From positions 25,730,001 through 25,794,000 of the forward strand of contig OZ076413.1 in NCBI GenBank assembly GCA_964187785.1: DNA of 64,000 nt, given 5' to 3'. The notes beneath the pieces are model-generated. The model saw only the letters and a list, made by a program, of their open reading frames with translations, had not been told where the DNA came from and ran no database searches. The position numbers were made by a program, and so were the translations under genes. Position 1 is the first letter of the stretch. The number at the start of each line of letters is the position of its first letter. Shown here in pieces: positions 1 to 64,000 of this stretch. This DNA comes from Amphiscolops sp. MND2022. Lineage: Eukaryota.

Positions 1-1467
1 GTCGGATTGCAAACGTCAAGTCTTACGTAACGATTTTCATAATCACTTAGATTTTTTCGATGACGCTGCCGATATCGAAGAGAGTTTTTCTCCAATCGAC
101 GAAATCCTCTTAGTTGTTGTGCAAGAACAATTAAATGTCAGAGGAAAGTGAGAGGACGTTACGTTTATCCTCAGTGTGTGTTCTCCAGGTGTATTAGTGT
201 ACAGTGACACAGACTTTTTGTTATTGAAAATCCTCAGTTTTCTCGAAACGCTCGTTGACTTAAAGAGGATCACTTTAGCAGAGCAGGGACGATTGCATCG
301 TGGTTTTCTGGAATTCCTCACAACTTATCGTGAATCTACAAGTACGGGGGAGTTATTCGTCGCAAGTTCAGAGGCCAACCCACTCATGGCTTGTGGTAAT
401 GGACCTGCGCTACGCTTACTACGTCATCTATTTTGTCTAAGCGGTAGTCCATTGTTCTCGTCTAATCCCTGATGTGTTGAAGTGGGTCTAGTGATGTTAC
501 AAGCAGTGTTTGCGCTACAGTCCTCAGCTATTTGAAAACGCATAACATCAGAAACTATGAAAGCGTGGGTGGGCCATCGTCAGAGGAAGTGATCGAAGCC
601 CCGGGTGCTGACCCGTTGAGTGAGTAGGCTGCTCCGCTCTTTCCAAACGACTGAATTCTTGAATTTCGTGCTCTATATAGGCTCCATACATCTATCGCGA
701 CAGGTCTTTCACTGTCAGTCGTTCTATTGATACGCAGTCTGAGCGCATTCAAACGATTCTGTCCTTGAATGGCGTTTGAGACATTAATGTCATGATTTTC
801 GGCCTCCTTACGTTCTATATGTATCTAGTGTTTCCTTCATTTAATTTCACACCTGAATGTCGAACATTCGTTCATTTGTCATTTTCTCTTTCCTAGGAAC
901 AACCTTAGTTGCATGTTTTCTCAGATTAGACTGCGACTTTTCGTAACTGTCTGTTTACTACTTTACAACTGTTCTCTGAATTGGAAATGATTTTGCTGTC
1001 ACAAGACCACTACAAAACTAACTGAGAATCACTGTATCATCGGATTAACTAAGTGGGAAGCACAGCTTCATCTGATATAGTTGTGAGCCCCTAGCAAACA
1101 GACACCACTTTTTGCAGAGAAGTGCTCGCTAGCATGATGACTTTGAATTTTGCTCAAATGATGCATCTTTCAGTCATCACGTACGAACCTGTTAGGGAGA
1201 GCTCTATCCTCAATTTTGTTCCTGCGCTCGCATTTTCGTCCTGTTTTTGTTGAACTTCCCGTAGAATAGTTCAATATTGGATGTTTTCGTCTTTTAAGCT
1301 GGTCGATTGCTCATTCCGTCTGAATTGACTAAATTGTTTTGTCCCGGGAGTTAAATTGCATGCATTTATATTAATGCCTGTCTGAACAACTTCATATGGT
1401 GTGTAATTGTCAATCAATTGACGTGACGTCATGCTAGAATAGTTCAATTCGTCCTACAGGTATTTTA

Positions 1468-1991
1468 TTTTTAGTGGGCGTTTTCGAAGAAAATCCCGAC
1501 TCTTACAGTGGCTAGTTTTTTTTCGTCAGTTCAACGCGTAACGTCCACTTTTTGTGCATTAATGTAACTTTGTGCATTATTTGTAACTTTTACCATATGT
1601 ACTTAGTACTTCATTTTCAACGCATCCAAAGCCTCTAACATGAGATAAAAAGCCATTCCAAAGCAGAAGGGTCCACTGAGACTTTCCTTTTTTTCGGCAC
1701 TGTGAGACTGATATTTTCCAGAAAATTTTTTTGTTCCTCAATTTGCTCCCAATTTTTGATATTTTGCAACAGAATGGATGTTCAAAAATCCCAAAGCTTC
1801 CCCCCTTTTACATTTTTTGGCACTATGCGACTTACCAGAAACTTCAAAAAAAGTTCCGAAAAAAAACTCGGACATTTTTTTCTCAATTTTTAGTTTTTTG
1901 AGAGCTTTTGTTGTCTCCAGTTGTAGAAAAAGTGGTTTTCGTCTTGTTGAGCCTTAGATATGGCGCCGACTTGGGCCGTTCCCGGCTTGTT
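1468..1991 (+). mobile_element. Helentron-like non-autonomous element (HINE/DINE-like), copy A
   Basis: T-rich start TTAGTGGGCG...CGACTCTTACAGTG, internal TTTTCGGCACT(G/A)TG repeats, end AGATATGGCGCCGACTT-GGGCCGTTCCCGGCTTGTT; the same termini recur at 25625-26180 and at 37877/56040. Confidence 0.55.
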
Positions 1992-2773
1992 CATTTTGTG
2001 TAACTGATGAAACGCAAGTTTTGTTATTCACGGTTAACCATCCAGTGAACTTTATAGAGCCGCACGATGTGACAACGATGAGTTTCCCTTTTCTAAATTC
2101 AATCGTCGGCCTACCGGTGGGAGTTTTCATCAATTTTTCATCGGACGTTTCAATTTGTTCCATTAGTGCAACTTTCGTTAAAATTACGTCAAAATTACAT
2201 TGTCATTTTTCTGTTTTTGTTTTGATGAGTTTTTGTCAATTTTTCATCGATCTTTGGCCTTGATTTCAAGTCGTTCCTTTCTCGTGTAGTTTTCATCAAT
2301 TGTCATCAGTTCTCTATCGTTAATACATCCATCGCTTGTTTTAGATTGTCGGAATTTGGCCGTTTTCATCGTGATTTAGGGGTTATACCTAGCGCAGTGC
2401 ACTTCGAGCTTGTGTGATCTCTTGTATTAGCTTGTATTAGAGAATCAGGTCAGGTTTTCGGTCTAGTATTCTCACGCAATCCGTAACTAATATGGTTTTT
2501 CTCGACCGTCTGGAATCCATCCTATTTTCATCATTAGGTGTTGCTTGCTCCTGTTGGTTCTCTTCATCACGTAGCTCGGTCCTAGGTTTTGAATCTATCC
2601 CATTTCCATCGTGAGAGGCTGTCAGAATCATTTCTTCTTGTAATACGAAATGAACGCTTTGTCGTCTTGGTTTTTCAATCTCAAATTCTTTTTCAGAGTT
2701 AGACGTTCTAGTCAGCGTCTTGGGGACCCTGTTTAGAGGCCTATCTCGTCTTAATTCTGTCTCGTCGAAGGGT

Positions 2774-5700
2774 TCATTTTCTACAATTCCTTGGTCTAGG
2801 GTTCATTCTGGTCTTGACCCGTGCCGTCAGCACGCGAATGTTCGAATCAATAATATCTGTTTTTTCAACTTTGTGGTTTTCTGAGTAAATTTGCTTAGAC
2901 AATTTGCTTATGTCATCGATTCTACAATCCGGTTTGAAAGGTCTCAGTCGCATTCTGTGGACACACTGAGTCTTGAGTGTCCCTACTTTCCGGATGATGT
3001 AGTTATTATCGGATAGTACTTCCAACACCTTGTACAGTCCTTTCCAGTGGAAAGTTTTAAACTCCTCCTTGCTTCTCTGAGAGTCGTACTTGGGATGCAG
3101 TAGGAACACAAAATCATTCATTCTCAATGATTGTGCTCGAGCTTTTCTATCATAGTATGCCTTGTGCTCATGATAAGCAGAGATGATGTTGTCTGGATTT
3201 TCGCGAAAAGTAAAGTTCATTGTGTGCAAAATCCAATCGGTTCGAGTTGTTTTTCGGGGTTTCTAAACTGTAAGTCGAGTGAATTGTACAGAACTTGCCC
3301 GTTGAAAATTTCTGTGGGAAAGCATTTCAGCGACTTATAGTACGTCAGGTTATGGATGTCTTAACAATTGCGGACAAGTATCTTCAGAAAACGTCAACAG
3401 CCGTTACAATGTGCGCCAAACCGTTCAAAACTGGGAGCGGACCTACTTTAACTATTTCGAACATTTTATCTGCTCAGTCGAGTCGCATTGTTCGTAGACT
3501 TTCTGTAACGGTAAACGTAATTGAGATTCTCTTACACTTTTCGATTTCATGCAGGTTTCACATTCATCTATCAGCTTTTGAACTTTGGATGCTAAGTTCG
3601 ACGACTAGTACCTTTGGCGAAGTTAATTTAACATTTTCTTTGAACCAGGGTGCCCCTGAACGTGGCTGTTATGGGGTGCTCTGACGATTTGCACTACACA
3701 GACTTCAGGAACAATCACTTGTTTTATGGAAGTCCAGCCCTGTATGATCAAAAAACTGTCTGTACAGGGCGCCGTTTACCACTTCGAACCGTTGACAATT
3801 TATGTATAACTTTTGAAAAACTGGTCTTGCATGTTAACCGGGTGTTGTAGAATTTAGCAACTGTTTAACATTTTAGTCATTCGTTGGATAACCCAGTTAT
3901 CGTTTTGTTTATCAGTTAGATCTACCCCCTCGACGGGGCTATCCTGATTGATTACCAGCTTTGATAATGACACTTTACGGATTAATTTGGTGAGTTGGTT
4001 CGGCTCATTCAAGTCTGAGAGGCGGTACCTCTGAAGTTGATCATTCATCTGGAATTCATCTGAAGTAGCTGTTCTCGCACCATTTGTGAAACTCATCGGT
4101 TTCCCATCGTCGTTTGCCACATCAGTGCTGTTGGCAAAATTCATCTGTTTTGCATCCGTTTAAGGTCGGTTTGTGAGTGTTTCATTTGGTGGAGAGTAGT
4201 CAGGCCCGTCTTCTCGGCTCTTTTGGAGACTTTGAAGCGATTTGGTTCTCGATTTTGTGAACTGGAACGGAGTCAGTTATTTTCAAATGAACACGATCTT
4301 CAAGTCTAATCTCAAGTCGAGACAAGTATTGCACTGCGGGATTTTCAACTCCTGGTGTACGTGAGCTAAAAGGAAATGAAACTGTAGAGTATGGTCACAT
4401 AATTTCTAAACTGAAAGTGGGATGTGCTTTGCCTGAAAAAATCGAGTTCAGTCCTTATTGTCGGTCATAACAATGATGGTTTATTCGCATCCCACAAAAT
4501 ATGGCCGAACTTATCAAATGCAAAGTGCATTGCTAAAAACTTCTTGGCACACATTGTTGGAGTCAGTTGATTTCCTGGAAACTTCTCGAATCCAAAGGCG
4601 ACAGGGCCGTATGTTTGTATTGCTGACAGGTCCGCACAATCAAAAAACACATAGCCGGTATCGTGTTCGCAGTCTTTGGGGGTTTCCGTTTAGCTGGATA
4701 ATTGGTGACTCGAGTTTCAATGGGAACAATTCCTGCACTGTAAATGGCTTTTCTTAAATACTCTTTTTCTTTTCGTCCGAATCCACATTTTCAAATGCCA
4801 AGTCTAATTCCACCTTTGTTGAATTGTTGGAAAACAAGTTCAAGAATTTCGATCAGTTCTTCTGGGGTGTGTACTGCGATCCCTGTGTCATCTACATTTT
4901 GGGCACACCGGTCCGCTTTGACCAAGCAGTCCAAGTACTCGCGGACTACACTTGTAAATGCAGACAGAGAAAGACTTAAACCTTGTGCTAGACAAAAAAA
5001 GCATTAGTTCTGGAACCACAGGTAAATGACAATAACAGAGTGCTCATCGGCAATGGGTATGCAGTGGTAGGCCTGGAAACAGTCTACCTTATAGAAAGTT
5101 TTTTTCCCAGCCATGTGTTGGGCAGCACCTGTTGTTGTAGTTATGTCATGATTATCTTCACCGTAATCATTCTTTTAACAGGTGAATAATTTTTCTCAAG
5201 TCAACTAAAATCCCCAGTTTACCATTGAGTTTTCTTTGAGCAAAAATGAGGAAAGAGAATTTGCTATGAGGTAAGGTAGATATGATCCCATATGAGATTA
5301 GGTTCAAGTGTTCCACTGGCATGGGGTGATGTTAGCGTTTGGTGTGGTGTTGGAATGCGGAAGTGTGCTAGGTTAGTATTGGCTTCTAGCGTGTATGTGT
5401 GGTTGTTCGGGTTGGCGACCTGAATTGCCGTCTTGCCTTCGTCAAGGTCAACCAGTGCCGGCGAAACAAGTAAACACGTCTTCAGCATGAATGATGGTGA
5501 ACCCTCAACCGTACCATTCGTAAGTGAGATGTCCGCGTCACTGTGGACCTGTATCATTGCTTGGTGGAGAGGAGGAGTATGACAGTTTTCCTGCTAGAAA
5601 ATAAACTGAATAAACCTGTTCTGAATTTATTGTTCTTCTGTTGACGAACTTGCATGATTATCACGTGATTGGGGAAATGGGCATTGTGGTTTTTTATGTC

Positions 5701-5990
5701 TAGGTTAAAAGAGTATTTCACAAAGAACGACATGCCGATTAGAATCGTTCCCAAAGTAGGTAAAGCTAACTCGAAAGGTTTCTTCAAAGACCTTTCTGTC
5801 AACATAGAATCTCAAAAAAAATCATTTTTGGACTGGAACTAGGTTCTCATTCGCGATTTGGATTTTAAAATTTAGGGTTTGGAAGTTATTGTGAGACAGC
5901 TTCTCGGTGAGCTGTTGCAATTTTATGCAATTCAGATTCTGAAAGTGGGCTTTAAATGGCACCAGTGTGGAGGAGTGCGTGGTTTTCGTA
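2774..5990 (-). pseudogene. pol: pol remnant of element 1 (PR-RT-RNase H-integrase)
   Basis: ORF fragments 2774-3229 (KAYYDRKA...WKGLYKV...VHRMRLRPF), 4465-4650 (YGPVAFG...KFLAMHFAF..FGHILW), 5264-5557 and 5554-5805 match the corresponding parts of element 2 pol. Confidence 0.85.
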
Positions 5991-6762
5991 GTTATGAAAA
6001 TGAAGAATAACGTAAACATTTTTTTTCTAGTTAAATGTAAAGTACGACTGAGGGCATGAATTTCAGTTTTGGTTGCATGTTTTTTTCACTTTTGAGGTTA
6101 CTACTAGGTTGTGTTACATGTTTTCAATACTAAGCCGTGTATCATTTGCAGTATCTGTAGCTGAGTCGGATTCGTCACTCAGATGATTGTTCTTCTCCTC
6201 TTTGGCTTCATCCACTTGCCTCTTGGTGTTGTTGTTTTGCCAGTCCATCGCTTTGTCATCGCATGGTTCAGCTAGTGAAAGAAATCTACCACCAGTGGGT
6301 GAGTTGATGTTTTTCATCGCTTCTTCATCTGCTTTCTGTCTTCGCTGATATAGATCGTCAGCTTGTGATCGTAGGTCCGCTGAAGGCTGCCATGTCTTCA
6401 TTGGACGTCTGCTTGAAATGTTGTGACTCAGGTCGAGCCGTTCGCGTGTTGTTGTTAGCAGGGGGAAATCGTGGTGTTTTTCAGACACTGCTGAAATTCT
6501 TCATCAGAGTTTTGCCCTTGTTCATCATCTTCTTGTACTGCGTCGATATGGTTGAGTGCTCATTGTTGTCGTCTGAGTTCTTGTCATCTCTTTTTGTTGT
6601 TTTGTTGGTCATTTGTTTCGTAAGAAATTTTTCTTTGGCGGAACTGCTTTCTTTGCTTAGGCGACGTGTGTAGTCTCAAGCAGAATGTCCCGTATAACTA
6701 CAAAGATGGCAGACCAGTTTCGGATTGTATTTTGGCTTCTCTGGGTCTGCAGGTTTTTTCAT

Positions 6763-7861
6763 TTAAAATCCGTCATTTTTATGAATTCGACTTGCTTCGT
6801 TTCTCTCTTTGGTACGCCATTCGATTTTCCTATGTCCTGTTTTCCCACAGTAGAAACACTGTCTCTCGAAGTTATCACGTTCAGTTTGTGTCAGTTGGGG
6901 AGTTGCTTTGGTAATTGACGCATTTGGAGTGGCCGTGTTAAAAAGATGGATTGTTGTTGGACTTGTGATCATCTGGTGATACTGAAAGTTTCTCATTAGA
7001 TAAGTTTTCAATTCTCCTGGGGTGAGTTCTTGCTGAATTTCGTCGGGTAATTTACCGAACGAGAACATTCTAATACATCTTTCTGCTTTGGTCCTGAATG
7101 CTTGTTTGACATTCTTCTTCAGGCTGTTGAGGAAATCGCTGAATGTTTCTGTAGTGGGGTCATAACTAGTTCGATTCCACTTGTATCGAGCCATTTCTTT
7201 CCTGTCCACTTTTGCAAATTCTTTTCGAAACAGTTCGAGGACATCTTTTAGCGTGGTCGATTAGGTTGGCTAATTAGAAATGATTGCCAGTATTCAATGG
7301 CTTCCTTTCTCAGGAGGCTCCGGAGGAAAGGTAACTGGTTCCTTTCAGTAACCGGTAATTTTATTGGCGAGGGGCTTAGGTGGTTGAGAAGAAGGTGTAC
7401 AATTGCCATGAAATTGACTTTTTGGCCTCTGAAGTTTGGTACTTGGGTTTTAGAAGTTTTGATTTGGAGGTTGTTGCTTTGATTCTCTAGGGTATCGTCT
7501 CGATTGCATTCAGTAGTCGTTCTTCGTTGCTTCGTGGTGATTCGTTTGTTTCATCATCAGTGCTGTATTCGTCGTAACTTCTGACAGTGAAGATGTAGTT
7601 GATTTGAGAACGTGTGTTTCGCGATCCTTCAACTCCTGTCACTATGTTAAGCCTCTGTTAGGGCTGTTTTGAAGAACCCTGAGAGCTCTCGTCTTGACTG
7701 TCGTTTTTAGAATTTTTCAATACAGCCATCATCAGGTCCTGCAGTTGACTAAATTCCAATTGAAAGGTTTTTTTGAGTTTTTTTCTCATAATTTCACCTA
7801 ATTGAGAGGAAAGAAAACTGTTTTCAATGGACTCGGCATCAGTAGAATTAATTTTGGTCAT
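6763..7861 (-). pseudogene. gag: gag remnant of element 1
   Basis: RYKWNRTSYDPTTETFSDFL resembles element 2 RCKWENLSFNPSQQTFPDFL; CCHC-like knuckle RQCFYCGKTGHRKIEW. Confidence 0.8.
7630..7644 (-). promoter_or_regulatory. tRNA-Leu-type primer-binding site of element 1, directly after a putative LTR end (...CTTAACA, 7645)
   Basis: Minus strand TAGTGACAGGAGTTG vs TGGTGTCAGGAGTGG, the complement of the 3' end of animal tRNA-Leu; translates in frame as N-I-V-T-G-V. Confidence 0.6.
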
Positions 7862-8096
7862 TGTGAAAACATTTGTTGAAAAATTTTCTGTGATTCATTC
7901 GAAAATATAGCCGTTTCTAAGTCTAGTTGCTTGTTCTAAACTCATACGATGAACAAAGACGGTTTTTACTGAAGACTGGATTAGGTGATGATTTAGTGAT
8001 GAATTCTGAAAATTCCAGGATTGCCTATTCTCTAATCTGAACTGGAGCTGCAATTTTCAAATAAACAAAGCAAATCAATATTTAACGATGGGAAGG

Positions 8097-10120
8097 TGTT
8101 GGAACTGACGTTCCTAGAGTTACTGTTACATTCAAGAATTTCAATTGGTTCGGGCTCGGTATCATGATGTAGAATTGAACCCGAGGGTTCTGTGGCAGAA
8201 TTTGAGAGGTCATCTACTTTCGAAGTCAGGTTTTCGATCAACCTCAGAATTTCCCTCTGGCCAAATTCTGCGTCTCTTAATCTCTTGGATAGTCGATTTT
8301 CGATTTTGTTTGAAATATCCGAGAAATCTTGCTCGGTTAAATTAGTATTTTCATCCGAGACCTGGCTCGTTATCTCAGCGTTTTCCAAGCTACTACTTTG
8401 GTCGCTCCTAAGTTTCCTCTTTTGAGATTTCTCAGGCATTGTCGAAAAGTTAAGATATTTGAACAGGTCAATTCGTCTGGTTAACGAGCGGGTGAACAAT
8501 TCGGGAGTTTCCGGAACAAAGTTGTTTGGATACACAGATGCAATTTCAAATCCAAAGAAAACGTTCACAAATAAATAAAAGAGTACAATCAATAATCAGG
8601 GAACTCAAAATTCAAAACTTGAAAATCACGAATCAAAGTCGAGCTCTTACGAAATCAAAGTAACAACATTGTGTCTTCCCTTTTCCCGCATCAGGTATAT
8701 ATACTTTACGCTAGACACGCGGGATAAATCCCGCGCGTGAATTCACACTTCGTTCAGCTCGGCGTCCTTCCGAGGCAAGAAAATCCAAATTAGGTACGTT
8801 TCCTCGGGACTCGGCCTTCGGTTTCATCTCACTTTAAAGGAAAAGTGGGAATCAACTTCCTGCCGAAGTCCCAATTCCGCGTACCTTTCTTCTTCATTTC
8901 CCGCCAATTCAAGACGCCGAACCGAAGTTAGCACTGAAATTCATGAATCTAGCTACTGACGCGGGAAAGGGAAATGAAATTTACATCGAAGAAATTGGAA
9001 CTCTAAATAAAATGAATTGCACTAAATTGGGAAGATCATGAGTATGAATTGGATTTCATGGAGTAATTCACTGATCAAAATTCTGGTCGAAAACCAGGGC
9101 GTTATGTCAAGTTGAATTTCCGGAACACTTGACCGGATATCGAACACCATGAATTAGCACCGGGGGGGGAGAAATAACACAACTTTAATGGCTTCAGTAA
9201 TTATTATATGCCATTCAATCAATGATTGATCAGAATAAATTGATAATTAACACTTATCACAACGTAATTAATTTTTTGCTCATTCTCAACTAAGCGGTTG
9301 CCCCGGCGGTCGTCCCGGGGTGGGGTATTATCAACACAGTACTATTTAAACAAAACACTGCACAACGAACGAAGTATTGCTTTGGTGGGAGGATCAGAAC
9401 AAATTAAATATATTAATTAAGTTACACTTATGATTAATGCACATTAATATTGGTTATATTTGGTTGGTTGTCCCGGTGGTTGTCCCATTTTTGGAAAGTA
9501 GAGATGGACGACCAGGCGGTTGACCTGAATATTAGAACGAATATTTTCATCGTTTAGGTCCTTCATTATTTCCATCGGTTATTTATCGGTGGTTTGAGCT
9601 TCTTTGAGTTCTGTGTTCATATTAGAATAGTACAACATGTTATATAGTAATATTATTGCTTCGGTTATTTCAAGCGTGCGACCAGGCGCGCGTCCCAGCA
9701 CTCGGTCGACTGGTAAGCTTCCTGGTATTGCTGTTCAGCTAGCGCGGTGTATTTGCGCTAATCGCTGATTGGTCCAATGAAATTAGAATGAAATTAGTCT
9801 GCTTTAGCTCCTTTGTTATTGTAGCGGTAAATTGCAGCGTGCTGGCCGAGTTAATTTCGGTCGTTATGCTGGTTGCTTTACTGTAAACAAATTACACTAA
9901 TGGCACTTTAATATTATTTAAGTATTTACATATTTATCTATTTTAGGTACTGCGCTGGGTTAATAATGTTTGTTGGATAGTTTAAATGAATTGTTTGTTA
10001 ATTGTTTCTTTCAGGGTCAGGGATGTTCTTATTCGGTCCTTTTCTGGGTGATTTCTCCATTCCCTTCCTTTGGCGTTATCCTAGTATTCAGTATTTCGCT
10101 GCTCCCTGAGGGCTGCGACA
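8097..10120 (-). repeat. 3' LTR of element 2 (~2.0 kb)
   Basis: Aligns end to end with 22588-24662, with scattered substitutions and two small indel regions. Confidence 0.95.
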
Positions 10121-10661
10121 GTCCCCTGTTTTGGTGAGGGACGTCCACTATGGGAGGTAATGGAGAAATTGGCCTGAAAGGCGACGATATTGGCGGATGA
10201 AATACAGATTGTACCATTGAGTCTTAGGATAGCCAGGACGAGTCAGTCGTCCAGTCGCTGCCCGAGAAATAGCCAATTGAGCTGGTATCAGATATTGGGC
10301 TCATTGTTCCATCGTTGGGACTGTATAACCAGCTATTCATGTTGTCGTAATTTCTCGGTGGGCTCATAAATATGTCATCTGGTATAATCGGGTTGACGTT
10401 GGTAAATCTTCTGATCGGGAGTGTGTCCTCTTGTGCTGTTGTTAATATTGAAGCTGGGGCTGTTTCGTGGTAAAGTACGATGTGTTCTCCCCCAGTATTT
10501 ATAATTTCGTAAACATCATGAATAATAGGTGATTGTTCCGCCAAATGGGGGTTATGTAGTGTCTTGGGGGTTGATTGCGCCGCGGGGTTATTCAAATAAA
10601 CGGCCTGGTCGCGTTCCAGAATAAAACTATCGCTTGATAAATTGAAACCAAAAGATGCCAT
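10017..10661 (-). pseudogene. Sense accessory ORF-X of element 2 (~214 codons ancestrally), overlapping PPT and U3; unknown function
   Basis: ORFs 10224-10661 and 10029-10217 are in the same frame, split by one TAA; the 5' LTR copy has CAA where the 3' copy has TAA (10029-10031), extending the frame to TGA at 10017-10019. Confidence 0.55.
10121..10133 (-). promoter_or_regulatory. Polypurine tract of element 2
   Basis: Minus strand CAAAACAGGGGAC immediately before the LTR start TGTCGC. Confidence 0.75.
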
Positions 10662-11552
10662 TGTATTACTGATGAAAGTAATCGGTTAAGATAATAAGGT
10701 TGCAGATTGCGGATGAATGCTGAGCGAACGTCTTAGGAATAGCTGAATAATTGAATGATATTATGTTCTTTGTAATTGTTCACGCCGCTTGCGTAGTTGG
10801 GAAAGTTTTCAGCTGGCAGACTGATTGACTTCCATTACGTCATACTAATAATAATGAATAGTAGTAATCTCGTTGGTTTTACGCCACGTCTTCGTTTAAA
10901 TTCCGTCGGTGTTATGGTATGGTACTTTTCAGATTTGCTTTGACTTAAAGAAGGACAGGAAGACAAAGAGGAATGGCTGAGTCGACCGATGAGGATGCTG
11001 CGCGCTTTATGCGCTCCCAAGAAATTGGGGTGTTGGAGAGTGAGTTCGAGTCACAGGGCAATGGGGGAGTGAACACTGAGAATGAGTTGACTTCTGTGGG
11101 AGGACACGACGTGGGTGAATATAGTTCCGGTGCTGATGACCGCTTGAGGATCGTAGAGGAGTCAGATGATGCTGAACGTGAGGCAGTACCTCATTCTCCA
11201 GGTGATTCTGCCGGGCGACCTGTGGCTGGTTTTGGCCAGGTTGATGAGAGCGAAAGCGAGCAAGATGATGTTGAAGAAGAAGGAAACGATGACGATTCAG
11301 ACCGTTCCACTGAGAGTGACAAGAGGCATTCTTTGGACTATCTGTGCGACCGACAGAGTAAGTCTCTTAGCTGTTTGTTAGTGGCCAGCTAACAGTTTTA
11401 TGCTAGTAATCAGACGCGTCATTCTTCTAATGGAATATGGGTTTGTGCAGGAGATAGTGATGATCTTCGCGATGTCGATTTTGTGCCTGGGGGTTCTGTC
11501 AGTGGTTCTGGTGGTCGCCGGAGTAAGCGACTACATTCTGCTGTCCCAGAGG

Positions 11553-11568
11553 TTATTATTATTATTAA

Positions 11569-11643
<75 letters not shown>
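11553..11643 (-). repeat. (TAA)n microsatellite, the 3' tail of the nested LINE
   Basis: About 30 ATT units directly after the end of the LINE ORF2 (11691). Confidence 0.9.
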
Positions 11644-12891
11644 CAAGAATTTACGCATAAGCGAAGGGATTTCTCCCAATATGACACAGTCTAGAGGTCA
11701 GAGATGGGGTTTCGAAGTCGACAAAAGTTACAAAGACAAATGAAAGTCCAGGTGCAGGTTGAACGGTCGTTGAAAAAGTTATTGAAATAAATCCACATGA
11801 GGTTCAGAATTCTTCCTTTTAGTCCTTCTGGTTTCCAGAAACACACTTTATTCCATATCAGATTCGCACGATGGCATGTACGATACCAGTATTTGGACCG
11901 TTGCAGCTCGTATCTAATACTTGGTAAGATGAAGGGACCCTCGCGACTGGAAGGATTGATTTCTACGAAGTCGGAGATATGACAATCAAAATTCCCGATC
12001 AGGGTACTGGATAAGGTAAGTAGATCTTTAAGGACTTGAAAGTAAGGAATTGGGAGAACGTTCAAGTAGCATAAGGCCTGTGAATACGACTTCTGGGATA
12101 CAATCCATTTCAACAATTTCTTATTGAAGTTCTCTAACAATCTCAAGTCAGATTTTGACGGGTTCCAGCATTCGCTGGCATAAAGAACAATAGGAAGAAT
12201 TGTTGACTTGTAGAGATCCAGTTTGTTGAGCATTGACAGGGTTCTCGACGTGTTTCTCCGGCAAAACTGATAAAAACCATGAGCTTTCTTGATTCTGTAT
12301 TCGATATGGTTCGTCCATGATAACTTTGCGTTAGTAATGAGTCCGAGATCTTTAACGTAGTCCGGGGACTTCATTGCTTCCTCTCCGATGGTGAGATTAA
12401 TTGGGCAGTTTCTAACGTTCAAGAAAAAAACATTTCTCTGCATTAAAGAACATTTTATTGAAGGAACACCAACTTTCTAATCTTTTTAGGTCCTCCTGGA
12501 GCCTGCCAGTGCTCACGTCTGGTTCATTGTGAAGAAGTTTCAAGTCGTCTGCATAAGAAAAACATATACTGAAAAAGACCGAATCAGGTAGGTCGTTCGC
12601 ATAAATAAGAAACAACAAGGGGCCTACAATGGATCCTTGTGGAACCCCTGAAGTAACAAGTTCCAAAACTGAGACCGATCTGTTCACCTTGACGCTCTGC
12701 ATTCGTCCGTCCAAGTAATTTTCTAGAAGTCCAAGAAACGCAGAAGATACACCCAACCGAGACACTTTCATGAGTAGGATCTCATGATCAATTTTATCGA
12801 AGGCTTTAGAGAAGTCAAAATAGCATAAACCAATGGTGGCTTCTGAGTCAGAATATGTCTTATACGCGAAGTCCAGCCATGTTAGTAACTG
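11553..12891 (-). mobile_element. 5'-truncated CR1/L2-like LINE (RT and C-terminus) inserted in the antisense ORF
   Basis: YFDFSKAFDKIDH, SGVPQGSIVGPLLFLIYANDLP, YADDLKL, KDLG, YKSTILPIVLYASECW; flanks CAGAGGTTA (11547) and CAGAGTTA (12892) form a near-TSD. Confidence 0.9.
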
Positions 12892-15800
12892 CAGAGTTAC
12901 TACCAAGCGTTCACGAGTTGCACCTTTGGATTCATCCGATGACGAGAGTAGTGATGACTTGTTGTTTCTGCAGTTGCCCGAAACCGGTAGGTATCCGTTC
13001 TGTCATGGTCTTGCTAGTATAGTGTTATGGATATTGAGTACGAGGTATGTTTCTAGGTAGTACTCCCCTGTTGCCTGGTACTAGTGCTCCCAAGGAGTCT
13101 GGGGACGCATCTAGCGCCGCTGATGTCTGTGGAACTTCTGCCATTGTGAGTGGTGCCGCTACTTTGGATGCTGGGCAGTCTTCGGGAGCGCGTCGTGAAC
13201 GTACCCAACATACTCGGCCTAGTGTAGGTCTAGAGCGGTCTGTTCTCCACAATGAATGGGAGAAAGGTAATTTCTACTGACATTGGAAATTTTATTGTCA
13301 TCCTTCACATGTGCTTCTGTGCATGGCGTTTTCGGCTTGTGGCTCATCCTGGTTGTTGTTTTCAGCTGGTCTCGCAGATGTTCCTTCTGGGGCTGTGTGT
13401 CTGTCTGCATCGCAAGTGCTGGCATTTGGGCAGGCAGCTGTTAGACTGGAACGTAGTCAGAATCGGGAAAATTAGCGCATTTTATCGCGACGTTAGTGCT
13501 CTTTGTGGTTGAGTACGTTGGGTGTTTTGAGTTGTTCTATCACTTGGTCTGTTCCTGCACTGTTGATTGTCTTGTCCAAATGTATGTTTCGGTGTGTTAG
13601 TCGGTTTGTTTGCTTAGGTCTCACCGAAATCGTCCGCTTGTTGAAGTCGAAAGGAATCTACATGCAGTCCAAACCGTCCCAGATGGACGTGGAAGAGGAG
13701 ACTAAACGCCACTCTATGCCAAGCATGAGAGGAGAAAGCGCCGACAAGTGGAGCGTATTGTGTTGCGGAAAGAAATGGCTAGTCATGCCCTGCCACAGTT
13801 ATTTGTGAGCCGCCGATCCGACCGGAGCCCCAATGGGTTCAATTGTGCTGTGTGTTGTCGGGACGTGTCTTTCCTCAGTCGTGGTGAACCAGAGATTTGG
13901 CGTCACTTTACTCGCAAGAGCCATTTCGTAAAAGATCATCGCTATCGTTTGGACCACGAAGATGTACTCTTTACCACCCGGTTTGATGAGGTGCCTGTGT
14001 CTTCGATTTCTGCCGAGTTGCGAGCCGAGATAGAGAAAACTCCTGCTGTTGTCCTGGGGAAGAAAAATCCTTTCCTTTGATAGAAGATGAGGTCGATGCT
14101 CTAGTGGGGGTGGTGTCAAACGTTCCGTCGTCAACCCTAGTCGGAGGCTTGTTTGAGTTGCTTCGTAGTGGGGGGTCTCATCGTTTCCTGAGACGATTGT
14201 GGAGTCAGTTCCAGGCAGTCCTCCCTGTGGATTCTAGTTGTGCTCAAGCGACCTGGACGCAAACGATAGTGATCATTGGGCAAACTCTCTATCCGTGGAT
14301 TCTTCGCCGAGTTCAAGGATGGATAAAGGACTCGTTCTTCAGTGTGAGTTTGCGGGACGATCAGGATGGTCTACGATTTTACGTGCATTGTTTTGCAACT
14401 GGCACTCTACAGGAAGTTTGTGTCTTGTGGGAACCCAATTTACCAGGTCTCTGTGATTCCGAGATTGTTGGTCTGACTCGGGTGTTTGCCATCTTGCCTG
14501 CCGGACAGTCGCCTGTTTGCTTGCGAGGCTTTCCATCTACACTCTTCAATGTGGTGACTGAGTGGTGTGTCACACAGGGTCGACCTAGACCTGTGTTCGT
14601 TTCTGAGTACACTCCGAAGGTGTTCAAAGAGCATGTTCAGGAAGCGGGCAAGAATGGTTCGAGTGCTTTGGACTGCTTTTCTCTTCTCGAGTATTTATTA
14701 TTGCGCCTGCATCGTGCCCTGAATCAGTCCTGGCTGCTTGGACTTGCAACTTTGCGGCGTTGTGTTCAGCAGCGAGACATCCCCTTCTATTCTCTCAGTG
14801 TTGTTCTTGATGAGATCGTCAGTCACTGGGGGGATATTAAGCTGTTCTTGGGCGAAGGTGTTGTTGTTTCAACATCCCGGAGCAAGGTTCCGCAGGACTT
14901 GAGTCAGATGGTGATGGCTGATGACCAGATTTTGCCTCGACTTTGTGTACTTCAGGTGTTGGTTCTGTGCTTTATGGCCAATTTCGAGAAGCAATTCGTA
15001 GCTGAGATTACAGACTATAGTTGCCAAAATTACGCTGAATTCTGCTTCTTTTATTGGAGTTTGCTGAGCAAAGTTAAAAAATTGTCTGATCTGCCTGAAA
15101 TTGATGCCTGGAGCGATTATGTTGGCAAACCTTTGACGACCTGGCCGAACTTAGCATATGTGGAATGTCTGGCGGGAGAGCCCATTGTGGTGAAGGCACT
15201 GACTGGATGTACCGTTGCAGTACGCCGTTCCTTTCTTCGTGAAAGTCATTCTCTGCTTATGAGTTTCCTGAGAGTGGTGAATGAGTCTGCCTTCATGACT
15301 TCTCACCTTTCGTCAAGTTTGAGTTGTTTTTCGCCGGATATGTTACTCTTAGGCGAAGAATCATATGCTGTGGAGCTGTTTCGCGGTCTGGTTGCTTTTT
15401 ACCAAGAGTGTGGGCGGTTGACTGCTGTAGAAGCTGAAGGGTCCTGTAACGAATTCAAGTCGTTCTTGGTGGAGTTACGTCGGCGGAATCGTCGAATAGT
15501 GTCTACCATCAAAGACACTTTTAGTTTTATGCGAGAGTCCGAAGATTTCGGTTGTCGAGACCATTTGTCACGGGTTGTTCAATTGTCCTCAGTTCTGGTG
15601 GTGCCGCGCGAAGTGTCATATCCTGATGTGGACATCTCGTTGAGTGGTGTGGCTGTTCCATCGAAGCTTCTTACCTCAGCTATTCTGTCGGTGCAATCCT
15701 ACGTTTCATTCTCTGGTTTCAGTTCCGGGGAATTGTTAACAAAGGACTGTCTGGACGATCTGAAGGCCAATCTTCCTGCTGGGAAAAACTTTATTGATGA

Positions 15801-16557
15801 TGCTACTTTCTCTCCGTGGACTCCAGTGTATCAGCATTGTCACCAGGAGTTATACCGCAGCTTACGTGACTGTTTCGATGCATATTTTCTGGAGCGGATG
15901 GACGACTGGCGACATCGCTTAGGCACTTTGTAGAAATTGTCGGTTGCGGGAACTGGTGATTCGATTGTTTCTCCATCTGCTGAAGCTGCTGTTGCGATTC
16001 CTCAGGCCAGTTCGAGTGTGCTGTGTGATGCTGCCAGTACAAAAGGTGTTTCCCCTGGTACGCCACCTCCTTCTAGTGCTGTTGCCATTGATAAGTCGCT
16101 ACTGGTGTGCAGTCCTGTGCGGTCAAGTGACGTTACTCGGGTTTTGCAGCAGAGACGACAAGAACGTAAAGAGATGGCATCTTCGGGGCAGTCGCCTTCA
16201 AATGCTTCGAGAGACAAGAAGAGAGGGGGCAAGCGATGATGACTCCTTAGCTTGTTGAGACATTGGACTGTGTGATTTTCTCCAGTGCGTATTTGATTAC
16301 TGTTGGCTTTCTTTGGCCTCTTTGTTGTGTATTCATGTTTTTGAATGAGTGAAATTGTTAATCTCTTGTAGTTAGTGTGGAAGTAGAATCTAAAAAACTG
16401 ATATTCGTCCAATGTGGACGTGGAACATCTTGTAGTATATTTTGTTCCTTGTATTGTTTTTTTTCTAAGTTCGTAGTGAAGTCCGAGGGAAGTTGAGATA
16501 ATGTAGGTCAGTAGATGAGACGATTATCATTCCAAATAATTAAGTATATACAGGTTT

Positions 16558-19500
16558 TTATAAAATCGGGTCGGCATTCAGTGGGTTATAATACGCATAA
16601 TCTTTTTTCCAGTTTGATGGCGGGTTTGCTCGCAGATTGTATTTATTTTTTCGGGCGGAGCTCTGGGTCGGGGTGTCGTTTTCATTGGTATCAGGATTGG
16701 CGTTTAATGGGGCATCTCCTGGGTGTTCATCTGGGTTAGGTTCTAGGGGGAAGTCTCCTGGGCCGGTCATTGGGGTGTTCGTTTGGGTGGGTAGATCGTC
16801 GGGCGACTCTGGATTTGTTATTGTAGGTTCTGTTTGGAAGGGGGGGTCGTTGATGTGTAATCATTGAAATTTGACTGCCATGCCTGGGCGTATAGGTCGT
16901 CGTGGAAGACGTTTACTTCCTTGTCTGGTGTGTATTCTTTGGGTAAGACGGGTTTGTCTGGGAGTGATTTGTCGGTAGGGCATGGTTTCAGGCGAATCCT
17001 CTGTAGGATCTGTGTATAGTTTGTCTGCAGTTTTTGTATTAGGTAATTGTTGTTAGGGAGCACTTTGACAATAATATAGGGTCCTGTCCAGAGGTATTCT
17101 TTAAATGGGAGTTTGGTGCCCTGGTTATTCGCTTTTGGGTGTAGGGCGTAACAGTATTCGTTGATGTTGAGAGGGTGGGCGTTCGCTTTTTTGTCGTAAT
17201 ACTGTTTGTATCGCACGTATGACGTATCGCACATAAGTTTTTGTTCACCGCCTCCTTGATTTGCTGTGTTTTATGTAGAATGTCTTCTCCCATGTTCGTT
17301 GTCGTAGTTGTAGGTCGTTGATTTCGTATGCCGAATTTGAGATCCAACACGTTGTATGGGATCCTCCCGCAAAACACTCGACTGAGTTCGCATCCTAAGG
17401 AAGAGTGATACGATGTGTTGTAATTCAGCGTGGCGATGGCTACGTATTGGTGCCACATCGTCCGGCGTTCTCCTGTTGAGATTTTCAGCGATTCTTCTAG
17501 AGAGGCGTGGCTTCTTTCTAGCATTCCGATTGTTTGGGCATGTTTAGTGGTAGCGTGGCGGAGTTGTAAGCCCAGGGTCCTCGTCGCGTCGGCCATGACT
17601 TTAGACATAAACTGGGTGCCTTTGTCAGTGATGACCGTAGTAGGGAGGTAGGCGTGACGGGTCATGATGTCGACCAAGACTCGGGCTACTGTGGGGGCGT
17701 CCGTTTTGACGACGTTGTAGGTGAAGAGGTAGCGCGAGTAGACGTCCATCGCAGTGACAATCGCGTTATAGCCTCCGGAAGGTTCATCAAACGGAAAGAT
17801 GTCCATTTGGAGTGCATCTTCTGGGCCTAGGGCTAGTTTGGAAGTGTCTATCATTGGTGGCGTAATGGATCGTTTATCCGTTCGTTTGGTCTGCATGCAG
17901 TCAGTGCACCTGGAGATGTGGTGTGCTACTCTGGCTGCCATGCCTGGGTAATGGTACTTCTCTCTGCATTGCTGTATAACTTTGGCTATTCCGGGGTGCT
18001 TGTTGGCTTGTCCATGGTGTGCTAGGATGAAGGAGTCAACCAAATGTTCAGGTAGCAGGATTTGCAGGAATTTGACTTTCCCTGCATGGTCGTAAAACTG
18101 TCGGTATAACAGTCCGTCTTTTAGGATTATTCGGTTGGCTTGTGCGCTGTATTTGGATGAAGGTCGAGGAGGGACAGGAAGTCCGCGGCTGTGTTCATTT
18201 TGCCCGGCACGTGAGCAATGGTGAAGTGAAACTGAAGGACAAAATTGCACGCATTCCAGAGGGCCGGGGGAATGATTTTTGTTTGGAAGAAACGCGTCAC
18301 GGATTTATTGTCAGTGAGGACGACAACCGGTTTGGTTGATTCCCAAAGAATGTGGCTATACTCCATGAAAGCGAAGTAGATGGCCAGAAATTCTTTCGCG
18401 TAGATCGACATTTTGATTTGTGACGGGGAGAACATTTTTGACCCGAATGCCACCGGTGCGTAGGTTTTCCGGACCGAGCTGATTTTTTCTTCTGGGTTTT
18501 CTTCGATCAAGGGCGTAGCCCGCGTTTTTGAAGTTGGCGTCGGTCATGAGCACATATTGTCTGTTGGGCATGAGTTGTTTGTGCCACTAGCCGCAGGCAT
18601 TGTCCAATGATTTGTTGATGTTGGTGAAGGAATTCATGATCTCGTTTGTGATCTTGATGGGCTTCTCGGCCTTGATGAGCTCGTGAAACGGGGCTATCTT
18701 TTCGGAAAGGCGAGGGATGTAATTCCTGTAGTAGTTCACGAAGCCGATGTAGCGCTGGAGACCCTTTTTGGTCTTGGGAAAGTTCAATTTCTGTAAGTAG
18801 TTTTGAATCTTCTGGTCTTGTGGTGCGATTCCTTCCGGTGATACGGTCCGTCCAAGGAATTGAACTTCCTTGGCCCCGAACTGGCATTTGGCCATTGTCA
18901 AACGCAGACCTGCTTCGCGGACGCACTGGAAGACCTCTCGCAGGTTGGTCTTCAGCTCCTCGGCGTTGTGGGTGGCGATCCCGATGTCGTCAACGTACTG
19001 AGCAAATTTGTCAGCCTTGATGACTCGATCGAGATATTCTCTCATGAAGCTCGAGAAGGAGGAGAGGGACCTGCTGAGCCCATGTGCGAGTCGCAGGTAT
19101 GCGAATGTTCAACATGCGAAGTTCGGCTGGCGAAATTGAAAGCTAGTAGTTCTACCGACTTTTTGTCTGCCATTTGCAAGACGTGGTAAGCCTGGGAGCA
19201 GTTTAGCTTGCAAAATAACTTCTTTCCGGCAAGGTGTTGGGCAGCATCTGAGAGGGTGCTGACCGGATGGTTGTTATTCGTATAGTCGTCAGCTATCAGA
19301 TTATTGATTTTTCGGAGGTCGACTAACAATCTGAGGCGTCCGTTTGGCTTTCTTTGGGCAAATATGGGACTTGCATATTTGCTAAACGGTAGTGTGGTAA
19401 TGATGCCATAGTAATGCATCAATGCCAGTTCTACCGTGAGATCTTCTTTGAGGTTCACAGGGCAGGGCAGTCTCTGTGTGTAAGCCGGCTGATCGTTTTT

Positions 19501-21559
19501 CGGGGTCAGCTTTATTTTGAAGTCGTGGTTGACGCCTATGTCTAGGCGGTGACGGGAGAAGACGTCGTGGTATTCAACTAGAATGTTTTCTATGTCAGCT
19601 CGGTCTTGGCTATTCAGTTGGGAATCATCCCATTTAAAATTCTCGAGGAATTTTTGTCTGCTTTGAGGGCTTGTTGTTGGGTCTAGTTTTTGGATTTCCT
19701 CTAGTTCTTCAATTTCTCGGAGGATCCTTCTCTGGACGGGGGTGTGGGTTGATGGGTCTCCCGGGTTGTCTGGGGTTGGGAACCAGAACTGTTGGGAGAT
19801 CTCAGGTTTTTCTGTGGTTTTTAAGAGTTCGTTCACGTGTTCAAGCGCCTGTTCCGAGTCGTCCTCAGATAGGATTTTGAGCGCAGCGATGGGGATGGGT
19901 TTGATGTTCTTTGCTTCGTTGGGCGTTGTAATGTGAAATTCAGCTACCACTGTGTTCTTTTTGATGGTAAATGGGGTGGGTGAGGTGTTCGTGATCCGTA
20001 TGGGTATTTTCATTTCGTGGACAGTGGATAGGGAGCTAGCGATCACTATTGGTTTGTCTTCGGAATAGGCTGGTAGCGGGTGGATAGCGCCTGTGGTGTC
20101 TGCGATAGCTCTTATGTTGACTAGGGCTTCAACTGTGATGCATTGGTCATGGGCCAGAGTTGTTTGGTTGAGGATGGTCACCTTGTGTGGTTTCGTTGGT
20201 TGTTCCTCGGACACTGGGTTTATTGCGTATGTTAGATGAGGGAAATGGAGAAGTCCCTGGCTGGCGTCTAGGATGGCGCTGTTGGTTTTGAGGAAGGTGA
20301 GGCCGAGAATGGGGCCGTTGAGTTTACTGGCAACTTTAAATGTCTCTTTGAACGTCCAGTCGCCGATTTCGAACTGCACCTGGATAGTCTTGATCGGGGT
20401 TTCAATGTCGCCATTTGCGACCTGTAGTTTGAACGGCGGTGGATCAGATTCTTGTAAGAGATTGTTGGGGCTCATGGTTTTGAGTTTTTGGTACTCTTGT
20501 TCGGGCATGCAATTGACCAGAGCTCCAGAGTCAATGAGGGCGTCAATGGAAAAGTGTTGAAAATCCATCAGTGCGAATAGCATGCGTCTTTTCTGTTTGA
20601 GAGCAATTGCTGAAAATATTGGGAGGCATCGTTCTCCCGTTGGGTTGTTTGTGGTGGTGATGTTGACCAGCTGGTCTTCATCCAGTTGAATCAGTGGGTT
20701 AATGACATCTTTTTGGGTTTTTAACGGTTTGGGGTTTGGTTGCGGGTTTTGGTTGAATTCGCATGTCAGTGCCCGTTTGATCCGCCTTGCCTTTGGGGCT
20801 GTATTGGCGTTGGTTGTAATTGCAATATTGGTGGGAGGGTCCCCTGCTTTGTATGTAGTTGTCGGTCCTGTAATTGAATTTGCTGGATGAACAGAGTTTT
20901 TCTTTATTGGGAGTTCGGGGCTTTGGGGGGATGATGGCGATGACGTCATTGCAGCCCGGATTTCATTTGTGGGTGCCGGAACTCTTGTGGGTGACCCGTA
21001 TACGGTCGAGCTGGTGGTTTGTGGTTTGAGGATTGGTTTCAACGAAATTGTGGGGGGTGTGACGATAACTTGTATTTCCTCGTCTTGTTCTTCGGCGTTT
21101 TGTACGGGTGAATGACTGGGGTTGCCATCGTCTTTCCGCTTTGTGGTGTCCAGATTCATGTTTGTTTTCTTGGCGAATTCATGGAAGGATACGTTGATCG
21201 TCTCTTTGAAGGTTAGGGTTGTTTGGTCGTATAGGTCAGGGTTGTGGTAGGGATCGCAGTCATAGTCTGGGTCGAGTATGTAGGTGAGAGGAGTTGAACT
21301 GGGAGGAAGAGGGCGTCGGGTTGTATTGTAGAAATGAGGGTTTTCTTGATACTAATTCTGGATATTGCAATTTGTCAACGGTGGATTTGTTGAACTTGAT
21401 GAGGCGCCTTATGAGCCATCTCCGCTGCCAGTCGGTAGATGGTTCACCGGAACACTCTGCAAACATCTCTAAATCGTGGTCCTTCGGGGGTTCTGATGTT
21501 GTGTAAAATCGATAGTCGATGTAATCCCCGAAGCGAAGACGTGGCTTTAGGAGTTTTTT
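16558..21559 (-). pseudogene. pol: pol of element 2 (spacer-PR-RT-RNase H-integrase), a few frameshifts
   Basis: ALIDSGALVNC (protease), QRKPNGRLRLLVDLRKIN and AQYVDDIGIA (RT), DANFKNAGYAL and SIYAKEFLAIYFAF (RNase H), HPG..C..C, LQMD, VITDKGTQF, MLERSH (integrase). Confidence 0.95.
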
Positions 21560-22930
21560 GACTCCACATCTGGTGGTGCCATGATTTGTGGCTGCTGCAT
21601 CGGGATTGTTTGTGGTTGTTGTGTAATGGGAATGTTATTGGGGGGCGTTGTTGTAGGTGTTTTCCACCATGAGGGCGGTTTGCCCAATTCGCTCCTGAGA
21701 AGCAGTCTTTCGTTTCGTGGCTCATTTTGCCACATGTCTCGCAGGGAGTGGATTGGGTTGGAGCGTTTGTTTTTTGGGATCGTTTGTCCCTATTGGTTTT
21801 CCTGCAGTTTCGTAGAAGGTGACATGGATTGCCGCACCCAAAGCATGTTCCCGTTGTTCTGGGGGGTTGGTTTTGTTGTTGTTGTGAATTGGGTTCGATG
21901 TTGTGGGCTCCTGTGATTGAAGGACTGTCATTAGTAGCGAGTCCGTTGAGTTCGATTTCTCGCTCCAAGTGTTGTACCATTGTCTCGTACGACTCAGTTT
22001 CTAGTCTGGCCTGGTTTAGGACCTTCTTGAGATGTGGTGGCATTTTTGCATAGAAGGAGGTTTCTATGAATCAGGGGGCGTCCTCTCCATATGCTTCTTG
22101 TGCTAGTTTTTGGCACTGCTCCAAGAAGTCTGGGAAGGTTTGTTGGCTTGGGTTAAATGACAGATTTTCCCATTTGCATCGTGCAGTTGCCACTGAATGC
22201 TGTCTGACGTATCTCCGGCGGAAGCCTGCTAGGATGTCGTTCAGGTGTTCGCGTGTAGCTTCCGTCATGTTCCTGAAAGTTTGTAATGCTTCGCCTCTCA
22301 GGAGGGAGTGAAAGTAATGGATCTTTTCCTCCTCAGTTATATTCGGGTACACTTTGAGGCTTGTTTGGAAAAGGTCTTCAAAGTGCTCGAATTTGTCCGT
22401 TTTCCCGTCGAAGGTTGGCATTGTGGTGGACATGGCTTTTGGTAGCCTGGAGACCCCTGAGTTGTAGGTGGTTGCGGTTTGCAACGATTGTAACAGTTTA
22501 TCAATGATGTCATCGGGGTACCTCTGGTTTGGAGGTGGCAGACTTGATGATCGTTGATGGTTTTCGTGTTGGTTCGCTGAAACTCCTTGTTGGAACTGAC
22601 GTTCCTAGAGTTACTGTTAGATTCAAGATTTCCAAGTGGTTCGGGCTCGGTATCATGATGTAGAATTGAACCCGAGGGTTCTGTGGCAGAATTTGAGAGG
22701 TCATCTACTTTCGAAGTCAGGTTTTCGATCAACCTCAGAATTTCCCTCTGGCCAAATTCTGAGTCTCTTAATCTCTTGGATAGTCGATTTTCGATTTTGT
22801 TTGAAATATCCGAGAAATCTTGCTCGGTTAAATTAGTATTTTCATCCGAGACCTGGCTCGTTATCTCAGCGTTTTCCAAGCTACTACTTTGGTCGCTCCT
22901 AAGTTTCCTCTTTTGAGATTTCTCAGGCAT
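21547..22930 (-). pseudogene. gag: gag of element 2, ATG inside the 5' LTR
   Basis: MPEKSQKRKLRS (ATG 22928-22930); capsid-like MPTFDGKTDKFEHFEDLF; two knuckles CFGCGNPCHLLRNC and CETCGKMSHETKDC; frameshift at the PBS. Confidence 0.85.
21553..21559 (-). promoter_or_regulatory. -1 ribosomal frameshift slippery site A_AAA_AAC between gag and pol
   Basis: gag frame TCA AAA AAC TCC TAA; the -1 frame reads KKLLKPRLRFGDY into the pol frame. Confidence 0.75.
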
Positions 22931-24662
22931 TGTCGAAAAGTTACGATATTTGAACAAGTCAATTCGTCTGGTTAACGAGCGGGTGAACAATTCGGGAGTT
23001 TCCGGAACAAAGTTGTTTGGATACACAGATGCAATTTCAAATCCAAAGAAAACGTTCACAAATAAACAAAAGAGTACAATCAATAATCAGGGAACTCAAA
23101 ATTCAAAACTTGAAAATCACGAATCAAAGTCGAGCTCTTACGAAATCAAAGTAACAACATTGTGTCTTCCCTTTTCCCGCATCAGGTATATATACTTTAC
23201 GCTAGACACGCGGGATAAATCCCGCGCGTGAATTCACACTTTGTTCAGCTCGGCGTCCTTCCGAGGCAAGAAAATCCAAATTAGGTACGTTTCCTCGGGA
23301 CTCGGCCTTCGGTTTCATCTCACATTAAAGGAAAAGTGGGAATCAACTTCCTGCCGAAGTCCCAATTCCGCGTACCTTTCTTCTTCGTTTCCCGCCAATT
23401 CAAGACGCGGAACCGAAGTTAGCACTGAAATTCATGAACCTAGCTACTGACGCGGGAAAGGGAAATGAAATTTACATCGAAGAAAATGGAACTCTAAATA
23501 AAATAAATTGCACTAAATTGGGAAAACGGGATTTCAGGCAATACTAATCTCATCAACCGAACACAAAATGGTCAATTTCATGGAGTAATTCACTGATCAA
23601 AATTCTGGTCGAATACCAGGGCGTTATGTCAAGTTGAATTTCCGGAACACTTGACCGGATATCGAACACCATGAATTAGCACCGGGGGGAAAAATTAACA
23701 CAACTTTAATGGCTTCAGTAAGTATTATATGCCATTCAATCAATGATTGATCAGAATAAATTGATAATAAACACTTATCACAACGTAAGTATTGTTTTGC
23801 TCATTCTCAACTAAGCGGTTGCCCCGGCGGTCGTCCCGGGGTGGGGTATTAACAACACAGTAATATTTAAACAAAACACTGCACAACGAACGAAGTATTG
23901 CTTTGGTGGGAGGATCAGAACAAAGTAACTATATTAATTAACTTATGATTAATATTTTAATTAACACTTATGATTAATGCACATTAATATTGGTTATATT
24001 TGGTTGGTTGTCCGGTGGTTGTCCAATTTTTGGAAAGTAGAGATGGACGACCAGGCGGTTGACCTGAATAAAAAAAACAAATATTTTCATCGTTTAGTTC
24101 CTTCATTATTTCCATCGGTTATTTATCGGTGATTTGAGCTTCTTTGAGTTCTGTGTTCATATTAGAATAGTACAACATGTTATATAGTAATATTATTGCT
24201 TCGGTTATTTCAAGCGTGCGACCAGGCGCGCGTCCCAGCACTCGGTCGACTGGTAAGCTGCCTGGTATTGCTGTTCAGCTAGCGCGGTGTATTTGCGCTA
24301 ATCGCTGATTGGTCCAATGAAATTAGAATGACATTAGTCTGCTTTAGCTCCGTTGTTATTGTAGCAGTAAATTGATCAGCGTGCTGGCCGAGTTACTTTT
24401 GGTCGTTATGCTGGTCGCTTTACTGTAAACAAATCACACTAATGGCACTTTAATATTATTTAAGTATTTACATATTTATGTCTTTTAGATACTGCGCTGG
24501 GTTAATAATGTTTGTTGGATGATTTAAATGGATTGTTTGTTAAATGTTTCTTTCACGGTCAGGGATGTTCTTGTTCGGTCCTGTTCTGGGTGATTTCTCC
24601 ATTCCCTTCCTTTGGCGTTCTCCTTGTATTCAGTATTTCGCTGCTCCCTGAGGGCTGCGACA
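22588..24662 (-). repeat. 5' LTR of element 2 (~2.1 kb)
   Basis: Direct repeat of 8097-10120; TATATA at ~23186 upstream of the gag ATG. Confidence 0.95.
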
Positions 24663-24667
24663 GAAGG

Positions 24668-25619
24668 TGAAGAGTTTTACTAAATATTTTGCTAACTAAT
24701 CAGTATCACATTCAAAATATAGCAAGGTAGCAGATTGAGTAGTCAGTAAATAGTAGTTCAAATGGCAGAGAAAATCGGTGGAATTCAAATAAAATTGATG
24801 GTTTAAATTACCAACTTGATTGTAGTTCGTTCCAAAATCCTACTGACTAATCAAGTATGACTTATCTTTTCAATTCTCAATCTATTCCATCCGGCCTCCT
24901 CATTGGCCGCACTGGTAGGTGTTGATTGTTGAATCACGTGCAAATTGCCACTGGATGGCTGATATTTGTGCCAAATGTACCTATTACACTAATTAAGTGT
25001 GAATCATAACTTTACAAGTCAGTAATTGCCTACACAGCATAATTGTAACCATGATGATGTAAAAGAGATTAACTACTACATTGATACTGCCAGCAATAAA
25101 CATAATCACAATAAATTGTATCACCGATGAATAAAACAAGAATTTTAGGCGGATTAGATGATTTCCAGCTCAAATTTGGAAATCCGATGTATAACCGATG
25201 AACTTTTTGACTATATCTACTGATATAGTGCAAATCTGGATTACTGATGTTCAAACAATGGACTCTCAAATCATACTAAATAATCCAGCAGAGTCACTAT
25301 TTTATGGATGAATTTAAGTTGAACTTTCTCATTTTCGCTTGTGGTCTAGTACGGTGATCTATATTCGATGTTTTTAAACAAGAAAACGAGAAATGTAGAG
25401 TGGGGGCGATATTTCATGTTTTAAATACACCAAACAAATTCGCTGATGGATTTGTGATGAGTTAGTTCGATAAGGCAGTAAGCTTTTTGCCTAGATGAGA
25501 AATTCCCAAAGAAATTCACAGAATATTAAACAACTAACTGAATTTTAAATTCCATCTTTTTTCATCGGTCAGGCATAAATCACTTATTCTGACAGGGAAA
25601 CTCTCCTATGATTGTGACA
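24668..25619 (-). repeat. Probable remainder of the element 1 5' LTR, split by insertion of element 2
   Basis: By the TSD this sequence was contiguous with 7645-8091; it ends in a TG-type start (minus TGTCACAATC at 25619) next to HINE B. No second copy is available to confirm. Confidence 0.4.
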
Positions 25620-25624
25620 CACCG

Positions 25625-26180
25625 TTTTTAGTCGGCGCATTTTAGTAGAAAATGTGCCCGACTATTACAGTGGGTAGTTTTTTTTAGACACGAAAGGTCC
25701 ACTTTTTTGTTCATTTGTCCAACAACCTCAAACCTCAACAACTTCAAACCTCAACAACTCCAAACTCAGAAGCGCGTCCAAAACGAAAAGAAAAAACAAA
25801 ACAGACGTCCACAACCTCGAAAACACACTAAAGATCCCACCTTAGCCCCACTGTTTTTCGGCACTATGCGACTTTTTTTTGAAGGTTTTTGGATTGCACC
25901 AGAGGGTCCCAACTTCATTTGTTTTGATATTTTGCAACACAATGGATGTCAAAAAATCGCGAAAGGGTCCCCCCGTTTACATTTTTCGGCACTGTGACAC
26001 TGTTCAAAAATCTCAATTGAAAAATTTTTTTGGAAATTTTTTCATGTCTCCAAAGGGTCTCCCCTTCAATTTTTTAAAATTTTTTGCAACCAGCTGGAGT
26101 TTCACACAGCCCGAAGGGTCCCCCTTTTAAATTTTGAGCCTTAGATATGGCGCCGACTTTGGCCGTTCTCGGCTTGTTTT
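25625..26180 (+). mobile_element. Helentron-like non-autonomous element, copy B
   Basis: Starts TTTTTAGTCGGCGC..CGACTATTACAGTG, ends AGATATGGCGCCGACTTTGGCCGTTCTCGGCTTGTTTT; AGTCGGCGC/GCGCCGACT are inverted subterminal repeats; internal TTTTCGGCACT repeats. Confidence 0.65.
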
Positions 26181-26993
26181 AATAAGTAGCAGTAGCTACT
26201 AGCATGACAGCATGATCATTTCCCTAACTGCTGGCTCATAATTAGATAATAAACAAAGTTCTCAAGCTCAGGGGGTAGGGATTAGGTTCAATAACGTAGG
26301 GTTCCGCACAACCATATATCTTAGAATATGACTTCATATTGCCCATAAGTAAATACATAAGACATGAAGTGTACATTATAAATATTAGTAGATTACATTT
26401 CTATCATGTTGGCATGACACTCTAAGTCTCAGGCTAGAAGCTTATAAAAGTTGGACCTTTCAGAGTAAAAATTGTCATCTCACAAACAAGAAAACAAAAT
26501 TACCTTTTCAAGAGTCGAGCACGTTTTCTTCAAAGAACGCAGACTAGAAACATATCTTCTCTTCGCAAGTATATACTGCATCACCAAGACTAGCCGTTTT
26601 TTTAGTTGGATGGTATGGATAATAGCCGAGAATGATTAAAGATGAATAATTTTTAGCAGAATAGGATTGAAGTCTCCAATCTAATTTGCCAAACCAATCG
26701 AGAAAGCAGCTTTGATTTCGTAACTATTATGTAACATTCAATTTCCGTAAAAAAAGTTGATGCCTGTTGATTCAGTCCTAATCTCAAGCGGCTATACTCG
26801 TGTTCGGTCAAACTCACGGCTACCCTTTAGTTACATCATAAAACTGACAAACTTTACTGCTGCCTGATTGGTTAGTTCAGCGTTGTAGAAAGCGATACGG
26901 TTTAATTTGAAACCCGTTTCCTTTTAAAACGTTGTGCATTGCAAAATCGTGTTGATTCTTCAAATTGTTTCCAAAACAACTTACTTTATTGCA

Positions 26994-27523
26994 ATGGACC
27001 TTACATTTGAACAATTGGAAGAGCAGATTGGCGGCAATGAGGATATGGTAAGACTCGTAAGGGTCTTGAAAGGTAAATTCAACTTTTTATGTTCTTCTTT
27101 AGAGGAAAAAGATCAAAAAATTAGGACATTGGAGGCCAAAATGGATGATTTCCAGCAAAAATTTGCCGATGATGTCCACTTGATTAACAATGAAATTGTG
27201 GACCTCAAAGAAAGGGTCCTGAATTCCGAAATGTACAATTCAAAGGACACTCTAATCATACAGAACCCGCCTTTATCTGATCGAAATGGAGACATTACTG
27301 GACAAGTTTTTGAATTTTTGAATCATACATTGGGATCAAAGCTGTCTAAACATGATATTTAAGCTTGCCATTACCTGGGTAAACCAGGAGAGAGTGCCAT
27401 TATCATCAAGTTTATCTACTTTGCACATAAAAATTTCCTCTGGCGTTCAAAAAAAGCCTTGAAAGGAGTTCAAAATCCCAATAATGGAAGGCCAATTTTC
27501 CTAACTGAGAGACTTCCAAAAGT
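26994..27523 (+). pseudogene. LINE ORF1p (coiled coil + RRM-like), truncated
   Basis: MDLTFEQLE...EMYNSKDTLIIQNPP...I*ACHYLGK..AIIIKF...PIFLTERLPK; same motifs as the ORF1 at 58582 (EKYSSKDCLIIENMP, ACRYL, VIMVKF, PIFIKERPPK). Confidence 0.75.
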
Positions 27524-27526
27524 ATG

Positions 27527-27900
27527 TCTATCTGATCAACGGCATCTTGACCTCTAATTTCACTATTGGTGTAATTTCCTAACATTACGTCTAAATTTTC
27601 ATTATCTGACGTTACGTCAGAATGTCTCGACCGTTTCTCTTTCCCTTTCTGCTTTCTAGTTGAAGGCATTTCAATGAGAGATTTTGAGGTTTGAACAATG
27701 AATTGAATCAAGTGGTATTGTGAATAGTATGATCGTATTCGTATTTTTGAATTGATAACATTACTGGAAATCTGCATATATATAGTAACTACAGCATGAC
27801 AAACGATATTTAGGGTGTCATGAACCTAAAATAACCGTGATTTCATTACTTAAAATTGCGCCGTCTTGAGTGTTACTAAAAATAGCAAAAAGGGTCAAAT
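27527..27900 (-). mobile_element. Gypsy LTR fragment containing a gag start
   Basis: MPSTRKQKGKEKRSRHSDVTSDNENLDVMLGN (ATG 27667-27669), similar in style to MPEKSQKRKLRSDQSSSLEN; TATATATA ~110 nt upstream; left boundary truncates the LINE ORF1, right boundary approximate. Confidence 0.5.
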
Positions 27901-29315
27901 GAACCTTACGTCACTTGCTTTATGATCTATAAATAGAGGCAACAATGAACAATGTACAAAGTTTACATGACAACAATAACATTTCATGCAATTAGAACGA
28001 TATTGAGCTAAATGGACCGATGGTCCAAGCGGCGGCAGTAACATACTAGTAACTGCAATTTGATTGGCTAATGCCAATTTGGACAACGCGTCAACTTGAC
28101 GGAAGCGCTGTACCAGTTGAACGCGTTTCCTACTTTATTGGCAGTTTACATTAGCACTTGCTCAGAATTATTTGTAATTCAATAACAACAGCAAACAATT
28201 AGCTACACGTTAGTTTACTAGTTCACAACAGGTGGAATATAACATAAATAGTATCATGTATTATTAAATAATAATACTATATCCACAAGTAAGCACATGC
28301 CGTCAAGTTGACCTTAGGTAGTTGACCTTGTAGTTAAGTTGCTCACAATGATCATATTATTTATCATATCAGTAAAATATCAAAATATATAACTAAATGA
28401 AATTGTTTCAGAGTGTTTTAAGTCCCTTTTATATAGGTAGTACTCCGGGGAGGGGCGCTGTCATATCACTTTCTGGAGTGATCTGGTATGTCAGGCCGTC
28501 GCAGGCGGCAGCCTGCGACATTAATGAATTCACTAAAAATAGTGACGTAAAACAAAAAAATACTGAAACGGGACTAAAATAGCAATGCTATCGATGTTAC
28601 AATCTATTCTGGACTGGATTCAGCTTTTTGAGATTGACATATAATTGTTCAAATTTGGTAATCAGGATACTGCATTTAGTTGTCGTTTCAGTTTTGGGTC
28701 TGATGACAACAACTCCTGTGCAATGTGGATGGCTTGGTTAGTTCTACTCCATTAATTGTATTTTTTTTCACTCTTAGCAATGAAGAAATTGCTATGATAA
28801 TACGGTAGCAAAAAATCAGAAAAGTCGCCAAAGTATGATAATCTTCATGCTAAAAATGGATTGTAATGCATACGAAACATCGAACTCCTGGGAGAAGCAA
28901 AAGTCTTTCAAACTAGGCAGTCTCTTCTTATTTAAAAAAATCAAAACCACTTTCTGAACATTGTCAGAAGCATAAAAATCAAAAATGATATATTTTCGGT
29001 TGTTCAATTTACGATATCTTCAATTCACATTTCAACGGGTTTTCATGCTTTTTTTGAATATTGAACTTCTACAATTGTCATCAACTATTTATTTCTAGAA
29101 ACTAGCATGCCTGACAATCTTTTCCAACGTTTTCATTGAAAAAGGAAGTATTTTTGTTCGGACGTTTCCTTCTACACCAAATTTTCTCCATGTCGTTTTG
29201 AAGCATTCACCACGTTTTTTGATACAATTCTTCATTTTCTCTGAAACTTTTCAGCATTCATCTTCACCAATTTAACAAGCTGCGAAAAACATAAGGCGGT
29301 AGCACACTTAGAGGT

Positions 29316-32300
29316 TTAGAGGTTATGAGCCGAAAAGATGTTTGTAATCATCCTTTCTGTTAATTAAAACAGAGAACATTAAAAGAGATTGGGCAACTGA
29401 ATGCAAGCAATGGAAATCAACAAATTGGAGGTAAGTCAACTTTAAGTATCTATCACACCTTGATCGCACCGAAAATTTAACAAATGGAAACAATTGACTG
29501 TCAATAGAACAAATGGTATAACAACTGAATGGATGAATTTTTTGTTGAAACTCCCCATTTTACGGTGCTATGTCAAGGTCACAGATAGTTTTAGTCAAAA
29601 GTGCTGTTTTCATTTTCCCAAGAGATTTTGTTAGCAGATATGCCAGCATTCTTTTGATAGGTAAAAATTTTAGTAAAATTTGGCCTTTTCCTGTTTTTTT
29701 TTCCTGAAGGAAGAAAAATTTTATGGCAAAACGCTTCGTCTTGCTATGAATCATCGAGTGTTTGCTCAGAGCTACGCGTAATTGATTGTCAATAAACACG
29801 CTCACTGGTTTAGACACACTAACTACAAGCTCACTCAACACATCACAAACCTACGTAAACTCCCGTACAGCAACAGTTTAAGCATTTTGACTTCAGTTTC
29901 AGCTGTTGACCGTGCAACACTAGCTGGCAACTTACTCGTCCAACACACTCAACCACTCACACTATTCAATTTCACACATACACCACTCGTACTCTTTCTC
30001 AATGTCAACTCACCCACCGAATTTGCATCAGCGAAAGTACACACAGACACACCACCTTCACACATTCTAAACACGAGTTCATGTTGGAAACTGCTCAAAA
30101 GGCATGAGCAATGTCAGGAGCACTGCTAAGTGCTAAGTAGTTTAAACTACCAATTAATCCTCTGAAGTCTCTTCGTTTGATCATGCTTCGTTCGTCATTT
30201 TGCTGTTGTTGGTTACTTTCTCGATCAAACGGTGTTTTCTGATAACGGACTTCGTACTGATTTACACTCTTCCATGTTGAAGCGTTTCAGAAGATCGTCA
30301 ATGTACTTCTCCTGACTCACTGCTATTTCACCTTCTTTAACGTCTAATTTCATCCAGAGAAACCAATGTAAAGAACTACAGCACACAACACACAAATCAT
30401 CACCAGTTCCTCGAACAAACAAGCACTTGTTATTTATACACGTCTGGAATCCGACGTCTCTAGGAACAACTTCAGTGTTATACACCAGTTGTGACAAGAC
30501 TGTTTAGGTCCGTATAAAGCCTTGCAATTTAAAATACTCTTGGTTACCTTCGTTACTTTTCAATTCGATGCGTTCCGGTTGTTCCAAATAGACTTTTTCT
30601 TCTTTGTCTGCATTCAAATATGCTGTAGATGTCCATATGTCTTGGTTGCACTTGATACTGCGCTGCAAGGTTCAACAGAACTCGTATCGTGGACATTCTT
30701 GCGGTTGGTTAACAGGTTTTGAAGGAATCGCGACCCTCAACTTGTGAAAAACCTTTCGCAACAAATCTCGTTTTGCATTTCTTGGAATTTCCCTCTTGGT
30801 TGTGTTTCTTAGTGAAGTGCCATTTTCTTTCAGTGGCTTTGTTCCTTTCGGTAGTTTCTCTAATGTCCAAACTTGGTTGCTACAGAAGGAGTCGAAATCA
30901 GTTTTCATTGCTTGTTTCCTTTGAGGATCTTTCAATGCTTCTTGAACGGAACTTGGTAGCTTAGTAACAGTCTGACTTGGTTCCTTCTTTGCACTGAATG
31001 ACACTTCATCGCCTACAACAACATGACCTTGATTGGACGGGATGTTGCTCGCACTTGGGTAACCTTGTTTGGATCTAAAGTAAAACTCATCCTCATTGAA
31101 CCTCACACTTCTTGTTTTGATGATCTTGGTAGCACTGTTTTCCTCTGTTCCAACTACGTACGATTAGCTGTTCTCTGCGAAACCTAGAAAGACTCCAACT
31201 TTTGCTCTTTCGTCGAATTTTCTTCTAAACTGCTTCTCTACGAAACTATAAATTTTGCAGCCAATTACTTTGATGAAGCTCAAACTTGGCTTTTCACCGT
31301 TCATCCTCTCATACGGTGTTTGCTTTGTTGCTGCCTGTAAGAGCAAGTTTTTGATGTAAAATGCATACTTTAGTGCGTATTTCCAATATTCTTTGTCCAT
31401 GTTGGCGCGATGGATCATAAACCTCGCCCTTCCACAAATGGTTCCCCAGACTCATTTCTCCGCCAACAAACTCATTCGCACAGTTATGATAACACTTGGT
31501 TGCCGTATAACCCCAGAGTACTGCTCAAATTTCGCAGCCACTCCGTCGCGGTTTTTCATGTAGTAAATTTTCCCGTAGCGATCTTGGAATCCGATGGCTT
31601 ACCTATGACCATCCACCAAAACTGGTGCCACATAGTCCAATGTCTTTTTGGCCCACGTAACGCACTCCTGGAAACAGTTCTTTTTTGACTTTGTTAACCT
31701 CACACACTTCACACACGAACACGTCATATTTACACACTACCATTCCAACAAGATACTCTTTCAACTTTTTCAAATCCTCACAGTTATTATGACCAAGTCG
31801 ATCATGCCACTTACTTAATTTACTGGAGAGGGACGTCTCATGCTTGGTTGCTCTCAAATGTGGCACTATTCTACAAACGAATAAAATGTTTTCATGCTCA
31901 ACGCTAGGTTTCTGTCGTACGCCGTCACGTAAAAAGCATCGTTCAACTCCACTCTTCTCACGTTACATTCACTATCCTTCACACAGAGGACAGCACGGCC
32001 TCTTCCACGCAGTTTGGACTCCGTTTTGTTAGCAAATCCTACTACGTTTTCTATCTTCTCATTTAGTTCTGTGAACAGCTTCCTGTCTTTGATCAGTTGT
32101 TCCGTGCAACCACTATCCACCACCAAGTCATTGTTACTCACTTCAAAATCCTCTTTTGCAAAGAATGAAAATTGGATCTCGTCATTTTCACCTGAATCAT
32201 TTTGCTGCACAGCTAACCTCGCCTCATCGGTGCCTTGATTGCGTCGGTTTCTTCTCATTTTGAAACAGGTGTTTAAGGTGTGTCCTTTTCTCTTACAGGT

Positions 32301-33871
32301 TTTACAAAATCGTTCCGGCATTCGATATTTGCAATCGCGGGATGTCACGTGCCAAGGACAGTCCTTTGCTATTTGTCCCAGTTTAATGCATTTGAAACAG
32401 ACGCAAAAATGCCCGAAACCCTTGGTTTGCTCAGTATCTGCTCTCTCTTTTTGTTACACTCAAATTGTTTGTGACCTGGTCCTCCACAGAGAACGTGGTC
32501 CTTCACACGGAACCACTGAGGAACGTGGTTTCTTCTGCACTTCGTTTCCTTCGGTAGATGTCGAAACTTATCAGATCTCTCTTCACCTCACCCAAAGTCT
32601 TTGTTTATTTGGTACACTTTACGAGGGCACAAAATGTCTCGAACTCCTTGGGAAGAACTTTTAAACAAATTGATTTACACCTTAGCCCGCTCAGCGCTTC
32701 CTCCATTTGACCTAAATTGTATTGTCGGCCTTCAGCTCGCGTTATGTAATCAACAATGGCTTCATTTTGACCTTTTCTAAATGAGGTCAGTTTTTCAATC
32801 AGCTGCTGCAACCGACGACGCTCAAGGCTCTTAAAACTGTCAGACAAAGCTTTCCACGCAGCTGGACCATCACCTTTGTGAAATCTCACGAACACTTTTT
32901 ATCCAAGCATTGTAACAATTCACACCATATTTTATACTTTTTGCCTGCAAAAACTTTTTTGTCTGCAAAATAACGGCTGCTTTTTCTCTGCTTTCCATTG
33001 CTTGTTTTTGATATACAAGACTCTACACCTCGACTCCCATTCAGCACACCAAACAGTCTAACAAACACATCCTAGCCTCAAACTGTTCACAAACCTTAAC
33101 AAAGTCATCTCTTCTCTCCTCGAAAAGTTGGGAATCTCCATGTTCTTTTGCGCACTCACAGCCATGACAGTTAAACATGCAGCACTCGCTACAAACACTC
33201 AGATATCAAATTTTCATCGAATTTTTCAAATCAATATTTAAACAAAAACATTAGGCAGCCTTTTTTTCTATTTTGGAATGAGAACAAGTTAATTCCTCTC
33301 CGGGAATTCTGCTACCAAACCACAAGTGATTTTATTTCACTACTGTTCAATCAAACAGTTGGAAATCCTATTTTATGTTATGTTTCATTATCGAGAAGCC
33401 AAATGAAAATAGTTTTTTGCAGGAAATCGTTTTTGAGGGGAATTTCTTATATGATGAGGGCACTAGTTTATTAAAGAATTCAATGTTTTCGTAATAGTTT
33501 CAAAAGTTTTTCAGGGCTCAAAAAGTTTTCGTGAGGATGTTAATGTGGCTTCTCTAATGTACCAATAAATCACTAGGGACCACAGACTCAAGTGGAAACG
33601 TTCTGGGCCTATAACCTTGGGGGTTATGAGCTGAAAAGATGTTTGTAATCATCATTTCTGTCAAGTAATATCGAGAACTTTAAGAGAAATTGGGCAACTG
33701 AATGGAAGCAATGGAAATCAACATTTTGGAGGTAAACTGACAATTTGGAGGTACAACTTTAAGTATGTATCACACTTTGATCGCACCGAAAATATAACTA
33801 TTGGAAACAATTGACTGTGGAACAATGGAACAAATGATATAACAACTGAATGGATGAATCTTTTGTTGAAA
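29316..33871 (-). mobile_element. Decayed Ty1/Copia LTR retrotransposon
   Basis: Knuckles (CFKC..GQIAKDC, CKTCKRKGHTLNTC), protease VVDSGCT, WHDRLGH..CEVC, integrase YWKYAL..TPYERMNGEKP..IGC, RT, RNase H ..LLTKSLG in Copia PR-IN-RT-RH order; repeats ~29316-29550 and ~33617-33871. Confidence 0.9.
33603..33616 (-). promoter_or_regulatory. Copia-type internal tRNA-iMet primer-binding site
   Basis: Minus GGTTATAGGCCCAG vs GGTTATGGGCCCAG of Drosophila copia, directly after the LTR. Confidence 0.75.
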
Positions 33872-33991
33872 CTCCCCGTTTTTCGGTGCTATGACAAGGA
33901 CACAGAAAATCTTAGTGAAAAGTGCTGTTTTCATTTTCCCAAGATGTTTTGTTAGCAGATCTGCCGGCATTCTGTTGGTAGGTAAAATTTT
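33872..33991 (-). pseudogene. 3' end (RNase H tail + PPT) of a second Copia copy
   Basis: MPADLLTKHLGKMKTALFTKIF..GGGGAG, homologous to 29551-29666. Confidence 0.8.
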
Positions 33992-34907
33992 GTTGTTCTT
34001 GTTTCAGATTACTTGGATGACGATTACATTGCTTCTTTCGCCTCTCAATGGGGTTAGTAAATCGAACGTCAAAGTATTTATTTCCTATGCATGTTGATGT
34101 ATCACGAACCCGGTTACGAATTTTGATTTTGAGCTTACAAATGGTAGGATTTCAACCTTCGAAAGTAATGATTGTACCGTGATTTATATAAATGTAAAAA
34201 AAACTGATTTGTATGTAATTTGCGTCCGGTCGACTGCATAGTGGCTGGTTTGAGTAGTCTGTTGGTTGTTTTTTTTGTTACTGGTCTACTGGTATAGTGG
34301 CTGGTATGGGGCCCCTACTTTCGTTGCAGACCACGGGTGTGTGTCTCCTCCCCCCAACATGATGATACACATGATACACTTGATTGATGACGAATATCCG
34401 TGATATCTGATAAAGAGAAAGTTAAAAAAATTTGCGTGAATAATCGTGGGCATTGAAGCAATTTCTGACACACGCGGCTTTTAAAAACTTGAAGACAGCG
34501 GAAAAAGTTTTTAAAGTATATTGAACTTTTAAACCGTGGTCAGTGCTACAAGATAGATCATAAGTATACTATAGTCTCTACAAAAATGAAGCTACAATCC
34601 AGTTCGGTACTTCTTTAGTTTTAGCCACTTGTTAGGAAACTAAGCTTCATAGTTTTTGCAGTTCCTGGGTTTTAATTGACGGTGTTGTCCAGTTTTCCTT
34701 TGAAGGCTGCGTGGCAATGGTATTTTTTGATTCCAGTAAAATTCACAATTTCGGTCAGCTAAAATCGTCCTGGAAGTATTGTAAGCTATTCCGTTAATTT
34801 GCTGAAAATAAACGTTGTTTTGCGTTTGTGAGGTACGAATTATATCGATGAAGAGAGGTGGAAGAAGATAAATCGATTCCATAGTCACATCAAAGACAGA
34901 TTATTTT

Positions 34908-35600
34908 TGTTACGGACTACGTTCGTTCCGCTATTTTGTGTACTGCCTACTCTGACAGACTTAGTAGGCGTATAGAATCTTCTGGTCGCATTTTCCTGAG
35001 TCGATTCCGGTTCTTTGTTTCGTTTTTCTCGTTCCTAAGTTTTTGGAGTTTTAACAGTTCCTACTGAGATTCCACAAGTAGATTTTTGATTTCAGACGGT
35101 ATGTCTTCGTTTATAGACGCTCTCAACTTCTCTAACACACTGTGTCCGCCCTTGGGAGATTTTGGACAAAAAGGACCGGCTATCACCGTGTCTTGCTTGC
35201 CTAAACCTACGATTTGAACCAGAACCAGGGCAATTGGGTTTGAACTTACGATCTCTGTGATCTCCTGCTGCGAAGTCTCCCTCTTTCGGCTTCTACTTGA
35301 CATCTTTTTCAAAGCTTTTTGTTTTGTTTTGTGATTGGATGCAAATATTGTTTTGAATTTGTTTTAGCATGAGTTTGCTACGTAAAGTTATTTGTAGAAA
35401 CAGAAATGGATGCGCACATTATAGTTTACAAGTTCAAAAGTATATCTACTCGCCTAGCATCACGTGTTCATACTCGCGTACCTTAATTTCCTTCGAGATA
35501 TTCGTCATTTCTTGTGATTTCATGTCGAAACTGTATTTAGAAATCTCCAGAAACAAGTTGACATTTAGTCAATTTTCATAATCTCCCCACAGTTAGGTCA
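34908..35600 (-). mobile_element. Solo/partial Gypsy LTR containing a gag start
   Basis: MSSRSRKRETSQQE..LEKLRASINEDIPSEIKNLLVESQ; ends ..GTCCGTAACA with no PBS after it; right boundary uncertain. Confidence 0.45.
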
Positions 35601-36872
35601 TCACACATCATCATATCATTTCATTCCGGCATTGTTTTGATTTCTTTGCAGCAGAAAGTACTTCGTTTCATCAAACTGGAAATAATCCTCATATTTTTAT
35701 TGGGATTCCTCTACTGCTACTTGAATTGGCGGGGAAAACGACGCAAATCTAACGCTGGCGTAAACAACTAAGCCCCCAATTCTGATTTTCAACAGGGAAT
35801 ATTACGCATATTTGCAAAACGCACATTTTGATGATGCTAGGAAAAGGAATTAAAAACTTTTTAAAAAGAAATTAAAGAAGCAGATTGTTTTAAAATGGCA
35901 GCAATTACCATATTTCAATAGAAAGCTGCATTTATGAAAGGTACGTGTGAGCAACATTGATTAACGACGTGTTAACGTCAAGTACAATCCAAACTTAGAG
36001 TAACAAATGAGAAGCAACGGGAATTGACACAACATTTTTTATCAGGCATTTATATCGCCTAAGAGACGTACTCCATCGAATGAAACACATTACAAATAGC
36101 AGTCAGCAAATTAACTTATCAAAATTTTTTTCCATGGACTTTTGGACATGATAAAATGAGCATGAGAGATGACTTCCTTAATTCAACCATACCGAAAACA
36201 TCGTACCTTCAAGTTATTCCGAGCCTAAGTACCATGTTCTGTTCGAATTCTTTCTTGCTTGACTCACCGTCGTCACGAATCTTTGATTTCTTGAACGTTG
36301 GCACCAGTGTTCACGTATTCTTGACGTAAAATCAAATTCAGTTTTAACCTAAAAGTTGCAACTAAAGGCTGACGAAGATTCAATCTTCTTTACTGACGTA
36401 GTGTAGATTTGAATAAGCCTGGCTGAAATGTTGGTGGCGTAGCAACTACCAGCTTTGACCTATCTAACTACACCTTGACAGGACTGTGACGTCACAGGCT
36501 TATTCTCTGAACTTGTCTACGCTGTTGTGACGTCACGCATACAGTAATGTTCAACGGCGCTCCCAATAATTGTTTACACAAAGAACTTTCCTTGTTCTGG
36601 TTCGAACTAACTGCTCTTCAAACTGCAATTTAGCTGCCCTGGTCAGAAAAACCTAATGCTTGGTGGTTTGGACTTATTTTCTCTTTTGGAGTTAGCTACG
36701 GTTAGTTTCAAATGTGTATTCCAGTTATGTTTTCATTTACGTAACTGAAACCTCTGAACGAAATGCGTGATGTTCTTTCATATTTCTCTTTTGGTATTTT
36801 GTTCTTCGTTTTTCAGATTTGCCAATATTTGGCTAATCAGAGCCTGTTTTTTACCTCATTAATTTTTCGCCT

Positions 36873-37294
36873 CAACCGTGTCCGCGTTCGACCCCTACGC
36901 GTCGGCATCTACAATCCAGGCCGGGCGCGGACTATGACAATCTAGTCAACTTTCGAATTTTTTTGCCAAGTATTTTCCCTTCCCTCTAGAGTTTCTACTA
37001 TTGCTTTTCCAGGTGGTTTGACTTGAGCCATTTTCGGTGAATGCGCTAAACGAGGCTGTGTCTTGTTATTCAGTTGATTACTTAAGTAATCAACTGAATA
37101 ACAAGACACAGCCTCGTTTAGCGCATTCACCGAAAATGGCTCAAGTCAAACCACCTGGAAAAGCAATAGTAGAAACTCTAGAGGGAAGGGAAAATACTTG
37201 GCAAAAAAATTCGAAAGTTGACTAGATTGTCATAGTCCGCGCCCGGCCTGGATTGTAGATGCCGACGCGTAGGGGTCGAACGCGGACACGGTTG
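36873..37294. repeat. 422-bp DNA palindrome, no spacer
   Basis: Centre GATTACTT|AAGTAATC at 37083/37084; identical mirrored ORFs 36942-37130(-) and 37037-37225(+); no mismatch seen by eye. Confidence 0.95.
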
Positions 37295-37440
37295 TGACCG
37301 AGACTACACCGCGTACATGTAATACATGTCAGCTTTACGGTCAATGATCGTGCTACGGAATCAAAATTTCGATTCCGTAGCACGAGCATTGACCGTAAAG
37401 CTGACATGTATTACATGTACGCGGTGTAGTCTCGGTCACA
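37293..37440. repeat. 148-bp near-perfect palindrome (2 mismatches)
   Basis: TGTGACCGAGACTACACC...AAA|TTT...GGTGTAGTCTCGGTCACA, centre 37366/37367. Confidence 0.95.
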
Positions 37441-37876
37441 CAGTGCACAATTCGCTGACGCTGTGAATGATGAGGCAGCGTGTGGTTACGGTCCCATCAG
37501 TAAGCTTTAATTTCATTGGCGGCCCGGGCGAACTTAACACGTTTGAATTGGATAGCTTTATTGCATTACTGTGTTTTCTTGTTAATTTGCGTAAAAATTG
37601 CGTTTTTAATAGAAATTGCGTGAAAAAATGAAAGTTTGCGTATTGTACTCCCTCACACAAAAGTTGTGTATAAAATTTCGTTTTGGCTTTATGCAATCAA
37701 ATCTCGTTCTTGTTTCTCAGCCATCGCAGTGTTAACCCTTCTCTGAAGGTAATCCAGAACAGTTACTTTGAAACGCTGCCACTTTTCAACACTTTATCGC
37801 ATTTTTTAATGTTATCTCGATTATAACTACGATGACTATGACTAGTCATGGATGATTTCCTCGGTGGTTGGGTTGC

Positions 37877-37988
37877 TTTTTAGTCGGCGCTTCAAGAAGT
37901 GAAACGCGACTATTATAGTGACTCTTTTTTTCTTTTTTTTTTCAATCCACACGAACTGACCAAAATAATTCTTAAAAGTTCTTTATAC
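37877..37988 (+). mobile_element. 5' part of Helentron-like element C, split by element 3
   Basis: TTTTTAGTCGGCGC..CGACTATTATAGTG as in copies A and B. Confidence 0.55.
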
Positions 37989-37996
37989 TGAGTTAT

Positions 37997-38197
37997 TATA
38001 CTGATGCTAGCTAGCTGACTCTCCTAAAGCTTGGAGGTCTGAAAAGTGGTATAAAAGGAAGTCGACTAATTACTGATTATTAGTTTTCTCTCTCTGAAAG
38101 AGTAGAGATTTACAATCATTCAATATCAAATAAATGTACATTCTAGAACATTCTATAAATATCTAAATACTATTGGTTATTAATGTAGGTCAGTACA
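37997..38197 (-). repeat. 3' LTR of element 3
   Basis: TATACTGA...TCAGTACA terminal inverted octamer; preceded on minus by AGGAAACCGCGATGGA (weak PPT). Confidence 0.85.
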
Positions 38198-40353
38198 TCC
38201 ATCGCGGTTTCCTAAATAAATTAAAATTATATATAAAATTATAAAATACATTATATAAAATGAATAAAACGAAGTAAAATTTTTTGTTTAAATGTTTTTA
38301 GCGTTTCAGCTAGTTCAATTTTTCATGGATGGTTGCCAAAAGTCTCTTTTAGGTTTGTGAAAGTTCGACTCAATGGTAGACCTCGAGTTGTCTATTAAAA
38401 AATGTGACAACTTCATTAGACCTCATACGTGAGACTATAATTCAAAGGCATCAAAGTGGTCTCTTTCACTATGCTTCGGGCCAACTTTTGAATTGATAAC
38501 GGCTCGATTCTACGTCCTTATTTGACAACTCATGAGCTAATGACATATGAGTTGAAGGTCAACGAGTCAATGAGAATTCTTGTGGAAGAAGATTTTGCAT
38601 CAAGTATGAGAATTGTCTGAAAAGATTTCAGGTTGTTTTCAACTTTGGCGGGTTTGTTATATTATAAGAAATGTTGAATCCTTTGAGAAAATGTGATTCT
38701 CATTATTCGAATTGAAATTGAACAATGTGCTTGATCAAATTTTGAGCTGGTTTTGTTGAAATATTGAAAAGATTTTTGTGGGATAGAATTGCACCGAAAA
38801 ATAATATAAAAATTTTCCTTGAAAGTGTGCAAATAAATATCGGTATGGGATGAATTTCAATATAAATTGGGGCAAATAAGTATGTGGGGATTTTTATGCC
38901 AATGATTATATATAAACACATTAAAGTATAAATTATCACAAGTGTATTTTCAAAGTTTTGAATCTTTATCGAGTACAATGTTTTTTGTCTTGCTTTCGTC
39001 CTTTTTTATTTGTCGCTGTTCGTATTGTCGTCTTGTTGGATCGTCTTGGATGGTTGTTGAAATCACTGGATCGATGGTGGAATAAGCTTGGAATCACGGA
39101 TACGATGTGAGATCGTCTGCGGCAATGGGTCCAGACAGTTGATGGTGTGCTGTAGCAATTGGGATCTGTTGATGAATTATGGCATCAAAATACGATGTAA
39201 GTGTTTTGTATGGAGAATTTTGGTTGAGAAGTGCTTCAATCTGTTTGGATCATAGCGTCACATGTTTGGATAAAGATATCAGGGTGTTTGTGCAATTTAA
39301 GGTATTGCACGAAATTTATTTATTGATCTGGAATATATGAAACATATTTAAGAGGATCATTCTTGTCAAATGTGGGTCTGCCTTTTTGTCTTGTGTAAGC
39401 TGGGTATATAATGTTGACATATGTTTCTTTAGAATGAGAGATCGCAGTCGAATGGAAGCAGTTGGGAAGTCTACTATAGATGTATCATGCGAAGAAGTCA
39501 ACGTGGTGGAGTTTCAAGAGTTGAAATGAATATTCTTTGGTTATTTGTCGTTGTGAAGAGGCATTGAATCGGTGAGTTGAAGGAAGAGGAATGAAGAGGA
39601 AAGAAGTTTGACGATTGTCACCTAAAATAGATTAGTTTTCACAGTTAAATGTCCATTAAAATAGATTTTCATTCTCGACTTTGTTCTGATGTGTTTTATT
39701 GTGTTCTATCTTTTCTACTTTAAAAATTAGGATGGCGTATTTTGGAAGTCTTCTAAAGAAGATTTGAATAACTTTCATTTAAGGTCTCATTTATTGAATT
39801 CGATTCGGTAAAAGTTGAAAAATATTTACATCATGTTAAGATAAAGGTGTGTTCTATTGGTTAACATAAACTATAATCATGCATAGCAAGCATGAGTAGG
39901 TAGGTTCAAGTACTTTTGACAGTTTATTAAAGGATTAAGAGTAAAGAGTTAAAATTTTTTTAAGCGTTTATCCAATAATTACCAGTTGAGATTGTTGGAG
40001 TCTTTCAAATGTGTAGTTCATTTCATCTAAGAATGTGCGTATGCACGAAGCTGATTGGCTAACTCTTGTCGTATCAAATGCAATGTTTTGCATTAGGTCT
40101 CGGGCTTGTTCAAGTGTGCTTACAATATCAGCAATAGTATTGAGTATATCCTTTTTGTTATGTATGGTTTCAAAATTTCCATGAATTGTTTATATTTTTG
40201 TATTTCTTCAGTGGGAGGAAAACTTTCTGGTTGAAGAATGTCATTTGTTGGTTTCTTTGGAGGTTCTTGATTAGTCTTTTTGTGTTCTTTATTATTTATC
40301 TTTGTAAGGATTGAGATAAGGTGAGAAATAATGAATAATAGTTCATTATAGGA

Positions 40354-41278
40354 TTATCCCTTTTTGCTATGGCGTGCGTGATAATAGGGTTTTTCACAGT
40401 CTCCACGAAGTTGGGAGGTTATGGGTTGAATTGGAGGAAGATGATCTGATATACATTGGAGAATATCTTCTTGTAATAGCGAGTCATCATTTAAGATGAG
40501 GTATTCATGTGGTACTATGATTGGTCTTTTTGGGTTGTCATTTGGAAGGAAGAGAAAGCTTTGTTTTAATGGGTCGGAAATTCTGAGTTTTCCTTTTATT
40601 TTGGTATGGTCTATTAGATAGTCTGAGTTAAAATAAAAAAGGTGAAGTAAAATTCGAATTGAAGAAGAGATAGTTTTCAAGTTCTTTGTTATGGAAGAAT
40701 TTTTGGTATGTAATATGATGGGCTTTCTTTATTTGGTATGGCAAGAAATTAGCGTCGTTCTCTTCGGTTCTAAGATCATATGGAGATAGTCTTAGGAAAT
40801 TGTTTTGAAGTGAAAAAAATTTCACTTTATTGTTTAACCACCAATCATATGGGGTGATTAATTTTGAAGCGATTGAGGTATGGTAATCATTTTTGAACTC
40901 TCTGATGATAAATCTGTATTTCGTTGGGATCACATACAAAGAGGTTAGATGGGATTGAAATGTGAATTGCCTTGATGATAAGATGGGAACTAGATCACAG
41001 TCTCGATCTTCATCTTGTTTTGATGGCTTTATGAAAGGAGGGCAAGCGCCAGATTCCATAAAACATTTATCGGCGGTTAGATCTGGATATTTTCTTTTTT
41101 GACATTTTGCGTTTATATGATCAATTTTATCTACTGGAATAGTTTCCATGGGTTCTTGATTTTGTGAAGTTGAATTATTATCTTCGTTAAAATTTTGTTG
41201 TTTTGTTATATTCGAAGGGGATGCAAGCAAATCGGAGGGACTAGAGTTATTTACATCAATTTCAGGCAAGGATTCCAT
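40354..41278 (-). pseudogene. Post-env accessory ORF of element 3, unknown function
   Basis: 216-aa ORF plus an overlapping 108-aa ORF (probable frameshift), with the same strand and N/K/S-rich composition as the element's other ORFs. Confidence 0.55.
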
Positions 41279-41713
41279 TATTCTTATTTGCGTGATTTTG
41301 TAGCTCTCAAATAGTGATTGTGTTTGAACGAATGAAATGGTTAAGTTTGAACAAATGAGAGAGTTAAAATTTTTAAATATTTTTGTTACATATTTTTTGT
41401 TTATTCGTTTAGAGTTTTATAGAAAATAAAAGTTTAAATTGTACTTACAATATTGGAAAAACATCAACAATCACAGTGGTATCTATTCCCGGAATGAAAA
41501 CTTCTGTAATTTTTGTTATTCGCGGTTTTTAGGGAGAGAAGAATCTTTCCAAGTGGAGTATGAAGTTCCAAGTGAAGTCGTTTCAGGTTGAGTTGAGGTG
41601 GGCTACTGTCCAAGTGAGAATTTTTTGGGGAAAATGAAAGTAGAATTGTGGAGTGATTCGTTGTCGGTTTTTGTAATTTGAGCTTTGTTTTATTTGGTGA
41701 TTACGTTTTTCAG

Positions 41714-44254
41714 TTAGGAGGAGTTAATAAAGACTTTAGCGGGGCTTTCCGGTAAAGCTATTACATTTTGTATTACGGTGTCGTAGTCCTGGAGAATTTG
41801 AGATGATTTAATATCGTTAATATTGTTTAGGTGTGTCTTTTTTGGTAATTGAAGGGTCGAATTCTTACTTTTATATTTAGGAGGTAAATAACGGGAGTCA
41901 TTATCGGAGTATCTTCTCATTCTCTTGTGTTTTCCTTTTTCGGATGACAGGATGATATCAGTTTCACTTGTGGTGATTTTGTGTTTAGTATATATCCTTT
42001 TGCGTTTTCCAGTATTATTCAAATCGGTAACCATTTCCGATGTAACTATATTAAAAAATCCATGGGCTATTGAACTCAAAATGGAAATGTTGCTTTGGAG
42101 ATTATATTTTATGCTAATTGTTCTGTAGAATTTAAGTAGGAAAGTTGAAACTTCTCTAATTAAAAGAAAAGGGGAGAAATATATTGCACATTGTGTTAAA
42201 ACATAACATGGGTATCCAAAGTAATTATAGAAAGCTTGACTAAACCAGTCAGGGTTAAAAAGTGGTAAAAGGTTTAACAGGTGATCATGTAATCCAATTC
42301 TTAAATGATTGTAGGGATTTGATCCTGTGTGGGAGTGTTATTCATTGTGTACTGTAACGAAATCATAACCTAATGATTTTCCAAGTAATTGGAGGGTTGT
42401 ATCTGAGTGTTCTGCGAATAATACCATGTTCCAGATTTGGTCTAATTCAGCATTTGAGTATATACCGGCATCTTGAGCGGTAAATGTATTGGGTGTTATT
42501 GGTGTCTTAATTTGAGTAGGTTTGAACATTTGTGGTGCTTCTCTTTTGAGCGGGTCTGGTGATAACACATAAAAATCTCCGTCATCTGTTTCTGGGTCCA
42601 ATTCAATAATATTTTGTGGGTTATTTCCACATTCAATTGGTGTTGCATAACTAAGTTTGTCTTGTTATGGGGTCTACATTATAGTTTCTCTACAGTGTAT
42701 GGGAATTCTATCAAAGCATTTATCTGCTCTGTATAGAGGTGATATAAAAAGAGGACAATCATACAGCTATGCCGTAGATCCTTCAACATAGAGGAAGTTA
42801 CTGCGATTTCCAGTTAAAAGAAAACAGGCTAATTGAGGATTCTTAACTGACATAGCTTAGATTGTTAACAAATGTGTTCTTTCTAATTCACATACTGTAT
42901 GAAGAGTGGTTAATTCTTGTACTGTCATTGATTTATATACATGATTTATTGTGAAATCATTTTTTGTTTTGATATGAGCATCATAGTCTAGAGTGGCGAA
43001 GTTGTTTGATACATTTAGTGCAGGGAATATATACTTCTTATTACAAGTATCAAATTGTATCTTTCGACTAATTTTTTCATCAAATTTTGATTGTGGTTTT
43101 GGTTGTCCATTGTTCATATCAAAACCTTCTAAGTATGTAACAAAGATGTCGTCATATTGTGTTGAACATAATGGTTCTGGTTTTCCACAAAAGGTTTGTG
43201 CAATTGGATATATCTCAAATCAAGAAAGACTTTGATTGTCTACGGTTGATTGTGGTGTTTTGACATTGGGATATTTTGTTCCCTGTATTCCTTCGATTTG
43301 AAGGTTTTGTGTAATGTTTGAGGATTCGAAAAAGTTATCAGTTTTTATCCAAAATCGGTCTTTAATCTTTGTCATTCTTCCAATGAATTCTTGTAATCGA
43401 AAAATGAGGCAAAATCTTTCATCAAACCATGTCGATGTGTATGGGGTTCTTGTTGTTGGTTTACAAAATCCATCTGAATGATAACATTTTAGGAAATATC
43501 TATCGTGAATGATTTGTTTGTTTTTATCATCATATAATATTTCAGCATAAGTTATTCTGAGTTTCCAACTTTTTCGAGTGATTAAATGTTCTCTGTCGCT
43601 TCTACATCTTGAATAGCTATTATGTGTGAAGTTAACTATCCAGTCTTGGTGATGTTCATCATATACGAACGTTCCAATATGCCAAGCATTTAATTTTTCT
43701 ACTCTGAATGGTTTTTGAATTTGTTCAATTTTATTTTGGTAATCACTATTATTGAAAAATGAGAAGGAACTTTGTATATTGTAATTGTTCAGTTCGTTAC
43801 TATCGGTTGCGTTTAAATAACTTATGATATTTTTGCACTCAATAGGGTCAAGTATATTTGGAAGTTCTAATGTATTTTGTCCCCAGTGTAAACGATCATA
43901 TCGTCTACTAGATGTAAATGTTTGGGAACACCAAACTTTTTCGGTTTTTATATATGCTTCACATTTGAAGGCTTTGATTCTTGTTGCTTTTGCTCTTACA
44001 TATACTGTTGCTTGGGTTTTTGTGTGTTGTATATCTGAGGGTGCTTGTTTACATGGTTCAACATTTAGTAAGCTAAACTGTCTTAAGTTGTTTTGTTTTG
44101 CACAGTCAAAATGGGATACCATAAGATTCAAGAAATTTGGGTCTTGTTCTGAAATATGATTTTCTGGATTTGTTGTTTCAACTTTAGGAACTGATGTAGA
44201 GTTAACTATGTTTATTATATATGCAATATATGTAATGAAAAGTACGTTTATCAT
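41714..44254 (-). pseudogene. env: env-like glycoprotein, chuvirus-G/class III fusogen-like
   Basis: Hydrophobic N-terminus MINVLFITYIAYIINIVNS; HFDC..N...SLLNVEPC...CEAYI....WC; CYHSDGFC...W....C; late hydrophobic segment FYNYFGYPCYVLTQCAIYFSPFLL..SIAHGFFNIVT. Confidence 0.7.
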
Positions 44255-45495
44255 GGTTAAAATGTAGTTCTATATTTAAGTCCTGAGTAGGAATTAAAAA
44301 AGTTTATATGACCTGTTCTAATTTCTGGTAATTCTGCGTCACAAAGATTAGATATCGATGTGACCAAAAATAGTGAGGGTGTTGTTTTATGTGCTATTCT
44401 TGTTGAAAGAGAAAATGGATGAGGTTTTAAGGAGTTGAACGTAACTTCAACTACGAATTTTAATACTAATTGATCTTCTTGTAATCTTCGTAGTTCTCTT
44501 TGTTTTCATGAGTTTGAGAGAGAACTATTGTTTATAAATCTAGCAGGGAGTACAGTGTATCGAGGATCTTCGTTAAGAGTACGCATAATCTTTGAGTTAA
44601 CACGAATAGGGTATTCGTGTGGGTTTGGTGTAGGAGGTTGCGAATCTTCTTCTAGAAAATATTCGGGCAATTGTATGGATGAATCAGATAGTATTGAACT
44701 AGGTGTATATACTCGTGAAAATTTGCGGCACTATCTGAAATAGTTTGAGGATCTTCTGAAAGAAGAGATGCAGATTCAAATCCTGATGTGACTTGAAATG
44801 GTAATGATAGACAAGATGGTATTGTGGGTTGAGATGAGTAAAGAGAAGGAGTTTCTGATCTGGGTTGTGCTTGTTGCCTAACTAGTCTTGAGTTTGTACT
44901 AGAACTAGTTAAAGTTTATAATTCTTGAGAATGTTCTCGTGATTGGGATCTGAGGTTATAATTATGTCTTGGTACTCTGGTACTAGCAGTCGAATCAGAG
45001 TCTTTATATTTGTAATATAAGTCTGTTAAAGAAGAAGTAGTGGTTGATTGTAGGCGTTCTAGTTTTGGATAGATTTGAGAAAATGTAAATGAAATGTGAG
45101 TGTATTGTTGTTGAGTTGTTATGATATTATGTGGTTGAGTTGTTATTACTGATGTTTGAGTTTGAAGTATTGATGTATTATTGGGTGTCTCTGTTGCTCT
45201 ATCAGGAGAATATGGAGCAGATGGGCTATGGTTTGAGGATGAGGAATCCAGTATGTCTGTGTCTGAATTTAGATATGCGGTATATTCAGGTAGTGTTTGG
45301 AATGAACGGGTTGAACTAGATGATGAATTGTTTCTGTTCGATGAAAGTGAGTATCTATGTCTATCAATCTTGAAGTATTTTTATTTTAGCACTGTATACT
45401 TCAGTCTTTGTTTCAATGATACTTCCTTTTACTATCTCTTTTTAATAATTCTTTATTCAGGCTACTATCTATTACTATTTATCTCAAACTTTCTT

Positions 45496-48400
45496 TCAGC
45501 AGAATTTTTGAGAAAATGAAAGTATATCCTTTACACCGAGGGAAAGTCGATAGTCTATTCGTGGTTGTGGGCGGAAATTGTATCTGTCATATGTGAGTCT
45601 ACGGGGATTAATATAGTTATCGTAGTCATGAGTATCAGATTGGTCTTCTGGTTTGGTATTATTGGTTATTTGTTCATTTTGTTGGCGGGAGTGGGGAGTG
45701 GGGAGTTGGCGGAGTTTATTTTGTTGCCAGAAATGGGGAGTATTGGTTAATTGGTTCTTGTTGAAAATCAATTGTGGATGGTAAATTCGTTTCTTTATTG
45801 GAATTTGTGAATCTGTGGTCTGCGTCTTCAACTGATTGTTCTTCATCGGAAAAAGAATCAAAAGGTTTCATTGGGTCATTTATATTCGAATCTTTACTAT
45901 CATTATCATCAGCATTTCAATGTGGATTAAATTGTTGTGTGAAAGAAAAAATGAGTGGTTCTTTTGGGTAGTAAGGAACTAAATGGTTTCTATGAATATG
46001 AGAAGGGTAACCATCTTGATTAACAATTTCTTATCTGATATCAGAAAATTTTTTAATGATTTTAAATGGTCCAATTCTAAGTGGTTTCAATTTATCCGAA
46101 AAATGAACATGGAGAAAATTTCTTTTAAATACAAAGGTATCAATGTCTAAGGGTCTTGGATTGTTGTATGTTTTATTGAAATAAGCAAATGAAATAATTT
46201 TTTTGTGTGTTTTCATAGACAGTGTGATAGATTCGTATCATAGCAGTTTCAGTAGCCAAAATTCATTGTGGAATTGGTTTTGATAAGATTTTGTAGAAGA
46301 AAGTATCTCTTTGAAGATTCAGTTCAAAGTTAATTGGGATTCTTGGTATAGTATGAAATACTCTTTCATATGGTGAAAGATTTAATTCGAGAAGTGGTTG
46401 TCAATTATGTGCATAAGCGTACATATGGACTTGGGTAGACCAGTTTTCTGGTTTGTTATGTAGAAAAAGTCTGAGATGGGTTCCAAGGTTTTTGTTTTGG
46501 TTCTTTACTAAACCATTTGTCCATGGTGCGTAAGGAGTTCTTGGTGAATGCCTGATTCCCATTGTGGTACAAAGGTTTGCAAGTTCAGAATTAAGGTATT
46601 CTGAACCACGATCTGTTACCAAAAATATGGGGGGTCCAAGTTTGGTAATCCAATGATGCAATAGGGAATTAACAGCGTTTTGAGCATTGTTTTGTTTAAC
46701 AGGTACTGTTACTACAAGGTGACTAAAGGCGTCTACAATCACATGAATGTATGAGTTTTGTTTTGATAGAGGATTTATAGGACCTTTTGTATCCATTGAT
46801 ATTCGGTAGTTGGAATACGAAGCATTTTCTGAAAATGTTTGTATCAATGCAGTTTGAATTTTTTTATTACTGTGTTTGCTTTGTTGACATTCAATACAAT
46901 CGTGAACACAACGAAACAAAATTGATTAAAAGCTTTTATGGATATTTTAATTCCTGATTGTCCATTTGCATGAAGTTTATTGAAAGCTGCATGAAAGAGT
47001 TTAAATGGTGAACATATTTTGTCTTTTTGATTTGGGTTTGAATGATGAAGGTTAGGATAATCTATATGAATGATCTTTGTATCATGATTAATGTACAGTT
47101 GATTGAAGAGTTTGTAGTGAACTGATAGGAAAGAATTACTTGCTATTGTTGGATCTATTTGTAGAGGTCTTTCATTAGTCTTTAACCAATGGTAAACTTT
47201 TTGTATGACCGGGTCTTGTTTTTGTTGGGATTTTATAGTCTCAATTGTTATTTGAGTGTCTTCTGATAAAAAGAAATAATGAAAATTTCTTTTGTATTTG
47301 AAGAAAGGTAGATCAAAAAATGGAACTTGTTGATTACAGTAATGGGATTTAGTGGGGTGCTGTATTGCTAGTGTTTGTTCTTTCAATGTGTATAGGGTTT
47401 TGATTCTTTGTATTTTGTGATTGATTTGATTCGTCTTCATCACTAAAAATATCAGTGTCATTAAGGATAGTTGAATGTTGCAAAAGTGATTTTGTTTGAT
47501 TCTTTGTAGGTCTCTTGAGTTTAGATTCAAATGGAACAATGGATTGGAAGGAAAATGAATCTAAGGGTTTCATTTGAATGTCTTCTCCTTTGTTGTTTAT
47601 ACGGATGGAAAATTGGTCTTCGCCATAGTCAGCGAGAATTGGATGGCAATTATTTTTTTATTATATTTGATTTCTTCATGTTTTACTAAATAGTGTACGG
47701 GTTTGAGTTTTTGAGTTGGTTATATTTCATGATAGAGAAATCGATTTGGGGTGGCAATTGTTTGTGTCGCAATTGATGTATTTGAAGTTGTTCTTTCGTG
47801 AAAGTTCTTGAAAGCATGTCTGCTTCAATTAAAGTTTTTCCAGGGGTATGAATGATTTTTAGTTTGGAAAATTTTGTTAGTTGCATTTGTGCTCTATGAA
47901 ATCTAGGACTAAGGTTTCCCTTTTTCCAAAACAGTGTAAGAAAGGTTTGTGATCTGTGAAGATGTATATTGGATGCAGGAATCCAAATATGAGAATTTCA
48001 TATCTTTGTAATGCATAAACTCTTGCGAGGAGTTCCCTGTCTAGTGTTGAAAGTTTTTGTTCTTGTATATTTAGGATTCGTGAATTGTAAGGAATAACTC
48101 TCTTTTTTTCTTCATTCATCTGGAATAGGACTGCGCCTAAACCAACTAAGGAAGCATCAACTGTTATGAAAAATGGGTGTTTTTTTTTGGGTATGGTTAA
48201 TTCAGTTTCTGCTGTCATTGCGTTTTTAACGTCTTGAAATATTTTTTCTAATTCGGGTGTCCATTGAAATTTAACATCATCATGTAATAAAGTATAAAGT
48301 GGTTTGAGATTTATATGCAGTTTTTCAACGAATTTTGAATAAAAGTTTACGCTGCAAAAAAATTGCATAACATTCTTTTCTTTTGGTGATGGGATTCTTT

Positions 48401-50300
48401 GGATGGCTTCGAATTTTGATGGTATTGGTTTAATTGTGTTGTTCCCTATTTCATGTCCAAGTAATATTACTTTAAATAACATGTAAAATGCTTTTTCAGG
48501 TGCAAGTTTGAGGTGTTCTTTTGTTGCTATTTTGTGGAGTTCTTTGATAAGTTCAAACATTTCTTGTTTTTCGTCTGCTAATAGTAATATATCATCAATA
48601 TATACTAACGCAGAACTTTTGTCTATAAGTGATCGAAAGAAAGTTGACATTTGTTTTGTGAAAACATTTGGGAGTCCTTTTAATCCATAGTATCTACGGA
48701 TAAGGGTATACAATTTATCTCCGAATGAAAATCCTGTAAATCTGATTGTTTCTTCGTCTAATAGGGTATGAGCGTATGCATACATTAAATCAATAGTTGA
48801 TTTGTATTTTTTGTTAGCTCTAGCTAATTGAGGGGCTAAAGGTTCAATGGGCCAAGATTCAAGTTCTTGATTAGTGTTTGAGTTTAAATGTCTAGCATCT
48901 AGAACAACTTTTGTTGCGTCTCTTTTGGGGAAAATGATTAAAGGGTTTAAAAATGTTGTTCCAATAGTGTTTTTTTCATCTGGCGTGGAGCGAATTTCGT
49001 TTTATTATATTTTGTTTTTCAAGTTCTACTAAGAGTTTATTCATTCTATCTCTGTATTGAATTGGTAATTCAGAGGGTCGTTGTGTTTGAAGTTTACAGT
49101 TTTCTTTAATTCGAATTCTGAATAAAGTTGAAAATTTTCCATTGCATTTCGGTGTTTAGTGTAACAATTTGGGTTGTTAATAAGGATATTGCAAAAGTTG
49201 ACATATTCAGTATCAGTCAAATTTGAATTTTCGAAGTTGAACTTTTTTACAATATGCTGATTTTCTGCAGTATTTCGTAGTGAAGGAAAATCTTTTCTAA
49301 TATTATCGAAAGGTCGAAGACTTCCTGTGACAGAAGGCATGGGTAATTGAAGTGTTTTATCATTTATTTCTTTTGTGTTGATTTCTATGAAAGATTGTGG
49401 AATTACTCGAGTACATAATTTCATAACTGTATAATCATTTTGTCTAATTGGAATAGTAGTATCAGGATGATAGGCATGTATTACTGTATGAATAAGCGAG
49501 TTTACATCATAAACTCTATAATGAGGAGGTGTTGTTTGAGTAATAGGGATTTCTATATATCCAATAATTCCTCGTGGTAGTGTAGCTGGATGAGATGTAA
49601 CATTTTGAATTATTGTTGAGCAGGAGTCTTTGCTTTTGTCGTTGAGGATCATATCTAAGAAGTGAAAAACATCTTTAAAGTTTTGTACGAAGTATGTATA
49701 TGGAATTGATGGATAAATCTTAGTATTATCTTCCAGTTCAAATTGCAAGTTGAGATAATTTTTGATTGGGAAATGTATAGTCTTTCCTGATCTTGGTTTG
49801 AAATGAATTGGTTCCTCACATTTAATAGTATAAAAGTATGAAACATATAGGTAATCTTTTTCTGTAAACGTCGAAAAATGTGTTTTTGTAGGGAGTTTTG
49901 GATGTTTTTGTAGGGAGTTCTTTATAATAATTTTGGATCATAATTTTTTGTTGAAAGTCTATTTTGTGGATATGTTTCTTGAAGAAAGGTGCTCAAAGGA
50001 TGTTGTATTTAGTATTTGCTACCGAAATTCGATATTGAAAGATCGATTTTGATGATATACTTCAGTAAAACATGTCATTGAAACATAATTTATTATTGGT
50101 ACTTCAGTTTGATTTGCAACTGTAAGAGTTTTTGCTCTTTTGTTCTTAATATTCTTTGGAACATTGAGGAATAATTGTTTTGCAATTACATGAAATGTCG
50201 GTAAGTTCAAAACTGATATAGAAGCTCCAGTACCTAAGAGGAATAGGATTTCTAATTTTGAAGGTTACTGGTTGTCTTTTCCTTCAGAAGCATGTATATA
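45496..50300 (-). pseudogene. pol: pol of element 3
   Basis: FLLGTGASISVLN (mutated DTG protease), YGLKGLP..VYIDDILL (RT), VDASLVGLGAVL..ELLA..TDHKP (RNase H), SMDTKGP..DAFS..TDRGSEY..WTNGLV (integrase). Confidence 0.92.
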
Positions 50301-50416
50301 TAGTGGATAAAACCAACTATAAGGAGTAATTGCATTTGCAGTTTCAGTTATTTGGCATGTTTGAATTTCAAATTTAGTACTATCTTTGTCGTTGGTATAT
50401 TTAACATCTACTTAAT

Positions 50417-52714
50417 TTACTCTGTTTTGTTGTCTCTTTTGTGAGGGAGTTCTAGATCGTGATCTGTAATCTCTTGGTTTGGATGGAGATCTATACGGGT
50501 AATTTTATCGTCTAAAGGAGTTTCCTTGTGATTGAGAACGAGATCTATATCTTGATCAAGAATTGTATCCACGATCGGAGTTGTTTCTGTATGGTGATCT
50601 ATATGAAGATGTGGATGGAGTTCTTCTTTGATAATGATTGTCATATCGGGATCTGGATTGATATGGGCGTTGAGATCTATTGTAATATCTTTGTCGAGAA
50701 TTAGATCGATAGTTATTTTGTGAATAACCTCTACTGTTGCTTCGGTATCGGTCATTGTGGTAGGAGTGACTGTTTTGACTATATCTATTACGGTCGTTGT
50801 CTTTAGAAGAATAATCATTTTTATTTTCATTTCGATTTTCTTGTGAATTACTGGTTTTACTACGGAAGTATTGTACAAAGGACTGTTGAGGAGTTCTTGA
50901 TCTCTGAGTTTTATCTCTTTGATATTCTTCAGCGCGTTGTTTTTGATAACAATTTGAAACACCATGATTGTTTTTATGACAATAAGAACAATATTTTTGT
51001 AAGCTGGTTTACTTTTGCTATTTGGGTCTCCGGATTGAGTAACCATTAGATGGTCATGTTCTGATTCTTTGTTGTTGGTATCATCTTCAATTGATACTTT
51101 ATTTATTTCTAAAGCAAAGTCATTTGTTCTTATTTTTTCATTAGCGATGTCTTCAGAGTCAACATGTCGAACAAGTGTGTGGAATGGTTTTGATGGTTCA
51201 AGTATTGTTGATATATGTTCAACTTGTCTTTTGTGAGCAAAATCTCTTAACTTTTTAGGCAATCTTTTTGTGAAAATTTCGTTGTTTTTGAGATTTATGG
51301 TAGCTGCATTTTCATTGCAACATCTCTTTTTAACTAATTGTTGAACTCTGAGAGCAAAATGGCGAACTGTTTCATTATCTTTTGTCATGAATGACATAGC
51401 TTCTACTTGTGCGAAACAAGCTGTTTTTTGAAATGAAAATTGTTTTCTAAACAGTTATACAAATGAATTCCATTGTTGTTTATATAATATATGGAGATTA
51501 GTGTACCAATCAAGAGCTGTTCCAATTAAAGAACATTGTATATATGTCATGCTTCTATTATGCCATGACTTATATTTTACAGGATTGTTTTGAGGTTCTT
51601 CACCTATGGCAAAGGTCAATCTTGCTTCAACTTGTTGTAGATATTCTTCTGGGGTCTAGGAATGATCTAAACCATCGAAAGGTTTCACTGGTTCTGTTAT
51701 TGAAGTTGAAGTATCTATGAATGTATCTTGTTGTATTGGCGTATACTGAGATGGGGGAACTACAGATTGTACCATGTTTACGGGTGGTGAAATAGTAGTA
51801 GGATTGTAAGTTGTATGTTGGTTCAATTGATATAGAGGGTCAGTAGATATATGTGAACGTGGAGGATTTTGAGATCTTCTTTGAGAAGGTTGTACATTGT
51901 TTGAATAGGATATTCTATGATTTTGTGAAGGAAAATTACTTTGTGAAGAAATTGTTTGTAATCAATGGGCGTATGGGTGTTGTTTCATTAAATTAGTATT
52001 ATTGTTATTATGAGAAACATTTTGATTATTGTTTGTTTGAATATTTGTATTAGATGGAGGAAAAAAGGAGTAATTAAAGGGATCTTAGTGTTGACTAGAA
52101 GTTTGTCGATTATTATTAGAATTATTTTCTGGTTGAATTGTTTTATTTGGATGTTTAAAAACAGAAGGAATTGATGGAGTATCAAATATGGATCAAGTTA
52201 TATTTCGTGTACTATTAGAAATAGTCCTTGAAGGTGAAAAAACATTAACAGAAGTATCACGAATAGGAGTTATATTTTGAGTTTCGTCTTGTACAACTTC
52301 ATCTGCGTGAGGTGGAAAGTTAAAGGTGATGTTACGATGTGAAGATTTTTCTGAGTATGATTGTGGATCATGTGTGTTTTGTCTTGGTTGGACAATCCTA
52401 GTTGGAATTCTAACAAATTGGGTGGTTGTTGATGTCCCAGTTTGCGATGCATTTTGTGCTGAAGTTGTAGATTCTGGAGTGATATACTCACTTGCATTGT
52501 TTTCATTCATGTTGAGTGCAATATCTTCATTACGGTTTTCATTTTGGTTTACAAGCATATATTCTTCTTTATTATTGTCGTCTTCATCGTAATTGTCATT
52601 GTTGGTAATTAGATTTTTTTGTTCTTGAAAACTCTGTTCATAAAGATAGGGTCTATTATCATCATGAAGATTGTTTTCTGTAACTAAACGAGGATCAAAA
52701 GATATGAAATCCAT
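50417..52714 (-). pseudogene. gag: gag of element 3
   Basis: Low-complexity N-terminus, KPFDGLDHS*TPEEYLQQVEARL (~51620-51690), ETVRHFALRVQQLVKK..FTKRLPKKLRD. Confidence 0.75.
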
Positions 52715-52770
52715 GGTTTGTTTTGTTGTTTTATCTGGTTTGAAAAAGTAAAGATGTTCATTTTGTTTAC

Positions 52771-53484
52771 CTATGATGAATGGTAAATATTCATCAGCTG
52801 TAAATGATTATGAAATGCTGCGAAAGCAGTTTGATCTTGTTCTGACCATAATAGTTGATAATTGAATCTGGAATATTTTCTAGGAAATAAGGATATCAGT
52901 TTAGTTTGAGGTATTGTTTGTTCGTTTAATGTTATATCTTTGAAATATTGATATAGGAAATTTTGTATTCTTATCATATCTGCTTGTAACCAATGATGAG
53001 GATTATTTTGAGTTGTAACTAGTCTTTTTATATCTTTTACTTCGAAATTGTGTATATATTGTTCAAATTCGTCAAGTGCATTTGGGCTATATTTTGGGTT
53101 TTCAAGTGCTATGTTGAAGTCTTTTACTTTGTTTAGGAAAGCATGGAAAACTTCTTGTATAGGAATTTGGAGATTAATTGGGTTAATTGTTCTTCTATAT
53201 GTTTGAATTGAGGAGGTTTCTTGTTGAGGAAAAGTAATTTGGAAAAAAGAATATTCCGTAGAGGCAGTTGTAGATCTATGTCTAATATGGAAGAGGTATG
53301 TATCTAAATGTTCTGTAATAAGAGGAATTGTTTCAAGGGTATAGGGTTCATTTTCGAATGAAAGTGGTTTAGTATAATTGTAAACAATGTTATGTAAAAA
53401 TGGTTTTCTTTCAAAATTCACTAGTTTTGCATTTTCAATATAAGGTATATCAAAAGGTGAAGGAGAAGATATTGAGGATGTCAT
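52771..53484 (-). CDS. ORF0 upstream of gag in element 3, unknown function
   Basis: 237-aa uninterrupted ORF lying between the leader and gag, same strand. Confidence 0.5.
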   Translation of the reverse strand: MTSSISSPSPFDIPYIENAKLVNFERKPFLHNIVYNYTKPLSFENEPYTLETIPLITEHLDTYLFHIRHRSTTASTEYSFFQITFPQQETSSIQTYRRTINPINLQIPIQEVFHAFLNKVKDFNIALENPKYSPNALDEFEQYIHNFEVKDIKRLVTTQNNPHHWLQADMIRIQNFLYQYFKDITLNEQTIPQTKLISLFPRKYSRFNYQLLWSEQDQTAFAAFHNHLQLMNIYHSS

Positions 53485-55282
53485 GTTAGAGATGATTTAT
53501 TGTTGTAAGTGTCTTTGATATTAAGGGTTTCATGTTAGAGAGTAATTATTGTTGTAAGTATCTCTTCTAGCAGAATGCAAACTAAGAATATAACAGAAAA
53601 TGTATACGTGGTGATAAGTATTATTGTGGTAAATTTTTCCCACATGGTATGCTGTCTAGATTCAATATTGAGGGTTTATTATAAGTATAACACTAATTGC
53701 AACAATAATTGTATCTATCGTGTATATGACAGTGGTCAAAATTATTATTTTGATAATAGAATTCTTTAGAATAAGTGGATTCTCGTGGTCTACTCTTATA
53801 TTGGATCGTAGTCTCCTGAAGTGATTACAAAGTAGGTTGAGTCTTTCACGTCGAGTAGTTCAGGTTTTTCTTGAAATGTATTGTTCTAATTTAATGTTTA
53901 TAAGACTAAGGAGGATTCCAAAAAAGCCAAGAAGAAAATAGGAAAAAGGAAGTTATGTTCTTGTTATGAAGTTTTAGGTTGATCTTGGGTAATTTCGTTG
54001 TTGGTCTAAAAGATAGAAAAAGTTTTGTGCGTATTGTTGACTTAATCTTTCAAAATCTGCAGTTGTGGGGTTATAGATTGTACTATGTATATGTAGAACT
54101 AGACGTATAGAAGGTGGTATTGAAGGAGTAGAAAGAGATGAATTGTCGGAAATTTGGTTATGTGTGATTGAGTTCAATTATTTTTGTAATATGAAAGAAA
54201 TATGAAATTATCTGAGGTGTTGGTATTGTTAGGGATAGAGAAGAAAGAAGCGGATGCAATAGAATCTGTATTCAACCTCGAAGGGTTGCTAACAGAATCT
54301 GGATTCTGATTTAAGTCTGGATTAAACTAAAGTTTCTGACATAAGGCCACTGACACATCCAGTAAGAGTTGAATTTTAGAGCTGGACTTCAGTTAAGGTG
54401 TCTAACATAAGGTTACTGACACGTCCAAAAAAGCTAAGAGATTTTTAATTTTAAGTGAGTTGTGTGTTTTAAGGCTACGGGAGCAGAACTCTGAACAATC
54501 AACGTCCATTATTCAAAGTCAGATCAATACTGATCGAGATCAAAATTTGATATTTTGTCTGTTTTACTTTTACTTTTACTTCCTGAGAATTTCGAAGATT
54601 CGAACGTAGTTCGGTGTCTTCTAGATTCTCCTTAAAGACGTTCAAACTTAGCTAGGATGTTTATTCAGCCTTAGAATCAGAATACGCAAGCTAAAAGTTA
54701 GGTAGGTTTCCGATTGTCTAAGTCTCACGGGAGGGAAAATGAATTGTGGGTGCCTGAAAGTATAAAACTACATTTAGAATGTCTGTTTTACTTGCATGTC
54801 CTGTTTTAGATTTTAGGGCAAAATAGTTGTGTTACAATTGGCGGTGTTTTTTTGTTGAAATAAATGTTTTGTGAAGGTAGGTTAAAATTACTGAAGGGAC
54901 TAAAAATTTTGTCTTCAGAAGAATGGTACGAATGAGGTGACGAAGGATTTGGTTGCTTTTTGTTATTTGTTTTGATTTCAGAATGTAATTCTGAAAGCAA
55001 AATTTTTGAAGATTTTATTAGTAAATGGATCCGAAACGTAAGAACAGAAAATCCAGGTTTTCTGCCAACACGAAGTTGATCTTGAAACCTATGTGCTTAT
55101 AGGTGAGGTGAGGTGAGTCTAGCGTGCACTCAGTCAACTATTACACCTGGAGTCCACCTGACGTTCAAGATAGCAGGATTCAAGAATTTATTGCTGTGTC
55201 AAATATGTTAGAAAACCTTGATAAACCAGACAAAACTGTTTCAACAAGCTTCCGGATAGCTGTGATAGATCAGTATGGAAAA

Positions 55283-55360
55283 CAGAACTGTGTCACTGTG
55301 GATAAATCAGTCTGAAAAGAAGAGCAGAACTGTGTCACTGTGGATAAATCAGTCTGAAAA
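55283..55360. repeat. Two perfect 36-bp direct repeats (period 42) in the element 3 leader
   Basis: CAGAACTGTGTCACTGTGGATAAATCAGTCTGAAAA at 55283 and 55325. Confidence 0.9.
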
Positions 55361-55680
55361 TGTACCGTGTCAACGTGTTAGAAAACGTGATAAACAAGAA
55401 TTGGAGAAAATTTGGAGAAATTTTTTGTCTAACAATGATGTATTTTTTGAAGAAATTCAGAAAGTCACAGGCTAGATTTTTTAGGTAATCTAGAAATGTC
55501 ACTGCAATCTAAAACAATTTCAAAGAGAAGTGGTAGGTGTTGTATTGATGAGAGAAGAGAAAGCATTCAGCGAAGGAAAAGAAAGAATTTTGCAAGTCGC
55601 ACTGAATTGTGCTGCTTTGATGCGTCTTTTATTTTACGGCGGTGTTTATCTTTTATCTAGATGGTCCAGGTCTAAGTTAC

Positions 55681-55881
55681 TATACTGATGCTAGCTAGCT
55701 GACTCTACTAAAGCTTGGAGGTCTGAAAAGTGGTATAAAACGAAGTCGACTAAATACTGATTATCAGTTTTCTCTCTCTGAAAGAGTAGAGTTTTACAAT
55801 CATTCAATATCAAATAAATGTACATTCTAGAACATTCTATAAACTTCTAAATACTATTGGGTATTAATGTAGGTCAGTACA
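55681..55881 (-). repeat. 5' LTR of element 3
   Basis: Direct repeat of 37997-38197. Confidence 0.85.
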
Positions 55882-56073
55882 AATGGATGTTTAAAAATGC
55901 GAAAGGAACCTCTTTTTAGCGCACCTGGCGCGCCATTTCCGTCGTTTGGGTTTTTCGTGAGTTTCATTCTCTTTTAGTAAGTTTGATACTTTGAGTTTTT
56001 TGACACTTTCATGTCCTTTTGCTATTTTTAAGCTTTAGATATGGCGCCGACTTATGCTGTTCCCTCCTTGTTT
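55882..56073 (+). mobile_element. 3' part of Helentron-like element C
   Basis: AATGGATGTTTAAAAATGCGAAAGG matches the internal repeat of A/B (AATGGATGT..AAAAAT..AAAG); ends TTAGATATGGCGCCGACTT. Confidence 0.55.
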
Positions 56074-58169
56074 CTTTTTAGGTATTTTTAAAGAACTCGG
56101 TTTTTCTTTCGAAGCCTGAACAAGTTATGCCCACTAAGCACAAATGAGTCTTGAAAACTATCAAATAAAGGACTTTCTTGACGAAGGATTCGGCGATAAG
56201 CAATCCAAAGCTTCCTATTTTCGAGTTAAAGGCGCGCTTTTTGCAACTTGTAAAACTAATAACCTGGGATAGTGCCCGAACGACCTCGAGCGTCAATATA
56301 CGGGCTACAGACCTAAAAGTACGGGCTACGAGCAAAGGCTCTGGACAAAACAGTTTTTTAACAAATTCATTCAAACATTTGAAACTATCCATGTAAATCA
56401 GAACTTACCTCAAAATTACAAAACCATGTCTTGTAGAAACAATATATCAGGATCCGCTGTTTTTAATAGGCCCATCTGTACAATAAACAGCACGACTGGG
56501 CTCTTTTCTGTTTCCCCCTCATCACCAAAATTGTTTTTAGAAAATTAGTCAAAGTATTGTAATACAAACAAGAAACCCCCAATTTAAAATTTACGTACTG
56601 GGTGACAGTTTAGAATCCAGACACAAACTTTGTTCACAATAGTTTTCCTGTCAATTCACGCATTTTTGATTAGGCAAGGCATTAGACTGTTTCCTGCTTT
56701 GAGTAACAAAAAACAGTGAATACGAACATAGTTTTTCAAATGATAGTTTTTGATCAAACAAAAAACTGTTCTAATAGACGTTAACTTACTGTTAAAGAAA
56801 AAGATTCACTTTGAATTTAAATTTTGAAGGAAATTCACTTTCAAAACTTTTGGTGGTGGGGAGTTTGATAGGAAACATCTGCACAATTCGTGATTGAAAA
56901 TTATATGTTGATCAACAAGCATGGACAAAAATGTATTTGCATTTGCTCATCTGTCTGAGCAAAATGCTTTTTGCATATTTACAAAGAATTTCTAAATCTT
57001 AACTACTAACAATAGACTAAAGTCTTTTGTAAATATGCAGAAAAGTAAAACTTAGACGTGAAATTAAATTTTGACAAAGTGAATTCGGGAAAAAACTCTA
57101 TAGTCTCTTGAACAACCAGTAGAAGTTCCATCCAGTTGAAAGTTTTGGTGATTGTAACATGCAAAAGCCTATTTCAACTTTTCCGAAAAAATTTGACAGT
57201 TTTTAATGGTTTTTAATGGTTTTTTTGGTCTGATGTTTCATCCTGCGATTATGTTGCATTGTTCAGCAATTTGAATGTCTAATCCAACGTAAGCGCTTCA
57301 AAGTATTCTGAATACATCAATTATGTAGAATTCTTGAACTGAAAATGGTATTGTCTGGTATACCTGTTGCTAGAATTTCTCTCAAGATGCGACACTTGTC
57401 ATTCTCGACAGGATCTAACAAGGTTTTTTGCGGTTCATCAATCAGGAGACCATAGGTGGTAACTACTTAGTTGCAAAGCTATTATGTTGATTGAAGTTCA
57501 CGTTGTGATCCGACTGGAGTGCACGATACTTGCACTGTATTTCAAAGATCTTTCAGTATGAAAACCCATTTTTGCTTATTTTGCTTTGCGGAAATTGATG
57601 GATCTATATCCAGTACGACATGAACTTAATTTCAAACGTTTTTCTTTTTTCGTCTCCTGTCCTTGTCAATTTCCTCATCTAGTTCCAATCAAAGTGTGAA
57701 ACTTTAATATTATCAGCAAATTGGGAGATGTTGCCCCCAATCACTTTGGTATTTCGCTTATATATAAAACCAATACCAAAAAAGGAGCTAAAACTTATCT
57801 TTTCGAAAAACGCATGGGTAGAAAGCTCAGAGAAACACTTTTGACCATGATTTTAAAATGAATTCAGGTTGAGGGCACTTTTTAAGAAGTTTCACAACAA
57901 GCCCCCATATCCTTATTTTTTCTGATTTCACAAAAAAATGAAACTCTTGAGGTTTTGAAAGCTTTTTGGCAGTCTCAAAAACATTTTTTTCCTTTTTTTT
58001 CCGAAAACAGTCAGTCCATCCACCGTTTCCGATTGCATATACACAACATCCCAGTTTTACTGAAACCAAATAGCCCAGGTAAATTTTTTTCTGCTGAGTT
58101 ACTAACTGGTCTTTAGTTCTCAGGAGCTACATTGTTTTTTGTAAAAAGGTAAGTTTTAGGCAAATTTTT

Positions 58170-58490
58170 AAAAAAAAACGATGGAAGGTCCCTGTTCCAT
58201 GCTTTGATTTACGAAATCGCAAAGAGGCTGATTCAACATCAGCGAGAATCTTTTCAAAAACTCATTGTTTCTACCACTTTGTCCGGTGTTTTTCTTCGTG
58301 TTTGCTAAGATTACAGAGATTGACCGGACTGTTCCACTGTTCAGAACCACTGAAACAACATTGCCTGCTATAAACTACAAGTTCTTTTGGGAAGAACTAG
58401 ATGAAGGGCTTTGCATTATCTTGGTGAAATAGTCATCTAGAAAAATTCAAATCTGGCATAATTTCGACTCGATTTGCCATTTCTCAAAAA
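58170..58490 (-). pseudogene. LINE ORF2 fragment (region just before the RT core)
   Basis: NTGQSGRNNEFLKRFSLMLNQPLCDFVNQSMEQG resembles the STG.DG...LK....PL..L.N.S...G motif. Confidence 0.55.
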
Positions 58491-58499
58491 AAAAACAGA

Positions 58500-61400
58500 T
58501 GATGTAATGCTGAACAGTCGTGTCAGCGCGTTGAAGAATTGAATTCAAACGTTGATATTACGTAAGAAGTGTTTGAAAAAAATGAATCGCCTTCCAAATA
58601 TGGACCTTACTGAATTGAAACAAAAAATTGAACAGCTTGAAGACAATGGAGTCAAAGAGATTCTGCACAAATTCTTATCCAAATTATTTACCAAAGACGA
58701 AATTGTTCTTCAATTGCAAAATTGAGTTACCGAACTCGAGTCCAGAGTTCTGGAAAAGGAGAAGTATTCTTCAAAAGATTGCCTGATTATTGAAAATATG
58801 CCCGCAGTAGTTGGTAATTTACCACTTGCAACAAAGGTATGTGTATTTTTCGATTTATATTTGAGCTGGAAGACGGATGAAACCAATTTTAACGCCTGTC
58901 GTTATCTGAGTTCTCCGAAAATCGGCAGAAAACCGCCAGTCATTATGGTGAAGTTTCTGTAATTTGGAGAAAAGAAGGAAGTTTGTGGTCGTAAATATTG
59001 GCTGGCCCAGAAAAAAAAGCAAAAAATGGCTTCCCAATATTCATCAAAGAAAGGCCACCGAAACTGCCTCACGAGCTGAAAATGTATGCAGAACAAGAAG
59101 GCTTAATAAAAACAACCCAAAATGGCAACGTCAAAGTCTTCCAGACGAAAGCGGAAGGACAATTTCGAAGAGAAGTTGTGAACTCATAAAAAACTGTAGA
59201 TGACATCAAAGAAAAAGCTGTTAAAAAGAAACCGAAAGTGGTACAGTCCTCTGTACAAACACCAAGGGTTAAAAGTAATGTCAATGAAGCATTATTGAAG
59301 AGTGCACTCAAACGCGTACGAGAATCACCAGATGAAGATATGGCAGTTTTGAAAAATATCTGCTTGGATCCGCTGCAGATACAATATGAAAACAACGCAG
59401 TTGATTCAACAGCACCAATGGATCGTCGATAGAACTTTTTTACGGTCAAACTTCTGACGTACATAAAAATATTCAACGCACGATTCTTTTCTGAAACAGC
59501 GCAACTGAACTACCAAAAAGTTTGACTGCAAACAACCTTCTCAAAGTATGAACTCTACTTTTAGTTTATGAAATTTGATGAGAACCAATCAATTACTGGT
59601 GAACAACCAATGAACAATCCATCCCAATTTGGGTTTTGTCTAGGTTTGAATATCAGATAAATTAGGAAAAACTTTGATGAATTACTAGTTGAAATAAGCG
59701 AAAGCAAACACTTTCCTCATCCGATTCTACTCACTGAAACTTGGCTCACAGAAAATGATGACTTAACTCCTTTCAAAAATGATGATTATTACCCCCTTGA
59801 ATCTAAACCTCGAACGAATGGAAAACTGGGAGGTGGCGTGGGAATAAACATAAGCAATCAACTGAGTATCCATCCTGTTCAGTATGAAACCACTTTTGAA
59901 TGTCTTATCTTGAAGATCTTGTTTTATGAAAAAGACATCAAAATTATATGCGTCGCTTACAGACCTGAGAGTGTCAAAGTGAATTTTTTTCTTGATGATT
60001 TTGAAAATTTACTCAATTGTTGAATCCTGCGACCTTTCGCAGTACAAAAATCTATTCTTATTCTCTTAGTGTTAGAAACTTTTTACCGACCAAAACCTTT
60101 AAACTGACCATATCCAATCATTATGCCGTCGAAATGGAGTTAGAGTTTTGCTCTGCCATAAACAGAACAGACGATATTTTCTTCAAAACTAGATGCTTGC
60201 AAAATCCCAAAAGACCAAAAGCCTTTTTTTATTTTTCTGTTGAATCGAAAATTGCGTTCGATTGACGAAACATGTGAAGTTATTGAACATGCGCTGAAAA
60301 TAACACAAGCTATCCAATCCTGCGTTAACCGTTTTGCACCGGAAAAAAAATAGAAAATTCAAGCAAGGAACATGGATAACATGCAAAATCAAAACTCAAA
60401 TGAGACGAAGGGATAAGCTATTTCAACGAATGATCTGCAACCCAACTGAAGAAAGTAAAGAGAAGAGTCGAAAAATCAGAAATGAGGTTACACAATACAT
60501 CAGATGTGCAGAGCGAGACTTTAATTATGAGAAACTAGAAAAAAATCCGTCGTTGAAAAAACTTTATCAAGTTTTGAAGAATGAGAAACTTAATTACCAG
60601 CCATCTCTCAAAACCCCGAATGCTGAAACGTTTAACCAGTGTTTCAGCAACATTGGAGAAAAACTGGCAAAAAACAGAAACAAAATGGAGCCTCGGAAAA
60701 TTGAGCGAATCCAACCGATAATGGTTCTAGCATACACAACTGATCACGAAATAAAGGAGCTTTCCGAGAATGTTAAACCAAAACAGAGTACTGGTCATGA
60801 TGAGATCAGCAATGAAATTCTTAAATGCTGTTCGCCAATCATCGAATAAGATTTAACAACTTTATTCAACAAATGTATAGAGGACCGAACATTTCCGGAA
60901 ACAATGAAAATTGCTAAAGTAAGCCTGTTCTTCAAAAGGGTGACAAAAATCGGACTGAAAAGTATGAAAAGTATTAACCTATCAGTCTTTTGACCGCAAT
61001 GAGCAAAAAAATTCGAAAAATTGCTTTTGAAAAGAATTTTACCGTTTGTGACCAAACACAAAATACTGAGCCCTAATCAATTTGGTTTCAGAAAAAATTA
61101 CAACTGCACAAATGCAATCACTGAAATAACTGAACACATAAGACAAGAAAGTGATAAACGAAATCGAGGATATATTTGTTTCATTGATTTGAAAAAAGCA
61201 ATTGACACTATAGATCATGAAGTACTATTGGCAAAACTGGAACTGTATGGATTACGTGGACCTATTTTCCATCTTATCCAAAACTATTTACAGAATCGCA
61301 ATCAGTAGGTCTTTCACCAGGGTAAAAATTCTTCATTATCAACAGTAACAACTGGAGTACCACAGGGGTCTATTCTAGGCCCTTTTCTTTTCGTACTGTA

Positions 61401-62400
61401 CATTAACGACTTACCGGACTGAATTCCAGAAAGTCGGATAACATTGTTTGCTGCCGATACCTCCATGTACATCTTCGAACCTAAATTAAACGACGAAGTT
61501 GGCAACGATGTTAAGACAGCGAGAAGCTGGTTCAAAGACAATAAATTGACCATTAACTCCAGTAAATGTGAATCATTAAGCTTTGGAACTAATGAACCTT
61601 TCCCATTTGAGGCTTTCGGTGCAAAAATTCGCTCGCAAACTCATTGCAGATAAATTCGTAGGTGTTTATCTGGACGCTGAACTTACTTTTAAGAAACACA
61701 TAGAGCACGTAAGAAAAAACCTGAATGAATTTTGTGGAATAGTATAAAAGATCCGTGACCGTTTTCCGCAAAAAGGTCTTATCTCTTGTTATTACGCTTA
61801 TGCTCAATCAGTAATTACGTATGGTCTCATCAACTATGGATCTACTTATAAAACGAACCTTGAACCTATCCATGAAGCTCAGCAAAGAATTTTCCGGGCT
61901 ATTTTCTACCGACGACAATGGGAGACACTACAAGGCGTTTACACGAAACATAAATTTCTCAATGTCTACGAAATGTTCATCAACGAAGTAGTGAAGAGTA
62001 TACCTTGATGACAAGTTTAGGTGGTCATGACTACAACACCAGAAGAAAAAATGTCTGCTACCTTCTACATACAACAGACTGGTTCTAGAACAGCGAAGTT
62101 TAACTATAGTACTCAAAGTCTACAATTGGCTTCGTTTACTCAATTTAATTCCTCCGGAACTGAGGAACTTTACTGTGCAGCAAGTCAATAAAACTGTAAG
62201 AAACATAAGTGAAGTCTACGTAATTCATAACAAGGAACTATTCGAACTCTTTTTCTAATTCCACAAAACCTGAAAACTTATTGAGAAATAAAAAACGACG
62301 CTTGTTGTTCACAGAAAATTTGTTCTTATGGGCAAAAGCTCGACGAGCTGAAAAGCTCTTCTTTTGTCCTTTTTTAAAAGATATCTATAACGTTTAGTTT
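58500..62400 (+). mobile_element. Near full-length decayed CR1/L2-like LINE (ORF1 ~58582-59190; ORF2 APE-RT ~59630-62255)
   Basis: LLTETWL, GGGVGI, VAYRP (endonuclease); [54 protein letters not shown] (RT). Ends approximate. Confidence 0.9.
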
Positions 62401-62785
62401 ATAGTGTAACTTTTAGAATATGCACATAAAATTGACTGTAATCTGATGTTTTCCATGGTTTCATGTCCATTGTTCTGAATTTTTTTGAGAACAACCTGTG
62501 ATGCGATTCCTTAAAGCCAAACGTTCAAGGCTTCATTCAAACTCACAATTGTTACTGGAAGTATTCTGCACTCTCGCTCAGTCCCAATTTTCGGTTTAGT
62601 AGAGGCAGGAAGTTGAGGCAATCACGTCGTTTAAAGATTCTCGATTTTGAGTATATCAAATTTTGTGAGCAAATACTTCATATCTTGGAAAAGTTGTATC
62701 GTGATCATTTTGAATAAACATCTTCTAGAAAAATTGATATGTATGAAATCATCACTGATAGAAATATTCTTGTGTTTTTGTTTAG

Positions 62786-62854
62786 ATGATGATTTGGGCC
62801 CTGGAGACGACGAAATTGAAATTGACCTAACTGCTTTTGGAACGTTGAAAGAAA
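62786..62854 (+). CDS. Probable internal exon of a host gene (DDLGPGDDEIEIDLTAFGTLKE)
   Basis: TTTTTGTTTAG| acceptor, |GTAAGA donor, 69 nt, phase 1-1. Confidence 0.6.
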
Positions 62855-63149
62855 GTAAGATTTTTTTTTCAAAATTAACAAATTGAGAATACCAAATGCA
62901 ATACAGTTATGACACCTTTAAATTTCACCTCTTAAAATGACGATGACGTCATGTAAAGTTCCAGAACTCGCCGCTCTATTCTATGCTTCCATGATAGCAC
63001 GTTCAAAGAAGATCAAAATTTAATGTTTTGAGACTTAAGACCCGATATCGTCTAGAACAATGACCTCAACGTAGGCATTTCGAAATAAAAACTTTTAAAA
63101 CGAAAACAGTTTCGACAAACTTTTTCTAGCCAACTCTGCTGTATTTTAG

Positions 63150-63436
63150 GTAAATGTTACGGTGGATTGTGGCAAGAAACCCCCATTGACACGATCGTCC
63201 CTGAAGACGACCAGGAACTGTTCGAATGGGGACTTCTCTACACGCCTCTGTTAGGCGACTGTCTCCAATCTTTCAAATGCGAGTCGGATTTTTTGCAGAA
63301 GATTTTCGTGAACGTTGAAACTCTGGGCGAACTTATAATCGAGGTTTATTGCAATGAGAGGCTGTATTATGTGTGGATGAACCATCTGATTCCTGAAAAA
63401 GTTGAATTTTCTTCTTTCAATCCGATCGACAAGTAG
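63150..63436 (+). CDS. Probable terminal exon of the same host gene, unknown protein
   Basis: TATTTTAG| acceptor in phase 1 joins the previous exon in frame (..KE-S-KCYGGLWQETPID..); open to TAG at 63434-63436. Confidence 0.65.
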
Positions 63437-63520
63437 AAATAACTGCCTATATAAAGAAATTATAAATAACGAAAATCATTATGCTGTTTGTGCGAATTTG
63501 ATAATGTTAGATGTGAAATT

Positions 63521-63897
63521 CAGGAATGGATTAAAATCAGATTTTTTAAAAAATTAAATCAGATTTTTTTTTTATTTTTATGGTTGATTTTTTCTTGATT
63601 TTAAATATTTTTTTGATTTTTTTCTGGGAAAACAATATTGTTTAAAAAGATGATGAAAATTCATTTCAAAACACTTCAAGCTTTGATTTATTCAAAACTT
63701 TGAAGCAGAGTAAAAGTTTGGCAGCTTTTTTCGATCTTTCGAATTTCTCCCAAACATCGGCAGATTTTCGACCGGGCCTATCTGAAAAAAAATCAATTTT
63801 CTGATTTCAATTTTTAAAAAATCATGATTTAAATCATGATTTCAATCAATGATATAAATCAATGATATAAATCAATGATATAAATCAACCATTCCTG
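63521..63897. mobile_element. hAT-type MITE
   Basis: TIRs CAGGAATGG/CCATTCCTG; perfect 8-bp TSD GTGAAATT (63513-63520, 63898-63905); internal ATCAATGATATAA x3. Confidence 0.9.
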
Positions 63898-64000
63898 GTG
63901 AAATTTTAATTGTAACTACACGAAGCGAACAATGTGTCAGCCAATTTATGTACATACTCGTGTAACACCCAGCCAAAGGACCACAATCTAGAACTGGGAA

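What the first reader, a model, noticed from the sequence alone, without database searches (positions are those of the whole stretch)
36873..37440. Two abutting giant palindromes (422 bp perfect + 148 bp near-perfect)
Spacer-less palindromes this long are normally unstable, and here two unrelated ones overlap by 2 bp with no TSD, no transposase and GC-rich outer arms. The geometry is what replication through a covalently closed hairpin end produces (parvovirus-type or linear-replicon telomeres), or the terminus of an unknown foldback or rolling-hairpin element. Mismatches in the second argue for some age; the flawless first could be recent, gene-converted or an artefact.
Basis: partly seen in the sequence, partly recalled or inferred. 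Interest (0 to 1): 0.7.

Follow-up and report, generated by a model that had tools for sequence, protein, structure and literature searches.

The report
Two abutting palindromes: likely repair scar
A flawless 422-bp and a near-perfect 148-bp DNA palindrome do sit back-to-back in a transposon-filled stretch of an unidentified eukaryote's genome, and the sequence fits scars of fold-back DNA-break repair better than a virus-type hairpin telomere or a transposon.

Summary
P1 (36873-37294) is a 422-bp, 100% perfect, spacer-less palindrome. P2 (37293-37440) is a 148-bp palindrome with two mismatched pairs. They share 2 bp. Neither has a target-site duplication, an internal 'ear', an iterated motif or a second copy in the window. 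No protein family of any kind is detectable in the 4-kb gap that holds them, which lies between two decayed LTR retroelements. No match was found in viral, phage, plasmid, prokaryotic or metagenome DNA collections. The boundaries are asymmetric in composition. Only P1's left edge is a sharp discontinuity (GC 0.34 to 0.63, CpG 2 to 10). P2 runs seamlessly into a rare GC/CpG-rich right flank. The best reading is that P2 is older and native to its flank. A later break 211 bp to its left was then repaired by fold-back (hairpin-primed) synthesis that stopped at the base of the P2 hairpin and was end-joined to the other side. Confidence is about 0.4. Rivals are capture of a small doubly hairpin-capped DNA, palindromic transposons, and an assembly artefact. 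The only other assembly found is base-for-base identical and probably the window's own source, so read-level confirmation and genome-wide copy number remain untested. The parvovirus-type reading failed every test available here.

The parts
36873..37294 (.). P1: 422-bp perfect spacer-less palindrome (arms 211 nt; centre between 37083 and 37084)
36873..37083 (+). Arm A of P1. In the preferred model this is the newly synthesised fold-back copy of A'
   Evidence: Its left edge is the only sharp compositional discontinuity: GC 0.34->0.63 (0.5% of background positions reach this), CpG 2->10 (0.03%).
37084..37294 (+). Arm A' of P1. In the preferred model this is the native sequence that lay left of P2 and served as template
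   Evidence: Inference from the boundary asymmetry. The A'|P2 boundary is only borderline discontinuous (dGC -0.17, 5% of background)
36872..36873 (.). Left flank | A joint: proposed end-joining junction that captured the fold-back copy
   Evidence: composition jump; no TSD
37293..37440 (.). P2: 148-bp near-perfect spacer-less palindrome (arms 74 nt; 2 mismatched pairs, one of them a CpG-to-CpA change in the left arm)
   Evidence: hairpin dG -89.9 kcal/mol, z -25.3
37293..37294 (.). 2-bp overlap (TG) shared by P1 and P2. It is read as junctional microhomology and/or the point, 2 nt into the P2 stem, where copying stopped
   Evidence: An overlap of 2 bp or more arises by chance about 12% of the time, so it is only suggestive
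37441..37545 (.). GC/CpG-rich right flank, compositionally continuous with P2. It is taken as evidence that P2 is native to this side
   Evidence: P2|flank dGC +0.01 (91% of background positions differ by at least as much). 100-bp windows this GC- and CpG-rich are 1.7% of the window and 0 of 11,930 outside the LTR elements

Best explanation
The pair is a scar of hairpin-mediated (fold-back) repair of chromosome breaks, made in place and in two steps. P2 came first. Its right arm is native sequence continuous with the right flank. Its left arm is most likely an earlier 74-nt fold-back copy. Later a double-strand break occurred about 211 bp to the left of P2. The right-hand end was resected, and its 3' strand folded back on itself at a short self-complementary tip. 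Alternatively, the end was hairpin-capped and opened far from the tip. The strand was then extended by copying itself. Copying ran 211 nt and stopped at the foot of the very stable hairpin that single-stranded P2 forms, 2 nt into its stem. The new strand was unwound and joined to the other broken end by end joining, and the gap was filled. The result is left flank | A (new) - A' (native) - P2 - right flank. Shown: the anatomy, the absence of a TSD, the boundary asymmetry and the hairpin stability. Inferred: the break, the polarity (which arm is the copy), the stop at the P2 hairpin and the order of events. No function is implied. If transcribed, the locus would give a long hairpin RNA.
For: (1) Both palindromes are spacer-less and abut to within 2 bp. 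Independent events would not land so exactly, so one must have set the limit of the other or both arose together. (2) Of the three outer and inner boundaries, only left flank|A is a strong compositional break (dGC +0.29, background fraction 0.005; CpG 2->10, fraction 0.0003). P2|right flank is seamless (dGC +0.01). The right flank's composition is rare locally (1.7% of 100-bp windows; 0/11,930 outside LTR elements). This is what the model predicts: one new joint on the left and native continuity on the right. (3) There is no TSD for P1, P2 or the pair. There is no transposase or any Pfam family in the 4-kb gap and no other copy in the window. (4) P2 folds at -89.9 kcal/mol, a credible barrier to a polymerase copying single-stranded template. 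(5) P1 has 0/211 mismatched pairs and P2 has 2/74, one of them a CpG transition. This agrees with P2 being older. (6) The mechanism is documented. In yeast, one break end is extended from a fold-back and the copy is captured by the other end through NHEJ or alt-EJ, with 0-5 bp of microhomology (median 2 bp) and inversions of 2 to about 150 bp (PMC11724301). Snap-back synthesis occurs at breaks in Drosophila (PMC5728401). Fold-back priming and hairpin-capped ends are reviewed in PMC7999016.
Against: No ancestral or 'empty' allele could be examined, so the polarity rests on composition alone. The A'|P2 boundary is itself borderline (5%). A 211-nt fold-back copy is longer than the ~150 bp maximum reported in the yeast amplicon study. 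Documented fold-backs usually leave a loop or spacer, whereas both palindromes here have none. That requires a short pre-existing palindrome exactly at the tip, or a covalently closed hairpin end. The age difference is not significant (p = 0.067). Genome-wide copy number is unknown: the collection's gene caller called nothing over the palindromes, so my ORF-based searches for other copies were blind. The stop at the P2 hairpin is an inference.
Confidence: 0.4

Rival explanations
1. Capture of a small pre-formed hairpin DNA. The 568 bp equal A + reverse complement of D + B', where D is one 283-bp segment (B' followed by A, sharing CA). This is the sequence of a doubly hairpin-capped ('dog-bone') 283-bp DNA, or of its replicated circular inverted dimer, opened at one point with 2-nt redundancy and ligated into a break. 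The source could be a replication template-switch by-product or, in the most exotic version, a mini-replicon with hairpin telomeres (parvovirus-type or another rolling-hairpin element).
For: The topology follows exactly from the coordinates. It explains both palindromes, the lack of spacers, the 2-bp overlap and the single GC-rich core straddling the opening point with one entity. The left boundary is sharp. There is no TSD. Dog-bone and inverted-dimer intermediates are described for ODIRA (PMC10766183). Capture of extrachromosomal fragments at breaks is documented (PMC11724301).
Against: It predicts that both outer joints are new, yet P2 is compositionally seamless with a locally rare right flank (a coincidence of 1.7% or less). 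Both palindromes would be the same age, which is mildly disfavoured (p = 0.067). For the viral or replicon version, there is no Rep/NS1, capsid, protelomerase or polymerase signal in the gap. There are no ears and no iterated motif. There are no hits in IMG/VR, phage, plasmid, GTDB or JGI metagenome DNA.
Confidence: 0.13
2. Palindromic non-autonomous transposons (MITE or foldback type). P1 and P2 would be two elements, or one composite element, whose arms are long terminal inverted repeats.
For: The region is saturated with mobile elements. GC-rich ends with an AT-rich middle, and sizes of 148 and 422 bp, are MITE-like. Copy number in the genome could not be measured.
Against: There is no TSD for either element or for the pair, although P1 is flawless and therefore young. 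The arms contain no tandem subrepeats. There is no second copy in 64 kb. The exact abutment of two unrelated elements is unexplained. The two ends of the pair are not inverted repeats of each other. P2 is continuous with its right flank.
Confidence: 0.15
3. Sequencing or assembly artefact: fold-back chimeric molecules or reads incorporated into the consensus.
For: Fold-back reads without any intervening sequence exist in long-read data (PMC12870357). The only matching assembly is identical to the window and probably is its source, so nothing independent supports the structure. P1 is suspiciously flawless.
Against: The site is about 50.7-51.2 kb inside a 217,552-bp contig whose label reads 81x. 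Fold-back artefacts are per-read events at random places. They were virtually absent from HiFi data and about 0.6% of ONT genomic reads, so they should not win a deep consensus, least of all twice at one spot. P2 carries two substitutions, one of them a CpG transition, as real decaying DNA would.
Confidence: 0.14
4. One break, with both ends folded back. The ancestral sequence would be left flank-A followed directly by B'-right flank. Each end made its own fold-back copy, and the two copies were joined through the TG microhomology.
For: It explains the two spacer-less palindromes, the 2-bp overlap as junctional microhomology and the missing TSD in one event. It uses the same documented enzymology.
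Against: It predicts that the left flank and A are native neighbours, but that boundary is the sharpest discontinuity in the region (background fractions 0.005 for GC and 0.0003 for CpG). It needs two long fold-backs in one repair event.
Confidence: 0.08

Closest known systems
Fold-back (snap-back) inverted duplications at repaired double-strand breaks (yeast hybrid Pol delta + NHEJ pathway, PMC11724301; Drosophila SD-MMEJ, PMC5728401; foldback inversions, PMC7467729 and PMC10622511)
   Same: An inverted copy of the sequence next to the break, one native arm, 0-5 bp of microhomology at the capture joint, no TSD and no protein-coding requirement.
   Different: Reported local events are mostly under 35 bp and at most about 150 bp, and they usually keep a loop. 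Here the arms are 211 and 74 nt with no spacer, there are two of them in series, and one appears to be limited by the other.
Human palindromic AT-rich repeats (PATRR11/22/17; PMC4940405, PMC1851657)
   Same: Chromosomal, near-perfect palindromes of several hundred bp without a spacer, unrelated to one another in sequence, expected to extrude hairpins or cruciforms and to be fragile.
   Different: PATRRs are more than 90% AT. P1 is 47% GC with CpG-rich ends. PATRRs are not reported as abutting pairs.
ODIRA 'dog-bone' / inverted dimeric circle intermediates (PMC10766183)
   Same: A self-complementary closed DNA whose duplex form carries two palindromic junctions. The 568 bp have exactly that topology when opened at one point.
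   Different: ODIRA units are kilobases long, carry an origin, have interrupted inverted repeats at the junctions and integrate by homology to give inverted triplications. None of that is seen here.
Parvovirus-type rolling-hairpin telomeres and protelomerase- or poxvirus-type hairpin telomeres (from general knowledge of these systems, not from a tool)
   Same: Terminal palindromes of about 100-400 nt that exist as hairpins and become perfect duplex palindromes when copied. The two ends of one genome can be unrelated in sequence.
   Different: There are no replication or capsid genes nearby, no internal asymmetry ('ears', bubbles), no iterated binding motif, no inverted flanks, no match in viral collections, and P2 looks native to its flank.
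Foldback (FB) elements and palindromic MITEs
   Same: Long inverted arms with little or no middle, non-coding, located in TE-rich DNA.
   Different: There is no TSD, no tandem subrepeats in the arms, and no second copy in the sequence available.
Replication template-switch mutations that create perfect hairpins de novo (PMC8794818, PMC10710096)
   Same: A perfect inverted repeat created in one step by copying the opposite strand nearby.
   Different: Described events are tens of bases long and keep a loop. Here the scale is 5-10 times larger and there is no loop.

Membership tests
Parvovirus-type (rolling-hairpin) telomeres | Replication initiator (Rep/NS1, HUH-SF3) and capsid genes between or beside the terminal palindromes | tested here: not met
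   No Pfam family at E<=1 in any of 10 ORFs of the 4-kb gap 33992-37987. The neighbours are LTR retroelements.
Parvovirus-type (rolling-hairpin) telomeres | Internal asymmetry in the hairpin (small internal palindromes or bubbles giving flip/flop forms) | tested here: not met
   P1 is 100% symmetric. P2 has only 2 point mismatches. The only internal inverted repeat lies at the outer end of arm A (36880-36932, 79%), not at the axis.
Parvovirus-type (rolling-hairpin) telomeres | Iterated short initiator-binding motif next to a nick site | tested here: not met
   No 5-mer occurs more than 3 times in arm A or more than 2 times in B', and the frequent ones are T-runs. There are no tandem repeats. 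This is a weak test, because the motif of an unknown virus is unknown.
Parvovirus-type (rolling-hairpin) telomeres | Sequence relatives among viral genomes | tested here: not met
   Four exact 22-30-mer scans of IMG/VR gave 0 hits. blastn against phages gave no match. Exact-match scans miss diverged relatives.
Hairpin-telomere linear replicons (protelomerase or poxvirus type) | The replicated-telomere palindrome is flanked by inverted copies of the adjoining genome; a resolvase or protelomerase gene is present | tested here: not met
   Neither palindrome extends outward. The flanks are unrelated. No such domain was found.
TIR transposons / MITEs / Foldback elements | Target-site duplication flanking the element | tested here: not met
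   A scan with +/-6 bp slack for TSDs of 3-12 bp found only chance 3-4-mers for P1, P2 and P1+P2.
TIR transposons / MITEs / Foldback elements | Multiple dispersed copies in the genome | not testable with these tools
   There is none in the 64-kb window. The genome itself is not searchable by DNA here. ORF-based searches were blind because no gene is called over the palindromes.
TIR transposons / MITEs / Foldback elements | FB-type arms built of tandem subrepeats; transposase in autonomous relatives nearby | tested here: not met
   There are no tandem repeats in 36873-37440 and no transposase domain in the gap.
Fold-back repair scar (hairpin-primed inverted duplication at a break) | One arm native and continuous with its flank, the other arm ending at a new joint | tested here: inconclusive
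   Composition supports it: only left flank|A is a sharp break, and P2|right flank is seamless. This is indirect evidence, and no ancestral allele was available.
Fold-back repair scar (hairpin-primed inverted duplication at a break) | 0-5 bp microhomology at the capture joint, no TSD | tested here: met
   There is a 2-bp overlap and no TSD. The 2 bp could be chance (about 12%).
Fold-back repair scar (hairpin-primed inverted duplication at a break) | Size and loop as in documented events (2 to about 150 bp, usually with a spacer) | tested here: not met
   P2's 74-nt arms fit, but P1's 211-nt arms exceed the reported range and neither has a spacer (PMC11724301). I therefore file it as a variant, not a typical member.
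PATRR-type chromosomal palindromes | Several hundred bp, near-perfect, no spacer | tested here: met
PATRR-type chromosomal palindromes | More than 90% A+T | tested here: not met
   P1 arm GC 0.47, P2 arms GC 0.45-0.47.
Long-read fold-back artefact | Supported by single chimeric reads, typically at read midpoints or contig ends | not testable with these tools
   Reads are not available. Indirectly, the site lies more than 50 kb from either end of a 217.5-kb contig labelled 81x.

The most novel reading that the evidence does not exclude
The 568 bp are an integrated, unfolded copy of a tiny (283-bp) DNA closed by a hairpin at both ends. This would be the minimal form of an unknown rolling-hairpin or hairpin-telomere replicon, or a defective mini-genome of one, caught in a eukaryotic chromosome.
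Probability: 0.06. Interest if true: 0.8.

Novelty: new variant of a known kind. Interest (0 to 1): 0.4.

Why it matters
Long perfect palindromes are among the most fragile sequences known, and how they arise in natural genomes is poorly documented. Most of what is known comes from engineered yeast, tumour genomes and a few human PATRRs. If the preferred reading is right, this locus is a natural germ-line example of fold-back repair on a scale (211 nt, no loop) beyond what amplicon assays have recorded. It would also show one palindrome setting the limit of the next, that is, a fragile site that grows by repeated breakage and hairpin repair. That would give a concrete, checkable route to PATRR-like structures. 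If instead the arms prove to be multi-copy, or the structure is absent from reads, the locus is an ordinary MITE pair or an artefact.

Tried and rejected
1. ORF-based searches for other copies. I tried exact look-ups and homology searches with the 61-aa ORF across the P1/P2 junction, the 62-aa ORF across the P1 centre and the 86-aa ORF abutting P2. All were empty. They turned out to be uninformative, because the collection's gene caller calls nothing over the palindromes even in the matching contig.

2. Exact-pattern DNA scans of IMG/VR (4), GTDB genomes (2) and JGI metagenomes (2), plus blastn against plasmids and phages. All gave 0 hits.

3. Independent assembly. The ENA contig proved identical and collinear with the window, so I withdrew it as independent support.

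4. Repeated-family test of the surrounding gap. The three called ORFs there are singletons at 90% identity, so no paralogous 'empty site' was available.

5. tRNA-like or other RNA reading of the GC-rich arm ends. ARAGORN and Rfam found nothing.

6. Resemblance of P2's arm to the sequence beside two upstream TGTGACGTCAC motifs. The local alignment score was at the null mean. Only the shared 6-mer half-site remains.

7. Right flank as a Tc1-type transposon end. No inverted partner was found within 4 mismatches.

8. TSD left by an excised transposon at the palindrome centres. The last bases of A and the first bases of B' do not match beyond 2 nt (read).

9. The TTAA at P1's axis as a piggyBac-type hairpin signature. 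Any perfect palindrome has a self-complementary centre, and P2's differs, so I rejected it as chance.

10. The organism could not be identified. There are no named protein hits and the sample accession appears in no paper.

Full report
**What is there.** The window is eukaryotic and consists almost wholly of mobile-element remains.

- It has few long ORFs, no tRNA or Rfam hits, GC 0.38 and CpG o/e 0.87.
- A Ty3/gypsy-type element with ~2-kb LTRs lies at about 8097-24663 on the minus strand.
- A decayed copia-type element lies at 29321-33991 on the minus strand, with LTRs 85% alike.
- A second gypsy-type element lies at 37988-55881 on the minus strand, with 210-bp LTRs 95% alike.
- Further LTR-element fragments lie at 1-8 kb and a LINE reverse-transcriptase fragment near 61 kb.
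- The palindromes sit in the 4-kb gap 33992-37987 between the copia-type and the second gypsy-type element, 548 bp from the latter's LTR.

**The observation.** It is correct to the base.

- P1 (36873-37294) is 422 bp, with arms of 211 nt, 100% complementary, and nothing between them.
- P2 (37293-37440) is 148 bp, with arms of 74 nt, two mismatched pairs and nothing between them.
- They share the dinucleotide at 37293-37294, and neither extends outward.
- The region folds at -383.5 kcal/mol against -84.9 +/- 6.7 for shuffles. P2 alone folds at -89.9 kcal/mol.
- The rest of the window has no excess of short palindromes, so this is a local event, not a property of the sequence.

**What it is not, as far as could be tested.**

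- There is no target-site duplication around P1, P2 or the pair.
- The arms have no tandem subrepeats, no iterated short motif and no internal 'ears'. The only internal inverted repeat is a small one at the outer end of arm A.
- The arms are unrelated to each other, to the flanks and to everything else in the window.
- No ORF in the gap matches any Pfam family even at E<=1.
- Short exact patterns from four parts of the unit found nothing in IMG/VR, GTDB genomes or JGI metagenomes. blastn found nothing in plasmids or phages.

**Other assemblies.** An ORF 3 kb away led to ENA assembly ERZ25074608, contig ctg183054_81x_l (217,552 bp).

- Two fetched stretches of it equal window 30628-51278 and 1691-22443, at 100% identity with no gap and exact collinearity.
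- The window is therefore almost certainly positions 24095-88094 of that contig, reverse-complemented, or a product of the same reads. I do not count it as independent confirmation.
- It does show that the palindromes lie more than 50 kb from either contig end. My reading of the label '81x' as coverage is an inference.
- Fold-back read artefacts are per-read events. They are virtually absent from HiFi data and about 0.6% of ONT genomic reads (PMC12870357). Two of them winning a deep consensus at one spot is unlikely but not excluded.
- The gene caller called nothing over the palindromes in that contig. My protein-based hunts for further copies therefore say nothing about copy number.
- The called ORFs of the gap are singletons.

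**The discriminating result.** I compared 70 bp on each side of every boundary with all other positions of the window.

| Boundary | GC change | Background positions with as large a GC change | CpG change | Background positions with as large a CpG change |
|---|---|---|---|---|
| Left flank \| A | 0.34 to 0.63 | 0.5% | 2 to 10 | 0.03% |
| A' \| P2 | 0.63 to 0.46 | 5% | 10 to 6 | 8.6% |
| P2 \| right flank | 0.49 to 0.50 | 91% | 6 to 4 | 43% |

The right flank's composition (GC >= 0.52 with >= 7 CpG per 100 bp) is itself rare. It occurs in 1.7% of windows overall and in none of 11,930 windows outside the LTR elements. P2 therefore looks native to its right flank, and the only clear new joint is at the left edge of P1.

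**Models.** The 568 bp can be read in three ways.

- (i) Two-sided fold-back at one break. This predicts that the left flank and A are native neighbours, which the data contradict.
- (ii) An opened 'dog-bone'. The unit equals A + reverse complement of D + B', where D is one 283-bp segment (B' then A, sharing 2 nt). That is the sequence of a doubly hairpin-capped DNA, or of its replicated inverted-dimer circle, cut once. However, it predicts two new outer joints, so the seamless right side would be a coincidence of 1.7% or less. It also predicts equal ages.
- (iii) Serial fold-back. P2 is older. A later break 211 bp to its left was repaired by fold-back synthesis on the right-hand end. The synthesis copied A' and stopped at the foot of the P2 hairpin, and the copy was end-joined to the left flank.

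Model (iii) predicts exactly one sharp boundary, on the left. It also predicts exact abutment, no spacer-independent TSD, a perfect P1 beside a slightly decayed P2, and GC-rich 'outer arms' as copies of one GC-rich block. All of these are observed.

The enzymology is documented. One end is extended from a fold-back, and the copy is captured by the other end through NHEJ or alt-EJ. Microhomology is 0-5 bp (median 2 bp), and inversions run from 2 to about 150 bp (PMC11724301). Snap-back synthesis is known in Drosophila (PMC5728401), and hairpin-capped ends and fold-back priming are reviewed in PMC7999016.

The weak points of model (iii) are these:

- The size of 211 nt exceeds the reported range.
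- The complete absence of a loop needs a short palindrome at the very tip or a covalently closed end.
- The age difference is not significant (p = 0.067 that both mismatched pairs fall in P2).
- The polarity rests on composition only.

**Verdict.**

- The feature is real in the sequence and far beyond chance.
- It is most likely a real chromosomal structure: about 0.85 against about 0.15 for an artefact.
- It is most likely a fold-back repair scar made in place (0.4 for the serial model, about 0.5 for in-place fold-back of any kind).
- It is less likely a captured hairpin DNA (0.13) or transposons (0.15).
- The parvovirus or linear-replicon reading is not supported by any test I could run, but it survives as a small part of the capture model.

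It is not a PATRR by composition (47% GC against more than 90% AT; PMC4940405), although it should behave like one physically. I rate it a new variant of a known kind, with moderate interest. Read-level support and genome-wide copy number would settle it.

Noticed in passing
window 36486-36495 and 36527-36536: Two copies of a 10-bp palindrome containing a CRE-like core (GTGACGTCAC), 41 bp apart and 350-400 bp left of P1. These are the only two in the window. Their half-site, extended by one T, equals P2's outermost 6 nt, and 3 of the window's 16 TGTGAC sites fall within 800 bp here. The adjoining sequences do not align above chance.
   Followed up: partly
window 1-55881: All four LTR-type elements or fragments (about 1-8 kb, 8.1-24.7 kb, 29.3-34.0 kb, 38.0-55.9 kb) lie on the minus strand. 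Only the LINE fragment near 61 kb is on the plus strand. Same-orientation stacking of gypsy-type elements recalls uni-strand piRNA clusters. With 5 elements this is not significant.
   Followed up: no
window 43220-44254 (-), inside the LTR element 37988-55881: A 344-aa ORF gives a weak, sub-threshold Pfam hit to a Monjiviricetes viral fusion glycoprotein (E 1.7e-4, 20.1 bits against a cut-off of 27). It may be an env-like gene in an unusually long (17.9 kb) gypsy-type element. Its pol region is split over several ORFs. I did not count the breaks.
   Followed up: no
window 14077-15933 (+): A 618-aa ORF with no Pfam match lies antisense to the first gypsy-type element, in its GC-rich, strongly GC-skewed interior. 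It is probably a composition-driven spurious ORF.
   Followed up: no
window 8097-10121 and 22588-24663: The LTRs of the first element are about 2 kb long, 94-98% alike, and each holds an ORF of 186-248 aa without a Pfam match.
   Followed up: no
L002 11654-12154 (-) = window 39125-39625: The collection lists a 166-aa product here, but the stretch has 7 stop codons in the standard/bacterial code. The gene caller evidently used another genetic code or frame, which is a caution about gene calls on this contig.
   Followed up: no
window 11553-11643: A (TTA)30 microsatellite lies inside the first LTR element.
   Followed up: no
window 37081-37086: P1's axis is TTAA within CTTAAG. P2's axis is AATT. 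I judged these to be chance, since any perfect palindrome has a self-complementary centre.
   Followed up: yes
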